Below the pieces are notes generated by a model, which did not search any database, was not told the DNA's origin, and worked only from the letters and a program-made list of their open reading frames with translations. This document shows positions 1 through 36,675 of a stretch of DNA of 36,675 nt, one piece after another. Numbering within the stretch: position 1 is the first letter of the stretch; each line of letters starts with the position of its first letter. The DNA is from an uncultured Gammaproteobacteria bacterium (GTDB lineage Bacteria; Patescibacteriota; Patescibacteriia; Patescibacteriales; UBA12465). The DNA is taken from NCBI GenBank assembly GCA_964416495.1, contig CAYQEI010000001.1, forward strand, positions 1-36,675. The letters run 5' to 3'. The position numbers and the translations under genes are program-made.

Positions 1-61
1 ATTCTTACCTAGTCTTAGCCACACTAGTTCGAACTTCGTCCACGACCCCGAGCATCTCATA

Positions 62-88
62 AAACACCTATATTTACAGGTGTTTTTT
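62..88 (+). terminator. Rho-independent terminator-like hairpin after an unidentified element that runs off the 5-prime edge
   Basis: ACACCT (64-69) pairs with AGGTGT (78-83), 8-nt loop, then a T6 run (83-88). Confidence 0.55.
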
Positions 89-159
89 CGTTTACCCCCC
101 CTTTTTTTAAAGCTAAATATATGCTATAATTTAGTTATAATTAAATTAACTTTGTATTC

Positions 160-807
160 ATGGAAAAAGATTTAAAAACCCTAGAGACAGGTAAGCTGGG
201 GAAAAAATTTAAACGTAAGTTTAATTTTTTAGAATTGTATTCTGCTCTTGTTTTTACCCCGAGAGCAATGATGAGACTAGTTAAAAATAATAGAGATAAT
301 TTAGTTAGTAAAGATTTTATAGAACACTTACAGTTAGCAGTAACTGAGGTAAATGGTTGTCCGGCTTGTTCATATCAACACACTAAAATGGCCTTGCGCC
401 AAGGGATGAGTAATGAAGAGATATCAAGCTTTCTAAGTGGCGGTGATCAATTCATTAAAACAGAGGAGGCAAGAGCAATAATGTTTGTTCAGCATTTTGC
501 TGAATCAAGGGGGTTTCCTAAAAAATATAGTTATGAGTTGATTGTTGAAGAATATGGAGAAAAACGTGCCTCTATTATTCTTTCAGCTGCTCAAGTTATG
601 ATCGCTGGAAATATTTATGGTATTCCATATAGCGCCTTTCAATCTAGGATGAGGGGCCAGAAATATCAAGATAGTTCGCTACTATATGAATTAGGGATGC
701 TGCTAGGTGGGTTACTTATTTTACCAATTGCAATAATCCATAGCTTATTTCAAGCACTAATTGGTAAAGCTAATAAAAAATTTGATAGTAGTGTAATTAA
801 TGAATAA
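160..807 (+). CDS. Carboxymuconolactone decarboxylase / AhpD-like family protein with a C-terminal hydrophobic helix
   Basis: 215-aa ORF. VNGCPACSYQHTKMAL carries the CxxC..H signature of the CMD/AhpD-like family. The C-terminus has a TM-like segment (LLYELGMLLGGLLILPIAIIHSLF). An extended -10 element TGcTATAAT lies at 122-130. Confidence 0.65.
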   Translation: MEKDLKTLETGKLGKKFKRKFNFLELYSALVFTPRAMMRLVKNNRDNLVSKDFIEHLQLAVTEVNGCPACSYQHTKMALRQGMSNEEISSFLSGGDQFIKTEEARAIMFVQHFAESRGFPKKYSYELIVEEYGEKRASIILSAAQVMIAGNIYGIPYSAFQSRMRGQKYQDSSLLYELGMLLGGLLILPIAIIHSLFQALIGKANKKFDSSVINE

Positions 808-1099
808 GTTATTTATTAATAATAAAATTATGAAATTTGTTCATACACGTTAAGCTTAATTTTTATAATAGGGAAATCGGCCTTTATATATCCCCGAACA
901 AGAATCAACACGGGAAAATAAAGGCTGAAACCTAAATAAAGAAAAAAGCGCCCGAATATGTCCCCACCAGCTTTTTAAGGAGCTTAAATTTGATATTTTA
1001 ATTATAATGCTGGATAAGTAAATTTTCAAGCATAAAATCTTATTTATTATTAGCCATCCACGTCCGAAAGCTGTCTCTCCAAGCGAGCAAATAATATAA

Positions 1100-1124
1100 A
1101 TGCCCGTAGAAGGGGCATTTTTTG
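1100..1124 (+). terminator. Rho-independent terminator-like hairpin inside a long non-coding gap
   Basis: ATGCCC (1100-1105) pairs with GGGCAT (1113-1118), 7-nt loop, then a T6 run. No ORF of 60 aa or more ends here. Confidence 0.5.
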
Positions 1125-1266
1125 TTCCATCCCTTCCTAGAGGTAGGCAAAACTCACCTCAGACTTTCTCATAGGGGATTCTCCGGAAGCCTAGGTGTAT
1201 ATTGTCGTACTTTGGTATATTATTAGTAAAAAGCCGCCATATGTCTGTACACATTACCGAAAATCA

Positions 1267-1295
1267 TTGACAAAAGTAAATTTATATACTATATT
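1267..1295 (+). promoter_or_regulatory. Sigma-70-like promoter
   Basis: TTGACA (1267-1272), 17-nt spacer, TATATT (1290-1295), about 80 nt upstream of the ATG at 1376. Confidence 0.45.
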
Positions 1296-1375
1296 ATTTT
1301 ATTAAATTTGTTCATTAAAAAAAATTATTATTAATTAAAAAAAGTCCTACGAGTAAAGTAGTAGGCAATTAAGTA

Positions 1376-1657
1376 ATGAAAGAAAAAATAGCTTTATTAT
1401 TGTTATTATTTGTGACTACAGTTTGTAGTGCGCAAATAAAATTAGAAGCCAATGGTGATGGTGATTATCGAGTAGAAGAGAAGGAATGGAGGTCATCGGA
1501 AATAACTGCTGAGCCCGATGCTCTTCAATATCTTGAAAGATTTTCACAGGCTATCGAAAGCCCTGGAACTCCAATCTTGGTAGGAAAGGAGATAGAAATT
1601 TTAAGATTAAAACCAGTATTTAAAATACTGGTGGAGGCCGACATAAATATTGTATAA
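1376..1657 (+). CDS. Small secreted hypothetical protein
   Basis: 93-aa ORF with an N-terminal signal-peptide-like segment (MKEKIALLLLLFVTTVCSA|Q). No family recognised. Confidence 0.45.
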   Translation: MKEKIALLLLLFVTTVCSAQIKLEANGDGDYRVEEKEWRSSEITAEPDALQYLERFSQAIESPGTPILVGKEIEILRLKPVFKILVEADINIV

Positions 1658-1670
1658 TATTGTGTTTAGA

Positions 1671-1716
1671 AAGTCAACATTGATAGTTTGACTTTTGGGC
1701 ATAGATTGTATATAAT
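1671..1716 (+). promoter_or_regulatory. Near-consensus promoter with an inverted-repeat operator candidate, upstream of the TA pair
   Basis: TTGACT (1688-1693), 17-nt spacer, TATAAT (1711-1716). A perfect 7-bp inverted repeat AAGTCAA (1671-1677) / TTGACTT (1688-1694) with a 10-nt spacer overlaps the -35 element. Confidence 0.55.
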
Positions 1717-1743
1717 AGCTGTGTAAATAATAACAATATCAAT

Positions 1744-2433
1744 ATGGCTAACCAATACTACAAATTAATAAAAAAACTGCGGATTGAGAGAGGTTTATCT
1801 CAAGCTATTATTGCTAAAAAAATTGGAGTTGGGAGGAATACTTATATTTCTTTTGAACAGGGTAAATCAGAATTGAAGTTATCAGAAATTATTAAATTAT
1901 CTGATAATTTGGGTATCTCATTGGAAGAAATAAAAAGTGGATTTAAACCAAACTATCCCAAATATAAACAAATGATCTTAGCCTTTTTAAGATCTAAAGA
2001 AGGCGTTGGTGGTAAAATCACTAAAACAAAATTAGCCAAATTATTATATTTAGCGGATTTTACTTGGTTTTATAAAAAATTGGAAAGCATGAGTGGCCTT
2101 TCATATCGCAAAATACAATTTGGTCCGGTTCCTGATTACTATTTTAGGGCCATAGATGAGTTATTTAAGGAAGGTGTTATCGATATTGATAATAAAACTA
2201 AGGATGGTGTCTTTTTAATTTATCAAACTAGATCTGGTGGATATAAAAAACTAACGGATTTAGATATTCCTGAGAAAAAATTAATCAAGGATATATCTTT
2301 AAGATGGAAAGATAAAAGAACGCAGGATATTGTAAATTTCACCCATAACCAGCTACCTTACCTTATCTGTGGTGATAACGAAATTATCCCCTATAGCTTA
2401 ATTACTCAAGAAGACCCAGGACATGTCTACTAA
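1744..2433 (+). CDS. XRE-family HTH fused to a Panacea/SocA (DUF4065) antitoxin domain
   Basis: The N-terminus (RIERGLSQAIIAKKIGVGRNTYISFEQGK) is a Cro/C1-type HTH. The central segment (KTKLAKLLYLADFTWF...YRKIQFGPVPDYY) matches the DUF4065 signature as I remember it (KLxKLLY.aD ... GPV). Confidence 0.75.
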   Translation: MANQYYKLIKKLRIERGLSQAIIAKKIGVGRNTYISFEQGKSELKLSEIIKLSDNLGISLEEIKSGFKPNYPKYKQMILAFLRSKEGVGGKITKTKLAKLLYLADFTWFYKKLESMSGLSYRKIQFGPVPDYYFRAIDELFKEGVIDIDNKTKDGVFLIYQTRSGGYKKLTDLDIPEKKLIKDISLRWKDKRTQDIVNFTHNQLPYLICGDNEIIPYSLITQEDPGHVY

Positions 2434-2821
2434 TTATTGCGTTGTTATCGAAAAATATGCCGAGAAGTATTATATTAAAAGTTTTAGTAAAAAATATCGT
2501 AAAGCTTGGGATGTTACAATGGAGGCTTTAAAAAGGGAGCTACAGAGTTTTGAAGTACTTTTACTTAAAAGTATCGCTAAAGTAATAGTTGAAAATGAAG
2601 AATTCAGGATATCTAAAGTTGAGTTTAAAGTCGCTGGCACGAATAAGTCTCGACACGGATCTGGAAATCGCTGTATCGTAGCCGTTGATAATAAAAATAA
2701 TGTTGCTAAAATACTTTTACTTTACCACAAGAGTCATCTCGGAGGTGGCAATGAAACTACTAAGTGGAAACAAATGGTAAAAGAAAACTACTCAGAATAT
2801 AAAAATGTATTTACTCTTTGA
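2423..2821 (+). CDS. Putative toxin partner, RelE/HigB (Gp49-like) fold candidate
   Basis: 132-aa ORF overlapping the antitoxin gene by 11 nt. SRHGSGNRCIVAVDNKNNVAKILLLYHKS resembles the G-G-x-R-v-I-y ... v-l-L-x-x-Y-x-K-s core of HigB/RelE-type toxins. The N-terminal AEKYYIKSFSKKYRK resembles the usual Aekdlkkl opening. Confidence 0.5.
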   Translation: MSTNYCVVIEKYAEKYYIKSFSKKYRKAWDVTMEALKRELQSFEVLLLKSIAKVIVENEEFRISKVEFKVAGTNKSRHGSGNRCIVAVDNKNNVAKILLLYHKSHLGGGNETTKWKQMVKENYSEYKNVFTL

Positions 2822-2960
2822 TTCATTTAAAATTTTATGTTATTTTAGAGGTGTAATTAGTAAATGAATATATGGCTAGATACAATAAACAAAGTTATAA
2901 AAATGATAACGAAGAAAGAGTGGGGGGCCTCATTTCTGGCTTGCTTGTTTTTTTCTAGTT

Positions 2961-3733
2961 ATGCTGTTTATCTCTTATACTGTTAGCATAAAAGCTCTTC
3001 TTACCACCTTAGCCGTAGAAATAGGAATAGTATTATTTACTGCATTGTTAATAAGTGCCTCTAAAAGGAAGAAAGAGAGAGTTAAGAAAGAGAAGGTAGA
3101 AAACATATTAGATGCTATTCATCAAGCTGGGCTTGAGGAATATATTAATAACTTTATAACTCGTTTCGGGCTTGGCCAGGAAAAATCTAAAAACGTTTGG
3201 GTCCGAAGAAATTATAAAATCAGTTGGGATAGGATAAATGACCTTAAAGATTTTCTATATCAAAAAGGGATTAATTTTTCTTCTTCAGAAATTGGTATTC
3301 TGTTAGCTAACTATATTGATAAGAGGGAGTTTGACCTGACAGTCAACACCATTAGCACTAATACTAGTAATTTTTCAAAGTTAAGTGGAACTGATTTTGA
3401 GCATTTATTGTATCGGCTTTATGAAGCGATGGACTATTCTGTCTTAGCTAGCGGTAGGGTAGGTGATTAGGGAGGAGACTTAGTGGCTACTAAGGGTAAT
3501 GAGAGGATCTTAATCCAAGCAAAATGTTATCGAAATCAGAGTGTTGGTAATAGCGCTGTTCAAGAAGCTGTTTCTGCTAAAAACCACTACGACTGCAGCA
3601 AGGCTGTAGTTATAACAACCAGTTTTTTACTAAAGAAGCAATAGAGTTAGCGAAGACTAACAAAGTAGAGTTGATTCCTAAAGATTTACTCCAAACAATG
3701 CTTTTAGATAATTTAAAAGAAAGTTGGAATTAA
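2961..3733 (+). pseudogene. Membrane-anchored Mrr-like (Mrr_cat) restriction endonuclease, disrupted
   Basis: GTDFEHLLYRLYEAMDYSV..GRVGD*GGDLVATKGNERILIQAKCYRNQSVGNSAVQEAV...AVVITTS matches the Mrr_cat D...QxK core. There is an in-frame TAG at 3468-3470. Restoring the C-terminus (FFTKEAIELAKTNKVELIPKDLL...SWN*, ending 3733) requires one extra T in the T6 run at about 3622-3627. Confidence 0.75.
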
Positions 3734-3925
3734 AGACTTGTTAACTTAAGATAAACTGCTTAGCAAATAAGATCTTAACCCCTAAATTACAGAGTTTACT
3801 TGTATTTTATAGAAAATATTGACTAAATTAGCTCTAGATTAATAAACTTGGCCTTAAGTGCCTTATTTTTTATCTTTAAAACATAGCTTAACTCGGCGTG
3901 TTTCCATTATAATTCAAGTTAAACA

Positions 3926-3954
3926 TTGACAGAAATCTATAAATATGATATAAT
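3926..3954 (+). promoter_or_regulatory. Consensus sigma-70 promoter with extended -10
   Basis: TTGACA (3926-3931), 17-nt spacer, TGaTATAAT (3946-3954). Confidence 0.6.
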
Positions 3955-4009
3955 ACTAGCATAGTTAAGTTGAACTTTTAAAAAATACGGTCAAGGAGGG
4001 CCGTACAAT

Positions 4010-4267
4010 ATGAAAAAAATAGAAATCAATTTTAACACATACATTATAGCACTCTTGAGTGCTGCGGTTTTTCCGCGTTGGTATGTGTCGGGAATCGTTA
4101 TTCTCTCAATTGTCTTGCTAATAGGGCTTATAAAGGGCCCACCGAGACAGAGGGGAGAAAAAGTAATTAGGAAAAGGTTTTGGCCCTATATTTTGGGCCA
4201 GGCACTTAGCATATTGCTAGGATGCCTTACCTTTGTCGCTTTGATGTATCTCAAGCGACATTTCTAA
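4010..4267 (+). CDS. Small two-TM membrane protein, hypothetical
   Basis: 85-aa ORF with two hydrophobic stretches. An AAGGAGG Shine-Dalgarno lies at 3993-3999. Confidence 0.5.
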   Translation: MKKIEINFNTYIIALLSAAVFPRWYVSGIVILSIVLLIGLIKGPPRQRGEKVIRKRFWPYILGQALSILLGCLTFVALMYLKRHF

Positions 4268-4273
4268 TTATAC

Positions 4274-4305
4274 AGGATCCAAGACAATTCGAGGATCCTT
4301 TTTTA
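4274..4305 (+). terminator. Rho-independent terminator
   Basis: AGGATCC (4274-4280) pairs with GGATCCT (4293-4299), 12-nt loop, then a T run to 4305. Confidence 0.6.
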
Positions 4306-4368
4306 TTACCTAAATTGATAATTAATGCATTTTGTGATAATTTAGTAGAGTAATTTAAAGACTTTTTT

Positions 4369-5466
4369 ATGGAAAAATCTTTTTTTCATGTTGAGCATGT
4401 AAAAACAATACTAAGTGACAAACTGCAGGCCTTTGGCGTTGATGATTATGTTTTAAACAAATATAGTCAGCTCATCAATAATATTGAATTTATTAATATT
4501 AATCTAGATAAAGATCCGGCCAAGTTACACCTTAAGATGGTGGCAGCTTTATTTTCTCGCCAAGCCGAAAATAATAAAACTTTTCTCAAAAATATTATTC
4601 AACAAGCTGAGCTTGAAGAAATCGATAAGATAATAGTAAGTGACTATAATGAAGATGATGATTTGGGGTTAGAGCAAGTCAAGCTAGAAAACATTGATTT
4701 TGATTTTGGTACTAATAGACGGGTCAATAAAATTGACTGTTTTTTAAAGGATGATAAAGAGATAGCCTTTACTCTTTCAACTGATTTAAGGCAAGTAAGT
4801 GAGCAAGAAAGTAATACCTATTTAGAAAAACAAGTACTTGAAACAGATCAAGCTAAAGCTAACCCTATCTTACAAGACTTATATGGTTATTTTGAACGCG
4901 ACTTTTCTGGTCAGACTGGTCGCTTTATTGCAAAAGAATATCTTCCAGGAAAAAATATTGCTCATTATCTCAAAGACTTGGAGTTAGAAGCTGATTATGT
5001 GAGTGAGTACTACAATATTAGCAATGACTTAGCCTATACTATGGCTAAGATGTATCAAGCTGGTAAAGGTAAGCTACTCTCAGATTTGAAGCTAGAGAAT
5101 CTAATCTATAATTACATTAATCCCGATGAAGTGGAGTACTCTTGTCGCGTCTGTGATAATGCTGGTCCTTATTTAGATCAAGCCAAAGAAAGCAGTGTTG
5201 AGCAAATTCTTTCTCAGCTACAAAGTTTACTTTCTTATCTACACCTCCACAAACTTAGGTTAAAGCAAGAGAATTTAGCTGAGGATATTAGCCAGGAAGA
5301 GATGGTAGCACAATACCTTGATACTTTCTGGACTAATCTTGATGATGACTCCAAAAATATTTTCTATCAAACCCTATTAGCTAGGGAAAAGGGTTCTAAA
5401 CCTGATCTTTTTTCAATTGATGCAGACTTAGAGGCCTTTGTTGTTAGTTATTTAAATAATCTATAG
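4369..5466 (+). CDS. Hypothetical protein with a divergent protein-kinase-like C-terminal half
   Basis: 365-aa ORF. LLSDLKLENLIYN resembles the catalytic loop h-x-D-L-K-x-x-N-i-l. RVCDNAG sits at the DFG-like position. FIAKEYLPGKNIAHYL resembles the hinge region. Confidence 0.35.
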   Translation: MEKSFFHVEHVKTILSDKLQAFGVDDYVLNKYSQLINNIEFININLDKDPAKLHLKMVAALFSRQAENNKTFLKNIIQQAELEEIDKIIVSDYNEDDDLGLEQVKLENIDFDFGTNRRVNKIDCFLKDDKEIAFTLSTDLRQVSEQESNTYLEKQVLETDQAKANPILQDLYGYFERDFSGQTGRFIAKEYLPGKNIAHYLKDLELEADYVSEYYNISNDLAYTMAKMYQAGKGKLLSDLKLENLIYNYINPDEVEYSCRVCDNAGPYLDQAKESSVEQILSQLQSLLSYLHLHKLRLKQENLAEDISQEEMVAQYLDTFWTNLDDDSKNIFYQTLLAREKGSKPDLFSIDADLEAFVVSYLNNL

Positions 5467-5467
5467 T

Positions 5468-6748
5468 ATGAAGAAATATATAATTTTAGCAGTGCTGTTT
5501 ACTGGCATTGTTGTAGTTTTAGTTTTAGTTTTACCCAAATCTAAACTAAGTCCAGAAGAGAATAGTAGCCAAGACTCATCAGCTAACTTAGGCTTAGAGG
5601 AAGAGGAGATTGAATCTAATTTCAATCAGTCCGTTGTTGACCTAGAGCTTAGCCCGCAAGATATGGCAGAGATCGATGTTGACTCAGTCAATATTGACGC
5701 GGTTGCAGTCGGCACAGTTGAGCCCGAAGTTTTGCTAACTACTGTAGCAGAAAATTTGCTAGTGCCTTGGTCTGTAGTCTTCTTGCCCAGTGGTGAAATT
5801 TTGATTTCTGAGCGGTCTGGTAATATCCGTTTAGTTGATAAAGCAGGGGTTTTGCAGGCCAATCCAATTTTTGAGATTCAAGAAGCGATTGAATACGGGG
5901 AAGGTGGTTTGCTGGGTCTAGCTCTACATCCTAATTTTATTGAAAATGGCTTTATCTATGCTTATTATACCTACAAACCAGATAGTAATTACTACAATAA
6001 AGTCGTTCGCTATCGTTACCAGAATGGTAATTTTGATTTCTCAAAAGTAATTATTGACAAGATCCCCGCCGCTTTCTATCATGACGGCGGTCGGATGATT
6101 TTTGGTCCTAATGGTTATTTATTTATTACTACCGGTGATGCCCAGAATTCTAATTTAGCTCAAGACAAGGATTCATTAGCAGGGAAGATTTTACGACTCA
6201 GCGATGATGGTGGTATTGCTCCGGGCAATCCTTTTGCTAGCGCAGTTTATTCCTATGGACACCGCAATCCCCAAGGACTTGCTTTTGATAGCTATGGCCG
6301 GCTCTGGTCAACTGAACATGGTCGCTCAGGGGTATTATCTGGTCTAGATGAACTTAATTTAATTAAGATCGGTGCTAACTATGGTTGGCCGACTATAGAG
6401 GGAGATAAGAGTCACTCTGGAATGGAGAATCCAGTTGCTCACTCAGGTGAAGATTATACTTGGGCACCATCAGCAGCTCTTTACTACCGGGGTTATATTA
6501 TTTTTACCGGTTTAGGGGGCGAAGCTTTGTATGTTGCTAATGTTGAGACTAATGAGACGGTAAGAGTAACTGAATTTTTTAAAGAAGAGTTCGGTCGGGT
6601 AAGGGAAGTTGCCTTAGGCCCTGATAATAATATTTATATTTTAACTAACAATACTGACGGTAGGGGTCGCCTGCGTACAGGAGATGATAAGTTAATTAAA
6701 ATTAATTCTAATTTATTCCTTCAGCAAATAAATGAGCGCTATTACTAA
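5468..6748 (+). CDS. PQQ-dependent sugar (glucose/sorbosone) dehydrogenase family beta-propeller, membrane-anchored or secreted
   Basis: LVPWSVVFLPSGEILISERSGNIRLV, GGLLGLALHPNF, HDGGRMIFGPNGYLFITTGD, GKILRL, YSYGHRNPQGLAFD and ANYGWP are typical sGDH-family motifs. There is an N-terminal TM/signal segment. Confidence 0.8.
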   Translation: MKKYIILAVLFTGIVVVLVLVLPKSKLSPEENSSQDSSANLGLEEEEIESNFNQSVVDLELSPQDMAEIDVDSVNIDAVAVGTVEPEVLLTTVAENLLVPWSVVFLPSGEILISERSGNIRLVDKAGVLQANPIFEIQEAIEYGEGGLLGLALHPNFIENGFIYAYYTYKPDSNYYNKVVRYRYQNGNFDFSKVIIDKIPAAFYHDGGRMIFGPNGYLFITTGDAQNSNLAQDKDSLAGKILRLSDDGGIAPGNPFASAVYSYGHRNPQGLAFDSYGRLWSTEHGRSGVLSGLDELNLIKIGANYGWPTIEGDKSHSGMENPVAHSGEDYTWAPSAALYYRGYIIFTGLGGEALYVANVETNETVRVTEFFKEEFGRVREVALGPDNNIYILTNNTDGRGRLRTGDDKLIKINSNLFLQQINERYY

Positions 6749-7049
6749 TTTCTCTCACTTGGTTTATCAAGCCACTAAAAAGATTCCCAAAGGTAGAGTT
6801 AGCACCTATGCCTTGTTAGCTCATCACTTAGGCAATGATAGGGCTAGTCGGGCGGTTGGCAATGCCTTGAATAAAAACCCCTATGCTCCTATAGTGCCTT
6901 GCCACCGCGTTGTCAAAAGCACTGGTGAGCTTGGTGGCTTTGCTTCCGGGCCAAGAGACAAAAAAGCACTATTAGAAAAAGAAGGGGTGCTAATTAAGCA
7001 GGGTAGAGTCCTTAACTTTGCTCAAATTGTTTACAGATTTGGCGATTAG
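6732..7049 (+). CDS. ogt: MGMT-family methylated-DNA--protein-cysteine methyltransferase (short, C-terminal domain only)
   Basis: 105 aa with the active-site PCHRVV motif and the upstream NxxxxxPCHR context. Overlaps the preceding gene by 17 nt. Confidence 0.8.
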   Translation: MSAITNFSHLVYQATKKIPKGRVSTYALLAHHLGNDRASRAVGNALNKNPYAPIVPCHRVVKSTGELGGFASGPRDKKALLEKEGVLIKQGRVLNFAQIVYRFGD

Positions 7050-7057
7050 ACCTTCTC

Positions 7058-7100
7058 TTTACAAGTGAACGATTGTTTACTATAATTAAATAGTAAACAA
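7058..7100 (+). promoter_or_regulatory. lexA promoter with overlapping inverted-repeat operator candidate
   Basis: TTTACA (7058-7063), 17-nt spacer, TATAAT (7081-7086). A perfect 10-bp inverted repeat TTGTTTACTA (7073-7082) / TAGTAAACAA (7091-7100) spans the -10. A Cheo-box-like GAACgattGTTT lies at 7067-7078. Confidence 0.55.
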
Positions 7101-7104
7101 ATTC

Positions 7105-7674
7105 ATGTTAACTAAACGTAAACAAATCATCACTAAATTCTATCAAGAACGTGGACGCATGCCTCATTATGCTGAGATTATGAAGCTTTTAGATTATAGG
7201 TCAAAAAATTCTGTTTTCCGTTTGGTAAAAAAGCTAGAGGAGGATAAGTTCCTCAAAAAAGATAAACAAGGCAAACTAATTCCACTTAAGCTATCTACCG
7301 AAATAAAATTACTAGGAGAAGTAGAAGCCGGTTTTCCCTCTGTAGCTGAAGAGGAGTTATTAGATAGCCTAAGTTTAGATGAGTTTCTAATTAACAATCG
7401 GGAGGCAAGTTATTTGTTAAGGGTAAGTGGCGACTCGATGAAAGAGGCTGGAATTATGCCAGGTGACTTAGTTATTGCTGATCGTAGTCTTAGCCCAGCC
7501 CCTGGTAATATTGTAATTGCTTCAGTTGATGAGGCTTGGACAATGAAATATTTGCGTAAACAGGGAAATCGAGTTTATCTACAAGCAGCTAATAAAAAAT
7601 ATCCTGATATTTATCCTCAAGCTGAGCTCAAAATCGCTGCAGTTGTAACTGGGGTGATTAGGAAGTATCAATAA
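7105..7674 (+). CDS. lexA: LexA repressor (S24 peptidase with N-terminal winged HTH)
   Basis: VEAGFPSVAEE cleavage-site region, GDSM catalytic Ser motif, a downstream Lys in TMKYLRK, and an N-terminal DNA-binding domain. Confidence 0.85.
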   Translation: MLTKRKQIITKFYQERGRMPHYAEIMKLLDYRSKNSVFRLVKKLEEDKFLKKDKQGKLIPLKLSTEIKLLGEVEAGFPSVAEEELLDSLSLDEFLINNREASYLLRVSGDSMKEAGIMPGDLVIADRSLSPAPGNIVIASVDEAWTMKYLRKQGNRVYLQAANKKYPDIYPQAELKIAAVVTGVIRKYQ

Positions 7675-7680
7675 ATTTGT

Positions 7681-8946
7681 ATGTCTTTGTTTTCCTCAAA
7701 AGCTATTCTCCATGTCGATGCTGACTCCTTTTTTGTCTCTTGTGAGATAGCCCGTCAGCCACAATTAAAAGGACTAGCTGTTGTTACTGGACAAGAAAGG
7801 GGAATAGTATCGGCTTTAAGTTATGAAGCTAAGGCTCTTGGTATTAAGCGGGGAGAGCCAATTTATCAAATTAGGCAAAGACATCCTCAAGTAAAGGTGA
7901 TTGCCTCTGATTATGAGACCTATAGCCTCTACTCCCTTAAAATCTCAGGGATTTTAAGGCGCTATAGTTTAGCAGTAGAGGATTATAGTATTGATGAATG
8001 CTTTGTTGATTTAAGTGGTTTAAGTACTGACTACAAGTCTTTACTTAAAGAAATAAAACAGAGTTTAGAATTAGAGTTAGGCTTTACTTGTTCTTTAGGC
8101 TTAGCTAGCACTAAAGTACTCGCTAAAATCGCCTCTAGCGCTAATAAGCCAAATGGCTTAGTTATTATTGATAATAAAAATATTGATCAGCACCTCAGCG
8201 ACCTTCCAGTCGCTAAAATCTGGGGTATAGGACCTCAGACTAGTAAGCGACTTAATCTTTTAGGGGTAAAGACAGCCCTTGATTTCAAAAATAAACCCTT
8301 AGCTTGGCTCAAAGCGAATTTACATAAGCCCCAAATAGAAATTTGGCAAGAATTACATGGTATCTCTATTTACCCCTTAATAACTGAAACTAGAACCAAC
8401 TATCAATCAGTTGCTAAAACTAAAACATTTAGTCCCCCTAGTAGTGATTTAGATTTTGTTTTAAGTGAGCTCTCCCAAAACCTAGAGCAGGCCTGTGCCC
8501 GTTTGCGTCGCTATAATTTATTAGCTAATAAGCTTAGTTTCTTTCTCAAAACACAGAGCTTTAATTACTATAAATATGAGCTCAAACTAAGCTCAGCTAC
8601 CAATAATCCTTTAGTTTTATTGGCATTAGTTAGTCGGTATATTAATAAAGTTTATCAAGTCAATACACTCTATCGCGCTAGTGGGGTGACTCTATCAGCT
8701 CTAGTACCTTTATTAGCCGATAAGCAACTCGATTTATTTACCGATTTAGTTAAGCAAAAGAAACAAGCCAGTCTCCTTAAATCCTATGACTCTATTTGTG
8801 CCCGCTATGGTAGTGAGAGCATCTTTCTGGCTTCAAGCTTAGCTAGCTTAAACCGTAATAAAACTACTAGTAACAATAGTGATCTCCTACCTCCTGATCG
8901 GCAGAGGAAGAACTTTCCTTTACCTTTCTTAGGTGAGCTCAATTAA
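7681..8946 (+). CDS. Y-family DNA polymerase (UmuC/YqjW-like translesion polymerase)
   Basis: ILHVDADSFFVSCE, SYEAKALGIKRGEP, SIDECFVDLSG, and LGLASTKVLAKIAS..NKPNG followed by KIWGIGP. Confidence 0.85.
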   Translation: MSLFSSKAILHVDADSFFVSCEIARQPQLKGLAVVTGQERGIVSALSYEAKALGIKRGEPIYQIRQRHPQVKVIASDYETYSLYSLKISGILRRYSLAVEDYSIDECFVDLSGLSTDYKSLLKEIKQSLELELGFTCSLGLASTKVLAKIASSANKPNGLVIIDNKNIDQHLSDLPVAKIWGIGPQTSKRLNLLGVKTALDFKNKPLAWLKANLHKPQIEIWQELHGISIYPLITETRTNYQSVAKTKTFSPPSSDLDFVLSELSQNLEQACARLRRYNLLANKLSFFLKTQSFNYYKYELKLSSATNNPLVLLALVSRYINKVYQVNTLYRASGVTLSALVPLLADKQLDLFTDLVKQKKQASLLKSYDSICARYGSESIFLASSLASLNRNKTTSNNSDLLPPDRQRKNFPLPFLGELN

Positions 8947-8950
8947 ATAT

Positions 8951-9493
8951 ATGAAAAAATTAATTTATACTATTGGTCACTCAACTCGCAGTTTAGACGA
9001 GTTGCTTGAGATATTTGCTGACTATGGTATCACTAAATTAATTGATATCAGGACAGTGCCCAAGTCTCGCTTTAATCCGCAGTTTAACAAAGATAACTTA
9101 GAAAAGTTTCTACCTGGTAAAAAAATAGCCTATGAGCACCACTCCAATCTAGGTGGTTGGCGCAAGCGAAATAAAGCTTCAATAAATACTGGTTGGCGTA
9201 ATCAATCCTTTCGTTCCTATGCTGACTATATGCAAACAGCCCAATTTGCTCTTGCCCTTAAATCACTGGAAAAAGAAGCTCAAGCAGAAAGGGTAGTAAT
9301 AATGTGTGCCGAAACTCTACCTTGGCGCTGTCATCGTTTTTTAGTGGCTGATGCTTTAACGGTAGATCACTTTGTTGTCAAGCACATTTTAAGCGCTAAA
9401 AAAGATTATCTCCATCGCTTAAACCAGTTAGCAAAAGTAAAGGGCAGGAAAATCACTTACTCAGGAAGTAATACTCAATTAGACAAAGACTAG
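8951..9493 (+). CDS. DUF488 family protein
   Basis: MKKLIYTIGHSTRSLDELLEIFADYGITKLIDIRTVPKSRFNPQFN and CAETLPWRCHR are typical DUF488 motifs. The ORF track starts at 8933, but the ATG at 8951 matches the usual family N-terminus. Confidence 0.75.
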   Translation: MKKLIYTIGHSTRSLDELLEIFADYGITKLIDIRTVPKSRFNPQFNKDNLEKFLPGKKIAYEHHSNLGGWRKRNKASINTGWRNQSFRSYADYMQTAQFALALKSLEKEAQAERVVIMCAETLPWRCHRFLVADALTVDHFVVKHILSAKKDYLHRLNQLAKVKGRKITYSGSNTQLDKD

Positions 9494-9566
9494 CTATTAT
9501 TTTAATATTTGCTATTATATAGAGACTAAGCTAATAAATAATTTATAAAGTATTAAGAAAAAAATT

Positions 9567-10079
9567 ATGAAGAAATCAATTTTTCTAGTTTTAGGACTAG
9601 TAGTCCTAGTTGGCCTCTCGGCTTGCAGTCTAGCCCCAAGTCAAGAGCCAGAAGAGCAAGACCTTGACTTAGTTAATGGGTCTGAGACTGAAGTAATCGA
9701 GTCTGGTGAAGCTGGTTTAGACACCACTTTAAACGACAACCCTTGGTTATGGCTAGAAAGTCAGGTTAATGATGAAGTAATTACTCCAAATCAAGCTGAT
9801 GCTTTTGTTTTGACTTTCGATGCTGAAGAAGGTAGGCTTTTTGCTCAAACTGATTGTAATAACCAATCAGGTCCTTACACTCTGACAGACGAGAGCTTAA
9901 CAGTAGGACCAATGATTAGCACTTTGATGTATTGCGAAGGTTCTCAAGAAAACGTTTTTGCTGGGCAATTAGCAGAAGTTAATTCCTACGACCTTGATGA
10001 AGACAATAACCTTATCCTTAACTTCGGTGAGGAAGGCGGTTACATGCTATTTGCACCGCTAGAAGTTATCTCAGAATAA
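9567..10079 (+). CDS. META-domain (HslJ-like) lipoprotein
   Basis: Signal peptide with an LSAC lipobox. WLWLES...FVLTFDAEEGRLFAQTDCNNQSGPYTL...STLMYCEGSQENVFAGQL matches the META domain pattern. Confidence 0.7.
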   Translation: MKKSIFLVLGLVVLVGLSACSLAPSQEPEEQDLDLVNGSETEVIESGEAGLDTTLNDNPWLWLESQVNDEVITPNQADAFVLTFDAEEGRLFAQTDCNNQSGPYTLTDESLTVGPMISTLMYCEGSQENVFAGQLAEVNSYDLDEDNNLILNFGEEGGYMLFAPLEVISE

Positions 10080-10104
10080 GATTTATTAATTTAGCAATAG
10101 AATT

Positions 10105-10650
10105 ATGAAATAATCTATATTATTAGTCCTTGCGTTAGTGATTTTAGTTGGTTTATCAGCTTGTAGTTTAGGTGGCAGTACTGAGCCTCAAGGCGAAGCT
10201 TTAGAGACAAATAATCAAGCTGAATCTGGCTTAATTGAGTCTGGTGAGGAAACTCCAGCCAGTGAAGGCGAAGAAGAAGTCTTTATTTCTGACTCTACTT
10301 TAGGGAGTAGCTCTTGGCTTTGGTTAGAGAGTTTAGTTGCTGATGAGCAAATCATTCCTAACCAAGTTGATGCTTTCGTAGTTAGTTTTGATGAAAGCGA
10401 AGGACAGGTTTCAATTCAGACAGATTGTAATACCAACTTTGGTTCCTATCAGGCTGATGAGAATAGTCTTGAATTTGGTGAGCTAGCAAGCACTAGGATG
10501 TTTTGTGAAGATAGCCAAGAGAATTTATTTACCGATCAATTAACTCAAGTTGACTCTTATCAAATTGATGAAGTTGGCTACCTAAGCTTATTCCTAGCAG
10601 ATGATAATAGCTATATGTTATTTGCCCCTTATCATGAAACTGAAGAGTAA
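10105..10650 (+). pseudogene. Second META-domain lipoprotein paralogue with a TAA at codon 3
   Basis: ATG AAA TAA (10105-10113) is in frame with the 10138 ORF. Downstream it reads SILLVLALVILVGLSAC, collinear with the intact signal peptide of the upstream paralogue. A GTG start at 10138 would leave only 8 residues before the lipobox Cys. Confidence 0.5.
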
Positions 10651-10684
10651 TTCCGACTGACTTTGAATTATAGAATATTTCAAT

Positions 10685-10724
10685 AGATCCAAGAGCTAAA
10701 TAACTCTTGGGTCTATTTTATTTT
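10685..10724 (+). terminator. Rho-independent terminator
   Basis: AGATCCAAGAG (10685-10695) pairs with CTCTTGGGTCT (10704-10714) with one G-U pair, 8-nt loop, then a T-rich tail. Confidence 0.55.
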
Positions 10725-10775
10725 AGTAGAATTTGCTATATTAGTAGTATTAATTAATTTAGTAATAATTAACAT

Positions 10776-11165
10776 ATGCAAGAAAAGATATCCTTTTATC
10801 GCTACTTAGTTTTTGCGGTCGGAATTCTAGCGACTATCGCCTACCGCATTATTGTAGTGTTAAATAACTATGACCCAATTTGGGTTCAGATTGCCTGGTA
10901 TGTTGGTACTTTAGGCTTTGTTTGGTACTTTATTCACCGCTATCATGTTGAGAATAAGCGTGATCGCGTCATCACTGACAATAATCTCAGTGAAAAGATT
11001 AGACAAGGTGAGACTCTAACTGAAACTGAACGCAATGACCTGGCTAATATTCTCTCCCGCTTGCAAAGTAGTCTTTCTAAGTGGAATTACTTAGCAATTT
11101 TCATCCTTTCTGCTCTTGCTCTACTCTATGGCTTCTATCATGACTTAATTTTGGCATTTTTTTAG
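10776..11165 (+). CDS. Hypothetical membrane protein (3 TM)
   Basis: 129-aa ORF with hydrophobic segments. No family recognised. TGcTATATT at 10734-10742. Confidence 0.45.
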   Translation: MQEKISFYRYLVFAVGILATIAYRIIVVLNNYDPIWVQIAWYVGTLGFVWYFIHRYHVENKRDRVITDNNLSEKIRQGETLTETERNDLANILSRLQSSLSKWNYLAIFILSALALLYGFYHDLILAFF

Positions 11166-11233
11166 GATGATTTTATAAAAAAGCAAAGAAAATAATTAAC
11201 TTAGTTTATCAGGAGCGCTTTAATCCAATAAAC

Positions 11234-11258
11234 AAGGGGGTTTGACTCCCTTTTTTAT
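11234..11258 (+). terminator. Rho-independent terminator
   Basis: AAGGGGG (11234-11240) pairs with CTCCCTT (11246-11252) with one G-U pair, 5-nt loop, then a T run. Confidence 0.5.
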
Positions 11259-11318
11259 TTTTGCTATAATATCAATATATGGTAGTTTTTACATATAATT
11301 ATACACAATATGTAGTAA
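11242..11318 (+). promoter_or_regulatory. nrdJ promoter plus two NrdR-box-like palindromes
   Basis: TTGACT (11242-11247), 17-nt spacer, TATAAT (11265-11270). Box 1 is tatCaAtATaTgGtag (11270-11285) and box 2 is acaCaAtATgTaGtaa (11303-11318). Their starts are 33 bp apart. The NrdR consensus as I remember it is acaCwAtATaTwGtgt. Confidence 0.5.
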
Positions 11319-11360
11319 TTAGTGAAAACTATATAAATAATTAAGTTTTATTTAAATACT

Positions 11361-13664
11361 ATGACCGCAAAAAAGCTTGTCCCCATCGGCAAAATTAGAA
11401 AGCGCGATGGCCGTTTAGTTAATTTTGATCCAGAACGGATAATTATAGCGATTAACAAGGCATTTGACTCAGTTGATCAAGCCACTAATGGCCATTCTAA
11501 GGCAATTGCCAAGCAAGTTGAGTTAGATCTTCAACGTTTGCAAAAGATTTCTACAGAAAAGAAGTTTATTCCAACGGTAGAGTTAATTCAAGACATAGTT
11601 GAAGAGCAACTTATGAAAAGCGGTTTCTCTAAAGTAGCTCGAGCTTATATACTCTATCGTGAAGAAAGGGCGAAGTTGAGGGAAAAGAGCTTAGCGGTCC
11701 CAGAGCATGTCAAAAAGTTAACTGAAGAGAGTCGTAAGTATTTCAAGAATTCTTTAGCCGAGTTTATTTTCTATCGTACTTATGCTCGTTGGATAGAAGA
11801 GGAGCAAAGACGTGAAACCTGGATAGAAACAGTTGATCGTTACCTAGCTTTTATGAAAAAGAATTTAGGGGATAAGCTTAGTAAAGCTGATCAAGAAGAG
11901 CTCCGGGAGGCAATTTTGAAGCAAGAAGTTATGCCTTCAATGCGTTTAATGCAATTTTCTGGAAAAGCAGCTGAAACTACTAATGTTTGCGCCTATAATT
12001 GCTCCTATATTGCGCCAGAGAAGTTTCAAGATATTGCTGAAATTATGTATGTTTCAATGTGTGGCACTGGTGTCGGTTGGTCAGTTGAGAGTCAAAATGT
12101 AGAGAAATTCCCTCAGATTTTGCGTCAAAAAGGTGGCGAAGCTACTACTTTTGTTATTGCTGATAGCAAGGAAGGTTGGGCTGATGCTTTAGCTTTAGGG
12201 ATGAAAACATGGGCATCGGGTGAAGATATTAAATTTGACTATTCTCAGCTAAGAGCAGCTGGAGCAAGATTAATGACTATGGGTGGAAAAAGCTCTGGAC
12301 CAGATCCATTGCGCAAATTACTTGATTTTACTCGCGCCAAGATGCTTAACCGCCAAGGACGTCGCTTAAGGAGCATTGATTTACACGATATTATTTGTAT
12401 GGTGGGTTATTGCGTAGTTTCAGGTGGAGTTAGACGTAGTGCGATGATTTCACTATCAGATTTAGATGACCAAGAAATTAGAGATGCCAAGAAAGGTCAG
12501 TTCTATATTAGTGAACCACAAAGGAGTCTAGCTAATAATTCAGCTGTTTATATCAAAAAGCCAGAAAACGAAGAGTTTTTGGGGGAATGGCTGGCTCTAA
12601 TTAAGTCCAATTCTGGTGAGCGAGGCATTTTCAATCGTGGATCACTAGCAAAGACCATGCCTCAGCGCCGTTTAGACCTATTGCGCGCTAAAAAGGGGTA
12701 CTTTAGTGCTGATGGTGAGTTTATCATCGGTCAGATGGGGACTAATCCTTGTGGCGAGATTATCCTTCAGTCTAAGCAATTCTGTAATCTATCTGAAGTA
12801 ATAGCCCGCTCTGATGATACTGAAGAAAGTTTGTTAAGGAAGATTAGATTAGCTACCATTCTTGGCACCTATCAATCAACTCTAACCAATTTTCCTTATC
12901 TATCTCGAGGCTGGAAAGTGAATTGTGAAGCGGAAAGATTATTGGGCGTTTCAGTCACTGGTCAATGGGATTCAAAAGTCTCGCGTCAAGAGGAGGTTTT
13001 AGCTAAGCTAAAGGCAGAGGCAATTAAAGTTAATGCTCAATATGCTAAAAAGTTTCAGCTAGAGCCTTCAACCTCAGTTACTTGTGTTAAGCCTTCTGGC
13101 ACTGTTTCTCAATTAACTGATTCAGCTTCTGGGATGCATGCTCGTTATGCTCCTTATTATATCCGTCGCATTCGTATTTCAGCTACTGATTCTTTGTTTA
13201 AGATGCTCAAAGCTCAAGGAGTGCCATATAAGCCAGAAGTAGGTGAGTCCTATGATGATGCTGTTACCTATGTCCTTGAATTCCCGGTCAAAGCCCCTAA
13301 AGGCTCAATTTTTAGCAATGACTTAACTGCACTTGAACAACTTGAGCATTGGAAGAAAGTAAAGCTAAGTTATACCGAGCATAACCCCTCAGTTACCATC
13401 TCAGTAGCTGATGATGAGTGGGTTGAAGTTGCTAACTGGGTTTACTCTAATTGGGAGATTATTGGTGGCCTTTCTTTCTTGCCCCGCACTAACCATGTTT
13501 ACGAACTCGCCCCTTATGAAGAAATCGAGAAAGATAAATATGAAGAAATGTTGAAGAACTTCAAAAATATGGACTTCTCTCAAATTGTAATTTATGAGAA
13601 GCAAGATGAAACTGAAGCTAAAAAGGAATTAGCTTGTGCTGGTGGTGCTTGTGAAGTAAACTAA
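11361..13664 (+). CDS. nrdJ: Class II (adenosylcobalamin-dependent) ribonucleotide reductase with N-terminal ATP-cone
   Basis: ATP-cone at the N-terminus (IRKRDGRLVNFDPERIIIAINKAF), active-site TNPCGEI...FCNLSEV, and a C-terminal Cys pair (CAGGACEV). Confidence 0.85.
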   Translation: MTAKKLVPIGKIRKRDGRLVNFDPERIIIAINKAFDSVDQATNGHSKAIAKQVELDLQRLQKISTEKKFIPTVELIQDIVEEQLMKSGFSKVARAYILYREERAKLREKSLAVPEHVKKLTEESRKYFKNSLAEFIFYRTYARWIEEEQRRETWIETVDRYLAFMKKNLGDKLSKADQEELREAILKQEVMPSMRLMQFSGKAAETTNVCAYNCSYIAPEKFQDIAEIMYVSMCGTGVGWSVESQNVEKFPQILRQKGGEATTFVIADSKEGWADALALGMKTWASGEDIKFDYSQLRAAGARLMTMGGKSSGPDPLRKLLDFTRAKMLNRQGRRLRSIDLHDIICMVGYCVVSGGVRRSAMISLSDLDDQEIRDAKKGQFYISEPQRSLANNSAVYIKKPENEEFLGEWLALIKSNSGERGIFNRGSLAKTMPQRRLDLLRAKKGYFSADGEFIIGQMGTNPCGEIILQSKQFCNLSEVIARSDDTEESLLRKIRLATILGTYQSTLTNFPYLSRGWKVNCEAERLLGVSVTGQWDSKVSRQEEVLAKLKAEAIKVNAQYAKKFQLEPSTSVTCVKPSGTVSQLTDSASGMHARYAPYYIRRIRISATDSLFKMLKAQGVPYKPEVGESYDDAVTYVLEFPVKAPKGSIFSNDLTALEQLEHWKKVKLSYTEHNPSVTISVADDEWVEVANWVYSNWEIIGGLSFLPRTNHVYELAPYEEIEKDKYEEMLKNFKNMDFSQIVIYEKQDETEAKKELACAGGACEVN

Positions 13665-13671
13665 AATAGCT

Positions 13672-14202
13672 ATGTACTACACTGGTGCTGGTGATAAAGG
13701 CAAGACCAGATTGAATAATAGTAAAAGTTTGTCAAAATCTGAGCCTATCTTTGAACTTTTAGGTAGCTTAGATCAGTTAAATTCTCTTTGCGGTTTTAGT
13801 CGTAGTTTAACTGATGTCCCTCAAGAAATAAAAGACTCTCTGCTATTAAGACAAGAGGGTCTTTTTAGTTGTCAGGCTTATTTTGCTCGGAGTAAGTCAG
13901 AGTTAGCGCCAGATCTACTCAGTCGTTTAGAGCGTGACTTAGATGAAATCAGTTTGAAATTAAAGCCACGCCATTCTTTTGTTATTCCTGGTGGTAGTTT
14001 GTTAAGTGCTAGCTTAGATTTAGCTAGAACCCAGGCGCGCAGTTGTGAACGCTTAGCTCAAGCTTACTTGGCTACTAAGACTTGGCTACAAAAAGAGCTA
14101 ATGTTAGCCTACCTTAATCGCTTATCAAGTTACTTCTTTGTTTTGGCTCGCTATGCTAATGACTTAGCTGGAGTAGAGGAAGTCGGTCCCCGTTATAGTT
14201 AA
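13672..14202 (+). CDS. PduO-type ATP:cob(I)alamin adenosyltransferase
   Basis: The N-terminal YTGAGDKGKTRL matches the family YTktGDkGeT motif. Size is 176 aa with a helical-bundle-type sequence. Confidence 0.75.
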   Translation: MYYTGAGDKGKTRLNNSKSLSKSEPIFELLGSLDQLNSLCGFSRSLTDVPQEIKDSLLLRQEGLFSCQAYFARSKSELAPDLLSRLERDLDEISLKLKPRHSFVIPGGSLLSASLDLARTQARSCERLAQAYLATKTWLQKELMLAYLNRLSSYFFVLARYANDLAGVEEVGPRYS

Positions 14203-14211
14203 GATATGGGT

Positions 14212-14240
14212 TTGGCAAAGCTGTGAAATAATAGTATACT
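14212..14240 (+). promoter_or_regulatory. Sigma-70-like promoter
   Basis: TTGGCA (14212-14217), 17-nt spacer, TATACT (14235-14240). Confidence 0.45.
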
Positions 14241-14278
14241 TAAAACACAATGCTAATTAATTCATTAAGATAAAAAAT

Positions 14279-14557
14279 ATGTTAATAGAAGAAAGAGCAA
14301 ATCTAAGTGACAAAACATTAGATCTAAAAAGAGCAATTGACTCTTTACGTGAGGAAGTGGAAGCAGTAAATTACTACAATCAAAGAGCAGACTCAACTTC
14401 AGACCCTGAACTAAAACAAGTGTTGATTCACAATGCTAATGAAGAGAAAGAACACGCTGCTATGTTAATTGAGTGGATTAGAAAGAATGACCCAGTTTTT
14501 GCTAAGGAATTTGAAGACAATTTATTCAAAGAGGTGATAGATACTGATCACGAATAA
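14279..14557 (+). CDS. Encapsulated-ferritin (EncFtn) family ferritin-like protein, lacking a C-terminal targeting peptide
   Basis: REEVEAVNYYNQRADSTSDPELKQVLIHNANEEKEHAAMLIEWIRKNDPVFAKEF is nearly collinear with the EncFtn core as I remember it (EELEAVDWYxQR...HNRDEEKEHAAMxLEWLRRND). The protein ends 17 aa after NDP. Confidence 0.8.
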   Translation: MLIEERANLSDKTLDLKRAIDSLREEVEAVNYYNQRADSTSDPELKQVLIHNANEEKEHAAMLIEWIRKNDPVFAKEFEDNLFKEVIDTDHE

Positions 14558-14567
14558 AACTATTTAA

Positions 14568-15650
14568 TTGGCTATGCCGATAACATTTTTCAATATCATC
14601 TATAACTTGGATCGATATGGTAATAGCGGGCTTGATTACCTCAAAGCCTTACTTTTATTTGTAGTTATCTTTTCAGCTTTAAGGATACTAAGGAATTATG
14701 GTCTAGCCCGGCTTCAGTCCTTAGCTGAAAAGACTAAGATGAAGTTTGACGATATATTAATCACTAGTATTAAGCGGATAAAACTCCTCTCTTATTTTAT
14801 CATTTCGCTCTATCTAAGTTTACAGTTGTTAAGCCTAGCTCGAGCTCTAAACTTGATTGTCAAAGTCTTGTTTTTGGTTATAGTTATCTACGAAAGTATC
14901 CGCATAATTGAGAAAATAGTGGGCTACTTTATTTTCCTCTCTTTACAAAAGAACAGTAAAGTTAGTCAAGATAATGAGCAAATTAGGGCTACAGTGAGAA
15001 CCTTTAATCTATTTGTTGGTATTATTTTGTGGACTTTTGGAGTTTTATTGATTTTATCTAATCTAAACGTCAATGTTACTTCCTTGCTGGCTGGTTTGGG
15101 GATCGGCGGTATTGCGGTCGCTTTAGCCCTGCAAAGTATTTTAGCTGATGTTTTTTCCAGTTTTTCCATTTTGGTTGATAAACCATTTCAAGTTGGTGAC
15201 TTTATCATTATTGGTGATGATAAAGGTATAGTCCAAAAAATTGGTATTAAAACTACCAGAATTAAGTCTCTAGACGGACAAATGCTTATCATTTCTAATC
15301 AAGAGTTAACGACTGCCCGAGTACAGAACTTTGATAAAGTTAAAGAGCGACGCTCTTTACTCAAACTTCGGATTAGCTTTGATACTGCAAGAGAAAAGCT
15401 AGACTTAATCCCAAAATTAACTGAAGAGATTATCTCAAGACATAATTATGCTAAGTTTAACTACTGCCGTTTGCTTGATTTATCAAACTATAGTCTAGAC
15501 TATGAATTATCTTTTTATATTACTGAACCAAACTATGAACAGTTTCTAATCTATTCGGAAAAAATTAAATTAGATGTTTTAGATCGCATTAAACAAGAGG
15601 AAATAAAGCTTGCCTACCCAACTACTAAAGTTGAGTATCAAGCTAAGTAA
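14568..15650 (+). CDS. MscS-family mechanosensitive ion channel
   Basis: GLGIGGIAVALALQSILADVFSSFSILVDKPFQVGDFIIIGDDKGIVQKIGIKTTRIKSLDGQMLIISNQEL is the canonical MscS TM3 / beta-domain. TTG start at 14568, with an alternative ATG at 14574. Confidence 0.85.
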   Translation: MAMPITFFNIIYNLDRYGNSGLDYLKALLLFVVIFSALRILRNYGLARLQSLAEKTKMKFDDILITSIKRIKLLSYFIISLYLSLQLLSLARALNLIVKVLFLVIVIYESIRIIEKIVGYFIFLSLQKNSKVSQDNEQIRATVRTFNLFVGIILWTFGVLLILSNLNVNVTSLLAGLGIGGIAVALALQSILADVFSSFSILVDKPFQVGDFIIIGDDKGIVQKIGIKTTRIKSLDGQMLIISNQELTTARVQNFDKVKERRSLLKLRISFDTAREKLDLIPKLTEEIISRHNYAKFNYCRLLDLSNYSLDYELSFYITEPNYEQFLIYSEKIKLDVLDRIKQEEIKLAYPTTKVEYQAK

Positions 15651-15680
15651 TGAGTACATTAAAAAGGGAGGAGGCAGGAC

Positions 15681-16052
15681 ATGGAAAAAAGAAAAAAAGA
15701 TTTGGCTTTAAGTCAAATCTTGGAAACTTATTCTTCGGTCCTAGCGTCTATTTATGAGCAGGAGCGAGGAAGGGGGCTTGAGCAAGCAGATGTTGTCTTA
15801 GTGGTGATGAGTTTGCGTAATCACTATTACAACATCTTAGAGAACTTATTTTCAAGCAATAAAATTGAAAATGAAGTTTATTCTGAATTTGAGCCTTGGA
15901 TTATTTGCGGGGCTTGTACTTGGCTAAGTTTAAAGCCAAAATTGAAGCAGTTTCCACGTGAGATTAGGCGCAAGCTAAGGAAGTGTCGGAAGTCCTTAGC
16001 AGTAATAGTAGCTGATCAAGTGGAGATTGATGTTTATTGTTTAAACTTTTAA
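15681..16052 (+). CDS. Hypothetical protein, paralogue A of a tandem pair
   Basis: 123-aa ORF preceded by a strong GGGAGGAGG Shine-Dalgarno at 15666-15674. Shares blocks with the next ORF (see findings). Confidence 0.5.
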   Translation: MEKRKKDLALSQILETYSSVLASIYEQERGRGLEQADVVLVVMSLRNHYYNILENLFSSNKIENEVYSEFEPWIICGACTWLSLKPKLKQFPREIRRKLRKCRKSLAVIVADQVEIDVYCLNF

Positions 16053-16061
16053 TTTATTGAG

Positions 16062-16418
16062 ATGAAAATAAATTTTGGTTTATACCCAGAAAGCCAGTTA
16101 ATGTTGGAGAATAATATTACTGGCATCTACCATTTCAAACAAAGAATGTTTGAGTTAGGTATAGAAAAGGATAATATAGTAATCTTGCTGGTAGAAGCAA
16201 AGAGTAAAGGGTCTGATAATTTAATCAGACTGATTCTACCCGGGCTTGATTGCAAAAGACTACGTGAACAAGACCCTAATGCCGTAATTACTGGTTTTGT
16301 TCGTCAGGGATATTTGCCCCGGAGAATACGCAATTATCCCCTGAAAACATTAGTATCCAAAAATAGGATCCCTGTCTTGATTCTTCATGACGGGAGATTA
16401 GCGCTCACATTGATATAA
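16062..16418 (+). CDS. Hypothetical protein, paralogue B of a tandem pair
   Basis: 118-aa ORF starting 9 nt after the previous stop. No family recognised. Confidence 0.5.
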   Translation: MKINFGLYPESQLMLENNITGIYHFKQRMFELGIEKDNIVILLVEAKSKGSDNLIRLILPGLDCKRLREQDPNAVITGFVRQGYLPRRIRNYPLKTLVSKNRIPVLILHDGRLALTLI

Positions 16419-16420
16419 AA

Positions 16421-16448
16421 AATGCCGGTTACTATTGTAATCGGCATT
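16421..16448. terminator. Bidirectional terminator hairpin between convergent genes
   Basis: AATGCCG (16421-16427) pairs with CGGCATT (16442-16448). It is flanked by an A run on the left and a T-rich stretch on the right. Confidence 0.55.
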
Positions 16449-16452
16449 ACTT

Positions 16453-16767
16453 TTAGCAAGAGAAACCAACTTTTTCGTAGTTTGAGCGGAATTCCGCTCT
16501 TTTTTTGTTGATTTTTTCTTGCAATTTTTTAACTTCCTGTATAATCCTAGGAACTGGCAAGTCAGAGTTGAAGATATTCTCTAGCTCTTGGTTTTTCTCT
16601 ACCAAGTAGCTATTATAGGCCTCAACTACTTCTGCTCTTTTTCCAAGAGTTAAAATTTCAGGATCAACAAACTGTGGCTTGTTCTCATTACTGAGATCCA
16701 GTTTATTGTTTAAATTGATAATTTTTTTCATTGTCAAAATTTTAATGTTCAAGATGGAGATTGTCAT
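16453..16767 (-). CDS. Hypothetical protein (the only minus-strand gene in the window)
   Basis: 104-aa ORF. An AAGGA lies 6 nt upstream of the ATG at 16767. An alternative start at 16731 would give MKKIINL. Confidence 0.45.
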   Translation of the reverse strand: MTISILNIKILTMKKIINLNNKLDLSNENKPQFVDPEILTLGKRAEVVEAYNSYLVEKNQELENIFNSDLPVPRIIQEVKKLQEKINKKRAEFRSNYEKVGFSC

Positions 16768-16849
16768 AAAATATCCTTATTGTCAAGGGTATTTTTAGCT
16801 TATTTCTTTTTATGCTATAATTACCTTATCTTATTAATTCATTTTAATT

Positions 16850-17785
16850 ATGCCATTAGTCTTTAATATTATTTTTGTTTTAGTTTTGTTTGCCTTGTTA
16901 GGGAAGGTAGCTGACTTTGCTGTAAACAATATCCGCTATATTGCCCAGGCACTTAAACTAAAGATGTTTGCTTTAGGGGTGATCTTAGGTTTGGTCACAA
17001 CTTTACCCGAGTTCTCAGTTGGTATTAATGCTGCAATTGAAGGTGCTGGTGAGTTATCAGTTGGTAATATCATGGGGGGAACAGTTGTCCTTTTGGGTTT
17101 GATATTAGGGATAACTTTAATGGTAAATAAAAAGGTTGATACTAAAGAGAATTTTCGAATTCTATTACCCAGTGCGATGGTGATGTTATTTCCTTTCTTA
17201 CTTGGAATTGATGGGCGTTTATCAGCTCTAGATGGCGTTATTTTGGTTTCATTGTATGCTGGTCTTTTAATTTACATCTATCGTCATAACCGCGATCGTA
17301 GTTTAGACAGTAAAATTGCCATTATTGATAAAGGTAAGATTGGTAAAGCTGTCATCTATTCTCTCTTGGGAGTGATCGGGGTGATGCTTATCTCTCATTA
17401 TATAGTGGAGATAACTTTAGATTTTCTCCAGCACTATAATATTAACAAGCTCCTAATTGGGGTAATATTTTTCTCAATTGGAACTAATTTGCCTGAGATT
17501 AGTATTTCCATTATGGCTTGGCGAAAAAAGTCAGCTGACCTTTCCCTTAGCCACTTGTTGAGTTCAGCTTTTACCCATACTTTTGTTTTGGGGACTTTGT
17601 CAATGCTTCACCCAATTACCTTTACCATTGACTTAACTTACTACATTTTAGTCTTCTTTGTCACCTTAATTGTTATTCTGTTTTTAATCTTTGCTCGCAG
17701 TGATAAAAAGTTAGTTAGAACAGAGGGGATAATATTATTTCTAGTCTATCTGGCCTTCTTAATAGTTAACCTATTTATCCTTTAG
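16850..17785 (+). CDS. CaCA-family sodium/calcium exchanger membrane protein (YrbG-like)
   Basis: Two alpha-repeat motifs (TTLPEFSVGINA..GNIMGG and GTNLPEISISIMA) in a polytopic membrane protein of about 10 TM. TGcTATAAT at 16813-16821. Confidence 0.75.
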   Translation: MPLVFNIIFVLVLFALLGKVADFAVNNIRYIAQALKLKMFALGVILGLVTTLPEFSVGINAAIEGAGELSVGNIMGGTVVLLGLILGITLMVNKKVDTKENFRILLPSAMVMLFPFLLGIDGRLSALDGVILVSLYAGLLIYIYRHNRDRSLDSKIAIIDKGKIGKAVIYSLLGVIGVMLISHYIVEITLDFLQHYNINKLLIGVIFFSIGTNLPEISISIMAWRKKSADLSLSHLLSSAFTHTFVLGTLSMLHPITFTIDLTYYILVFFVTLIVILFLIFARSDKKLVRTEGIILFLVYLAFLIVNLFIL

Positions 17786-17788
17786 TCT

Positions 17789-18220
17789 ATGTCTAAACGA
17801 AAAGCGCAAATCATTCAGATCTTTCTTAGTGCTATTCTTTCTTTAGCGATTTTTTCCATATTTTTTTATTACTATAATTTAGCTCAAATTCAAGCCCGTG
17901 ATGTTGCTCAAGTGGCTAATGTGCGTAAAATTCAAAATGCTTTAGCCCTTTATCGTTATGAAGTTGGTTCTTATCCTAGCAGTGAAGACTTTCAAGCTGG
18001 CCAAGCATTAGCTTTTGGTGACCGAGTTTTTCTTGATCCAATTCCAGAATTAATTCCTGGAATTTGGTTTTGCCAGGACTTAGTTGATTATGACTATAGT
18101 TTAGTTGAGCTTGAACCTGATTTACTTGTCTATAATTTCAAGTATTGTCTTAATTATGAAACTGCCACTATCCCAGCCGGGATAAATACCGTTAGCCCTG
18201 AGGGACTTTATAAAAAATAA
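17789..18220 (+). CDS. Pilin/pseudopilin-like protein without a recognisable prepilin cleavage motif
   Basis: A single N-terminal TM helix is followed by ARDVAQVANVRKIQNALALYRYEVGSYPS. This resembles the aRDa.R.adl..iq.ALe.Yy...g.YP helix of type IV pilin-like proteins. There is no G|FxxxE motif. Confidence 0.4.
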   Translation: MSKRKAQIIQIFLSAILSLAIFSIFFYYYNLAQIQARDVAQVANVRKIQNALALYRYEVGSYPSSEDFQAGQALAFGDRVFLDPIPELIPGIWFCQDLVDYDYSLVELEPDLLVYNFKYCLNYETATIPAGINTVSPEGLYKK

Positions 18221-18231
18221 AGTGAAATCAT

Positions 18232-19371
18232 ATGAAGCCTAATTATCAAGACCTAGCCCCAAGCTATCACTTGAAACATCGTGGTAAGCTAGCAATTAAA
18301 GCTAAAGTAAAAGTAAGAAATCAAAGGGATTTAAGTTTGGCTTATACTCCTGGTGTAGCAGCCGTATCACAATTAATTGCCAGCGATAAAAGCAAGAGCT
18401 TTAGTCATACTTTTCGGGGTAATGCCATTGCCATTATTAGTGATGGCAGTGCTATTTTGGGGCTAGGTAATTTAGGGGCTGAAGCCGCTTTGCCAGTAAT
18501 GGAAGGGAAGGCCTTGTTGTTTAAGGAGTTTGCTAACATTGATGCTTTTCCGATTTGTTTAGCTACTCAAGATGATGAAGAGATAATAAAAACAGTCAAG
18601 CAATTAGCGCCTAATTTTGCTGGGATTAACTTAGAAGACATTTCAGCTCCACGTTGTTTTGCGATTGAAAAAAGACTGAAGGCAGAGTTATCAATCCCAG
18701 TTTTGCATGATGACCAACATGGTACTGCAGCTGTGGTCTTAGCTGGATTGATCAATGCTTTGAAGCTAAAGAATTTAGAGCCAAGTCAAGCTAAAGTGAT
18801 TATTAACGGTGCTGGAGCAGCTGGTACTGCGATTGCTAAGATGTTAATTAACTATGGTTTTGCTAACATTACTGTCTTAGATAGCCAAGGGGCAATTGCT
18901 AGTACTAGAGCAGATCTAAGTGGCTATAAGCAGGAGTTAGCGCAACTAACTAATAAGTCAAAACGAACTGGCTCTTTAACTGAGTCAATAGTCGGCGCTG
19001 ATATCTTTATTGGTGTTAGTAAAGCTAAAGTTCTAACAGAAGAACATGTTCGCACCATGGCTAAAGACCCAATTATATTTGCCCTCGCTAATCCTGAGCC
19101 TGAGATTATGCCAGAGCTAGCTTTATCAGCGGGAGCTTTAGTAGTTGCGACTGGAAGAAGTGATTTTCCTAACCAAATTAACAATGTCTTAGCTTTTCCG
19201 GGAATATTTCGGGGGGCATTAGATAACAAAGTAGCAGAGATTAGTGAAGCGATGCTGATTTCAGCTGCTAAGAATTTAGCTAATACGGTAAAAAAAGTGA
19301 AACCGAGTATGATACTCCCACCAGTATTTTCTAAGCGCGTAGCTCCAGCAGTAGCACGTGCAATTAAGTAA
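18232..19371 (+). CDS. NAD(P)-dependent malic enzyme (short prokaryotic type)
   Basis: LSLAYTPGVA, ISDGSAILGLGNLG, PVMEGKALLFKEFANIDAFPI, GINLEDISAPRCF, VLHDDQHGTA and GAGAAG motifs. Confidence 0.85.
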   Translation: MKPNYQDLAPSYHLKHRGKLAIKAKVKVRNQRDLSLAYTPGVAAVSQLIASDKSKSFSHTFRGNAIAIISDGSAILGLGNLGAEAALPVMEGKALLFKEFANIDAFPICLATQDDEEIIKTVKQLAPNFAGINLEDISAPRCFAIEKRLKAELSIPVLHDDQHGTAAVVLAGLINALKLKNLEPSQAKVIINGAGAAGTAIAKMLINYGFANITVLDSQGAIASTRADLSGYKQELAQLTNKSKRTGSLTESIVGADIFIGVSKAKVLTEEHVRTMAKDPIIFALANPEPEIMPELALSAGALVVATGRSDFPNQINNVLAFPGIFRGALDNKVAEISEAMLISAAKNLANTVKKVKPSMILPPVFSKRVAPAVARAIK

Positions 19372-19387
19372 GTGAGTAATTAAATTT

Positions 19388-21610
19388 ATGAAAGCCAAAA
19401 ATTATTTAAGATTATTACAAACTGGAGTGTTATTTTCTGTCTTTATCGTTCTTTTTGTTTTCCGAACTTATCTTTTTCCCTACATTAGCTCAAAGCAGAT
19501 AATTTTCAATGTCTTGGTTGAATTCTTGGCCGCTTTTACCTTAATTTTTGTTATTAAGTATAGAGAATATCGGCCTAAACTTGATGTTTTAATTTATACT
19601 TTAGTGGCCTACTTCTTAGTGATACTAGTTAGTGCTTTTACTGGGGTTGATTTCAATTTGAGTTTCTGGGGTGACATTGAAAGAATGTTAGGTTTTTTCC
19701 ATATTTTTCACTTCTTCCTTTATTTTCTTGTTATCATTGTTGCTTTTCGCTCTTGGCCGGATTACCGACGCTTATTCCAGGCTTCGTTGTTTGCTTCAGT
19801 GATTGTGAGTTTAATCGGCATTTTTGGTCCCAAAGTCTATAGTACAATTGGCAATACTACTTTTGTTAGTGCCTTTTTACTTTTCAACATCTTTTTTGCC
19901 CTAATCCTATTTATTCGCTCTAGTTTCAAATCTAGGTATCTGTATCTACTATCATTGATACCATTGTTATGGCAATTTTCCCTTATGAAGACATCCGGAG
20001 CTATTATTGCGCTTGGAGTCGGTGTTATTGTTACTTTATTAGTAGTAGGCCTACTAGCGCAAAATAAAGCTTGGCGTCAATCATTTTTGGCAGTTACAGT
20101 TGCCGCTATTTTAGCAGTAGTATTTCTTTTTTCTCAGCAAGAGGCAAGTTGGTTTCAGCATAGCTTTCTCAAAAATTTAACTGGCCAAAAGAATACTTTC
20201 CAGACCAGACTGATTTCTTGGCGGGGTGCTTTAGCTGATTTTCCAAACCATCCCTTGCTGGGCACTGGCTATGGTAATTATGCGATTACTTTTGATAAAT
20301 ATTTTCCGCCCAACTTCTATAATTATGACCGCAGTGAAACTTATTTCGACCGAGCTCATAATAATATAATCGATATTGCTTCTACTACTGGGATTCTAGG
20401 GCTTCTGTCTTATTTAGCTATTTTTGCTGTTATTTTCCTCTACCTTTATCGTCTACTTAAGCGCGGGTCTCATAAAATTAATGCTAGTCCAGCTGGGCAA
20501 AGGAATTTAGAGTTAGTTTTGTTGTTTGCTTTAATCATTGTTTACTTTATTCAAAACTTAGCTGTCTTTGATTCTTTTGTCAGTTATATTAACCTAATGA
20601 TAGTCTTTGCCTATATTTATTTTCTCTATCACCGCAAAGAAGTTTATCAAACCGAAACTGAAGTAGAAGCAAAGCCAAGTTTAGGGAAGGGCTGGGAAAC
20701 GAGTCTTTTAGTGGTTGTCTTAATAGCTACTTATATTTTCACTAGTTTTTATAACTTAGAGACAGTACGGATGTTGAAGGGATCTATTGAATCATATAAT
20801 GATTTGTTAGGGAGTGATATTATTGAAGGCTTTGATTCGCTCAAAGATGTCCTAAAAGAGAGACCCCTAGAGCGTGATAGTAGGAAGAGTATTGTAAATT
20901 TGATTACTTCTAATCCAGTAATACTAAGCGCGCTCAAAACTGAGCGAGCGCAAGAAGAGTTTGATTATTTGATGTCTTTAGCTCAGCTAAATTTGAGCTA
21001 CAATCCCTTAGATAGTCAGAAGTTACTCCAGACTGCCCAGCTTTATTTTACCGGTGCTTATGTTTTCTTTGATAACGCTAAGCTCCGTCAAGAATATGGT
21101 GAAAGCGCCTACAAACTAGTAAATCAGTCAATTGCTTCTAGCCCTGGTCGAATCACTCATTATTACGTTAAATCAAACATCGAGTCTTTACTCGATAGGC
21201 AAGAGGAGTCAATTGCTACTTTAGAGTATGCCCGTGATTTGAATCCTGATTTTGTCGATAGCTCTTGTCATCTAGCCGCTAGTTATGACGAAGCTAGAGA
21301 TAAGGCCAAGTTTAGTGAGTCTTTACTAGCCTGTGTTGATAATAAGGGCTTGAGTCGGGTTAGTACCTTAGGTAATTTAATTGATTATGTGCAGTACTTT
21401 ATTGATATTGATGATTACGACCGAGCCATCTTAGTGTTAGAGCGGATTGTCGAGCTCCAACCCAATGATGCTAATATGTGGTTGAATTTAGCCAAAATGT
21501 ATCGCTTAACTGAGGTTGAAGAAAGCAAGCTAAGGCCAGTGACTAATCGTATCTTGGAGCTAGATCCGAGCCTAATCGATCAAGTTGAATATTTGTATTC
21601 ACTTGATTAA
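19388..21610 (+). CDS. O-antigen ligase-like (Wzy_C) polytopic membrane protein with C-terminal TPR-like repeats
   Basis: RLISWRGALADFPNHPLLGTGYGNY and AHNNIIDIASTTGILGL are Wzy_C-type motifs. There are more than 10 TM segments. The C-terminal ~300 aa are helical repeats (NDANMWLNLAKMY). Confidence 0.7.
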   Translation: MKAKNYLRLLQTGVLFSVFIVLFVFRTYLFPYISSKQIIFNVLVEFLAAFTLIFVIKYREYRPKLDVLIYTLVAYFLVILVSAFTGVDFNLSFWGDIERMLGFFHIFHFFLYFLVIIVAFRSWPDYRRLFQASLFASVIVSLIGIFGPKVYSTIGNTTFVSAFLLFNIFFALILFIRSSFKSRYLYLLSLIPLLWQFSLMKTSGAIIALGVGVIVTLLVVGLLAQNKAWRQSFLAVTVAAILAVVFLFSQQEASWFQHSFLKNLTGQKNTFQTRLISWRGALADFPNHPLLGTGYGNYAITFDKYFPPNFYNYDRSETYFDRAHNNIIDIASTTGILGLLSYLAIFAVIFLYLYRLLKRGSHKINASPAGQRNLELVLLFALIIVYFIQNLAVFDSFVSYINLMIVFAYIYFLYHRKEVYQTETEVEAKPSLGKGWETSLLVVVLIATYIFTSFYNLETVRMLKGSIESYNDLLGSDIIEGFDSLKDVLKERPLERDSRKSIVNLITSNPVILSALKTERAQEEFDYLMSLAQLNLSYNPLDSQKLLQTAQLYFTGAYVFFDNAKLRQEYGESAYKLVNQSIASSPGRITHYYVKSNIESLLDRQEESIATLEYARDLNPDFVDSSCHLAASYDEARDKAKFSESLLACVDNKGLSRVSTLGNLIDYVQYFIDIDDYDRAILVLERIVELQPNDANMWLNLAKMYRLTEVEESKLRPVTNRILELDPSLIDQVEYLYSLD

Positions 21611-21637
21611 AGAGAAACAATAAATAAATAATGATTG

Positions 21638-21662
21638 CACCCAGCTTTTGCTGGGTGTTTTG
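21638..21662 (+). terminator. Rho-independent terminator
   Basis: CACCCAGC (21638-21645), TTTT loop, GCTGGGTG (21650-21657), then TTTT. Confidence 0.7.
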
Positions 21663-21776
21663 TAATAAAAAAATTAGTTGTTTGTGAGTTTTTTTTGAGC
21701 TAGAGCCTAAGCTATTTTTATATTGCTTTCAGTCGGGATTTGCTAATTTAGAAAGGACTAGATTAAGAAGAAAATT

Positions 21777-22637
21777 ATGAAAAAAATTAGCTTAAAAAAA
21801 TTACTCAAATCCAACAAATACTCTAAGCGCTGGCGTCGGTTTTATCAGAAATGGAAAAAAGTGATTATAATTTCCAGTTTATCCCTTCTTTTACTTTTCT
21901 TCCTTTTTCTTTATCTTGGTTCTAGGGTTAGCGCGGTGCGAGCAGATTTTGCCCGTTTACGCCAAGATTACAAAGCTAGTCATCCCTGTCGAGAAGCTTG
22001 CTTAACTAAGCGTCAATTACTTCGTACTAAAGTGATTAATGGTTTTTATAAAGACAAGAATATGGAAACTGATTGGTTACGATATTGGCAAGAAAGTGAA
22101 AACAAAGGTAATTATGATTTTCAAGCTGAGCTTCTCAAGATCGCTGTCGCTCTTCCGCAGGCAACTAAAATTAATCAGGTAATTAGTGAAGCCTTATCAA
22201 GCCCTGATACTGATGAAGAGACAATTGCTTTAGTGGTTAGAGTTTATTTAAGTCAATTTAGTGACCAGAAACTAGTCTCTTATTATTTTAGCCTCTTAAA
22301 TAACCCGGCTTTAGCGATCAAGAAGGTGGCCCTGAAGGCGATATCGGCACTACCTGACAAGGTTAGTGTTCTGAAGAGTCAAGATCTTTTAGCTCTTCAT
22401 GCCCTTTATCTCAATACCGAGTTTGACTCTGATTTAATTGAGAGCTTGATTTATCTCTACTTTGAGCTTTTTCCTTATTTTCCTGAAGAAAGTCGTTATT
22501 GTCTTGACTATATTTACCATGACCAAACAGATCCCTTGTTACGTTACTTAGTGGTTGAAGGTTTTCGGGCAAGGGGAGAGGCAAAGTATATTCTCTCTAA
22601 TCGGGAAATAGAGCAAGTTGAGAATTTATTAAAATAA
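21777..22637 (+). CDS. Hypothetical single-pass membrane protein with a helical-repeat (HEAT-like) ectodomain
   Basis: 286-aa ORF with a basic N-terminus followed by a TM helix (VIIISSLSLLLLFFLFLYLG). The rest is alpha-helical repeat-like (ALAIKKVALKAISALPDK). Confidence 0.4.
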   Translation: MKKISLKKLLKSNKYSKRWRRFYQKWKKVIIISSLSLLLLFFLFLYLGSRVSAVRADFARLRQDYKASHPCREACLTKRQLLRTKVINGFYKDKNMETDWLRYWQESENKGNYDFQAELLKIAVALPQATKINQVISEALSSPDTDEETIALVVRVYLSQFSDQKLVSYYFSLLNNPALAIKKVALKAISALPDKVSVLKSQDLLALHALYLNTEFDSDLIESLIYLYFELFPYFPEESRYCLDYIYHDQTDPLLRYLVVEGFRARGEAKYILSNREIEQVENLLK

Positions 22638-22641
22638 AACT

Positions 22642-25600
22642 ATGAAAGCTAAATTTGTTTCTATTAGTATTACTCTCTTCATTATTATTAGTCTTTTTTG
22701 TGGAGAGACTGTCAAAGCTCTTGAGTTAGGGGCGCTACTCTATCGCACCTCAGGCGATGGTTTGATGTATGGTTATTCAAGCCAAGAGCTTTTAGGGATT
22801 AAAGCTGGTGTCTTGTTACATATCTATCCAGGGCATGTTGGTATTTATGTGGGTAAGGAAAATGGTGTTGATATGGTAGTTGAAGCTTTAGCTGGCGGGA
22901 TAGTAAAGACAGAGGCAAAATACTTTGTCAATGAATCTGCTGGCGAAGTTTTTTTAGGGGCAAAGATTCCAATTGGAGCCAGTCCAAGCGAGAGATTAAA
23001 GGCAGTTGCAATTGCTAAGGCACTAGCGGAAAGAAATTATGGCTATGATTTTGATTTCATCAAACAAAAGGGACCCGGAGATAATGATTGGACTTGTGTT
23101 GGTTTAGTTGAAAAAGTTTATGAAAGCTCGGCTATACCTAACCCCAATAATCTAAATGACCTGGTTTACTCAAGGCTTAACTATGCCGTAGATATTACTC
23201 CTGATGGTTTTGATAACAAGAGTTATTTTAATAATTCAGGTGATTGTTTTTCTACTTCACTAGAATTTTCCAAAATTAGTGCTCGCGCGAATTTAGTTCT
23301 GCCTTTACCAGAAAAGATTGGTTTTAATGCGGGCAGGATCTACCAAGGAGAGCGTTATTTTTTTCTCCCCTATACTCAATATCTGCAAACAACACTTAAG
23401 TCAGTGCCAGTTGATATTCAAATTAGCTCAAGTTTCAAAGAAAAAGAAATCAGGGGGAAGACACCGACTTTGGCCTTAATTTTGCGCTGGAGTTTTGTTA
23501 ACAACCCGGTTTCAGCGGTAAAGTTAACTTTTGAAAAAATAGGGCAAGGGATAAAAAACATTGGTGATAAATTATTTAACCGTGAGAGTACTGACTTTGA
23601 TGAGCTTGCTTTCTATAACTCTCAACCCACTGAAGCAGATAGCTATTTACCGATTAATATTAATCAAAGTCAAGGACAAACCACTCCGAGGAATAGTCCT
23701 CAAGCAAATTATTCTTATAACGATAATGAAGAGGTTAATATTGGGATAACTAACTCAAAGATAGAGACTAAAGTTAATAATCCAAGTAATCAGAGCAGTA
23801 CTGGAATCAAAGAAGAAGAGTCTAGTTTTTTTGGCCCTACGGTACCAATTAACAATAATCCAAGTAATAGCTTGATTGAAAGTAGTGAGCCAAACTTTGA
23901 TTTCATTAGTGAAGCGGAGGCACCAACTCAGACAGCCGTAATTGACTCTAAAGTGGAGCAAGGTGAGGTGCCAGAATTAGCCTATAGTCCTGAGTCAGCG
24001 CCAATTAATCAAACTACTTCTACCGCTGTTCCGAGTGCAATAATTAGCAAGATTTATGCCACTGGTTTAAATGACTTTATTGAGCTCTACAACCCTAACA
24101 ATTTCTCTTTTGATTTAGCTGAGGCTGGTTTCCGGATAGAGAAAACAAAGACCGCTAATGATCCCAGTATTGCTATTCGAATTGGCCATGAAGTTGATGG
24201 GATTTATCCTGGAGGGACCACAATTAGAGCTAAAGGTTATTATTTAATCGTGCGAGATGGGGCTAACCCCTATTTCCTCTCTCGGGCAGATGCGATTGCC
24301 AAGCGTAAGGAATTTAGTTGGACTGGGAATGGTTATACTCTTTATTTAGGGAAAGGAGCGATTAGTTCCAGTGATGACCCAGATATTATTGACGCAGTTG
24401 GTTTTGGCTCAGCCACTTATTTCAGAGGTCAAGGGCCAGCACCTGAGATTGTCGATAATTATTATCTCAATCGTGTTAGCACTAATCATGATAATTTAAG
24501 AGACTTCCGCTTGGAAGCTTCAGCTGATCCTAGTATTAGCTGGGATGATTATATTCCCGCTAATAACGACGGGGATGATGATAATCAATCAGGACAAGAA
24601 GAGCCAGGTGGGGATGAGACTACTAACCCAGATGAAGGCGAGTTTCCTGATGTTGTCTATGAAGATGCTGATTTTGAGCCCTATATTCCCAAAGCTGTGA
24701 TAAATAGCCCTAAACTTCAAGAAGTGTGGCATTTTGATGAGTGCTATGGTGAAGCTGAGTATTTAGTGGGAGTAAATGATTGTAGTCTTCATTTAGACCA
24801 ACATAACACTGAGTTTGTCTTTGACCTTGATTCTGATTTTGATTCTAATCAAGGCTCTCTGTCTTTATATTATCGGAGCACAGATGATTATTATAGCAGT
24901 AATTTTACAGTTTCTTTAATAAATAAAGCTGGAAGTAGCTACGAAATTACTATTAGCGAAGAGTTGTTAACGATTGCAGGACTTCCTAATTCAGCTTGGC
25001 GTTATTATGAAAAAACTGTCTATGAGAAATCAAAACTTGATTGGCACCATTTGGCACTGACTGTAGATCAGTCTGCTGGAGTGTGGCGGGTATATCATAA
25101 TGGGAAAAAGTTGGTAGAGGAGCAATTTGCCCAAACTTTGATTAGTAATTTTAGACAAGTAAAGATAAGTGGGTCTGGCCGGCTCGCTTTTGATGAGCTC
25201 ACGCTTTGGTCTAGCTCCTTAAGCGCGACTGAAGTCAAAGAGATGTATGATAATGAGCTAATTTTTGCTCCCTATACGCAACGGGAACCACAAGCTGAGC
25301 CAGCACTACAATACTATTGGGATTTCAACGAACACTATGAAAATGTTAATGGAGTTTCGACTAACCAAGCCATTGATCAGATAAAGGGGGCAGTGATAGA
25401 TTTGCCTGATAACTCCTATGCCTGGTGGGGAAGTGATAATACTGTGCTAGTAAGTAAATACGGTAAATATCTTGATAGTAATTTGATCGAGCCCTTTTTT
25501 AGTCGTGATTTAACTATGGCTTTTTGGTGGCGTAACGCTTCTGGTATTAGTGATGATAGGACAGCGATTATTTTGGGTAATCAAGGCAGGAGACTGTTTG

Positions 25601-25935
25601 GCCTTCAAATTTGCCAATCTCAGCGAAGATTTTTTTATAACGGTCACGATGGCGCTCTTACTTTAGGGGATAATGATTTGCCCAATGATAGCAATTGGCA
25701 TCATTTTACTCTTAGCTATGATTCCTATCGCTACCAACTATCTCTTTATATTGATGGTCAGCTAAAAAAGACTTTGCCCTATATTTGGTTAGCTAATTCT
25801 GAGAGCCTAACTAAACTTGAAATCTACAATGAGGGTAAAGAGGGTCAAATTGATGATTTAGCGTTATTTACCGGCGCATTAAGCTCAAAACAGGTGGCCC
25901 GTCTCTATCAAGGCACTTTTATTGACAAAAATTAG
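22642..25935 (+). CDS. Large secreted multidomain protein: permuted NlpC/P60-like (YiiX/YaeF-type) domain, lamin-tail domain and two LamG/concanavalin-like domains
   Basis: Signal peptide. HVGIYVG...VEAL...DWTCVGLVEKVYE shows His before Cys, i.e. the permuted papain-like order. IISKIYATGLNDFIELYNPNNFSFDL marks the LTD. WHHLALTVD...FDELTLWSSSLSATEVKEMY and WHHFTLSYD...IDDLALFTGALSSKQVARLY mark the two Laminin_G_3-like modules. Confidence 0.65.
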   Translation: MKAKFVSISITLFIIISLFCGETVKALELGALLYRTSGDGLMYGYSSQELLGIKAGVLLHIYPGHVGIYVGKENGVDMVVEALAGGIVKTEAKYFVNESAGEVFLGAKIPIGASPSERLKAVAIAKALAERNYGYDFDFIKQKGPGDNDWTCVGLVEKVYESSAIPNPNNLNDLVYSRLNYAVDITPDGFDNKSYFNNSGDCFSTSLEFSKISARANLVLPLPEKIGFNAGRIYQGERYFFLPYTQYLQTTLKSVPVDIQISSSFKEKEIRGKTPTLALILRWSFVNNPVSAVKLTFEKIGQGIKNIGDKLFNRESTDFDELAFYNSQPTEADSYLPININQSQGQTTPRNSPQANYSYNDNEEVNIGITNSKIETKVNNPSNQSSTGIKEEESSFFGPTVPINNNPSNSLIESSEPNFDFISEAEAPTQTAVIDSKVEQGEVPELAYSPESAPINQTTSTAVPSAIISKIYATGLNDFIELYNPNNFSFDLAEAGFRIEKTKTANDPSIAIRIGHEVDGIYPGGTTIRAKGYYLIVRDGANPYFLSRADAIAKRKEFSWTGNGYTLYLGKGAISSSDDPDIIDAVGFGSATYFRGQGPAPEIVDNYYLNRVSTNHDNLRDFRLEASADPSISWDDYIPANNDGDDDNQSGQEEPGGDETTNPDEGEFPDVVYEDADFEPYIPKAVINSPKLQEVWHFDECYGEAEYLVGVNDCSLHLDQHNTEFVFDLDSDFDSNQGSLSLYYRSTDDYYSSNFTVSLINKAGSSYEITISEELLTIAGLPNSAWRYYEKTVYEKSKLDWHHLALTVDQSAGVWRVYHNGKKLVEEQFAQTLISNFRQVKISGSGRLAFDELTLWSSSLSATEVKEMYDNELIFAPYTQREPQAEPALQYYWDFNEHYENVNGVSTNQAIDQIKGAVIDLPDNSYAWWGSDNTVLVSKYGKYLDSNLIEPFFSRDLTMAFWWRNASGISDDRTAIILGNQGRRLFGLQICQSQRRFFYNGHDGALTLGDNDLPNDSNWHHFTLSYDSYRYQLSLYIDGQLKKTLPYIWLANSESLTKLEIYNEGKEGQIDDLALFTGALSSKQVARLYQGTFIDKN

Positions 25936-25949
25936 TTTTTCGCTATAAT
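25922..25949 (+). promoter_or_regulatory. Promoter-like element upstream of rpsB
   Basis: TTGACA (25922-25927, inside the end of the preceding CDS), 16-nt spacer, TATAAT (25944-25949). Confidence 0.4.
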
Positions 25950-25990
25950 TAATTACAGATAGAGCTAGTTTAAATAACTTTCTCTTTTCA

Positions 25991-26015
25991 ATCTGCACCA
26001 TTGCGGATGTTTTTA
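25991..26015 (+). terminator. Terminator-like hairpin, either the terminator of the 22642 gene or an rpsB leader attenuator
   Basis: ATCTGCA (25991-25997) pairs with TGCGGAT (26002-26008) with one G-U pair, 4-nt loop, then GTTTTT. Confidence 0.4.
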
Positions 26016-26097
26016 TTTATTAATCATACTTCTAAAGCAAATGCTTTATTTTCTTCCTCTTAACTGAGGTAAAGAAGTAGTAGTAAAAAAGAAAAAT

Positions 26098-26775
26098 ATG
26101 AAACATTTACCAACTATTGAAGAAATGCTCAAAGCTGGTATGCATTTCGGACATCGAACTAATCGCTGGCACCCAAAAATGAAAGACTATATTTTTACCA
26201 CAAAAAATAATGTCTACATTATTGACTTGAAAAAAAGTCAAGAAAAACTAAGAGAAGCCTTGGAGTTTATGGCTAAACTAAAAGCAGAGAAAAAAACTAT
26301 TCTGTTTGTTGGCACTAAGCACCAAGTTTCCGAGCCATTAAAGAAAATGGCTGAAGAGGTAAAGCAACCCTATATTGTCGGTAAGTGGCTAGGTGGATTT
26401 TTGACTAACTTTGCGGTTGTAAAGAAATCGGTCAAAAAGTATCAAGATTTACTGGAGAAAAAGGAGCTTGGTCGCTTAGAAAAATATACTAAGAAGGAAA
26501 GACTACAGTTTGATCGAGTTATTTACAAACTTAGAGAAAGAGTCGGTGGTTTAACTGATTTCAATAAATTACCTGATGCGCTCTTTATTTGGGATATTAA
26601 TGAAGAGAGAACAGCGGTGCGTGAAGCTAGGCAGAAGAATATTCCAATTATTGCTGTTTGCGATACTAATTCAAATCCTCAATTAGCTAATTATCCAATT
26701 CCAGCTAATGATGATGCTACTAAGACTGTTACATTAATCCTGACAGCAATTAAAAAGACCTTACAGTCTGCCTAA
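26098..26775 (+). CDS. rpsB: 30S ribosomal protein S2
   Basis: LKAGMHFGHRTNRWHPKM, FVGTK, LGGFLTNF and AVCDTNSNP motifs. Confidence 0.95.
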   Translation: MKHLPTIEEMLKAGMHFGHRTNRWHPKMKDYIFTTKNNVYIIDLKKSQEKLREALEFMAKLKAEKKTILFVGTKHQVSEPLKKMAEEVKQPYIVGKWLGGFLTNFAVVKKSVKKYQDLLEKKELGRLEKYTKKERLQFDRVIYKLRERVGGLTDFNKLPDALFIWDINEERTAVREARQKNIPIIAVCDTNSNPQLANYPIPANDDATKTVTLILTAIKKTLQSA

Positions 26776-26797
26776 TTAATTATTTAATTGTAATCTT

Positions 26798-27592
26798 ATG
26801 GAATTAATTAAAAAACTAAGAAACCTTACCCATGCTGGGATGGTTGATTGCCAAAAGGCCCTTAAAGAAGCTAACAATGACTTTGATTTAGCGGTTGATA
26901 TTTTACGTAAAAAGGGAATTAGCAAAGCCTCAAAACGAGCAGAACGAGAAGCAACTGAGGGTCTTATCCTTTGCACAGTTAATGAAGGTGCTACCGAAGG
27001 CTATATCCTTGAATTAAATAGTGAAACCGACTTCGTTGCCCGCAATGAAGAGTTTCAAGCTTTTGCTAATAAATTAATGACTCTTATCAAAACTGAACAA
27101 CCAGCAAAGTTAGATGATTTATTTGCGCTGAGCTTAGGGGAGCAAACTGTTGCTGATGCAGTTTCTAACTTGAGCGGAGTTATTGGAGAAAAAATTGAAT
27201 TAAACCGCTTTGCTATCGTCAAAGGTGAAACTGTTGCTAGCTATAGTCATCAAGCTGGTCGGATTGGTGTTTTGGTGGCTTTAGATAAGGCTGATCAGGC
27301 CGATTTAGCCCTTGATTTAGCAATGCATATTGCTGCTTCTAGTCCTAAGTATCTGCGTAGTGAAGAAGTGACAGAAGCTGAAATTGAGCATGAAAAGTCT
27401 ATTTATCGTGAACAATTACTCAATGAAGGTAAGCCCGAGGCAATGATTGATAAAATTAGTGAAGGCAAGCTTCAAAAGTTCTACAGCGAGATTTGCTTAC
27501 TAGACCAAGAATATATCAAAGATGACAAGAAAAAAGTCAAAGAAATACTAGGTGATACTAATATCTTGGCTTTTGTTAGATATTCGCTTTAA
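26798..27592 (+). CDS. tsf: Translation elongation factor Ts (short form)
   Basis: LIKKLRNLTHAGMVDCQKALKEANNDFDLAVDILRKKG UBA-like N-terminus, TDFVARNEEF, and the conserved rpsB-tsf gene order. Confidence 0.9.
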   Translation: MELIKKLRNLTHAGMVDCQKALKEANNDFDLAVDILRKKGISKASKRAEREATEGLILCTVNEGATEGYILELNSETDFVARNEEFQAFANKLMTLIKTEQPAKLDDLFALSLGEQTVADAVSNLSGVIGEKIELNRFAIVKGETVASYSHQAGRIGVLVALDKADQADLALDLAMHIAASSPKYLRSEEVTEAEIEHEKSIYREQLLNEGKPEAMIDKISEGKLQKFYSEICLLDQEYIKDDKKKVKEILGDTNILAFVRYSL

Positions 27593-27608
27593 CATCTAAT
27601 TTAACTAT

Positions 27609-28412
27609 ATGATTACTTGCCAGGTGCAATTTGCACCTTGGGATAAAATCTATAACTATACTACTAAACTAGACTCAAGTAATGTTGGGAAGTATGTTTT
27701 AGTGGAAACTGAATTAGGTGAAGAAATTGCTCGCATTATTAGCTTTGATTCGGTAAAGACTGAAGAGTCCTTACCTAAAGTAATTGCTCTAGCTAGTTAT
27801 GATGACTTAACCGAATTAGCTAGCTTAGCTGATAAGCAAAAGGCCTTGGAGTACTGTCAAGAGGCAATTGAGCGTTTAGCCCTACCGATGAAGTTAATCG
27901 ATGTTTATATTGCCAAAGGAGCAGTAAAATATAATTTTGCTTTCATGGCGGAAAATAGAGTTGACTTTCGTGAGTTAGTCAAAGATTTGGCTCTTTATTT
28001 TTCTGCCCAAGTTAGGCTAACTCAAATCGGGGCGCGAGATGAGGCCAAAGTGTTGGGTGATTGTGGTTCTTGTGGGCGGACTTTGTGTTGCCAGAGCTGT
28101 ATTGCAAAATTTAATTCAATTAGCTCTGAGATGGCTGAAGTGCAACAAGTTGTACATCGTGGCTCTGATCGTATTTCTGGGCTTTGTGGTCGCCTAATGT
28201 GCTGTCTTGCTTTTGAGTATGAAGGCTATAAACATTTAGCTGGTAAATTACCGCCAATTGGGACTAGACTGAGACTAGGAGAGCAAAGAGCTGAGGTGAT
28301 TGGACATAATATCTTGAAACAAACTGTCAATATCAAAGTTTTCCCCTTAGATCCTGATGAAAGAGCAATAATAATAGAGTTTGACCCGACCCAAGTTGCT
28401 CACCGAAAATAA
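27609..28412 (+). CDS. PSP1 domain protein (RicT/YaaT-like)
   Basis: VDFRELVKDLALYFSAQVRLTQIGARDEAKVLGDCGSCGRTLCCQS is the PSP1 C-terminal domain with its Cys cluster. Confidence 0.8.
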   Translation: MITCQVQFAPWDKIYNYTTKLDSSNVGKYVLVETELGEEIARIISFDSVKTEESLPKVIALASYDDLTELASLADKQKALEYCQEAIERLALPMKLIDVYIAKGAVKYNFAFMAENRVDFRELVKDLALYFSAQVRLTQIGARDEAKVLGDCGSCGRTLCCQSCIAKFNSISSEMAEVQQVVHRGSDRISGLCGRLMCCLAFEYEGYKHLAGKLPPIGTRLRLGEQRAEVIGHNILKQTVNIKVFPLDPDERAIIIEFDPTQVAHRK

Positions 28413-28428
28413 ATATTTTATTATTTTT

Positions 28429-28457
28429 ACTTGAAGGTTAGCCTTCAAGTTTTTTTA
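28429..28457 (+). terminator. Rho-independent terminator
   Basis: ACTTGAAGG (28429-28437), TTAG loop, CCTTCAAGT (28442-28450), then a T7 run. Confidence 0.75.
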
Positions 28458-28504
28458 TTATAAATATGTTATAATAGAAGATATTTAATAATTAATTTGT
28501 TTTT

Positions 28505-29518
28505 ATGAAAAAGATAAATATTGCTATCAATGGTTTTGGCCGAATTGGCCGTGGTGTTTTTCGCATAATTAGCCAATCTTATCCCCAAGTAAATATAGTG
28601 GCGATTAATGATTTAGCCCCTTTAGCTAACTTAGCTTATCTCCTCAAACATGATACTGCCTATGGTGCTTTCCCTGGTAGTGTCAAAGAAGGTTTTGGTG
28701 GGATAGTGGTAAAAGGGAAGAAGATTCCGGTTTACTCAGAGAAAAATCCAGCTGACTTACCTTGGGCTAAGCATAAAGTTGATGTTGTCTTGGAGTGTAC
28801 TGGAGTATTTCGTGATAAGGAAGGCCTTAGTCTACACCTAAAAGCTGGGGCTAAGAAAGTTGTTCTATCAGCACCAGCTAAATCAAGTGAGGTAAAAATG
28901 ATAGTTCTCGGTGTAAATGAGAAAAAACTCAAAGCGAGCGATCACCTTGTTTCCTGCGCATCTTGTACTACTAATTGCCTTGCTCCAGCAACTGAATTAT
29001 TACGCAAAAAATTTGGTATTAAAAAGGCAGTGATGAGCACTGTTCATGCCTATACTGCGGGACAAAATATAGTTGATGGGCCAAATAAAGATTTACGTCG
29101 TGGCCGAGCTGGTGCCTTAAATATCGTACCAACTACTACTGGTGCAGCCGAGGCAACTACTGCTATTATTCCTGAATTAGGACAGCGTTTTACAGGGATT
29201 TCTTTACGAGTTCCAGTTATTACTGGGTCTTTATGTGACAGTGTTTATTTACTCAAAAAGAAGACTGACTTTGCTACTATCGCTAATGCTTTTAGTCAAG
29301 CAGCTAAAACTAGCCTCAAAGGAATACTGGCGGTAAGCGATGACGGTTTAGTTAGTAGTGATATTATTGGTAGCCCCTATAGCACGGTAATTGATTTAGC
29401 CAGTTCAAGATTAATTGATGGCGATCTACTCAAACTTGTTTCTTGGTATGATAATGAATGGGGCTATTCTTGTCGTTTAATTGAGTTAGCAATAAATGTT
29501 TCTCAGTTTATTAAATAA
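28505..29518 (+). CDS. gap: Type I glyceraldehyde-3-phosphate dehydrogenase
   Basis: INGFGRIGR, the active-site SCASCTTNCLAP, and WYDNEWGYS. TGtTATAAT at 28467-28475. Confidence 0.92.
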   Translation: MKKINIAINGFGRIGRGVFRIISQSYPQVNIVAINDLAPLANLAYLLKHDTAYGAFPGSVKEGFGGIVVKGKKIPVYSEKNPADLPWAKHKVDVVLECTGVFRDKEGLSLHLKAGAKKVVLSAPAKSSEVKMIVLGVNEKKLKASDHLVSCASCTTNCLAPATELLRKKFGIKKAVMSTVHAYTAGQNIVDGPNKDLRRGRAGALNIVPTTTGAAEATTAIIPELGQRFTGISLRVPVITGSLCDSVYLLKKKTDFATIANAFSQAAKTSLKGILAVSDDGLVSSDIIGSPYSTVIDLASSRLIDGDLLKLVSWYDNEWGYSCRLIELAINVSQFIK

Positions 29519-29550
29519 TAAGTTTATTAATAATATAATTTATCAAATGT

Positions 29551-30288
29551 ATGAAGTTAAAAAATAAAGTTGCAATTGTTACTGGAGCCGCTTCAGGCTT
29601 GGGTTTAGGGATAGCTAACTTATTTGTCGAAGAGGGCGCTAAAGTAGTTTACTCAGATTTAGCAAAAGAACATCAAGACCTGGAACTAGACCCTAAAAAT
29701 GCAATTTACTTTCCCGCTGATGTTAGCTCACGGGAGGCAGTTGAGGCCTTAGTCGCTCAGGCAGAAGAACAGTTTGGCCGAGTCGATATCATGGTAAATA
29801 ACGCTGGTATTGGTGGCTTAGGTGGGATTTTGGAGGCTAGTGAAGAGGACTTTGATAGGACCATTAAAGTAAATCTCTATGGTGTTTTCCATGGTACTCA
29901 AGTAGCCGCTCAAACAATGAAGAAAATGGGAAATACAGGTTCAATTATTAATATGAGTTCGATCCTAGGGAACGTCGGCATGCCTCAAACTTTATCTTAT
30001 TGCAGTTCTAAGGGAGGAGTAGTACAGTTGACTCGAGCAGCTGCTCTTGACTTAGCGTTAGATAAAATAAGAGTTAATGCGATTGCGCCTGGTTTCATTA
30101 AGACCAATATGACCAGTGATGTTTTATTAGATAAAAACTTTAGTGAAATGGTTTTGACTAATACGCCTTTAGGTCATGTCGGTGAAGTTATTGACATTGC
30201 TCAAGCAGCACTGTATTTAGCTAGTGATGATTCTAAATATGTTACTGGTATTGTCTTGCCAGTTGATGGCGCTTGGACGGCTAGATAG
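29551..30288 (+). CDS. SDR-family NAD(P)-dependent oxidoreductase
   Basis: TGAASGLG cofactor motif, NNAG, catalytic S...YCSSK, and PGFIKT. Confidence 0.85.
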   Translation: MKLKNKVAIVTGAASGLGLGIANLFVEEGAKVVYSDLAKEHQDLELDPKNAIYFPADVSSREAVEALVAQAEEQFGRVDIMVNNAGIGGLGGILEASEEDFDRTIKVNLYGVFHGTQVAAQTMKKMGNTGSIINMSSILGNVGMPQTLSYCSSKGGVVQLTRAAALDLALDKIRVNAIAPGFIKTNMTSDVLLDKNFSEMVLTNTPLGHVGEVIDIAQAALYLASDDSKYVTGIVLPVDGAWTAR

Positions 30289-30294
30289 ATAATT

Positions 30295-31326
30295 ATGTTA
30301 GGGAATAAGGTTTTGCAAAAAAAAATCGAGCAATTCAATTTGCTGGGCCGGGGTGGAGCAAGCTGTCCAGTTTCTTTGAAGTGGAGGGCCTTCGAAGCTG
30401 AGCTTTCCGCTAATAAGTCGGCTTATCTCATTGTCAATGGAGCTGAGAGTGAACCGGATGTAATTAAAGATGCTTATATAATAAAAAATAAGACTAAGGA
30501 CTTATTGCTAGGACTTGAAGCAATTATAAACTTTATTGGCGCTAAATCCTTAATGAACATTTACATCTACCTCCCCAAGAGTTATTTAGCTTTCACTAAA
30601 AGAAAGCTCAAAGAAAGCTTGCGTGCAACGAAAGCTAATTTAGCTTGGTTTGAAAAAATCAAGTATTTTACTAAACCAGATTTAGGCCAATATATTGCTG
30701 GGGAAGAAACAGTTATTATCAATTTAATTAATCAAAAATTACAACGACCCAGCTTGAAGCCACCTTTTCCCTGTAGCCAGGGGATAAATTCGTTGCCGAC
30801 TTTAGTGCATAATGTCGAAACCATTCACGATATCGGCTTAGTGTCCCAATCTCGCTATCTGGGGAAAAGACATTATACTCTCGCTGGAGAATTACCTCAC
30901 CCTGGTGTTTATGCTCTTGATGCTAAGCTTAGTGTCAAAGATATTTTAGCTAAAACTAATAATACTCCTGATTTTCCTTATTTTTTAGTCTTAGGCGGTG
31001 GAGCACATAGTGTTGTGATAAACAGCAAGCAATTAGATGATACCGTTTGTGGCGCTGGCTTGGTTAAAGTAGTGAGGAATAATAAGACCCAACAAAAGGC
31101 TTTACTAAATTATTATTTGAATTTCTATAGTAATGATAGTTGTGGCTTATGCACCCCTTGCCGGGAAGGGAGTTATCGTCTCAAGGAGCTTTTCAAGCAA
31201 GGCAAGCTCCTTGATGAAAAGGCGCTCACTTTATTGGATAATCTTGAAATTAATAGTTTCTGTGGCCTAGGACCCGGCCTCGCTTCAAGCCTTAAATCGT
31301 TTATAAAAAATGTCTATACTAACTAA
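30295..31326 (+). CDS. NuoF/HydB-like flavoprotein (Complex I 51-kDa family), short form
   Basis: GRGGASCPVSLKW, NGAESEPDVIKD, YIAGEETVIINL, PPFPCSQGINSLPTLVHNVET and the N3-type cluster motif SCGLCTPCREG...FCGLG. Confidence 0.75.
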   Translation: MLGNKVLQKKIEQFNLLGRGGASCPVSLKWRAFEAELSANKSAYLIVNGAESEPDVIKDAYIIKNKTKDLLLGLEAIINFIGAKSLMNIYIYLPKSYLAFTKRKLKESLRATKANLAWFEKIKYFTKPDLGQYIAGEETVIINLINQKLQRPSLKPPFPCSQGINSLPTLVHNVETIHDIGLVSQSRYLGKRHYTLAGELPHPGVYALDAKLSVKDILAKTNNTPDFPYFLVLGGGAHSVVINSKQLDDTVCGAGLVKVVRNNKTQQKALLNYYLNFYSNDSCGLCTPCREGSYRLKELFKQGKLLDEKALTLLDNLEINSFCGLGPGLASSLKSFIKNVYTN

Positions 31327-31334
31327 ACAAAATT

Positions 31335-32075
31335 ATGTCTCAAGCAAATAAGAGTCAGTCAAAACCAAACTCAATTTTAGCTAATTTTGATTATGCAGTT
31401 GATCTTTGGCAGAAGAATTTCAAGAAATTTGCTAGCCTAATCTTAACTGCGCTTCGTCGTAGCTTGCTCCCTTTTATTATTGCTTTAGCAATTAATTATG
31501 GCAGAAGCTTTGCCTATCTTGGCCCAATTATTATTCAATGGATCCTGTTGCTACTGTATTTAGTTGCTTTTGTTTTTATCTTTTATCAAATTATTAAACT
31601 CGAGCTCCAGATTTATTTAGCCGTAAAAGCTAATTATAGTTTCAAGCGGGAAGAGCTTGAGAAGCAAGCGAAAGAATTAATCAAGCCCTATATTGTGTTA
31701 AAGTTAATAATTGGTCTAGTAGTAGCCCTAGGACTAAGCTTATTCCTTATTCCTGGCTTAGTGCTTTCATTCTTTTTAATCTTTGCCCCCTATTACTTTG
31801 TCTTTAAGGCCAATGATGTCAAACAAGCTATTAAATCTAGCCTTTCCTTAGTAAAAAAGAATTGGCTCTATCTCCTCAAAGCCTTTTTATTCCTGATGCT
31901 ATGCCTTTTTGCTTTTTCAATGATAAGCTCATTACCCCTTACTCAATTAGTTCCTAACAGTATTACCACTTCAGGCTACAAATTATTTTTGACAGTGTTA
32001 GCCTTATTCATTTCCCCTATCATCATCATTTATTTTGCTAGGATTTTCTATAGATTTGAAAAATTAAGTAAATAA
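31335..32075 (+). CDS. Polytopic membrane protein, hypothetical
   Basis: 246-aa ORF with about 5-6 hydrophobic segments. No family recognised. It sits between the flavoprotein and the hydrogenase-like gene with 8- and 7-nt gaps. Confidence 0.5.
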   Translation: MSQANKSQSKPNSILANFDYAVDLWQKNFKKFASLILTALRRSLLPFIIALAINYGRSFAYLGPIIIQWILLLLYLVAFVFIFYQIIKLELQIYLAVKANYSFKREELEKQAKELIKPYIVLKLIIGLVVALGLSLFLIPGLVLSFFLIFAPYYFVFKANDVKQAIKSSLSLVKKNWLYLLKAFLFLMLCLFAFSMISSLPLTQLVPNSITTSGYKLFLTVLALFISPIIIIYFARIFYRFEKLSK

Positions 32076-32082
32076 TGAGGCC

Positions 32083-33648
32083 ATGATTACCGTCTATATT
32101 GATAATAAAAAATATCAAGCAAAAAAAGGCCAAACTATTATCTCGCTTTTACTGGAAGCAAAGATTGATTTGGCTTTTTTAGCCTATCACCCTGATTTAG
32201 ATAATTTAGGTGGTGATCGGATAGCCTTAGTTGAAATTGGAGATAACCAGCGCATTGTTAATGCTGAAACCACTAAAGTTTACCCGCAACTAAAAATTTA
32301 TACTGAAACTGAATTAGTCAAGAAGTATCGAAAAGCTAATGCTGAGCTTTTATTTGCTTCTCATAGTGAAAAGTGCGCTACTTGTACTAGACGTTTTAAT
32401 TGTGGACTCTTGTCTCTTGCCCGTCGTGATGGTCTCAATATTGCTACCTACCCAGATCGTAAGTTAAAGCGAAAGACCTTCAAAATTGATCACGCTATCG
32501 AAATAGATAGTAGTCAATGTATTGACTGTGGTAACTGTATTCAAGCTTGCCAGCGTCAAGGCATTAATTACCTTGAATATACTAATACTGCCCACAAGCA
32601 AGAGTTAAGGCCGAGTAGTGATAAAACTAAGATCTGCCTACATTGTGGTCAATGCACTCTAGTTTGTCCAGTTGCCTCAGCTCAAGAACAAGATCAGTGG
32701 GCTCAAGTTGAGACTCTTTTAGCTGACCCAAAAGCAGAAGTTGTCGCTTTACTTGACCCAGCTAGTCGTGTTAGTTTAGGGGAAGCTTTCCAGCTCAGAC
32801 ATAGTGATAGTCAAGATAGTGTTTATTTAGCTTTAGCTAAACTAGGCTTTAGGGATAGCTACGACTTAGCTTTGGGAGCAGAGATGTTAAGTCAAAGAGA
32901 GGCCAAAGAGTTGCTAGAGCGGAAAGAAGCTAAGCAGAAATTGCCTTTAATTAGTAGCGCTTGCCCAGCCTGGTCGCGATATCTAGAGCATTATCAGCCT
33001 AAATTAAAGCCTTATTTGGCTAAATCTAGATCAGCTCAATTATTGCTAGCTCAAGACTTAAGGGCTAATTACAAGACAGCTAAGGACAAAGAGCTTAAGC
33101 TAGTTTCTATCGTTGCTTGTCCTGCTAAAAAGGAAGAAGTCTTAGCTAAGAAGAGCTTTCAGGCTGGGAAGCCTTTGATTGATAATGTTATTACTTTAAG
33201 AGAGTTAGTCTTTATGCTAAAAAAAAGAGATCTGGACTTAGCTAAGCTTAAGGTTAAGCAAACTAAGGTCAAACCAGTCAAACTCAGTGCGATTTCAGCC
33301 CATAGTGGTGGCTTGACTGAGCTGTTAATTAGTAATATATTACAACTAAAAAGTGTGGCTAAAGAGACCCGGAAAAAGATGTTAAGGAATACTCGCTTGC
33401 TTTTGTCTCAAAATGATGGCTTTATCGAACTAAATTTAGAGATTGCTCAAGCAAAATACAGCTTTGCTTGTTTTAATGGTAATGCTAGCTTTATTGAGAG
33501 CAAGGCTGATTGCAGGCAGTATGATTATATTGAAGTGATGGCTTGCCCTGGAGGTTGTCTTGGGGGCGGGGGACAAATCATTCCGACTACTAAGGAGATA
33601 ATTAGCCAGCGTCAAGTTGCTAATTATCGTCTCAGTTTAATCAAATAG
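32083..33648 (+). CDS. [FeFe]-hydrogenase-like protein: Cys-less 2Fe-2S-fold domain, His-ligated 4Fe-4S, 2x[4Fe-4S] and H-cluster domain
   Basis: HSEKCATCTRRFNC (HxxxCxxCx5C), CIDCGNCIQAC and CLHCGQCTLVCP. H-cluster motifs are ISSACPAW (P1 variant), VACPAKKEE (P2) and EVMACPGGCLGGGGQI (P3). Confidence 0.8.
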   Translation: MITVYIDNKKYQAKKGQTIISLLLEAKIDLAFLAYHPDLDNLGGDRIALVEIGDNQRIVNAETTKVYPQLKIYTETELVKKYRKANAELLFASHSEKCATCTRRFNCGLLSLARRDGLNIATYPDRKLKRKTFKIDHAIEIDSSQCIDCGNCIQACQRQGINYLEYTNTAHKQELRPSSDKTKICLHCGQCTLVCPVASAQEQDQWAQVETLLADPKAEVVALLDPASRVSLGEAFQLRHSDSQDSVYLALAKLGFRDSYDLALGAEMLSQREAKELLERKEAKQKLPLISSACPAWSRYLEHYQPKLKPYLAKSRSAQLLLAQDLRANYKTAKDKELKLVSIVACPAKKEEVLAKKSFQAGKPLIDNVITLRELVFMLKKRDLDLAKLKVKQTKVKPVKLSAISAHSGGLTELLISNILQLKSVAKETRKKMLRNTRLLLSQNDGFIELNLEIAQAKYSFACFNGNASFIESKADCRQYDYIEVMACPGGCLGGGGQIIPTTKEIISQRQVANYRLSLIK

Positions 33649-33652
33649 TATT

Positions 33653-35089
33653 ATGGAGATACCAATTTACGTTTTAGATACCCTAAAAACATTACAAACG
33701 GACAATAAGCTAGCTTACTTAGTTGGTGGCTGTGTGCGTGATTTGTTAATGGGGAAAAAACCACTAGATTGGGACATCACTACCAGTGCTAAACCAGCTG
33801 AGATTTTAGCTCTTTTCCCAGAAGCTAAATATGAAAATGATTTTGGTACAGTTTTGTTGCCAATTAAAAAAAACAATGAATTACTCACTGTTTTAGAGAT
33901 TACTACTTTTCGCAGTGAGTCAAACTACCAAGATAAACGTCATCCTAAAAATGTTCAATTTGAAACTGAGCTTGAGTTAGATTTAGCGCGACGTGACTTT
34001 ACCATTAACGCCATTGCTCTTAACCCCTTAGCTGAAAATGAAATTATTGATTTATATGGTGGCCAAAAAGATATTAAAGCTAAGATAGTCCGAGCTATTG
34101 GTGAGCCAAGTGATCGTTTTCGTGAAGATGCCCTGCGTTTAATGCGAGCAGTTAGATTTTGTACTCAACTTGGTTTTGAGCTTGAACCAAAGACAGAAAG
34201 AGCGATAATAAAATTAGCTGGTGCCATTAAATTCATTGCTCAAGAAAGAATTAGAGATGAATTAATTAAAATATTGGCCTCAGATCATCCCAGTGAGGGC
34301 ATCGAGAGTTTACGTCAACTCAAACTACTGCAATATATTATCCCTGAATTAGAGTTAGGATTAAAGGTCAAGCAAGACCGGCATCATATTTACCCAGTCT
34401 ATAAACACAATCTGCTTTCACTCAAGCATTGCCCGAGCCCTAAGTGGCAGGTAAGGCTCTCAGCTCTACTCCATGATATTGGTAAGCCCAAAACGAAAAG
34501 AATTATAAATCAAATTGCAACTTTCTATAATCACGAATATGTCGGCGCTAAAATGGCTGAGAGGATAATGAAGAGATTGCGTTTTAGTAAAAAAGATACT
34601 GATTTAGTGGTAAATTTGATTAAAAACCATATGTTTTATTATAATGTTGGTGAGGTTACCGCTGCTTCAGTTAGACGACTGATAGTTAAAGTAGGTAATG
34701 ATAACTTGAAAGATTTAATGGACCTAAGAATTGCTGATCGCTTGGGTTCAGGCACACCAAAAGCTAAACCATATAAGTTAAGGCATTTAGAATATATGAT
34801 TGAAAAGGTGCAACATGATCCAATTTCTGCTAAAATGCTAGCTATCAATGGTGATGATTTAATTAAGGAACTCAAACTTGAGCCTAGCCCCAAAATTGGA
34901 GCGATATTAGACATCATCTTAGCTAAAGTGATTAGCGAGCCAGAATTAAATGAAAGAAAAAAATTATTAACTTTAGCTAAATCTTTAGAAAAGAAAGATT
35001 TAGCTAGCCTCAGAACTGAGGCTAAAGAATTAATTTCTGGGAAAAGGGAAGAGGAAGATAAAAATATTAAAGCGAAATTTAAAGTCTAA
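33653..35089 (+). CDS. cca: CCA-adding tRNA nucleotidyltransferase with HD domain
   Basis: LVGGCVRDLLMGKKPLDWDITT, RDFTINA, EDALRLMRAVRF and HDIGKP motifs. Confidence 0.88.
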   Translation: MEIPIYVLDTLKTLQTDNKLAYLVGGCVRDLLMGKKPLDWDITTSAKPAEILALFPEAKYENDFGTVLLPIKKNNELLTVLEITTFRSESNYQDKRHPKNVQFETELELDLARRDFTINAIALNPLAENEIIDLYGGQKDIKAKIVRAIGEPSDRFREDALRLMRAVRFCTQLGFELEPKTERAIIKLAGAIKFIAQERIRDELIKILASDHPSEGIESLRQLKLLQYIIPELELGLKVKQDRHHIYPVYKHNLLSLKHCPSPKWQVRLSALLHDIGKPKTKRIINQIATFYNHEYVGAKMAERIMKRLRFSKKDTDLVVNLIKNHMFYYNVGEVTAASVRRLIVKVGNDNLKDLMDLRIADRLGSGTPKAKPYKLRHLEYMIEKVQHDPISAKMLAINGDDLIKELKLEPSPKIGAILDIILAKVISEPELNERKKLLTLAKSLEKKDLASLRTEAKELISGKREEEDKNIKAKFKV

Positions 35090-35093
35090 TTAT

Positions 35094-35690
35094 ATGAAAA
35101 AAAATATTAAATTGTACCTTATTTTATTAATCGCAGGTCTCAGTTTAAGTGCCTGCTCTAATTCTAATTCTATGCGAACTTTAGATAACCAGGAAGACTT
35201 AGCCAAGAAATATAGTCAAGCTATAGTCTCTACCAATTTGGGTGATTTTACCCTCAAATTCTACAGTGATGATTCACCGATTACGGTGAATAATTTCCTT
35301 AACCTAGCTCAAGCTGGTTTTTATGAACAGACCAAGTTTCACCGAGTGATTGAAGGTTTTATGATTCAAGGTGGTGACCCAAACAGCAAAGGAGATGATA
35401 TCAGAACCTATGGCACTGGTTCACCTGGCTATAAATTTGCTGATGAATTCAATGATCATAAGTTGGTAGCAGGCAGTTTAGCCATGGCTAACTCCGGCCC
35501 TAACAGTAATGGTTCTCAATTCTTTATTGTGACTGCTCCCCAGACGGCTTACTTAGATGGCGTTCATACTAATTTCGGTTATGTTAGTGAAGGTTTTGAA
35601 GTGGTTAAGGCAATTGAAGCGGTGGCTACTAATGAGTTTGATATGCCTTTGGAGCCAGTAGTAATTAATTCAATAACTTTAGTTAAATAA
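35094..35690 (+). CDS. Cyclophilin-type peptidyl-prolyl cis-trans isomerase, lipoprotein
   Basis: LSAC lipobox, FHRVIEGFMIQGGDP and LAMANSGPNSNGSQFFI. Confidence 0.9.
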   Translation: MKKNIKLYLILLIAGLSLSACSNSNSMRTLDNQEDLAKKYSQAIVSTNLGDFTLKFYSDDSPITVNNFLNLAQAGFYEQTKFHRVIEGFMIQGGDPNSKGDDIRTYGTGSPGYKFADEFNDHKLVAGSLAMANSGPNSNGSQFFIVTAPQTAYLDGVHTNFGYVSEGFEVVKAIEAVATNEFDMPLEPVVINSITLVK

Positions 35691-36675
35691 ATGAAAGTCT
35701 ATTTAGATAATGCTGCGACAACAGCGATTGCGAAGCCTGTTTTGGCTAAGATGATGCCGTATTTGACTGATAACTTTGCTAACCCTTCTTCAATTCATAA
35801 TCCGGGCCGGGCTGCTAATGTGGTGTTAGAGAAGCAGAGAGCTTTAGTGGCTCAGCTTTTGGGGGTTGATAAGGCTGGCATCTATTTTACTGGTAGTGCC
35901 ACTGAGGCTAATAATTTAATCCTTACTGGTGTTGCCCAAGCCTATCAGTCAAAGGAGAAGAAGAGGATTATAATCTCTCAAATTGAGCACCCTAGTGTCA
36001 GTGAAGTTGCTAAACGTTTAGCTAAGCAGGGAATTAAGGTAGATTACTTAGCGGTTGATAGTAATGGAGTTGCGAGCTACAAAGATTTAGAGCAAATGAT
36101 GGGTGAGGATGTTTTGTTGGTTTCGGTCATGACAGTTAATAATGAGCTTGGCTCAATTGCGCCTCTTAAAAAAATGGCTACTTTAGCGCATAAATATAAA
36201 GCTTTTTTCCATAGTGATGCTGTCCAATCTATTCCTTACTTTAATGTATTAAGTTTAGGCGTAGATTTTGCCAGCTATTCTGCTCATAAGTTTGCAGGCC
36301 CCAAAGGAGTTGGCTTAGCCTACATTAATCCTGAAATTAGAATTCCTGGATTAATTATTGGTGGAGGTCAAGAAAAGAATTTACGCGCTGGAACCTATAA
36401 TCTTGCTAACATTGTTGGCTTGGCTCAAGCCCTCAAGCTGTCTTTAGCTAAAAAAGATCAGCAAATTAAGAAGTTAAAGGACTTAAGGGAGTACTTCATC
36501 TCCGCCATTAAAACTAACTTTCCTGAAGTGAAACAAAATGGTAGTAAAACAAGCTCAGTTCCTGGGATAGTGAATTTAATGTTTCCCTATATTGAAGGGG
36601 AAGCTATTTTAATGGATTTATCAGCTCAAGGAATATCAGTCTCAACTGGCTCAGCTTGCTCTGCCACTGATTTGC
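35691..36675 (+). CDS. Cysteine desulfurase (NifS/IscS class V aminotransferase), truncated at the 3-prime window edge
   Basis: My own translation gives MKVYLDNAATTAIAKPVL...FTGSATEANNL...FHSDAVQS...SAHKFAGPKGVGLAYI...STGSACSA. This includes the PLP-Lys motif SAHK and the active-site Cys loop. The ATG directly follows the previous TAA. The ORF is open to the end of the window and is not in the supplied track. Confidence 0.85.
   Translation, partial: MKVYLDNAATTAIAKPVLAKMMPYLTDNFANPSSIHNPGRAANVVLEKQRALVAQLLGVDKAGIYFTGSATEANNLILTGVAQAYQSKEKKRIIISQIEHPSVSEVAKRLAKQGIKVDYLAVDSNGVASYKDLEQMMGEDVLLVSVMTVNNELGSIAPLKKMATLAHKYKAFFHSDAVQSIPYFNVLSLGVDFASYSAHKFAGPKGVGLAYINPEIRIPGLIIGGGQEKNLRAGTYNLANIVGLAQALKLSLAKKDQQIKKLKDLREYFISAIKTNFPEVKQNGSKTSSVPGIVNLMFPYIEGEAILMDLSAQGISVSTGSACSATDL

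Follow-up and report, generated by a model that had tools for sequence, protein, structure and literature searches.

A probable Panacea toxin-antitoxin cassette with a predicted RelE/HigB2-fold toxin is widespread in ultra-small Patescibacteria

We analysed a two-gene unit (positions 1744-2821) in a 36,675-nucleotide stretch of DNA, hereafter the window, and consider it very probably a type II toxin-antitoxin cassette belonging to the PanAT systems, in which a Panacea-domain protein (PanA) would serve as antitoxin and repressor and its partner (PanT), with a predicted RelE/HigB2 fold, as toxin. The cassette is widespread in ultra-small Patescibacteria and is a well-supported, fairly ordinary member of a kind that has already been catalogued. 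In the mechanism that we propose, a single sigma-70-type promoter would drive a bicistronic panA-panT mRNA, PanA would bind and neutralise PanT, possibly via an invariant C-terminal tail, and PanA dimers would repress the operon by binding two operator-like TGT-N11-ACA boxes, with the -35 element lying under the second. Free PanT, we infer, would enter the ribosomal A site and cleave translating mRNA, leading to growth arrest.

Our general understanding of toxin-antitoxin systems is unchanged by this result. The cassette does offer a clear case, amenable to testing, in which Patescibacteria, a group hypothesised to have mostly lost such accessory systems, pair a Panacea antitoxin with a toxin of predicted RelE/HigB2 fold, and because the residues, overlap, boxes, and promoter are defined, mutagenesis, EMSA, and toxicity experiments should be simple to design. 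The features of the locus, in window coordinates, are these:

1663-1679, + strand: operator-like box 1, TGTTTAGAAAGTCAACA (TGT-N11-ACA), upstream of the -35 (77-sequence alignment)
1670-1695, strand not applicable: inverted repeat described in an earlier note on this DNA, with 8-bp arms AAAGTCAA (1670-1677) and TTGACTTT (1688-1695)
1685-1701, + strand: operator-like box 2, AGTTTGACTTTTGGGCA, covering the -35 (77-sequence alignment)
1688-1716, + strand: sigma-70-type promoter, with -35 TTGACT (1688-1693), a 17-nt spacer, and -10 TATAAT (1711-1716)
1744-2433, + strand: panA, predicted antitoxin and repressor of 229 aa, stop TAA (Pfam matches, AlphaFold model)
1768-1932, + strand: HTH_3 domain of PanA, residues 9-63 (Pfam, 47 bits against a gathering cut-off of 23)
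2032-2355, + strand: Panacea/DUF4065 domain of PanA, residues 97-204 (SocA_Panacea PF13274, 41.7 bits against a gathering cut-off of 25.7)
2368-2430, + strand: conserved C-terminal tail of PanA, residues 209-229, of lower model confidence
2423-2433, + strand: 11-nt panA/panT overlap, ATGTCTACTAA, with the panT start codon within the panA 3' end
2423-2821, + strand: panT, predicted toxin of 132 aa, stop TGA, RelE/HigB2 fold (AlphaFold, Foldseek, profile comparison)
2615-2617, 2669-2671, 2723-2725, and 2729-2731, + strand: predicted active-site codons of PanT, for K65, R83, Y101, and K103, respectively

Domains, fold, and predicted active site

The earlier note had read the 229-aa protein as an XRE helix-turn-helix (HTH) joined to a DUF4065/SocA segment, quoting the motifs KTKLAKLLYLADF and QFGPVP and expecting a PF13274 match at about residues 75-200. 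Both motifs are found in the protein, and HTH_3 and PF13274 both match above their cut-offs. PF13274 is also a precomputed annotation on 120 of the 120 listed PanA orthologues, some of which NCBI names [quoted passage not shown]; the NCBIfam SocA_antitoxin equivalog (NF047745) scores PanA at 12.7 bits, below its cut-off of 190. The AlphaFold model (pLDDT 81.5 overall, 66-74 in the C-terminal tail) has an HTH that superposes on HipB, C-proteins (C.AhdI), 434 repressor, and SinR, and the same domain is matched by the PADLOC "Control_protein" model (E 7e-8), while an MqsA model reaches E 0.13 in a match limited to the HTH. Within the tail, E213, I214, I215, P216, L219, I220, T221, Q222, E223, P225, and Y229 are invariant across 41 PanA orthologues.

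PanT is matched by no family in Pfam, NCBIfam, PADLOC, or PHROG, and among 51 distant relatives PF06296 is touched by a single one (E 0.014). Its AlphaFold model (pLDDT 91.9) orders the secondary structure as beta, alpha, alpha, alpha, four beta strands, and C-terminal helices, and a Foldseek search of this model against the PDB returned RelE, HigB2, YoeB, HigB, or YafQ toxins as all of the top 20 matches and as most of the top 45, the best being 1wmi_A (E 2e-4, target TM-score 0.72), with HigB2 itself matched as 8a0x_D (E 1.4e-3). The PanT family profile, compared with the PDB, matched V. cholerae HigB-2 at E 0.008, and placed PanT R83, Y101, and K103 opposite the catalytic R64, Y82, and K84 of HigB2, at which alanine substitution lowers activity 350- to 3000-fold (PMC5416850). 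Direct hhalign comparison with VcHigB2, using a sequence identical to 5ja9_C, gave E 2.8e-5 at a probability of just 74%, with the beta-sheet core alone covered. The RelE/HigB-like partner suggested earlier, and the fold expected of it in an AlphaFold/Foldseek search, are thus borne out at the level of predicted structure, and the quoted motif G-x-G-x-R-x-I-V...LLLYHKS is present as GSGNRCIVAV...ILLLYHKS.

Five residues, K65, F68, R83, Y101, and K103, are invariant in the 51 distant relatives (27-59% identity), and the four predicted active-site positions map to beta-2 (K65), beta-3 (R83), and the end of beta-4 (Y101 and K103). In the hhalign alignment HigB2 R51 falls on PanT K69, which is not conserved, and the invariant K65 lies four positions before it on that face of the strand, so that K65 is an uncertain candidate for the R51 equivalent. 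We also considered, and rejected, a Glu/His acid-base pair of the YoeB type (E67, H102), since both residues lack conservation across the wider family and hhalign found no match to YoeB; EcRelE matched weakly in the same comparison, for which the EcRelE and YoeB sequences used may be inexact.

Gene overlap, promoter, and operator-like region

The 11-nt overlap of the two open reading frames, already described in the earlier note, recurs across the family. Among 75 homologous loci scored, the genes overlap in 69, by 11 nt in 49, by 14 nt in 19, and by 4 nt in one, and are separated by 2-3 nt in the other six. Given that panT starts 11 nt before the panA stop, translation of panT is probably coupled to that of panA. 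A clear Shine-Dalgarno sequence is absent from both genes, and the panA mRNA is probably leaderless in most lineages. A conserved 3' boundary of the cassette beyond panT was also sought and rejected, as sequence conservation among homologous loci stops at the toxin stop codon.

The promoter had been described as a near-perfect TTGACT-N17-TATAAT, and it indeed matches at 11 of 12 positions and is the top promoter-like site in 1300-3100. We aligned the panA upstream regions of 77 sequences (the window and 76 homologous loci), in which the homologous -35 reads TTGACT or TTGACA in 45, the -10 reads TATACT or TATAAT in 48, and the -35/-10 spacer is 16-17 nt in 67. The signal that rises above chance is a phylogenetic footprint comprising two 17-bp TGT-N11-ACA boxes, the -35, and the -10, upstream of which the DNA is unconserved. 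Box 1 keeps the form TGT-N11-ACA in 61/77 upstream regions, in many loci as an internal palindrome (TGTCAA-N5-TTGACA), and box 2 keeps [A/T]GT-N11-ACA in 56/77, with 4-6 nt between the boxes in every one of the 77. The window holds a single occurrence of the combined two-box pattern, where 0.03 would be expected. Covariation between operator half-sites was also looked for, and their complementarity does not exceed what column conservation alone would give. A putative dyad operator, conserved in sequence, lies over PanA's own promoter, where box 2 spans the -35. In the window, box 2 is a variant (AGT...GCA) that departs from the consensus TGTTTGACTTTTTTACA at both outer triplets, and because of this deviation any repression at the window locus could be weaker.

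The operator itself had been placed at a 7-bp inverted repeat, AAGTCAA-N10-TTGACTT (1671-1694), as part of the same proposal. That repeat exists, with arms that extend to 8 bp, and a conserved operator-like region does overlap the promoter, but the conserved element is the pair of TGT-N11-ACA boxes and not the repeat. Taken alone, the repeat is within chance (27/100 shuffles give at least one match at two or fewer mismatches), and among 74 homologous loci it is perfect in the window only, the typical match being 3/7. Its first arm comes from the right-hand portion of box 1 and its second from the left-hand portion of box 2, and on these alignments it is a lineage-specific by-product, not a conserved element.

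Distribution, genomic context, and alternative readings

At least 124 species-level genomes carry the cassette, and the PanT family, for which there is no Pfam model, comprises about 220 representative clusters at 50% identity. PanA lies directly upstream of panT in 78/78 loci that keep upstream DNA (77 full-length, one cut by the contig end), and distant PanT family members are likewise paired with Panacea genes, so the neighbourhood survey of 132-aa homologues proposed earlier found a Panacea gene adjacent every time. The divergence of PanA correlates with that of PanT (r = 0.70). The notion that the antitoxin is far more conserved than the toxin was rejected, mean pairwise identities being 0.60 for PanA and 0.59 for PanT. 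The earlier note had also thought a toxin-antitoxin module unusual in a reduced genome, a view that the number of Patescibacteria genomes with this cassette contradicts, and other toxin-antitoxin systems have been reported in the phylum.

The pair keeps its partner while its flanks vary, as is expected of PanAT neighbourhoods. Clustering of flanking ORFs revealed no recurring gene family in more than 5/80 loci, and neither this clustering nor scanning 138 immediate neighbours with Pfam and PADLOC revealed a consistent third gene; these neighbours are of many kinds, housekeeping and restriction-modification genes among them. Scanning 60 loci for tRNAs showed no tRNA association, tblastn of PanT against PLSDB and INPHARED gave zero matches, and a BFVD fold search with PanT gave no match at E <= 0.001. 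Flanking genes are never conserved, which is what a mobile toxin-antitoxin cassette would be expected to show. In two loci (L032 and L045) the toxin ORF is disrupted and panA is intact. In the window, a decayed Mrr-type restriction gene adjoins the cassette. Recoding of UGA as Gly was ruled out as an explanation for the broken downstream gene because its in-frame stop is TAG.

As to biological role, the cassette might chiefly be a phage-defence or abortive-infection switch in which Panacea senses an infection or stress cue and frees the RelE-like toxin, a reading that would not conflict with the proposed mechanism. A sensor function for Panacea in multidomain PanA is the view preferred by Ernits et al. 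2023 (PMC10440598), and the decayed Mrr-type gene beside the window cassette, the type I restriction-modification, DpnI, RhuM, or PD-(D/E)XK genes adjoining several homologous loci, the patchy distribution, and the variable genomic context all argue in the same direction. However, only ~10 of the 138 immediate neighbours are defence-like, most being housekeeping genes or of no assigned function, PanT lacks a PADLOC match, and no homologue turned up in phage and plasmid collections (INPHARED, PLSDB), so that in our judgement a chiefly defensive role is doubtful. Still more speculative, and in our view rather unlikely, is a Patescibacteria-specific, horizontally spreading module in which the highly conserved Panacea domain would sense a phage-derived or host-contact signal and the toxin would serve as a switch into dormancy or abortive infection adapted to episymbiosis, with panA leaderless in most lineages and under two-operator control.

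Two further readings concern what PanT does. Fold alone cannot separate RelE from ParE (PMC10440598, PMC11980606), and a helical extension at the C-terminus (residues 111-131), in which E111 and T112 are invariant and W115 nearly so, together with the presence of Mycobacterium tuberculosis ParE2 among the Foldseek matches, would suit a ParE-type gyrase poison, or a toxin with another non-RNase target, rather than a ribosome-dependent mRNase. We nevertheless find this very improbable, as the first ParE ranks 45th (probability 0.41) behind many RelE, HigB, and YoeB matches, the residues that align to catalytic R64, Y82, and K84 of HigB2 do not vary, and a C-terminal helix is present in HigB2 as well (PMC5416850). 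Alternatively, PanT could be non-toxic, the pair being a transcription-factor/co-regulator duo or a domesticated toxin-antitoxin remnant that Patescibacteria have kept for regulation, with which the good conservation of both proteins across many lineages and the strongly conserved promoter and operator-like region are consistent. Yet invariance of catalytic-type residues over 51 distant relatives is unexpected in a dead enzyme, and the variable context, patchy distribution, and two toxin-only pseudogenes fit a selfish toxic module, so to a non-toxic PanT we assign a small chance.

Comparison with known systems

The putative regulation resembles that of XRE repressors with tandem dyad operators (HipB, C-proteins, 434, P22 c2), on which the HTH of PanA superposes with rmsd 1.0-2.1 Å and with which the cassette shares two adjacent boxes, one of them over the -35. 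The TGT-N11-ACA form presumably resembles the operators of restriction-modification controller C-proteins. With the type VI SocAB system of Caulobacter the cassette has the DUF4065/SocA domain in common, but the partner here has a predicted RelE fold and is not SocB-like, PanA falls below the SocA equivalog cut-off, and the analysis lends no support to a ClpXP-adaptor mechanism.

Closer on the toxin side is V. cholerae HigBA2 (Hadzi et al. 2017, PMC5416850), which has the RelE-like fold, the C-terminal helix, and catalytic residues corresponding to PanT R83, Y101, and K103. In higBA2, however, the toxin gene comes first, whereas the window cassette is antitoxin first; HigA2 has a disordered N-terminus and a C-terminal HTH without a Panacea domain, unlike PanA; and PanT is ~20 residues longer than HigB2, with an extra N-terminal helix, and stays below the threshold of PF06296 ("RelE"), the Pfam family of HigB-2. 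The MqsR-type PanAT systems of Bartonella and B. fungorum (Ernits et al. 2023, PMC10440598) likewise pair a multidomain HTH-PanA with a RelE-superfamily toxin, and their PanA, composed of a zinc-binding domain, an HTH, and Panacea, autoregulates; there the zinc-binding domain neutralises the toxin, while window PanA lacks that domain.

The closest resemblance is to an existing catalogue entry. Kurata et al. 2022 (PMC8832971) used PanAT for systems with Panacea/DUF4065 antitoxins, found an N-terminal HTH in 343 PanAs, and catalogued both HTH-PanA and RelE/HigB-2-like PanT. In their Dataset S1, cluster pT15/T14, marked "notest" and including accessions WP_015641600.1 and WP_129619247.1, has a representative that matches HigB-2 by HHpred at 99.73%, and those of its members that come from Saccharibacteria (Ca. 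Saccharimonas aalborgensis and TM7 HOT_356) combine an HTH-PanA with antitoxin-toxin gene order at a distance of -11 (PMC8832971). The window cassette agrees with this description in HTH-PanA, gene order, the -11 overlap (49/75 loci), phylum, and HigB-2 likeness, although T14 also lists Pedobacter, Flexibacter, and Methanobrevibacter and nearly all of the PanT family in our survey comes from metagenome-assembled genomes of Patescibacteria; a search for named or accessioned members of the latter family returned metagenome-derived "hypothetical proteins" only. Judged by the Dataset S1 description, as distinct from an alignment, the two families are probably the same. Given the T14 entry in Saccharibacteria, the pair is probably not a new PanT family, as had been suggested earlier, nor unusual for the phylum. 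To that entry our analysis adds a Pfam-less toxin family with four invariant predicted active-site residues, a gene overlap fixed at 11 or 14 nt, a promoter and two-box operator-like region that are both conserved, and a panA mRNA that is probably leaderless in most lineages.

The panA-panT gene pair and its predicted antitoxin

The descriptive claims of an earlier note on this pair (two ORFs, their 11-nt overlap, a promoter and an inverted repeat) are all correct when read from the window sequence, and its main interpretation, a type II toxin-antitoxin cassette of the PanAT kind (systems with Panacea/DUF4065 antitoxins), is supported. The pair comprises:

1744-2433, + strand: panA, 229-aa ORF, predicted antitoxin
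2423-2821, + strand: panT, 132-aa ORF on the same strand as panA, predicted toxin
panA/panT overlap, + strand: 11 nt, ATGTCTACTAA, shared ORF ends

The DUF4065 domain expected at residues ~75-200 of PanA was recovered at residues 97-204, where SocA_Panacea (PF13274) scores 41.7 bits against a Pfam threshold of 25.7, while residues 9-63 match HTH_3 (47 bits vs a curated Pfam threshold of 23). Its score for the NCBIfam SocA equivalog falls short (12.7 bits vs 190), so PanA counts as a Panacea protein without being a SocA orthologue; some of its orthologues are already named SocA-domain or DUF4065 antitoxins by the NCBI pipeline. The PanA AlphaFold model (pLDDT 81.5) comprises a five-helix HTH (5-65), a helical Panacea body (71-208) and a lower-confidence tail (209-229), and its Foldseek matches are to the HTH only (HipB, restriction-modification controller proteins, 434 repressor, SinR, and P22 c2). 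Within the tail, all 41 orthologues compared share E213, I214, I215, P216, L219, I220, T221, Q222, E223, P225, and Y229, and the final PanA residues are under added constraint from the overlapping toxin start.

Family, fold and predicted active site of PanT

PanT was without a match in Pfam, NCBIfam, PADLOC, and PHROGs, as well as in a PDB sequence search. Single-sequence searching retrieved 315 related proteins, and an exhaustive profile search of 1.84 billion representatives gave 218 clusters at 50% identity; the family is compact (125-145 aa in nearly all members), with named members nearly all from Patescibacteria metagenome-assembled genomes. Structure prediction bore out the RelE/HigB-like nature proposed for this protein: the AlphaFold model is confident (pLDDT 91.9, pTM 0.87), and a Foldseek search of the PDB returned RelE-superfamily toxins almost exclusively, including archaeal RelE 1wmi_A (E 2e-4, target TM-score 0.72), V. 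cholerae HigB2, T. thermophilus and E. coli RelE, YoeB, HigB, and YafQ, with the first ParE only at rank 45.

The HigB2 active-site positions are also kept. Searching the PDB with a profile built from 51 distant members recovers HigB-2 (E 0.008), and hhalign of the family to the verified HigB2 sequence yields E 2.8e-5 (probability 74%); both align PanT R83, Y101, and K103 to HigB2 R64, Y82, and K84, whose replacement by Ala lowers activity 350-, 1200-, and 3000-fold (PMC5416850). Among the 51 distant relatives, no internal positions other than these three, K65 and F68 are invariant; K65 sits in beta-2 on the face of the active site, close to the position of HigB2 R51 without coinciding with it. 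A YoeB-type acid-base pair (E67/H102) seemed present in close relatives and was dropped, as it is not kept more widely. PanT is a divergent HigB2/RelE-type protein and most likely a ribosome-dependent mRNase, which would be toxic through predicted RNA cleavage and which PanA would neutralise.

The window PanT is two residues longer than its 130-aa relatives and ends at TGA (2819-2821); TAA or TAG is used by 69 of the 73 intact orthologues listed. Reading UGA as Gly would extend it by three codons only.

Promoter and putative operator of panA

The elements upstream of panA in the window are:

1688-1716, + strand: sigma-70-like promoter, TTGACT-17 nt-TATAAT, the best site of the region (11/12 positions)
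1671-1694, unstranded: inverted repeat AAGTCAA-N10-TTGACTT, seen in the sequence, with 8 bp per side at 1670-1677 and 1688-1695
1663-1679, + strand: box 1, operator-like, of TGT-N11-ACA form
1685-1701, + strand: box 2, variant AGT...GCA in the window, containing the -35

Aligning the 100 nt 5' of panA across 77 sequences (76 loci and the window) gave the consensus aTGTcaAaatTatnaACAt, 4-5 nt, atGtTTGACtTtTttACA, ~8 nt, taTATAcT, that is, two 17-bp TGT-N11-ACA boxes 4-6 nt apart; DNA beyond about -75 is not conserved. Box 1 keeps its form in 61/77, often as a longer palindrome (TGTCAA-N5-TTGACA), and box 2, with the -35 inside it, is kept as [A/T]GT-N11-ACA in 56/77. One arm of the inverted repeat comes from the right part of box 1 and the other from the left part of box 2; the repeat is perfect in the window only, with typically 3 of 7 positions matching elsewhere. 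The earlier proposal that an HTH operator covers the -35 therefore holds, and the region is conserved and operator-like, but the element consists of the TGT-N11-ACA boxes rather than the 7-bp repeat. Judged from sequence, a promoter with two such conserved boxes would be autoregulated, with PanA as the putative DNA-binding protein. We take two adjacent dyads, one over the -35, to resemble the layout of HipB-type and controller-type XRE repressors, proteins also among the structural matches of the PanA HTH.

The left arm of the repeat creates a second promoter-like site on the minus strand (1649-1677; TTGACT, 17 nt, TACAAT, 10/12), directed away from panA; since no minus-strand gene lies downstream of it, the site probably arises incidentally from the palindrome. 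In 64/77 sequences the panA ATG follows the -10 by only 6-9 nt, so that the panA mRNA is predicted to be leaderless. The window, an exception at 27 nt (1717-1743), has, like 12 others, a 19-37-nt leader without an evident Shine-Dalgarno sequence. Nine of the 77 (loci L001, L009, L017, L040, L042, L050, L067, L073, and L080; not the window) carry a hairpin with a 4-6-bp stem and the loop TTCGACTAnn, 95-117 nt upstream of the ATG and at a nearly fixed distance 5' of box 1 (background rate ~0.008 per 260 nt), which may be a cassette boundary, insulator or terminator.

Gene neighbourhoods and relation to known systems

With GTDB sampled at one genome per species, a scan detected a PanT relative in at least 124 genomes, and the best 80 loci were surveyed. 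Two begin inside the toxin gene; all 78 others have an HTH-Panacea orthologue directly upstream on the same strand (77 full-length, one cut by a contig end), so that toxin homologues do adjoin antitoxin-like genes. Of the 75 scored loci, 49 have an 11-nt overlap, 19 a 14-nt overlap, and one a 4-nt overlap, and in six the genes are 2-3 nt apart. More distant relatives include one in a Coriobacteriales-labelled genome with an HTH-PanA and the identical 11-nt overlap, another whose HTH-PanA overlaps the toxin gene by 26 nt, a third beside a 165-aa Panacea-only antitoxin without HTH (L090, 2023-2932), and a fourth whose HTH-Panacea gene is divergently transcribed, 165 nt from the toxin, and adjoins an N6/N4 methyltransferase (L092, 1707-2905).

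Immediate neighbours vary (translation factors, tRNA synthetases, type I restriction-modification, DpnI, and RhuM genes): any one flanking family is shared by at most five of the 80 loci, tRNA genes show no systematic adjacency, and similarity between loci ends at the toxin stop codon. In two loci the toxin ORF is in two pieces beside a full-length panA (L032, 3944-4393; L045, 4001-4399), which is toxin-first decay of the module, and PanA and PanT divergences correlate (r = 0.70). The paired upstream PanA, variable flanks, toxin-only decay and correlated divergence thus point to an autonomous, horizontally moving two-gene cassette.

In the window, the gene directly downstream (2961-3735) is a decayed Mrr-type restriction endonuclease:

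2961-3470: first Mrr ORF, transmembrane-like N-terminus and start of Mrr_cat, ending at in-frame TAG 3468-3470
3483-3644: second Mrr piece, Mrr_cat match (E 3.8e-10)

A frameshift follows the second piece, then a C-terminal remnant to about 3733. The stop is not a sequencing error, because independent assemblies yield the identical 169-aa truncated ORF. The window (1-36675; GC content 36.7%) has 32 ORFs of 120 aa or more, all of them on the + strand, with no tRNA gene and no Rfam family at threshold; its start coincides with the end of a contig in one or more public assemblies.

Reduced genomes have been hypothesised to be without toxin-antitoxin systems (PMC12455944), and such a module had been considered unusual here; it is no oddity for the phylum, given the number of genomes with a relative and the HigAB, AbiE, YafQ, and like systems reported from Patescibacteria (PMC13059738). 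Panacea antitoxins were defined by Kurata et al. 2022, with an N-terminal HTH in 343 PanAs and partners including MqsR-, ParE-, and PemK-like proteins among others, and Dataset S1 of that study lists predicted toxin clusters with HHpred matches to HigB-2, RelE, and YoeB (PMC8832971). In one of these, T14 (pT15/T14), the representative matches HigB-2 at 99.73%, all entries are marked 'notest', and members including Ca. Saccharimonas aalborgensis and oral TM7 have an HTH-PanA, antitoxin-toxin order and a distance of -11 (PMC8832971). The T14 Saccharibacteria pairs and the window pair are alike in architecture and identical in phylum, so a new PanT family, as had been suggested, is unlikely; compared by T14's listed architecture and phylum, the PanT family here is probably T14. 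The pair belongs to the known PanAT kind, as a member that is new or at most newly characterised, and does not form a new class.

What the first reader, a model, noticed from the sequence alone, without database searches (positions are those of the whole stretch)
14212..15650. Orphan encapsulated-ferritin (EncFtn) homologue with no shell gene and no targeting peptide, placed next to an MscS channel
The 92-aa protein retains the EncFtn ferroxidase-centre residues (EEVEAVNYY and EEKEHAAM blocks). It ends shortly after the conserved WIRKNDP...LF region, so it lacks the Gly/Ser-rich C-terminal localisation sequence that directs EncFtn into encapsulin nanocompartments. Neither neighbour is an HK97-fold shell protein. 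Upstream is the adenosyltransferase, and 10 nt downstream is an MscS-family channel that probably shares the promoter at 14212-14240. EncFtn on its own oxidises iron but is not known to store it. A free-standing copy raises the question of what, if anything, acts as its container or partner here.
Basis: partly seen in the sequence, partly recalled or inferred. Interest (0 to 1): 0.6.

Follow-up and report, generated by a model that had tools for sequence, protein, structure and literature searches.

The report
Shell-less short encapsulated-ferritin homologue (s-FLP)
A 92-residue iron-oxidising mini-ferritin of the type normally packed inside encapsulin protein shells sits in an ultra-small bacterium that has no shell gene; it belongs to an already named but never biochemically tested class of short, tag-less forms that almost never co-occur with a shell.

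Summary
ORF 14279-14557 encodes a full-length EncFtn-like domain (Pfam PF22277, E 3.9e-35). All three EncFtn metal sites are conserved, and the protein stops 9 residues after the conserved LF, so it has no targeting peptide. The 686-kb, 92%-complete Patescibacteria genome gave no encapsulin match of any family tested. No family-1 encapsulin scored above cut-off in 401 genomes of the phylum.

It is not a new kind. A 2024 review calls such proteins "s-FLP", typified by the unpublished decameric structure 3K6C (NE0167). 3K6C is the best sequence and fold match here (55-58% identity, TM 0.9).

New here:
- Of 50 genomes with close relatives, 46 have no encapsulin match. The 4 Methanolobus matches lie in phage-head-like gene modules.
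- The short tail corresponds to the end of the folded core that tag-bearing members also have. It is not a cryptic tag.
- The genome also gave no match to ferritin/Dps, Fur or SufBD.
- MscS follows the gene in only 3 of 5 genus genomes and in no other lineage, so a partnership is unlikely.

Most likely it is a free ring-shaped ferroxidase that detoxifies Fe2+/O2/H2O2 without storing iron. This scan has noted similar orphans in at least seven other genomes.

The parts
14279..14557 (+). s-FLP gene: a 92-aa short EncFtn-like ferritin. Ferroxidase centre E26, E56, H59, Y33; entry site E25/E28; outer site H51/E55/E58; tail KEVIDTDHE follows the conserved LF.
   Evidence: PF22277 E 3.9e-35. Best PDB sequence match 3K6C, E 6.7e-27. 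AF2 model pLDDT 96 with TM 0.90 to 3K6C and 5DA5. Residue mapping uses the alignment and the site definitions in PMC5012862. Conservation is from alignment A1.
14212..14240 (+). Promoter-like site TTGGCA-17-TATACT in the 76-nt gap between the adenosyltransferase gene and the s-FLP gene.
   Evidence: Consensus scan, 10 of 12 matches. Not statistically enriched and not aligned in relatives. G024 has only an 18-nt gap at this position, so read-through from nrdJ-ATR is also possible.
14574..15650 (+). MscS-family mechanosensitive channel (358 aa from ATG 14574; an alternative TTG start lies at 14568). Probably co-transcribed with the s-FLP gene. Neighbour only; not shown to be a partner.
   Evidence: PF00924 3.3e-19 and PF21088 7.5e-09. 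Follows s-FLP in G000, G027 and G534 but not in G024 or G528.
13672..14202 (+). PduO-type cob(I)alamin adenosyltransferase. It is the upstream neighbour in every genus genome that carries the s-FLP.
   Evidence: PF01923 2.6e-38 and TIGR00636. Synteny shown.
11361..13664 (+). NrdJ-like B12-dependent ribonucleotide reductase, the first gene of the conserved NrdJ-ATR block that precedes the variable slot holding the s-FLP.
Evidence: ORF. 78-83% identical copies lie upstream of ATR in 10 genus genomes.

Best explanation
The gene encodes a member of the short, tag-less EncFtn class (s-FLP, type NE0167 / PDB 3K6C). Each chain is a two-helix hairpin. Two chains pair to build a di-iron ferroxidase centre, and five such pairs are expected to form an open decameric ring. 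In this cell the ring works free in the cytoplasm and not inside any shell. It takes up Fe2+ at the inner E25/E28 site, oxidises it with O2 or H2O2 at the E26/E56/H59 centre, and releases Fe3+ at the outer H51/E55/E58 site. Its role would then be removal of Fenton-active Fe2+ and of oxidant, not iron storage. That fits a minimal genome in which ferritin/Dps, Fur and SufBD were not found. The MscS gene downstream shares a transcript at most. It is a lineage-specific neighbour in a variable gene slot, not a container or partner. Shown here: family, fold, metal ligands, missing tag, no shell gene detected, and the distribution of neighbours. Inferred: the decamer, the ferroxidase activity, the physiological role, and the fate of Fe3+.
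For: Family, fold and ligands:
- PF22277 matched full-length, E 3.9e-35.
- Best sequence match is 3K6C, E 6.7e-27, deposited with 10 chains.
- AF2 model pLDDT 96; TM 0.90 and rmsd 1-1.5 A to 3K6C, 5DA5 and 5N5F.
- All nine metal-site residues defined for R. rubrum EncFtn are present. They are invariant or at least 90% conserved in 42 relatives.

No targeting peptide:
- TIGR04535 aligns to positions 3-84 of 114 and scores below its cut-off.
- The tail is 9 residues. Tag-bearing relatives carry LF-xxGxIxxxE, then a linker, then the tag. Short forms stop right after that shared segment.

No shell:
- PF04454, PF05065, PF19307 and PF08967 gave no match in the genome.
- PF04454 scored above cut-off in 0 of 401 phylum genomes and in 0 of 5 genomes holding close relatives.
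- 46 of 50 genomes with close relatives have no match. The 4 Methanolobus matches sit beside head-decoration and head-tail-adaptor genes.

Role:
- EncFtn without a shell oxidises iron but does not accumulate it (PMC5012862).
- PF00210, FUR and SUFBD each matched in 13-14 of 14 control genomes but not in this genome. The s-FLP is the only rubrerythrin/ferritin-like hit.
- Recurrent neighbours in other lineages relate to metal or oxidant handling: Fur, Nitro_FeMo-Co, NUBPL/Fer4 ATPase, ZIP, AhpC, desulfoferrodoxin.
- In genus genomes without the s-FLP, the same slot holds a hemerythrin/DUF438 protein, Fur plus a putative periplasmic metal-binding protein (assigned by eye), or a cytochrome-b5-like protein.
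Against: No experiment exists for any s-FLP. The 3K6C structure is apo and unpublished, so the decamer and the activity are inferred by homology. A free ferroxidase would produce insoluble Fe3+, and nothing found here explains where it goes. The genome is 92% complete in 41 contigs. The control searches for PF19307 and PF08967 matched in no control genome, so those two negatives are uncalibrated. A shell of unknown fold cannot be excluded. An organism in which no SufBD or FeoB-type uptake was found may handle so little iron that a different substrate (O2, H2O2 or another metal) could be the real one.
Confidence: 0.65

Rival explanations
1. It is still a cargo. The short tail (..LFKEVIDTDHE) would be a non-canonical targeting sequence for a shell that is either in the unassembled 8% of the genome or of a fold that the HK97 models cannot detect.
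For: The review PMC11202242 leaves open that the s-FLP C-terminus LFTD(E/N)KPIAHE is an uncharacterised targeting peptide. The tail is conserved within subclades, for example I-D/N-T-D/N-H in the Patescibacteria copies. The genome is incomplete.
Against: No family-1 shell scored above cut-off in 401 phylum genomes, and none was found in 46 of 50 genomes with close relatives. The other 4 matches look proviral. The tail aligns with the post-LF segment that tag-bearing members have in addition to their tag. There is no conserved neighbour: 118 Pfam families occur among 150 flanking genes.
Confidence: 0.08
2. s-FLP and MscS form a functional pair. For example, the ring could dock on the channel's cytoplasmic vestibule, so that iron oxidation is coupled to ion release or export.
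For: The gap is 16 nt (2-28 nt in relatives) and there is no convincing terminator. The pair recurs in G000, G027 and G534.
Against: MscS is absent after the s-FLP in G024 and G528 of the same genus. It is also absent from the +/-3 gene neighbourhoods of all other lineages. The MscS shows only ordinary MscS domains and no metal-binding domain. From general knowledge, a heptameric channel and a decameric ring have mismatched symmetry.
Confidence: 0.07
3. It serves the B12-dependent ribonucleotide reductase module. For example, it could keep Fe2+/H2O2 away from the cobalamin cofactor or from the thiyl-radical enzyme, as the third gene of the nrdJ operon.
For: In all 5 genus genomes where its context is visible, the s-FLP lies directly after NrdJ-ATR. 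In G024 the gap is only 18 nt, which leaves no room for a promoter of its own.
Against: Five other genus genomes have NrdJ-ATR without the s-FLP; one of these loci ends at the contig edge. Other Patescibacteria and all other lineages have unrelated neighbours such as YidC, VanW and patatin. The synteny is therefore explained by common descent within one genus.
Confidence: 0.1
4. It is a di-metal protein with a different chemistry, such as a rubrerythrin-like peroxidase, an O2 scavenger or sensor, or a Mn/Zn binder, and iron oxidation is not its physiological job.
For: Weak matches to Rubrerythrin and to the MbfA erythrin domain. The genome gave no match for SufBD, Fur or ferritin, which suggests little iron traffic. 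Relatives have AhpC and desulfoferrodoxin as neighbours.
Against: All EncFtn iron ligands and both accessory sites are strictly kept. Every characterised member of the family is a ferroxidase (PMC5012862, PMC11202242).
Confidence: 0.1

Closest known systems
s-FLP class of encapsulated-ferritin-like proteins; type NE0167 of Nitrosomonas europaea, PDB 3K6C (Eren et al. 2024, PMC11202242)
   Same: Length (92 against 95 aa). 55-58% identity. Same fold (TM 0.90). Same metal ligands. Ends 8-9 residues after the conserved LF, with an I..HE-type ending (LFKEVIDTDHE against LFTDKPIAHE). No linker and no targeting peptide.
   Different: It belongs to a separate all-short subclade shared by Patescibacteria, Woesearchaeota/Nanoarchaeota and Methanosarcinales. 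The tail motif is I-D-T-D-H-E rather than KPIAHE. Its host has a minimal genome in which no ferritin, Fur or SufBD was found.
Encapsulated ferritin with targeting peptide (FLP-TP): R. rubrum Rru_A0973 (5DA5), H. ochraceum (5N5F); NCBIfam TIGR04535
   Same: 45-50% identity. Same hairpin fold (rmsd about 1 A). Same ferroxidase centre, entry site and outer site.
   Different: The window protein lacks the 25-50-residue disordered linker and the ..SLGIGSLK / ..LTVGSL tag. It scores below the TIGR04535 cut-off and has no shell gene in its genome. FLP-TPs need the shell to store iron.
Non-targeted Flp proteins near Flp or Flp-fusion encapsulin operons in archaea (Giessen & Silver 2017; preprint 10.1101/085266)
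   Same: EncFtn-type proteins without a targeting peptide.
   Different: Those were described close to encapsulin operons. Here, and in 46 of 50 genomes with close relatives, no encapsulin match was found at all.
Erythrin domain of the iron exporter MbfA, and rubrerythrin-type two-helix di-iron modules
   Same: A half-ferritin ExxH hairpin that dimerises to bind two metals. Weak profile matches (NF045676 E 7e-4; PF02915 E 2.7e-5).
   Different: These matches are far weaker than the EncFtn-like match. There is no fused VIT1 membrane domain. The adjacent membrane protein is an MscS channel, which is unrelated to VIT1.

Membership tests
EncFtn-like (Pfam PF22277) | Profile match above the gathering score over the whole domain | tested here: met
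   119.9 bits against a cut-off of 27; profile positions 2-85 of 85
EncFtn-like (Pfam PF22277) | Two long antiparallel helices plus a short third helix | tested here: met
   AF2 model has helices H11-39, H43-70 and H72-81 with pLDDT 96. TM 0.90 to 3K6C, 5DA5 and 5N5F.
EncFtn-like (Pfam PF22277) | Ferroxidase-centre ligands Glu32, Glu62, His65 and Tyr39 (R. rubrum numbering) | tested here: met
   E26, E56, H59 and Y33 by the alignment (offset 6). Site definitions. Conserved in alignment A1.
EncFtn-like (Pfam PF22277) | Entry site Glu31/Glu34 and outer site His57/Glu61/Glu64 | tested here: met
   E25/E28 and H51/E55/E58 are present, and each is invariant or at least 90% conserved in A1
EncFtn-like (Pfam PF22277) | Metal-dependent annular decamer | not testable with these tools
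   Only a single-chain prediction is available. The closest homologue, 3K6C, is deposited with 10 chains and is described as a decamer.
EncFtn-like (Pfam PF22277) | Ferroxidase activity without iron accumulation | not testable with these tools
   Known for R. rubrum EncFtn. No s-FLP has been assayed.
Encapsulin cargo ferritin (FLP-TP, TIGR04535) | C-terminal disordered linker plus targeting peptide (L/F-x-V/I-G-S-L type) | tested here: not met
   The protein ends 9 residues after LF. TIGR04535 aligns only to positions 3-84 of 114 and scores 109.9, below 125. No TP motif.
Encapsulin cargo ferritin (FLP-TP, TIGR04535) | Family-1 encapsulin shell gene adjacent or elsewhere in the genome | tested here: not met
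   PF04454 gave no match in the 92%-complete genome. It scored above cut-off in 0 of 401 genomes of the phylum.
s-FLP class (PMC11202242) | About 95 aa, with no long disordered C-terminus and no apparent targeting peptide | tested here: met
   92 aa with a 9-residue tail
s-FLP class (PMC11202242) | Conserved ending of the LFTD(E/N)KPIAHE type | tested here: inconclusive
   LFKEVIDTDHE shares LF, the Ile and the terminal H-E. The spacing and the other residues differ, and the archaeal sister sequences end ..DIASLEE without a His.
s-FLP class (PMC11202242) | Closer to 3K6C than to tag-bearing EncFtn | tested here: met
   96.7 bits to 3K6C against 78.5 bits (5DA5) and 77.8 bits (5N5F). The tree base is unresolved, and short and tagged forms interleave.
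MscS family (neighbour gene) | MS_channel transmembrane helices 2/3 plus the beta-domain | tested here: met
   PF21088 7.5e-09 and PF00924 3.3e-19

The most novel reading that the evidence does not exclude
Short EncFtn proteins as a whole would be a shell-independent iron/oxidant-defence system rather than stray cargo. In ultra-small symbionts (Patescibacteria and DPANN archaea) they would be the only ferritin-superfamily protein. They would have moved between archaea and bacteria: the Patescibacteria copies nest among Woesearchaeota and Methanosarcinales sequences at 65-72% identity. If so, the open EncFtn ring has a physiological function of its own, and the encapsulated, tagged forms are one specialisation of it.
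Probability: 0.45. Interest if true: 0.5.

Novelty: new member of a known kind. Interest (0 to 1): 0.35.

Why it matters
The field treats EncFtn as having an absolute need for an encapsulin shell (PMC5012862). The 2024 review still asks whether short forms are encapsulated. The co-occurrence counts here are 0 of 401 phylum genomes and 46 of 50 carrier genomes with no encapsulin match, with the 4 remaining matches lying in phage-head-like modules. These counts argue that the short forms work alone. That makes the question of what an open ferroxidase ring does without a container directly testable, using a 92-residue protein. For minimal-genome symbionts it points to a one-gene answer to iron and oxygen toxicity. 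As a single gene in this window it is an ordinary member of a widespread class.

Tried and rejected
- **Family-2 and family-4 encapsulin models.** PF19307 and PF08967 gave no hit, but their controls matched in no control genome either, so these negatives are weak.
- **FeoB.** The FeoB_N hits (at most 42.7 bits, two of them in one 469-aa frame) were read as generic GTPases, not FeoB. This was not examined further.
- **Family tree.** A tree of 110 core sequences (82 columns) did not resolve the base of the family. It supports only the local all-short clade. It shows that short and tagged forms interleave, with at least 6 changes forced. Some rows scored as short are truncated or frameshifted ORFs.
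- **Promoter.** The conservation test failed: the intergenic regions of 5 genus genomes do not align except for the AT-rich stretch just before the ATG.
- **Recent transfer.** Composition gave no sign of recent transfer. GC3 is 0.27 against a background of 0.30 +/- 0.03.
- **Methanolobus PF04454 matches.** These were first counted as encapsulins and then rejected. All five share a module with head-decoration-like and head-tail-adaptor-like genes.
- **Correction to my own note.** I had written that all close Patescibacteria relatives share NrdJ-ATR. L035 and L038 have other neighbours, namely YidC, VanW and patatin.

Full report
**What is there**

ORF 14279..14557 (+) encodes 92 residues. It matches Pfam PF22277 (EncFtn-like) over the whole profile (positions 2-85 of 85; 119.9 bits; E 3.9e-35). 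The NCBIfam model for encapsulin-associated ferritin cargo (TIGR04535, 114 positions) aligns only to positions 3-84 and scores 109.9, below its cut-off of 125. The part of that model holding the linker and targeting peptide therefore has no counterpart here.

The next gene is an MscS-family channel (PF21088 + PF00924). Relatives begin MLNILNNIL.., which aligns with the window's MPITFFNII... The start is therefore more likely ATG 14574 than TTG 14568, and the gap is 16 nt.

Upstream lie a PduO-type adenosyltransferase (13672..14202; PF01923) and a 767-aa NrdJ-like reductase. A TTGGCA-17-TATACT site lies at 14212-14240. Such sites are not enriched over shuffles, and the site is not positionally conserved in relatives.

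**Fold and ligands**

The best solved relative by sequence is 3K6C, the 95-aa protein NE0167 of Nitrosomonas europaea, deposited with ten chains (E 6.7e-27). It scores ahead of R. rubrum EncFtn 5DA5 (3.4e-21) and H. ochraceum 5N5F (5.6e-21). An AlphaFold2 model built on 42 relatives has pLDDT 96 and three helices. It superposes on 3K6C, 5DA5 and 5N5F with TM about 0.90 and rmsd 0.8-1.5 A.

He et al. 2016 (PMC5012862) define three metal sites. Using their definitions and the alignment (offset 6), all three are present:

| Site | R. rubrum residues | Window residues |
|---|---|---|
| Ferroxidase centre | Glu32, Glu62, His65, Tyr39 | E26, E56, H59, Y33 |
| Entry site | Glu31, Glu34 | E25, E28 |
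| Outer-surface site | His57, Glu61, Glu64 | H51, E55, E58 |

In the 42-sequence alignment these residues are invariant or at least 90% conserved.

**No shell**

The genome holding the window is 686 kb in 41 contigs and 92% complete. Relatives from the same genus are deposited as Patescibacteria group bacteria (L037 = G024 and L034 = G528).

- PF04454 (family-1 encapsulin), PF05065 (phage capsid / family 3), PF19307 (SrpI-like / family 2) and PF08967 (family 4) all gave no match. The family assignments follow PMC8346489. The PF19307 and PF08967 controls matched in no control genome, so those two negatives are uncalibrated.
- Across 401 genomes of the phylum, no PF04454 match reached the cut-off, while PF22277 matched in 23.
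- Five genomes holding close or strong relatives also had none.

**This is a known class**

Eren et al. 2024 (PMC11202242) divide encapsulated ferritin-like proteins into four groups: tag-bearing, shell-fused, IMEF and "s-FLP". They define s-FLPs as shorter proteins without a long disordered C-terminus or an apparent targeting peptide, typified by 3K6C. They note that s-FLPs were first regarded as non-encapsulated. They give the conserved ending as LFTD(E/N)KPIAHE and say it is unclear whether this is an undefined binding sequence.

Giessen and Silver had mentioned non-targeted Flp proteins near encapsulin operons in archaea. I found no biochemical study of an s-FLP.

The window protein ends LFKEVIDTDHE and is closest to 3K6C, so I place it in this class.

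**How common, and is the tail a tag?**

- The word-indexed search returned 486 relatives. The best 120 are almost all 85-105 aa and come from Patescibacteria, Methanolobus/Methanosalsum and Woesearchaeota.
- The exhaustive search of 50%-identity representatives found 809 clusters (316 at E <= 1e-10).
- Of the best 150 clusters, 65 end within 15 residues of the LF. Another 73 have tails of 25 residues or more, many ending in the canonical ..SLGIGSLK or ..LTVGSL.
- In 21 clean tag-bearing sequences, the LF is followed by x-x-G-x-I-x-x-x-E (Ile at +5 in 16; Glu at +9 in 15), then a Gly/Ala/Glu-rich linker, then the tag. The short proteins stop right after that shared segment.

The s-FLP tail is therefore most simply the end of the folded core, and not a cryptic tag.

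A tree of 110 cores is unresolved at its base. It places the window protein in an all-short clade of 18 rows. The Patescibacteria subclade (support 100/90) nests among Woesearchaeota and Methanosarcinales sequences. Elsewhere short and tagged forms interleave.

**Do carriers of close relatives have shells?**

I fetched 80 loci from named genomes and searched 50 of those genomes for PF04454. Forty-six had no match. These include the cultured Hydrogenovibrio sp. SC-1 and Plasticicumulans acidivorans.

The four genomes with matches are Methanolobus genomes. Their five matching genes lie on other contigs. They sit in a shared module with a head-decoration-like gene (phrog_766) and a head-tail-adaptor gene (phrog_793). 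They therefore look like provirus capsid genes.

**Neighbours**

- **No constant partner.** Among 150 genes directly flanking the relatives, 118 Pfam families occur. The only recurrent ones are Nitro_FeMo-Co (7), adenosyltransferase (4), MFS (3), and ZIP, AhpC and desulfoferrodoxin (2 each).
- **One conserved cluster elsewhere.** A subclade ending ..MFEEHD (Planctomycetes, Omnitrophota and some archaea) sits in a conserved cluster. It holds Nitro_FeMo-Co proteins, DUF5320, a zinc-ribbon protein, a methyltransferase and a NUBPL-type ATPase with a 4Fe-4S domain, with Fur nearby in three loci.
- **Within the window's genus.** The NrdJ-ATR block occurs in 11 of 61 genomes. The s-FLP follows it in G000, G027, G024, G534 and G528. 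MscS follows the s-FLP only in G000, G027 and G534.
- **A variable slot.** In genus genomes with NrdJ-ATR but no s-FLP, the same position holds a DUF438-hemerythrin protein, a cytochrome-b5-like protein, Fur plus a putative periplasmic metal-binding protein, or DUF488. The cytochrome-b5-like and metal-binding assignments were made by eye.
- **Other Patescibacteria.** Their neighbours are unrelated: YidC, VanW and patatin.

The MscS adjacency is thus a feature of part of one genus, inside a variable slot. It is not a conserved partnership. In G024 the s-FLP starts 18 nt after ATR, so there it must be read from the nrdJ transcript.

**Cell context**

- PF00210 (ferritin/Dps/Bfr), FUR and SUFBD each matched in 13-14 of 14 control genomes but gave nothing in this genome.
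- The only rubrerythrin-type hit is the s-FLP itself.
- FeoB_N hits are weak and look like generic GTPases.
- A peroxiredoxin is present.
- The s-FLP's GC3 of 0.27 is like that of its neighbours.

**Reading**

R. rubrum EncFtn without its shell oxidises Fe2+ but does not accumulate iron. The likeliest function here is therefore a free decameric ferroxidase. It would remove Fenton-active Fe2+ and consume O2/H2O2 in a cell that seems to use and store very little iron.

The decamer, the activity and the fate of the Fe3+ are inferred, not shown. The rivals are each judged unlikely, at 0.07-0.10:
- an undetected or unknown shell;
- a functional pair with MscS;
- a role tied to the B12 reductase module;
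- a non-iron chemistry.

**Verdict**

However, the protein is a new member of a known, widespread and uncharacterised class.

Noticed in passing
L123, L124, L125, L128 (genus genomes G516, G511, G523, G011), directly downstream of NrdJ-ATR: The position that holds the s-FLP in the window is a variable slot. Other genus members carry there a DUF438+hemerythrin protein, a 79-aa cytochrome-b5-like protein, a Fur-family regulator plus a putative periplasmic metal-binding protein, or DUF488. The cytochrome-b5-like and metal-binding assignments were made by eye. The slot looks like a hotspot for metal- and oxygen-related accessory genes.
   Followed up: partly
L100-L112 (Planctomycetes, Omnitrophota, some archaea): An s-FLP subclade ending ..MFEEHD sits in a conserved cluster. 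It holds one or two Nitro_FeMo-Co (NifX/NifB-like) proteins, DUF5320, a small zinc-ribbon protein, a SAM methyltransferase and NUBPL/ParA ATPases with a 4Fe-4S domain. Fur is nearby in three loci. The cluster's function is unknown, and it looks related to iron or Fe-S handling.
   Followed up: partly
L113-L117 (Methanolobus genomes G465, G469, G480, G482): The PF04454 (Linocin_M18) matches of about 54 bits are 288-aa capsid-like genes. They are flanked by head-decoration-like and head-tail-adaptor genes, so they are probable provirus capsids that a Pfam-only search would count as encapsulins.
   Followed up: yes
whole genome G000: No match to ferritin/Dps (PF00210), Fur (PF01475) or SufBD (PF01458) in a 92%-complete genome, although each matched in 13-14 of 14 control genomes. 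One AhpC-type peroxiredoxin lies at C5:6962-7372. Other Fe-S assembly systems were not tested.
   Followed up: partly
L013-L031 (17 of 401 Patescibacteria genomes): A second family of roughly 91-95-aa proteins with an ..EEK(T/E)H(V/I)GEFQ.. motif matches PF22277 only weakly (25-36 bits). It is probably a different small ferritin-like family that is common in the phylum.
   Followed up: no
L012 (G366:C3:4236-4490): A full-length EncFtn-like domain (71.7 bits) lies inside a 294-aa open frame in a Patescibacteria genome. This could be a fusion or a mis-called start.
   Followed up: no
L033, L035, L036, L038, L071, L084: Records titled 'uncultured Gammaproteobacteria bacterium' are 0.6-1.0-Mb genomes. 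L033 and L036 are identical to genus members G027 and G534 of this Patescibacteria genus, so the deposited taxon labels look wrong.
   Followed up: partly
window 14568-17785 compared with L034, L037 and L002: In G024 and G528 a pilin-like gene and a malic-enzyme gene lie two to three genes after the s-FLP. In the window they are displaced by MscS, two paralogous ~120-aa ORFs (15681-16418), a reverse-strand 104-aa ORF and a Na/Ca-exchanger gene (16850-17785). The G027 locus has MscS followed by the exchanger.
   Followed up: partly

What the first reader, a model, noticed from the sequence alone, without database searches (positions are those of the whole stretch)
28505..33648. Possible NADH-to-H2 redox module interrupted by a polytopic membrane protein (gap - SDR - NuoF-like - membrane - HydA-like)
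Five co-directional genes have gaps of 32, 6, 8 and 7 nt, with no visible internal terminator after the one at 28429-28457. GAPDH produces NADH. The short NuoF-like protein retains its NADH/FMN and N3-cluster motifs but has no NuoE/HydC partner here. A 246-aa, ~6-TM protein of unknown family sits exactly between the flavoprotein and the hydrogenase-like subunit. Soluble bifurcating HydABC enzymes have no membrane subunit, so this arrangement suggests a membrane-tethered or ion-coupled variant. Alternatively, the membrane protein is an unrelated insertion.
Basis: inference. Interest (0 to 1): 0.6.

Follow-up and report, generated by a model that had tools for sequence, protein, structure and literature searches.

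The report
Decaying NADH-hydrogenase pair with passenger membrane gene
This tiny Patescibacteria genome carries a lineage-conserved gapA–nuoF-like–hydA hydrogenase cluster, but the membrane gene inside it is an independent passenger and the hydrogenase subunit here looks degenerate, so it is not a new membrane-coupled hydrogenase.

Summary
The five ORFs, their spacings, their domains and the upstream terminator are all as described. The genome is a 686-kb Patescibacteria MAG.

- **Core pair.** The NuoF-like and HydA genes sit next to gapA across the whole order. They are present together or missing together in 41 relatives.
- **Membrane gene is separable.** It belongs to the UPF0259/YciC-like family. 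Two independent lineages (G020, G022) deleted NuoF and HydA but kept it, with its family motifs intact. Two others (G009, G023) lost it and kept NuoF–HydA. In five other families the two genes abut with no membrane gene. Family members also occur in unrelated contexts, such as between rpoB and rpoC.
- **Type of enzyme.** The minimal NuoF-like subunit has non-bifurcating-type residues and no HydC, as in Syntrophus HydAB.
- **No maturases.** No HydE, HydF or HydG was found in any of the 41 genomes.
- **HydA here is degenerate.** It has no [2Fe-2S] cysteines, Ala at the proton-relay Cys, and no C-terminal small-subunit-like domain. It breaks 31% of the columns invariant in its relatives and scores below the NCBIfam group A cut-off. 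Strain differences are mostly nonsynonymous, and its sister genome has lost the gene.

Verdict: an ordinary kind of cluster with an interesting decay series.

The parts
28429..28457 (+). Intrinsic-terminator-like hairpin plus T-run between the PSP1-like gene and gapA. It marks the likely start of the transcription unit.
   Evidence: 9-bp stem, 4 GC pairs, TTTTTTT tail. It lies in the 92-nt intergenic space.
28505..29518 (+). gapA, type I glyceraldehyde-3-phosphate dehydrogenase (337 aa).
   Evidence: TIGR01534, 399.9 bits, over the cut-off. It is retained in all relatives, including those that lost NuoF/HydA.
29551..30288 (+). Classical SDR oxidoreductase (245 aa), substrate unknown. It is an accessory gene, present in about half of the related clusters.
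   Evidence: PF13561/PF00106; NF005559, 243 bits against a cut-off of 215. Variable presence.
30295..31326 (+). Minimal NuoF/HydB-like flavoprotein (343 aa) with FMN, NADH and N3 [4Fe-4S] motifs only.
   Evidence: GRGGA, ESEP..KD, YIAGEET and CGLCTPC...C are all kept. It breaks only 1 of 46 columns invariant in relatives. It is co-inherited with HydA.
31335..32075 (+). UPF0259/YciC-like polytopic membrane protein (246 aa, about 6 TM). It is a passenger gene and is unusually diverged in this genome.
   Evidence: PF06790; hydropathy; AF2 pLDDT 87.7, all-helical; no PDB fold match. Separability. It breaks 13 of 24 columns invariant in relatives.
32083..33648 (+). Degenerate group-A-derived HydA-like protein (521 aa). 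It keeps the His-ligated [4Fe-4S], two ferredoxin-type [4Fe-4S] clusters and the four H-cluster cysteines. It has lost the four [2Fe-2S] cysteines, the proton-relay Cys (SSACP), the residue at the S319 position, Pro354 and the C-terminal Fe_hyd_SSU domain.
33653..35089 (+). CCA-adding enzyme, 4 nt downstream. It shows that the tight co-directional array runs on into unrelated housekeeping genes.
   Evidence: It is syntenic in all genus members.

Best explanation
The region is a vertically inherited array typical of one order of Patescibacteria (Falkowbacteria-like): tsf–PSP1–gapA–(SDR)–nuoF-like–(membrane)–hydA–cca.

The functional core is the two-gene pair. A minimal flavoprotein (FMN plus one [4Fe-4S]) would take a hydride from NADH. 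It would pass the electrons through the NuoG-like Fe-S chain of HydA to the H-cluster. This would be a non-bifurcating, HydC-less HydAB-type enzyme that could dispose of glycolytic NADH as H2 at low H2 pressure. This step is inferred from motifs and from co-inheritance.

The 246-aa membrane protein is a UPF0259/YciC-like gene with its own, unknown function. It sits between the two genes but is not a subunit. It and the pair are lost independently of each other.

In this particular genome the hydrogenase subunit is decaying or has been repurposed. The clade first lost the [2Fe-2S] site (also seen in G024). This genome then lost the proton-relay Cys and many other invariant residues, plus the C-terminal domain. 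Its sister genome (G020) has deleted nuoF and hydA altogether. Efficient H2 production here is therefore unlikely.
For: **Synteny and co-inheritance**
- HydA is found in 35 of 41 relatives, about 30 of them strong full-length matches, and NuoF-like in 31 of 41.
- The nine genomes without a real HydA also lack NuoF.
- The order gapA-nuoF-hydA also holds in other families of the order.

**Separability of the membrane gene**
- G022 reads gapA-MEM-cca, and G020 reads gapA-SDR-MEM-cca. Both have intact MEM ORFs that keep the IPG / Y.FFFE / GYxW..GR motifs.
- G009 and G023 read nuoF-hydA with no MEM.
- In L040, L043, L044 and L045, nuoF and hydA abut or overlap.
- The gapA+cca tree shows these are independent events.
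- MEM-family genes also sit in tatD-rmuC, rpoB-rpoC and other unrelated contexts.

**Non-bifurcating type**
- No PF01257 is found.
- The NuoF-like protein has K, Y and GGGAH where bifurcating HydB has M, F and GGPSG (criteria from PMC7311640).

**Degeneracy of HydA**
- The best PDB matches are the CpI C299A (6gly) and S319A (6gm4) mutants.
- Motif table.
- It breaks 36 of 117 columns invariant in relatives, against a median of 1 for the other sequences. NuoF breaks 1 of 46 and GAPDH 2 of 103.
- It scores 239 bits on TIGR02512 against a cut-off of 405.95, while relatives score 424-442.
- Among 5.8 billion proteins, its nearest relative outside its own 90% cluster is only 46% identical.
- Against a strain variant, 6 of the 10 differences in 12 kb fall in hydA, as 4 nonsynonymous codons and 1 synonymous. 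The three differences in cca are all synonymous.
- The window is sister to G020, which lacks the hydrogenase.

**Maturases**
- No HydE, HydF or HydG scores over the cut-off in any of 41 genomes.
Against: - MEM has held the same slot between nuoF and hydA through deep divergence: about 18 genus genomes, G038 in another family, and L063. This is more than a transient insertion would predict.
- MEM and HydA are the two proteins that degenerate most in this genome, which could hint at a link between them.
- Greening et al. 2024 list an uncharacterised 4-6-TM 'hyd6TM' gene next to archaeal group A hydrogenases. I could not test whether it is homologous.
- The hydA ORF is intact in all 7 strain variants, and all [4Fe-4S] and H-cluster cysteines are kept. 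It may still be functional.
- The polymorphism counts are tiny.
- No L- or D-lactate dehydrogenase family was found in the genome, so an NADH sink is still needed.
- No activity, expression or interaction data exist.
Confidence: 0.65

Rival explanations
1. The membrane protein is a lineage-specific, facultative membrane dock or accessory subunit of the NuoF-HydA enzyme. It would give a membrane-tethered hydrogenase in those genomes that have all three genes.
For: - The gene keeps the same position between nuoF and hydA in about 18 genus genomes, in G038 (another family) and in L063.
- The gaps are only 7-8 nt.
- MEM and HydA diverge together in this genome.
- Greening 2024 reports 'hyd6TM' genes beside archaeal group A hydrogenases.
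Against: - MEM is kept with its motifs intact after two independent deletions of nuoF and hydA.
- MEM is lost twice while nuoF-hydA is kept.
- It is absent from five other families of the order.
- The family occurs in unrelated contexts.
- It has no redox or ion-translocation motifs and no fold match in the PDB.
Confidence: 0.12
2. The window's HydA-like protein is not decaying but neofunctionalised. It could be a slow, sensor-like hydrogenase, or a pure Fe-S electron-transfer partner of the still-intact NuoF-like flavoprotein (an NADH:acceptor oxidoreductase). This would parallel group C/D enzymes, which also have Ala at the relay position.
For: - The ORF is intact at 521 aa in 7 strain variants.
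- All [4Fe-4S] ligands, the four H-cluster cysteines, K358, E279, E282 and R286 are kept.
- The NuoF core is fully conserved.
- Ala at C299 is typical of putatively sensory groups C and D (PMC10407848).
- The genome needs an NADH sink.
Against: - There is no PAS or extra C-terminal cluster domain.
- No clade of similar proteins exists in 5.8 billion sequences. It is a lone long branch.
- Strain differences are mostly nonsynonymous.
- The sister genome deleted the gene.
- The intermediate [2Fe-2S] relay is lost.
Confidence: 0.2
3. The module works as the first reader proposed for its soluble part. This genome's NuoF-HydA is a normal, active NADH-dependent H2-evolving hydrogenase coupled to GAPDH.
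For: - gapA-nuoF-hydA adjacency is conserved order-wide.
- H-cluster ligands and the L3 motif are intact.
- Archaeal and some eukaryotic HydA enzymes work without HydEFG (PMC11216029).
Against: - C299 and the S319 position are both Ala. C299 is described as the first, critical residue of the group A proton pathway (PMC10407848).
- The [2Fe-2S] ligands and the Fe_hyd_SSU domain are lost.
- 31% of the columns invariant in relatives are broken.
- The protein fails the TIGR02512 cut-off.
- No maturases are found.
Confidence: 0.08

Closest known systems
Non-bifurcating NADH-dependent [FeFe] hydrogenase HydAB of Syntrophus aciditrophicus (Losey et al. 2020, PMC7311640); NCBIfam NF040763 'group A6'
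   Same: - Two-gene HydA plus NuoF-like flavoprotein, with no separate HydC.
- The beta subunit has the non-bifurcating signature: K rather than M, Y rather than F, and no GGPSG.
- The HydA N-terminus is NuoG-like.
- NF040763 is the best-scoring NCBIfam model for both the window and its relatives.
   Different: - The flavoprotein here is much smaller (about 340 aa, FMN plus N3 only).
- All scores are below the A6 cut-off: 312 bits for the window and 584-620 for relatives, against 765.
- No HydEFG is found anywhere in the order.
- The window's HydA also lacks the relay Cys, the [2Fe-2S] site and the C-terminal domain.
Electron-bifurcating HydABC (group A3; Thermotoga maritima, PDB 7P5H)
   Same: HydA is homologous to Nqo3 and HydB to Nqo1. 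PDB chains 7p5h_A and 7p5h_B are significant matches.
   Different: - There is no HydC/NuoE.
- HydB has no N-terminal [2Fe-2S] or C-terminal 2x[4Fe-4S] domains.
- The bifurcation-diagnostic residues are absent.
Putatively sensory group C/D [FeFe] hydrogenases (TmHydS, TamHydS)
   Same: Ala replaces the proton-relay Cys (CpI C299), and the canonical proton pathway is partly lost.
   Different: - There is no PAS domain and no extra C-terminal cluster.
- The protein derives from group A Patescibacteria HydA, not from groups C or D.
- It is a single lineage with no conserved clade.
Maturase-less archaeal [FeFe] hydrogenases and their neighbouring 'hyd6TM' gene (Greening et al. 2024, PMC11216029)
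   Same: - HydA genes in small-genome episymbionts without HydEFG.
- An uncharacterised 4-6-TM gene next to group A hydA.
   Different: - This is a bacterial (Patescibacteria) lineage.
- Homology between MEM and hyd6TM could not be tested, because the supplement is not held.
- MEM here is shown to be separable from the hydrogenase.
UPF0259/YciC, GPDPase_memb and DUF975 membrane protein families
   Same: Pfam PF06790 matches 12 of 13 orthologues. The topology is about 6 TM, with a conserved IPG...E loop motif.
   Different: The match to the window's copy is marginal (32.0 against 31.4 bits). No member of the family has a known function or a solved structure.

Membership tests
[FeFe] hydrogenase, group A (catalytic HydA) | Four cysteines ligating the H-cluster (CpI C300, C355, C499, C503) and the L3 motif | tested here: met
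   SSACP, VACPAKK and EVMACPGGCLGGGGQ keep all four Cys, K358 and M497.
[FeFe] hydrogenase, group A (catalytic HydA) | L1 motif TSCCP with the proton-relay Cys (C299), and an intact proton pathway (E279, S319, E282, R286) | tested here: not met
   the best PDB matches are the CpI C299A and S319A mutants; the window reads SSACP with Ala at the S319 position, while all 20 relatives read (T/S)(S/A)CCP with Thr there. E279, E282 and R286 are kept.
[FeFe] hydrogenase, group A (catalytic HydA) | Score over the curated NCBIfam TIGR02512 cut-off | tested here: not met
   239 bits against a cut-off of 405.95. Relatives score 424-442 and pass.
[FeFe] hydrogenase, group A (catalytic HydA) | HydE, HydF and HydG maturases in the genome | tested here: not met
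   Searches cover the own genome (92% complete). Searches find 0 of 41 relatives over the cut-off, including single-contig genomes. An absence in MAGs is 'not found', not proof.
[FeFe] hydrogenase, group A (catalytic HydA) | H2 evolution or oxidation activity | not testable with these tools
   This needs recombinant enzyme with artificial maturation, a gas assay and FTIR.
Electron-bifurcating HydABC (group A3) | HydC/NuoE thioredoxin-like [2Fe-2S] subunit | tested here: not met
   no PF01257 in the genome.
Electron-bifurcating HydABC (group A3) | HydB with extra Fe-S domains and the bifurcating signature (A/E and M in the NADH loop, F near FMN, GGPSG) | tested here: not met
   only PF01512 and PF10589 are present. 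The sequence reads PDVIKD, GQYIAGEE and GGGAH. Criteria are from PMC7311640.
Non-bifurcating NADH-dependent HydAB | NuoF-like beta subunit with FMN, NADH and N3 motifs and non-bifurcating residues (K/S/A, Y, no GGPSG; T/S at TmHydB position 232) | tested here: inconclusive
   K, Y and the absence of GGPSG are met. Position 232 is Val, which is neither T/S nor A/E. Positions were read from the alignment to Aquifex NuoF, not to TmHydB directly.
Non-bifurcating NADH-dependent HydAB | Beta subunit encoded with and co-inherited with HydA | tested here: met
   the two genes are adjacent in every cluster and are both absent in the same nine genomes.
Membrane-bound or ion-coupled hydrogenase complex | Membrane subunit obligately co-inherited with the catalytic subunits | tested here: not met
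   MEM occurs without NuoF/HydA (G020, G022), and NuoF/HydA occurs without MEM (G009, G023 and five other families).
Sensory [FeFe] hydrogenase, groups C/D | Ala at the relay position, plus a PAS domain or an additional C-terminal [4Fe-4S] domain | tested here: not met
   Ala is present. There is no PAS or extra cluster domain, and the C-terminus is shorter than in relatives.
UPF0259/YciC (PF06790) | Score over the Pfam gathering threshold | tested here: met
   32.0 against 31.4 bits, a marginal pass. 12 of 13 orthologues match, and the precomputed PF06790 assignment appears on most database homologues.

The most novel reading that the evidence does not exclude
The relatives' HydA proteins keep every H-cluster and proton-pathway residue under clear constraint across an entire order. 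Yet none of the 41 genomes, including closed ones, encodes HydE, HydF or HydG. The most novel reading not excluded is that these episymbiotic Patescibacteria make an active, minimal two-subunit NADH hydrogenase. Its H-cluster would be built by an unknown route, or from host-derived precursors. That would be a bacterial counterpart of the maturase-less archaeal enzymes. The window's genome would then capture the decay of this system. A weaker add-on is that the UPF0259-like protein is a facultative membrane dock for the enzyme.
Probability: 0.25. Interest if true: 0.75.

Novelty: new variant of a known kind. Interest (0 to 1): 0.35.

Why it matters
The proposed membrane-tethered [FeFe] hydrogenase would have been a new enzyme architecture. 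The comparative data argue against it, which saves experimental effort on that idea.

Three modest points remain:
1. An order of Patescibacteria keeps a very small HydAB-type NADH-linked hydrogenase next to gapA, with no known maturases. This bears on how H-clusters are made outside the HydEFG paradigm, and on how ultra-small fermenters dispose of NADH.
2. One clade offers a stepwise natural decay series: [2Fe-2S] loss, then loss of the relay Cys and the C-terminal domain, then deletion. This shows which parts of HydA go first under relaxed selection.
3. A UPF0259-family membrane gene of unknown function is under selection independently of its neighbours.

Tried and rejected
- **Homology to archaeal 'hyd6TM'.** This could not be tested. 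The supplement of PMC11216029 is not held.
- **Fold search of the MEM model.** The confident AF2 model (pLDDT 87.7) gave no PDB match with E<=0.001. The best was choline-transporter-like proteins with TMq 0.46 and E about 1. No function could be inferred.
- **Genome-contig scan with the MEM alignment.** I used the genome search and the search for homologous proteins instead.
- **Multimer modelling.** Only single chains can be modelled.
- **Whole-genome acceleration as the cause of HydA divergence.** I considered and rejected this as the full explanation. The window's housekeeping branch is long (0.44 against a median of 0.15). But GAPDH and NuoF break about 2% of the columns invariant in relatives, against 31% for HydA and 54% for MEM.
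- **Group C/D sensory membership.** Considered and rejected, because there is no PAS or extra cluster domain.
- **CPR literature.** Searches found treatment of NiFe 3b hydrogenases but no description of this gapA-nuoF-hydA cluster.

Full report
**1. The observation**

One search lists five co-directional ORFs exactly as described, with gaps of 32, 6, 8 and 7 nt:
- gapA, 28505-29518
- an SDR, 29551-30288
- a 343-aa NuoF-like protein, 30295-31326
- a 246-aa hydrophobic protein, 31335-32075
- a 521-aa HydA-like protein, 32083-33648

Pfam and NCBIfam confirm the assignments. GAPDH passes TIGR01534. The NuoF-like protein has PF01512 plus PF10589 only. HydA has Fer2_4, a NuoG-type His-ligated cluster region, two ferredoxin-type clusters and PF02906.

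The hairpin and T-run at 28429-28457 is found. No NuoE/HydC (PF01257) is found in the genome.

The array does not end at hydA. cca starts 4 nt later, followed by a PPIase and a cysteine desulfurase. Tight spacing is therefore a property of this compact genome and not of a dedicated operon.

The genome is 686 kb in 41 contigs and about 92% complete. Record titles of close relatives read 'Patescibacteria group bacterium' and 'Candidatus Falkowbacteria'.

**2. The conserved core**

I searched 40 relatives: 24 in the same genus and 16 from other families of the order.
- HydA is found in 35 of 41 genomes, about 30 of them strong full-length matches.
- The NuoF-like protein is found in 31 of 41.
- The nine genomes without a real HydA (G001, G003, G004, G020, G022, G027, G028, G033, G040) also lack NuoF.

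In 20 fetched loci the order tsf–PSP1–gapA–(SDR)–nuoF–(MEM)–hydA–cca–ppi holds throughout the genus. gapA–nuoF–hydA also holds in several other families. NuoF-like and HydA are therefore a co-inherited and co-lost pair.

gapA adjacency is conserved too, but so is adjacency to tsf and PSP1. gapA also stays where the pair is lost. Metabolic coupling of GAPDH to the pair is thus plausible but remains an inference.

**3. The membrane gene is separable**

MEM lies between nuoF and hydA in most genus members, in G038 (another family), and in a metagenome contig, L063. Four lines of evidence show it is nonetheless independent.

- **Kept without the hydrogenase.** G022 reads gapA–MEM–cca and G020 reads gapA–SDR–MEM–cca. 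Both flanking hydrogenase genes are gone, while MEM is an intact ORF. Both copies keep the family's conserved IPG, Y.FFFE and GYxW..GR motifs.
- **Lost without the hydrogenase.** G009 and G023 read nuoF–hydA with no MEM.
- **Absent elsewhere in the order.** In L040, L043, L044 and L045, nuoF and hydA abut or overlap. L041 has an unrelated 120-aa soluble protein in the slot.
- **Found in unrelated contexts.** Homologues with the same motifs sit between tatD and rmuC, between rpoB and rpoC, and in other unrelated neighbourhoods.

A gapA+cca tree places G020 as sister to the window and G022 in a different clade. It nests G009 among MEM-bearing genomes, while G023 is basal to the large clade. So there were at least two independent losses of the pair that kept MEM. 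There were also two independent absences of MEM with the pair kept.

On its family and fold:
- MEM belongs to the UPF0259/YciC-like family (PF06790, 12 of 13 orthologues).
- It models confidently as an all-helical bundle of about 6 TM (pLDDT 87.7).
- It has no solved structural relative.
- Its function remains unknown.

**4. What kind of enzyme the pair is**

The flavoprotein is minimal, at about 340 aa in all relatives. It keeps the FMN loop (GRGGA), the NADH loop (ESEP..KD), the YI.GEE motif and the four N3 cysteines.

Losey et al. (PMC7311640) give criteria that separate bifurcating from non-bifurcating beta subunits. By those criteria it has K rather than M, Y rather than F, and no GGPSG. 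It also has no extra Fe-S domains and no HydC. That is the non-bifurcating, NADH-only pattern of Syntrophus HydAB.

Relatives' HydA proteins pass NCBIfam 'group A' (TIGR02512, 424-442 bits against 405.95). They score best on the 'NADH-dependent group A6' model, though below its cut-off.

**5. No maturases**

HydG, HydE and HydF models find nothing over the cut-off in the window's genome. They also find nothing in any of the 41 genomes, including single-contig ones.

Greening et al. 2024 report the same situation for most HydA-bearing archaea and argue for an alternative maturation route. I found no paper describing this for Patescibacteria.

**6. This genome's HydA is degenerate**

Motifs and residues:
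- Aligned to CpI, the best PDB matches are the engineered C299A (6gly) and S319A (6gm4) mutants. The window's protein carries Ala at both positions.
- All four [2Fe-2S] cysteines are replaced. This is also the case in G024.
- TSCCP has become SSACP, and MPC has become VAC.
- The GGVME.ALR segment is rewritten.
- The C-terminal Fe_hyd_SSU domain (about 45 aa) is missing.
- The His-ligated and ferredoxin-type [4Fe-4S] cysteines, the four H-cluster cysteines, K358, E279, E282 and R286 are kept.

Quantitative comparison with the 20 relatives:

| Protein | Columns invariant in relatives that the window breaks |
|---|---|
| HydA | 36 of 117 (31%) |
| MEM | 13 of 24 (54%) |
| NuoF | 1 of 46 |
| GAPDH | 2 of 103 |
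| CCA | 22 of 242 |

The other sequences break a median of 0-2 such columns. Identity ratios tell the same story. The protein also fails the TIGR02512 cut-off, at 239 bits.

Among 5.8 billion proteins, its nearest relative outside its own 90% cluster is only 46% identical. It is a lone long branch, not a conserved new subfamily.

Within the population, seven 521-aa variants differ at four residues. Against a strain contig of 12,055 nt there are 10 differences:
- Six fall in hydA, as four nonsynonymous codons and one synonymous (binomial p about 6e-4 for the clustering).
- The three in cca are all synonymous.

The window's sister genome, G020, has deleted nuoF and hydA. The next relative, G024, has lost only the [2Fe-2S] site. 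Together these look like a stepwise decay series.

PMC10407848 describes C299 as the first residue of the group A proton pathway. It is replaced by Ala in the slow, putatively sensory groups C and D.

I conclude that efficient H2 production here is unlikely (about 0.65). A repurposed Fe-S partner of the intact flavoprotein remains possible. No L- or D-lactate dehydrogenase family was found in the genome, while a 2-oxoacid:ferredoxin oxidoreductase is present.

**7. Comparison, novelty and limits**

The cluster is of a known kind: group A HydA plus a NuoF-like diaphorase. NCBI already labels the relatives as group A hydrogenases. The variant features are:
- the very small flavoprotein
- the absence of HydC
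- the order-wide absence of HydEFG
- the decay seen in this genome

An earlier first-reader note of this scan (e1-3809689) had flagged the cluster-less ferredoxin fold and the Ala at the relay Cys on this same gene. I confirmed both independently.

Limits of this analysis:
- No multimer modelling could be run.
- Absences in MAGs are 'not found' rather than proven.
- The polymorphism counts are small.

Noticed in passing
G001-G040 (relatives); window genome G000: About 30 genomes of the order encode a HydA with fully canonical H-cluster and proton-pathway motifs. None of the 41 genomes searched has HydE, HydF or HydG over the NCBIfam cut-offs, including single-contig genomes G005 and G007.
   Followed up: partly
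L027 (G024) 6570-8267: The second-closest relative's HydA has also lost all four [2Fe-2S] cysteines of the N-terminal ferredoxin-like domain. It is otherwise canonical: TSCCP is kept, it passes TIGR02512, and it breaks only 2 of 83 columns invariant in the other relatives. Loss of this cluster therefore preceded the further decay seen in the window.
   Followed up: partly
L063 347-745 and 4439-4702: In a related metagenome cluster a NUDIX gene sits between gapA and nuoF. A TM1266-like gene (PF21699) directly follows hydA.
   Followed up: no
L045 (G035) 5372-7089: In one family of the order, nuoF-hydA is preceded not by gapA but by a small 2x[4Fe-4S] ferredoxin-like ORF and by ORFs resembling 2-oxoacid:ferredoxin oxidoreductase gamma and beta subunits. 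These were read from the sequences and not scanned against Pfam.
   Followed up: no
L055 4440-5405: A 321-aa member of the same UPF0259-like membrane family lies between rpoB and rpoC in another Patescibacteria-like MAG. This is an unusual insertion into that normally contiguous pair.
   Followed up: no
window 32781-34018: Differences from a strain variant (L061) cluster in about 1.3 kb spanning hydA and the start of cca: 9 of the 10 differences in 12 kb. This could be relaxed selection on hydA or a short recombination tract.
   Followed up: partly
G000 whole genome: No Ldh_1_C or 2-Hacid_dh_C family member and no NiFe hydrogenase were found. One POR_N (2-oxoacid:ferredoxin oxidoreductase) gene is present on contig C4. 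How this organism reoxidises NADH is not obvious if HydA is inactive.
   Followed up: partly
L041 (G032) 4463-4825: A 120-aa soluble, Cys-containing protein (…ATCCRGCLSKWH…) occupies the slot between nuoF and hydA in place of the membrane gene. The nuoF-hydA junction seems prone to insertions.
   Followed up: no

What the first reader, a model, noticed from the sequence alone, without database searches (positions are those of the whole stretch)
32083..33648. [FeFe]-hydrogenase-like protein with a cluster-less N-terminal ferredoxin fold and Ala at the proton-relay Cys
The three H-cluster motifs are present, but P1 reads ISSACPAW instead of TSCCPxW. The first Cys (the proton-relay residue next to the bridging amine) is Ala (codon 293, nt 32959-32961), while the cluster-ligating Cys is kept. 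P2 reads VACPAKKEE (Met-Pro replaced by Val-Ala). The N-terminal ~85 residues align to the plant-type 2Fe-2S domain of NuoG/HydA (ITVYIDNKKYQAKKGQTII...LAYHPD...GGDRIALVEI) but contain no cysteine at all, so that cluster cannot form. The His-ligated 4Fe-4S and both ferredoxin-type 4Fe-4S motifs are intact. From memory, loss of the relay Cys is typical of slow, putatively sensory [FeFe] hydrogenases. This protein has no PAS or signalling domain, so it does not fit the groups I know.
Basis: partly seen in the sequence, partly recalled or inferred. Interest (0 to 1): 0.7.

Follow-up and report, generated by a model that had tools for sequence, protein, structure and literature searches.

The report
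Hydrogenase relative with dismantled active site
A small-genome (Patescibacteria-type) bacterium carries a descendant of a hydrogen-producing [FeFe] hydrogenase that keeps its iron-sulfur wiring but has lost its proton-relay residues, its C-terminal tail and much of the pocket for the catalytic di-iron centre, so it probably no longer makes hydrogen efficiently; related bacteria show similar changes in separate lineages.

Summary
ORF 32083-33648 encodes a 521-aa HydA-like protein with P1 ISSACPAW (Ala293, GCT, at the CpI Cys299 position), P2 VACPAKKEE, a Cys-free N-terminal ferredoxin fold, and every ligand of three accessory [4Fe-4S] clusters and of [4Fe-4S]H.

- The C-terminal small-subunit-like tail, which carries the CpI His569 equivalent, is absent.
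- Further pocket and proton-path residues are changed: A230D, S319A, S320K, P324A, P354A, F417S, G418A, V423L, M424T.
- The gene is the syntenic orthologue of a Patescibacteria group-A [FeFe] hydrogenase (GAPDH-SDR-short NuoF-like-membrane protein-HydA-CCA).

The protein breaks 31 of 122 family-invariant columns (median relative: 1). The excess lies in the H-domain; the Fe-S domains and the NuoF-like partner evolve normally. Relay Cys is invariant in 198 close relatives.

Asp at position 230 paired with a non-Cys relay recurs in other accelerated HydA-like lineages, two of them confirmed in similar NuoF-like/membrane gene modules.

Best reading (confidence about 0.5): a selected, Nar1-like Fe-S redox protein that has lost efficient H2 catalysis. 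Main rival: a slow hydrogenase with an alternative proton route. HydEFG presence could not be tested. It is a new variant of a known kind, of moderate interest.

The parts
32083..33648 (+). HydA-like gene, 521 aa, domain order ferredoxin fold / His-ligated 4Fe-4S / two 4Fe-4S / H-domain, with no small-subunit-like tail
   Evidence: AF2 mean pLDDT 86.7; Foldseek TM 0.85-0.88 to CpI
32083..32322 (+). N-terminal 2Fe-2S-type ferredoxin fold without any Cys (Ala34, Asp45, Ala48, Glu62 at the four ligand positions; motif GGDRIALVEI at 32209-32238)
   Evidence: PF13510 E=8e-11; pLDDT 90-97; the same Cys-less motif occurs in P0002-P0006, L014 and L015
32362..32403 (+). [quoted passage not shown]
32518..32667 (+). 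Two intact ferredoxin-type CxxCxxCxxxC motifs (Cys146-156, Cys185-195)
32755..32757 (+). Asp225 (GAC) at the position of CpI Ala230, which lines the di-iron pocket and is invariant Ala in 119/119 relatives
   Evidence: Asp at 230 goes with a non-Cys relay; A230 lies near the 2Fe subcluster (PMC5506873, PMC10147833)
32950..32973 (+). P1 motif ISSACPAW; Ala293 (32959-32961) replaces the proton-relay Cys, and Cys294 (cluster ligand) is kept
33019..33024 (+). Ala313-Lys314 at CpI Ser319-Ser320, two proton-pathway hydroxyl residues (Thr in 119/119 relatives and Thr/Ser in 114/119)
   Evidence: roles of S319 and S320: PMC11803613 and bioRxiv 10.64898/2026.09.22.753672
33112..33138 (+). P2 motif VACPAKKEE: Cys346, Lys349 and Glu352 kept; Met353 to Val (as in 43/119 relatives); invariant Pro354 to Ala345
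33271..33321 (+). Remodelled, shortened pocket loop KPVKLSAISAHSGGLTE (CpI 408-425): Phe/Tyr417 to Ser, Gly418 to Ala, Val423 to Leu, Met424 to Thr; it overlaps the least confident stretch of the H-domain model
   Evidence: pLDDT 55-66 for residues 391-410
33532..33576 (+). P3 motif EVMACPGGCLGGGGQ, intact (Met486, Cys488, Cys492)
33577..33648 (+). Short C-terminus of 23 residues after P3, then TAG; the roughly 45-residue small-subunit-like tail with the CpI His569 equivalent is missing, and the next gene starts 4 nt later
30295..31326 (+). Short NuoF-like flavoprotein (343 aa; FMN/NADH and CxxCxxC...C motifs kept), the conserved partner gene of the module
   Evidence: only 3 of 56 family-invariant columns are changed
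31335..32075 (+). UPF0259/YciC-like membrane protein between the NuoF-like and HydA-like genes; homologous genes sit at the same place in L004, L009, L012 and L097
28505..30288 (+). Type I GAPDH and SDR (glucose-1-dehydrogenase-type) genes that head the tightly packed gene run; a terminator-like hairpin lies just upstream at 28429-28450

Best explanation
The gene is the orthologue of the NADH-linked, group-A-type [FeFe] hydrogenase that Patescibacteria keep in a conserved GAPDH-SDR-NuoF-like-(membrane)-HydA block. In this lineage it has been converted into a hydrogenase-like iron-sulfur protein. It still folds like HydA and should still bind three accessory [4Fe-4S] clusters and the [4Fe-4S] half of the H-cluster site. 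However, the catalytic proton pathway is altered from the relay Cys through the two Ser positions, and the tail that carries the surface His has been deleted. About a third of the invariant H-domain positions, including half of the residues lining the di-iron pocket, have been replaced. I infer that it no longer carries out fast H2 turnover and most likely lacks a normal [2Fe]H subcluster. On this reading it works, like eukaryotic Nar1/NARFL, as an Fe-S redox or electron-transfer protein. Asp225 may pair with the retained Lys349 in the otherwise empty, positively charged cavity. Shown here: ancestry, residue changes, domain-specific acceleration, retention of ligands, recurrence in other lineages. 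Inferred: loss of [2Fe]H and of activity, the role of Asp225, and the present physiological partner.
For: 1. Ancestry. The gene order matches L004, L007, L009, L010, L012 and L013. Relatives pass the NCBIfam group A cut-off and score best against 'NADH-dependent group A6'.
2. Outlier status. 31 of 122 family-invariant columns are broken, against a median of 1. The NJ terminal branch is 0.366, against 0.02-0.16 for the other Patescibacteria sequences. No relative above 46% identity exists among 5.8e9 clusters, and none above 37% for the H-domain among 1.84e9 representatives.
3. The acceleration is confined to the catalytic domain. The ratio of the query's identity to relatives over the identity among relatives is 0.76-0.79 for the Fe-S domains, close to about 0.85 for CCA and GAPDH, but 0.55 for the H-domain. 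Invariants changed: 4/44 in the F-domain against 24/77 in the H-domain, Fisher p=0.007. The NuoF-like partner changes only 3/56.
4. Selective retention. All 16 accessory-cluster ligands and all four [4Fe-4S]H Cys are kept. The ORF is intact and compact, has an SD-like motif, and occurs in three further independent assemblies. The AF2 model is confident, with TM 0.85-0.88 to CpI.
5. Proton path. C299A, S319A and S320K are present and the tail with the His569 equivalent is gone. C299A variants show reduced H2 turnover (PMC11803613). S320A and H569A variants are strongly impaired (bioRxiv 10.64898/2026.09.22.753672).
6. Pocket. Of the 14 residues listed in the literature, A230, C299, P324, P354, F417 and V423 leave the family-invariant state (PMC10147833).
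7. Nar1 parallel. Neolecta NARFL (P0268) keeps P324, P354, K358, E361, M497 and the Cys ligands but differs at 230, 299, 417, 418, 423 and 424, the same six positions changed here. Nar1 lacks [2Fe]H and hydrogenase activity (PMC12621388).
8. Recurrence. Asp230 occurs in 6 of 148 diverse H-domain representatives, all six with a non-Cys relay and none among the 125 with a Cys relay (p=7.7e-6, uncorrected for phylogeny). P0209 and P0139 sit next to NuoF-like and membrane genes. F-domain identities place the query with different relatives than P0209, P0139 and P0270. Short tails go with remodelled pockets.
Against: Several residues whose best-known roles concern [2Fe]H or proton transfer are retained: Lys349 (K358), Glu352, Met486 (M497), Gln319, Glu273, Glu276 and Arg280. 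This is expected for a working H-cluster, although NARFL keeps most of them too. Group C and D enzymes lack the relay Cys yet bind the H-cluster and turn over H2 slowly. No maturase information exists for this genome. No biochemical data exist. The Asp-Lys pairing could not be measured because the modelling tool returns no coordinates. The strain variants are too similar for a dN/dS estimate.
Confidence: 0.5

Rival explanations
1. It is still a true [FeFe] hydrogenase with a complete H-cluster, but a slow or strongly biased one (a sensor-like or 'trickle' enzyme). It would use a different proton route, with Asp225, perhaps through a water molecule occupying the space freed by Ala293, taking over from Cys299.
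For: All H-cluster Cys ligands are kept, as are Lys349, Glu352, Met486, Gln319 and the internal Glu273, Glu276 and Arg280. Natural Ala at the relay position is compatible with H-cluster binding and slow turnover in groups C and D (PMC10407848, PMC11803613). Asp230 appears specifically where the relay Cys is lost, and the mildest case, P0270, has an Asp230/His299 pair in an otherwise canonical pocket with the tail His present, which looks like a substitute relay. The NuoF-like partner remains conserved.
Against: The changes go far beyond the relay: P324A, P354A, F417S, G418A, V423L, M424T, a shortened pocket loop and the lost tail. The Glu proposed as the group D relay is absent: Leu411 sits at the inferred Val423 position. 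That equivalence is my inference from motif spacing. Other Asp230 proteins have lost K358, the proton-path Glu residues or even Cys300, which does not look like preserved catalysis. The N-terminal [2Fe-2S], which in HydABC lies on the path to the flavoprotein (PMC9499530), is gone.
Confidence: 0.3
2. It is a decaying gene under relaxed selection, a remnant of a hydrogenase that the lineage no longer needs, with no present function.
For: The branch is long and many invariant positions are lost. The tail is lost. The only two differences from the other strains in this gene are both nonsynonymous (N467I, E505K), and 5 of 6 differences over about 9.8 kb fall in the NuoF-like and HydA-like genes. 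Only one 90% cluster of this type exists, with 7 member sequences.
Against: After about 55-60% amino-acid divergence there is no stop codon or frameshift in 521 codons. All 20 remaining Fe-S ligands are conserved. The Fe-S domains evolve at the housekeeping rate. The tail deletion is clean, with a 4-nt gap to the next gene. The AF2 model is confident. The same ORF is present in the window and in three further independent assemblies. Small Patescibacteria genomes usually delete useless genes; this last point is general knowledge, not tested here.
Confidence: 0.12
3. It is an assembly or sequencing artefact or a chimera, and the real gene is a normal hydrogenase.
For: The source is metagenomic, and this is the only cluster of its kind.
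Against: The same 1566-nt ORF, with 2 nt differences from the window, is found in contigs from three different samples and two assembly pipelines, with the same neighbours. Going from Cys to the Ala codon needs two base changes. The deviations are spread over the whole H-domain.
Confidence: 0.02

Closest known systems
Patescibacteria clade of group A [FeFe] hydrogenases (NCBIfam best match NF040763, 'NADH-dependent [FeFe] hydrogenase, group A6'), encoded next to a short NuoF-like flavoprotein
   Same: Same genomic position and neighbours. Same domain order up to P3. Same accessory-cluster and [4Fe-4S]H ligands. 44-47% identity overall and about 0.55-0.59 in the Fe-S domains. It shares the Cys-less N-terminal domain (GGDR motif) with the P0002-P0006 subclade.
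   Different: Relay Cys, Thr319, Thr/Ser320, Ala230, Pro324, Pro354, Tyr/Phe417, Gly418, Val423 and Met424 are changed. The PF02256 tail is absent. It scores 239 bits against 431-446 on TIGR02512 (cut-off 405.95). 31 of 122 invariants are broken.
Putative sensory [FeFe] hydrogenases, group C (TmHydS) and group D (TamHydS)
   Same: Ala at the CpI Cys299 position and an incomplete group-A proton pathway (PMC10407848, PMC11803613).
   Different: No PAS domain, and an N-terminal 2Fe-2S-type fold plus His-ligated cluster that I recall those groups as lacking (their architecture was not checked here). Met497 is kept. No Glu at the inferred position of TamHydS E252. Glu279 and Arg286 are kept, whereas TamHydS has Phe and Lys. 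By synteny and Fe-S-domain similarity it derives from a group A clade, so the resemblance is convergent.
Eukaryotic Nar1 / NARFL / CIAO3 (hydrogenase-like CIA factor)
   Same: The H-domain keeps the four [4Fe-4S] Cys, Lys358, Glu361 and Met497 but has a non-Cys residue at 299 and differs at 230, 417, 418, 423 and 424. This comes from comparison with Neolecta NARFL P0268. Nar1 has no [2Fe]H and no hydrogenase activity (PMC12621388).
   Different: This protein is bacterial and evolved independently. It keeps three accessory clusters and the ferredoxin fold. It keeps neither Pro324 nor Pro354, which NARFL retains. It has no C-terminal Trp targeting signal (it ends ...SLIK). It is linked to a NuoF-like flavoprotein, not to a CIA machinery.
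Engineered CpI variants C299A (6GLY), S319A (6GM4), and S320A and H569A
   Same: The query naturally combines these substitutions. The two best PDB sequence matches are the C299A and S319A mutants, because they share the query's residues.
   Different: The laboratory variants are single changes in an otherwise intact enzyme with a full H-cluster. The query carries about 25 further changes at invariant H-domain positions and lacks the tail.
Other derived HydA-like proteins seen here (P0270/P0294, P0209, P0139/P0273; also P0295, P0316, P0319, P0337)
   Same: They are M3-type HydA-like proteins of the same sequence family. P0270, P0294, P0295 and P0337 carry NCBI Patescibacteria or 'bacterium' labels, while P0209, P0139, P0273, P0316 and P0319 are unnamed. 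NuoF-like and membrane genes stand next to P0209 and P0139. Asp occupies position 230 in P0270/P0294, P0209, P0139/P0273, P0295 and P0316 (P0319 has Ser and P0337 Val). The relay Cys is replaced in P0270/P0294, P0209 and P0139/P0273. Residues 417/418 are altered in all of them. The tail is short in P0316, P0319 and P0337.
   Different: They keep the N-terminal [2Fe-2S] Cys. Their Fe-S domains group with other relatives (P0123, P0016) than the query's, so the similar end state was reached separately. Their relay residues differ (His, Asn, Gln), and P0295, P0316, P0319 and P0337 still have the relay Cys.

Membership tests
[FeFe] hydrogenase, group A (prototypical) | H-domain fold (PF02906) | tested here: met
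   PF02906 at 175.8 bits; AF2 pLDDT 86.7; Foldseek TM 0.85-0.88 to CpI
[FeFe] hydrogenase, group A (prototypical) | Four Cys ligating [4Fe-4S]H and bridging to [2Fe]H (CpI C300, C355, C499, C503) | tested here: met
   Cys294, 346, 488 and 492
[FeFe] hydrogenase, group A (prototypical) | P1 motif TSCCPxW with the proton-relay Cys (C299) | tested here: not met
   ISSACPAW, Ala293; Cys in 119/119 and 79/79 relatives
[FeFe] hydrogenase, group A (prototypical) | P2 motif MPCxxKxxE | tested here: inconclusive
   VACPAKKEE: Cys, Lys and Glu kept; Met to Val also occurs in 43/119 relatives; invariant Pro to Ala
[FeFe] hydrogenase, group A (prototypical) | P3 motif ExMxCxxGCxxGGGQ | tested here: met
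   EVMACPGGCLGGGGQ
[FeFe] hydrogenase, group A (prototypical) | Complete proton-transfer pathway (C299, E279, S319, E282, R286, plus S320 and the tail His569) | tested here: not met
   E273, E276 and R280 kept; C299A, S319A, S320K; the His569 region is deleted
[FeFe] hydrogenase, group A (prototypical) | C-terminal small-subunit-like domain (PF02256) | tested here: not met
   No PF02256 hit; the protein ends 23 residues after P3. The relatives inspected (all of 565 aa or more in the alignments) carry the tail, and nearly all 119 listed homologues have a precomputed PF02256 hit
[FeFe] hydrogenase, group A (prototypical) | Curated family score (NCBIfam TIGR02512, cut-off 405.95) | tested here: not met
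   239 bits for the query against 431-446 for P0004, P0011 and P0047
[FeFe] hydrogenase, group A (prototypical) | HydE, HydF and HydG maturases in the genome | not testable with these tools
   None in the 36.7-kb window and none within 10 kb of HydA in about 90 related loci. Absence would not be decisive (PMC11216029)
[FeFe] hydrogenase, group A (prototypical) | H2 evolution or uptake activity with an H-cluster spectroscopic signature | not testable with these tools
   Needs experiment
NADH-dependent HydA-NuoF-like hydrogenase (A6-like) | Adjacent NuoF-type flavoprotein with FMN/NADH and [4Fe-4S] motifs | tested here: met
   Gene 30295-31326
NADH-dependent HydA-NuoF-like hydrogenase (A6-like) | HydA N-terminal [2Fe-2S] cluster linking the flavoprotein to the [4Fe-4S] chain | tested here: not met
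   No Cys in residues 1-97. The chain H-A1-A2-A3-B2-FMN is given in PMC9499530; that A3 is the N-terminal 2Fe-2S follows by elimination and by complex I homology (my inference)
Group C/D putative sensory [FeFe] hydrogenases | Relay Cys replaced, mostly by Ala | tested here: met
   Ala293; PMC10407848
Group C/D putative sensory [FeFe] hydrogenases | PAS domain (group C) and/or an atypical C-terminal [4Fe-4S] domain | tested here: not met
   No such Pfam or NCBIfam hit, and the protein ends 23 residues after P3; these features are described in PMC13104023 (abstract seen)
Group C/D putative sensory [FeFe] hydrogenases | Group D alternative relay Glu (TamHydS E252) and replaced Met353/Met497 | tested here: not met
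   Leu411 at the inferred equivalent (CpI V423, from S249/E252 against T420/V423 spacing, my inference); Met486 kept
Group C/D putative sensory [FeFe] hydrogenases | Phylogenetic placement in groups C/D | tested here: not met
   It is a syntenic orthologue of Patescibacteria group A genes, and its Fe-S domains are closest to P0002, P0004 and P0005
Nar1/NARFL family | H-domain with the [4Fe-4S] site kept but the relay Cys lost and no [2Fe]H | tested here: inconclusive
   The residue pattern parallels Neolecta NARFL at positions 230, 299, 417, 418, 423 and 424; cofactor content is untested
Nar1/NARFL family | Eukaryotic CIA component with a C-terminal Trp and common descent with NARF | tested here: not met
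   Bacterial synteny; it ends ...RLSLIK; nearest relatives are bacterial HydA

The most novel reading that the evidence does not exclude
Patescibacteria have converted their NADH-linked [FeFe] hydrogenase, in several separate lineages, into a distinct class of H-domain protein. Its marks are Asp at CpI position 230, loss of the relay Cys, a remodelled 417-424 loop and often loss of the tail. Such a class would either hold a different cofactor in the former di-iron cavity (for example an Asp-bound Fe or Fe-S species next to [4Fe-4S]H, as proposed for the [2Fe-2S] found in Nar1) or use an Asp-based proton relay. That would make it a bacterial counterpart of the hydrogenase-to-Nar1 transition, and the window protein would be its most derived known member.
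Probability: 0.25. Interest if true: 0.75.

Novelty: new variant of a known kind. Interest (0 to 1): 0.5.

Why it matters
1. Annotation. Genes like this pass Pfam and are routinely counted as fermentative H2-evolving hydrogenases in metabolic reconstructions of CPR/Patescibacteria. This one, and several others found here, probably should not be counted that way.

2. Enzyme mechanism. It is a natural combination of changes that hydrogenase chemists make one at a time (C299A, S319A, S320 and His569 loss), embedded in a group A scaffold. The association between Asp230 and a non-Cys relay points to a specific, testable second-sphere position.

3. Evolution. It offers a bacterial, recent and repeatedly sampled model of how a hydrogenase turns into a non-hydrogenase Fe-S protein. 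For Nar1 in eukaryotes that step happened long ago and left no intermediates. Here the intermediates exist: P0295 and P0316 have Asp230 with the Cys kept; P0270 has Asp/His; P0209, P0139 and the window protein are heavily remodelled.

Tried and rejected
1. dN/dS on strain variants. L001-L003 differ from the window by only 2 nt in the gene, which is too few. The next relative is at 46% identity, so synonymous sites are saturated.

2. Maturase search. There are no HydE/F/G-like ORFs in the window or within 10 kb of HydA in about 90 loci; the only radical-SAM-like ORFs did not look like HydE or HydG on reading (two resemble an AmmeMemoRadiSam-type enzyme; not run against a family library). I tried to obtain maturase sequences from plasmid-borne hydA loci (none adjacent). 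I recovered a HydG fragment through E. coli ThiH and PDB 4WCX. I ran no further search on it, because only the best 120 hits are listed and those would be Firmicutes. The window's species is not among the GTDB r232 representatives (best match 46% identity), so its genome could not be located.

3. NJ tree. It places the query basal to the whole clade. I treat this as long-branch attraction, because synteny, the shared GGDR motif and F-domain identities place it with P0002-P0006.

4. Group D-type alternative relay. Rejected, because Leu sits at the inferred Glu position.

5. Pseudogene and artefact readings. Judged unlikely; see the rival explanations.

6. Distances from Asp225 to Lys349 and to the adt position could not be measured, because the structure tool returns no coordinates.

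7. Literature searches for [FeFe] hydrogenases or HydEFG in CPR, Patescibacteria or Falkowbacteria found nothing specific.
Full report
**Observation.** ORF 32083-33648 (+) encodes 521 residues, has a GAGG 6-9 nt before the ATG and ends in TAG; the next gene starts 4 nt later. Pfam finds Fer2_4, NADH-G_4Fe-4S_3, a 4Fe-4S dicluster domain and Fe_hyd_lg_C. It finds no Fe_hyd_SSU (PF02256) and no PAS or signalling domain.
- P1 is ISSACPAW, with Ala293 encoded by GCT at 32959-32961.
- P2 is VACPAKKEE and P3 is EVMACPGGCLGGGGQ.
- The first Cys is Cys98.
- His94/Cys98/101/107 and both CxxCxxCxxxC motifs are intact.

The placement of Ala293 at CpI Cys299 is ungapped and identical in phmmer, MAFFT and HMM alignments. 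Tellingly, the two best PDB sequence matches are the engineered CpI C299A (6GLY) and S319A (6GM4) mutants. The same ORF occurs in contigs from three other samples with 2 nt differences, so it is not an artefact.

I mapped the protein onto CpI and onto 119 nearest homologues. It also has:
- Asp225 at Ala230
- Ala313 at Ser319 (Thr in 119/119 relatives)
- Lys314 at Ser320
- Ala318 at Pro324
- Ala345 at Pro354
- Ser405 at Phe/Tyr417
- Ala406 at Gly418
- Leu411 at Val423
- Thr412 at Met424
- a pocket loop shortened by three residues

The protein stops 23 residues after P3. It therefore lacks the roughly 45-residue small-subunit-like tail that the close relatives carry. That tail holds the equivalent of CpI His569 (His in 102/119 relatives). 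The residues kept are the four [4Fe-4S]H Cys, Lys358, Glu361, Met497, Gln325, Glu279, Glu282 and Arg286.

In a leave-one-out count the protein breaks 31 of 122 family-invariant columns, against a median of 1. It scores 239 bits on NCBIfam TIGR02512 (cut-off 405.95), a model its relatives pass with 431-446 bits. An AF2 model is confident (pLDDT 86.7, pTM 0.88) and superposes on CpI with TM 0.85-0.88. Its weakest H-domain stretch (residues 391-410) overlaps the remodelled loop.

**Ancestry.** The nearest relatives are only 44-47% identical. Where labelled, they are named Patescibacteria, Falkowbacteria, Paceibacterota or Saccharimonadales. They sit in the same gene block: rpsB-tsf-PSP1-GAPDH-SDR-short NuoF-like-(UPF0259 membrane protein)-HydA-CCA-PPIase-NifS-NifU. 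The window gene is therefore the positional orthologue of a group A hydrogenase. The best model is 'NADH-dependent, group A6'.

The Cys-less N-terminal domain is not unique to this protein. P0002-P0006 and the GTDB loci L014 and L015 have Ser/Asp/Ala-or-Ser/Glu-or-Asp at the four ligand positions and the same GGDR[IV][AS]L motif, yet they keep a fully canonical H-domain and tail. The window species is not among the GTDB r232 representatives.

**Where the divergence lies.**
- Between the window and four syntenic relatives, housekeeping neighbours are 64-71% identical but HydA only 44-47%. Among those relatives HydA is 63-73% identical when CCA is 75-81%.
- By domain, the ratio of the query's identity to relatives over the identity among relatives is 0.76-0.79 for the three Fe-S domains, the same as for housekeeping genes, but 0.55 for the H-domain.
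- Invariant columns changed: 4/44 in the F-domain against 24/77 in the H-domain (p=0.007).
- The NuoF-like partner has only 3 conservative changes in 56 invariant columns.
- A full HMMER scan of 1.84 billion representatives with the H-domain finds nothing above 37% identity outside its own cluster.

So one domain, the catalytic one, has been released from or shifted in its constraint. The ORF, all remaining metal ligands, the fold and the partner gene are maintained. That argues against plain pseudogene decay.

**Meaning of the changes.** The literature read here states the following:
- C299 is the entry of the group A proton pathway. It is naturally Ala in groups C and D, which are slow, putatively sensory enzymes (PMC10407848, PMC11803613).
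- C299A variants lose H2 turnover (PMC11803613).
- S320 and the tail His569 are needed for high activity (bioRxiv 10.64898/2026.09.22.753672).
- A230, I268 and M353 lie next to the 2Fe subcluster, and A230, P231, S232, S323, P324, P354, F417 and V423 form its cavity (PMC5506873, PMC10147833).

The query has therefore altered the proton path from the relay Cys through Ser319 and Ser320, has lost the tail that carries the surface His, and has changed about half of the cavity. It has no Glu at the position I infer, from S249/E252 against T420/V423 spacing, to match the group D relay.

Retention of Lys358, Glu361 and Met497 does not prove a di-iron site. A genuine Nar1-family protein recovered in the scan (Neolecta NARFL, P0268) keeps them as well. 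It differs from hydrogenases at 230, 299, 417, 418, 423 and 424, the same six positions changed in the query. Nar1 lacks [2Fe]H and hydrogenase activity (PMC12621388).

**Recurrence.** Among 148 diverse H-domain representatives, the relay is Cys in 125. Asp at position 230 occurs in six, all with a non-Cys relay (His, His, Gln, Asn, Thr, Ala). None of the 125 Cys-relay proteins has Asp230 (p=7.7e-6, not corrected for relatedness).
- Two of the six, P0209 and P0139, lie directly downstream of a short NuoF-like gene and a membrane-protein gene. In L097 GAPDH is also present and the membrane protein is homologous to the window's.
- A third, P0270, is from Patescibacteria and is the mildest case. 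Its relatives include Asp230 forms that still have the relay Cys (P0295, P0316) and truncated forms of 525-544 aa with altered 417/418 (P0316, P0319, P0337).
- F-domain identities put the window protein with the Cys-less P0002/4/5 group (0.55). They put P0209, P0139 and P0270 with other relatives (0.39-0.44 to the query). All of their H-domains are accelerated and dissimilar from one another.

The Asp230 / relay-loss / tail-loss state has therefore been reached at least twice, and probably more often.

**Mechanism.** I favour, at about 0.5, a hydrogenase turned Fe-S redox protein without efficient H2 catalysis and probably without a normal [2Fe]H. In this reading Asp225 compensates the charge of Lys349 in the vacated cavity; that last point is inference only.

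The main rival, at about 0.3, is a slow hydrogenase in which Asp225, directly or through water, replaces Cys299. The Asp230/His299 pair of P0270 makes this plausible for the mild forms. The heavier remodelling in the query makes it less plausible here.

A further open point concerns wiring. In HydABC the chain from FMN to the H-cluster runs B2-A3-A2-A1, with the His-ligated A4 off the path (PMC9499530). A3 is, by elimination and by complex I homology, the N-terminal [2Fe-2S]. The whole Cys-less subclade should therefore be poorly wired to its NuoF-like neighbour, yet it keeps that neighbour. How electrons enter these proteins is unknown.

**Limits.** Maturases could not be assessed. None lie in the window or within 10 kb of HydA in about 90 loci, and whole genomes are out of reach. 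Their absence would not be decisive anyway (PMC11216029). No selection statistic was possible. The trees are NJ only. The association test ignores phylogeny. No coordinates were available for distance measurements.

**Verdict.** It is a new variant of a known kind, with interest about 0.5.

Noticed in passing
window 32083-32322; P0002-P0006; L014, L015: The Cys-less 2Fe-2S-type domain (ligands replaced by Ser/Ala, Asp, Ala/Ser, Glu/Asp; motif GGDR[IV][AS]L) is shared with sister proteins that have a fully canonical H-domain. By homology with HydABC and complex I, the lost cluster is the link to the NuoF-like flavoprotein, so how this whole subclade receives electrons is unexplained.
   Followed up: partly
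window 26098-36675; L004, L007, L009, L010, L012, L013: The block rpsB-tsf-PSP1-GAPDH-(SDR)-short NuoF-like-(UPF0259 membrane)-HydA-(TM1266-like in L012 and L013)-CCA-PPIase-NifS-NifU is very conserved across Patescibacteria. The window ends inside the NifS-like gene (35691 onward).
   Followed up: partly
proteins P0129/P0270, P0139, P0209, P0214, P0227, P0234: Asp at CpI position 230 is found only together with a non-Cys relay residue among 148 diverse H-domain representatives. The cases include a Thermoguttaceae cluster (P0234, 22 members) that also replaces the cluster-ligating Cys300 by Ser, and a 1093-aa HydA-CysJ-like fusion (P0214) with Lys358 replaced by Ala.
   Followed up: partly
protein P0121: A 4122-aa protein with seven H-domain-like stretches ranked second in the representative scan. 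I did not examine it.
   Followed up: no
window 30295-33648 against L001: Five of the six nucleotide differences between the window and strain variant L001 over about 9.8 kb fall in the NuoF-like gene (3) and the HydA-like gene (2, both nonsynonymous: N467I and E505K).
   Followed up: partly
window 1744-2821: An HTH_3 plus SocA/Panacea antitoxin-domain gene (1744-2433) is overlapped by 11 nt by a 132-aa ORF (2423-2821) with no Pfam hit. This looks like a toxin-antitoxin pair.
   Followed up: no
window 9567-10650: Two tandem lipoprotein paralogues (9567-10079 and 10138-10650), both with lipoprotein-like N-termini; the first has a Pfam META domain hit, the second was judged similar by reading its translation only.
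   Followed up: no
window 11361-14557; L009 1-1682: A B12-dependent (RTPR-type) ribonucleotide reductase, a Cob_adeno_trans-type gene and a 92-aa EncFtn-like gene form a trio that is conserved in L009. No encapsulin shell gene lies next to it.
   Followed up: no
window 22642-25935; L001, L010, L011: A 1097-aa LTD/Laminin_G_3 protein (with a Peptidase_C92 hit in L010 and L011) is kept near this block in related genomes. It is probably a cell-surface protein.
   Followed up: no
window 7105-9493: By reading the translations only, this is a LexA-like repressor followed by a DinB-type polymerase and a DUF488 gene (DUF488 confirmed by Pfam). It may be an SOS cassette.
   Followed up: no
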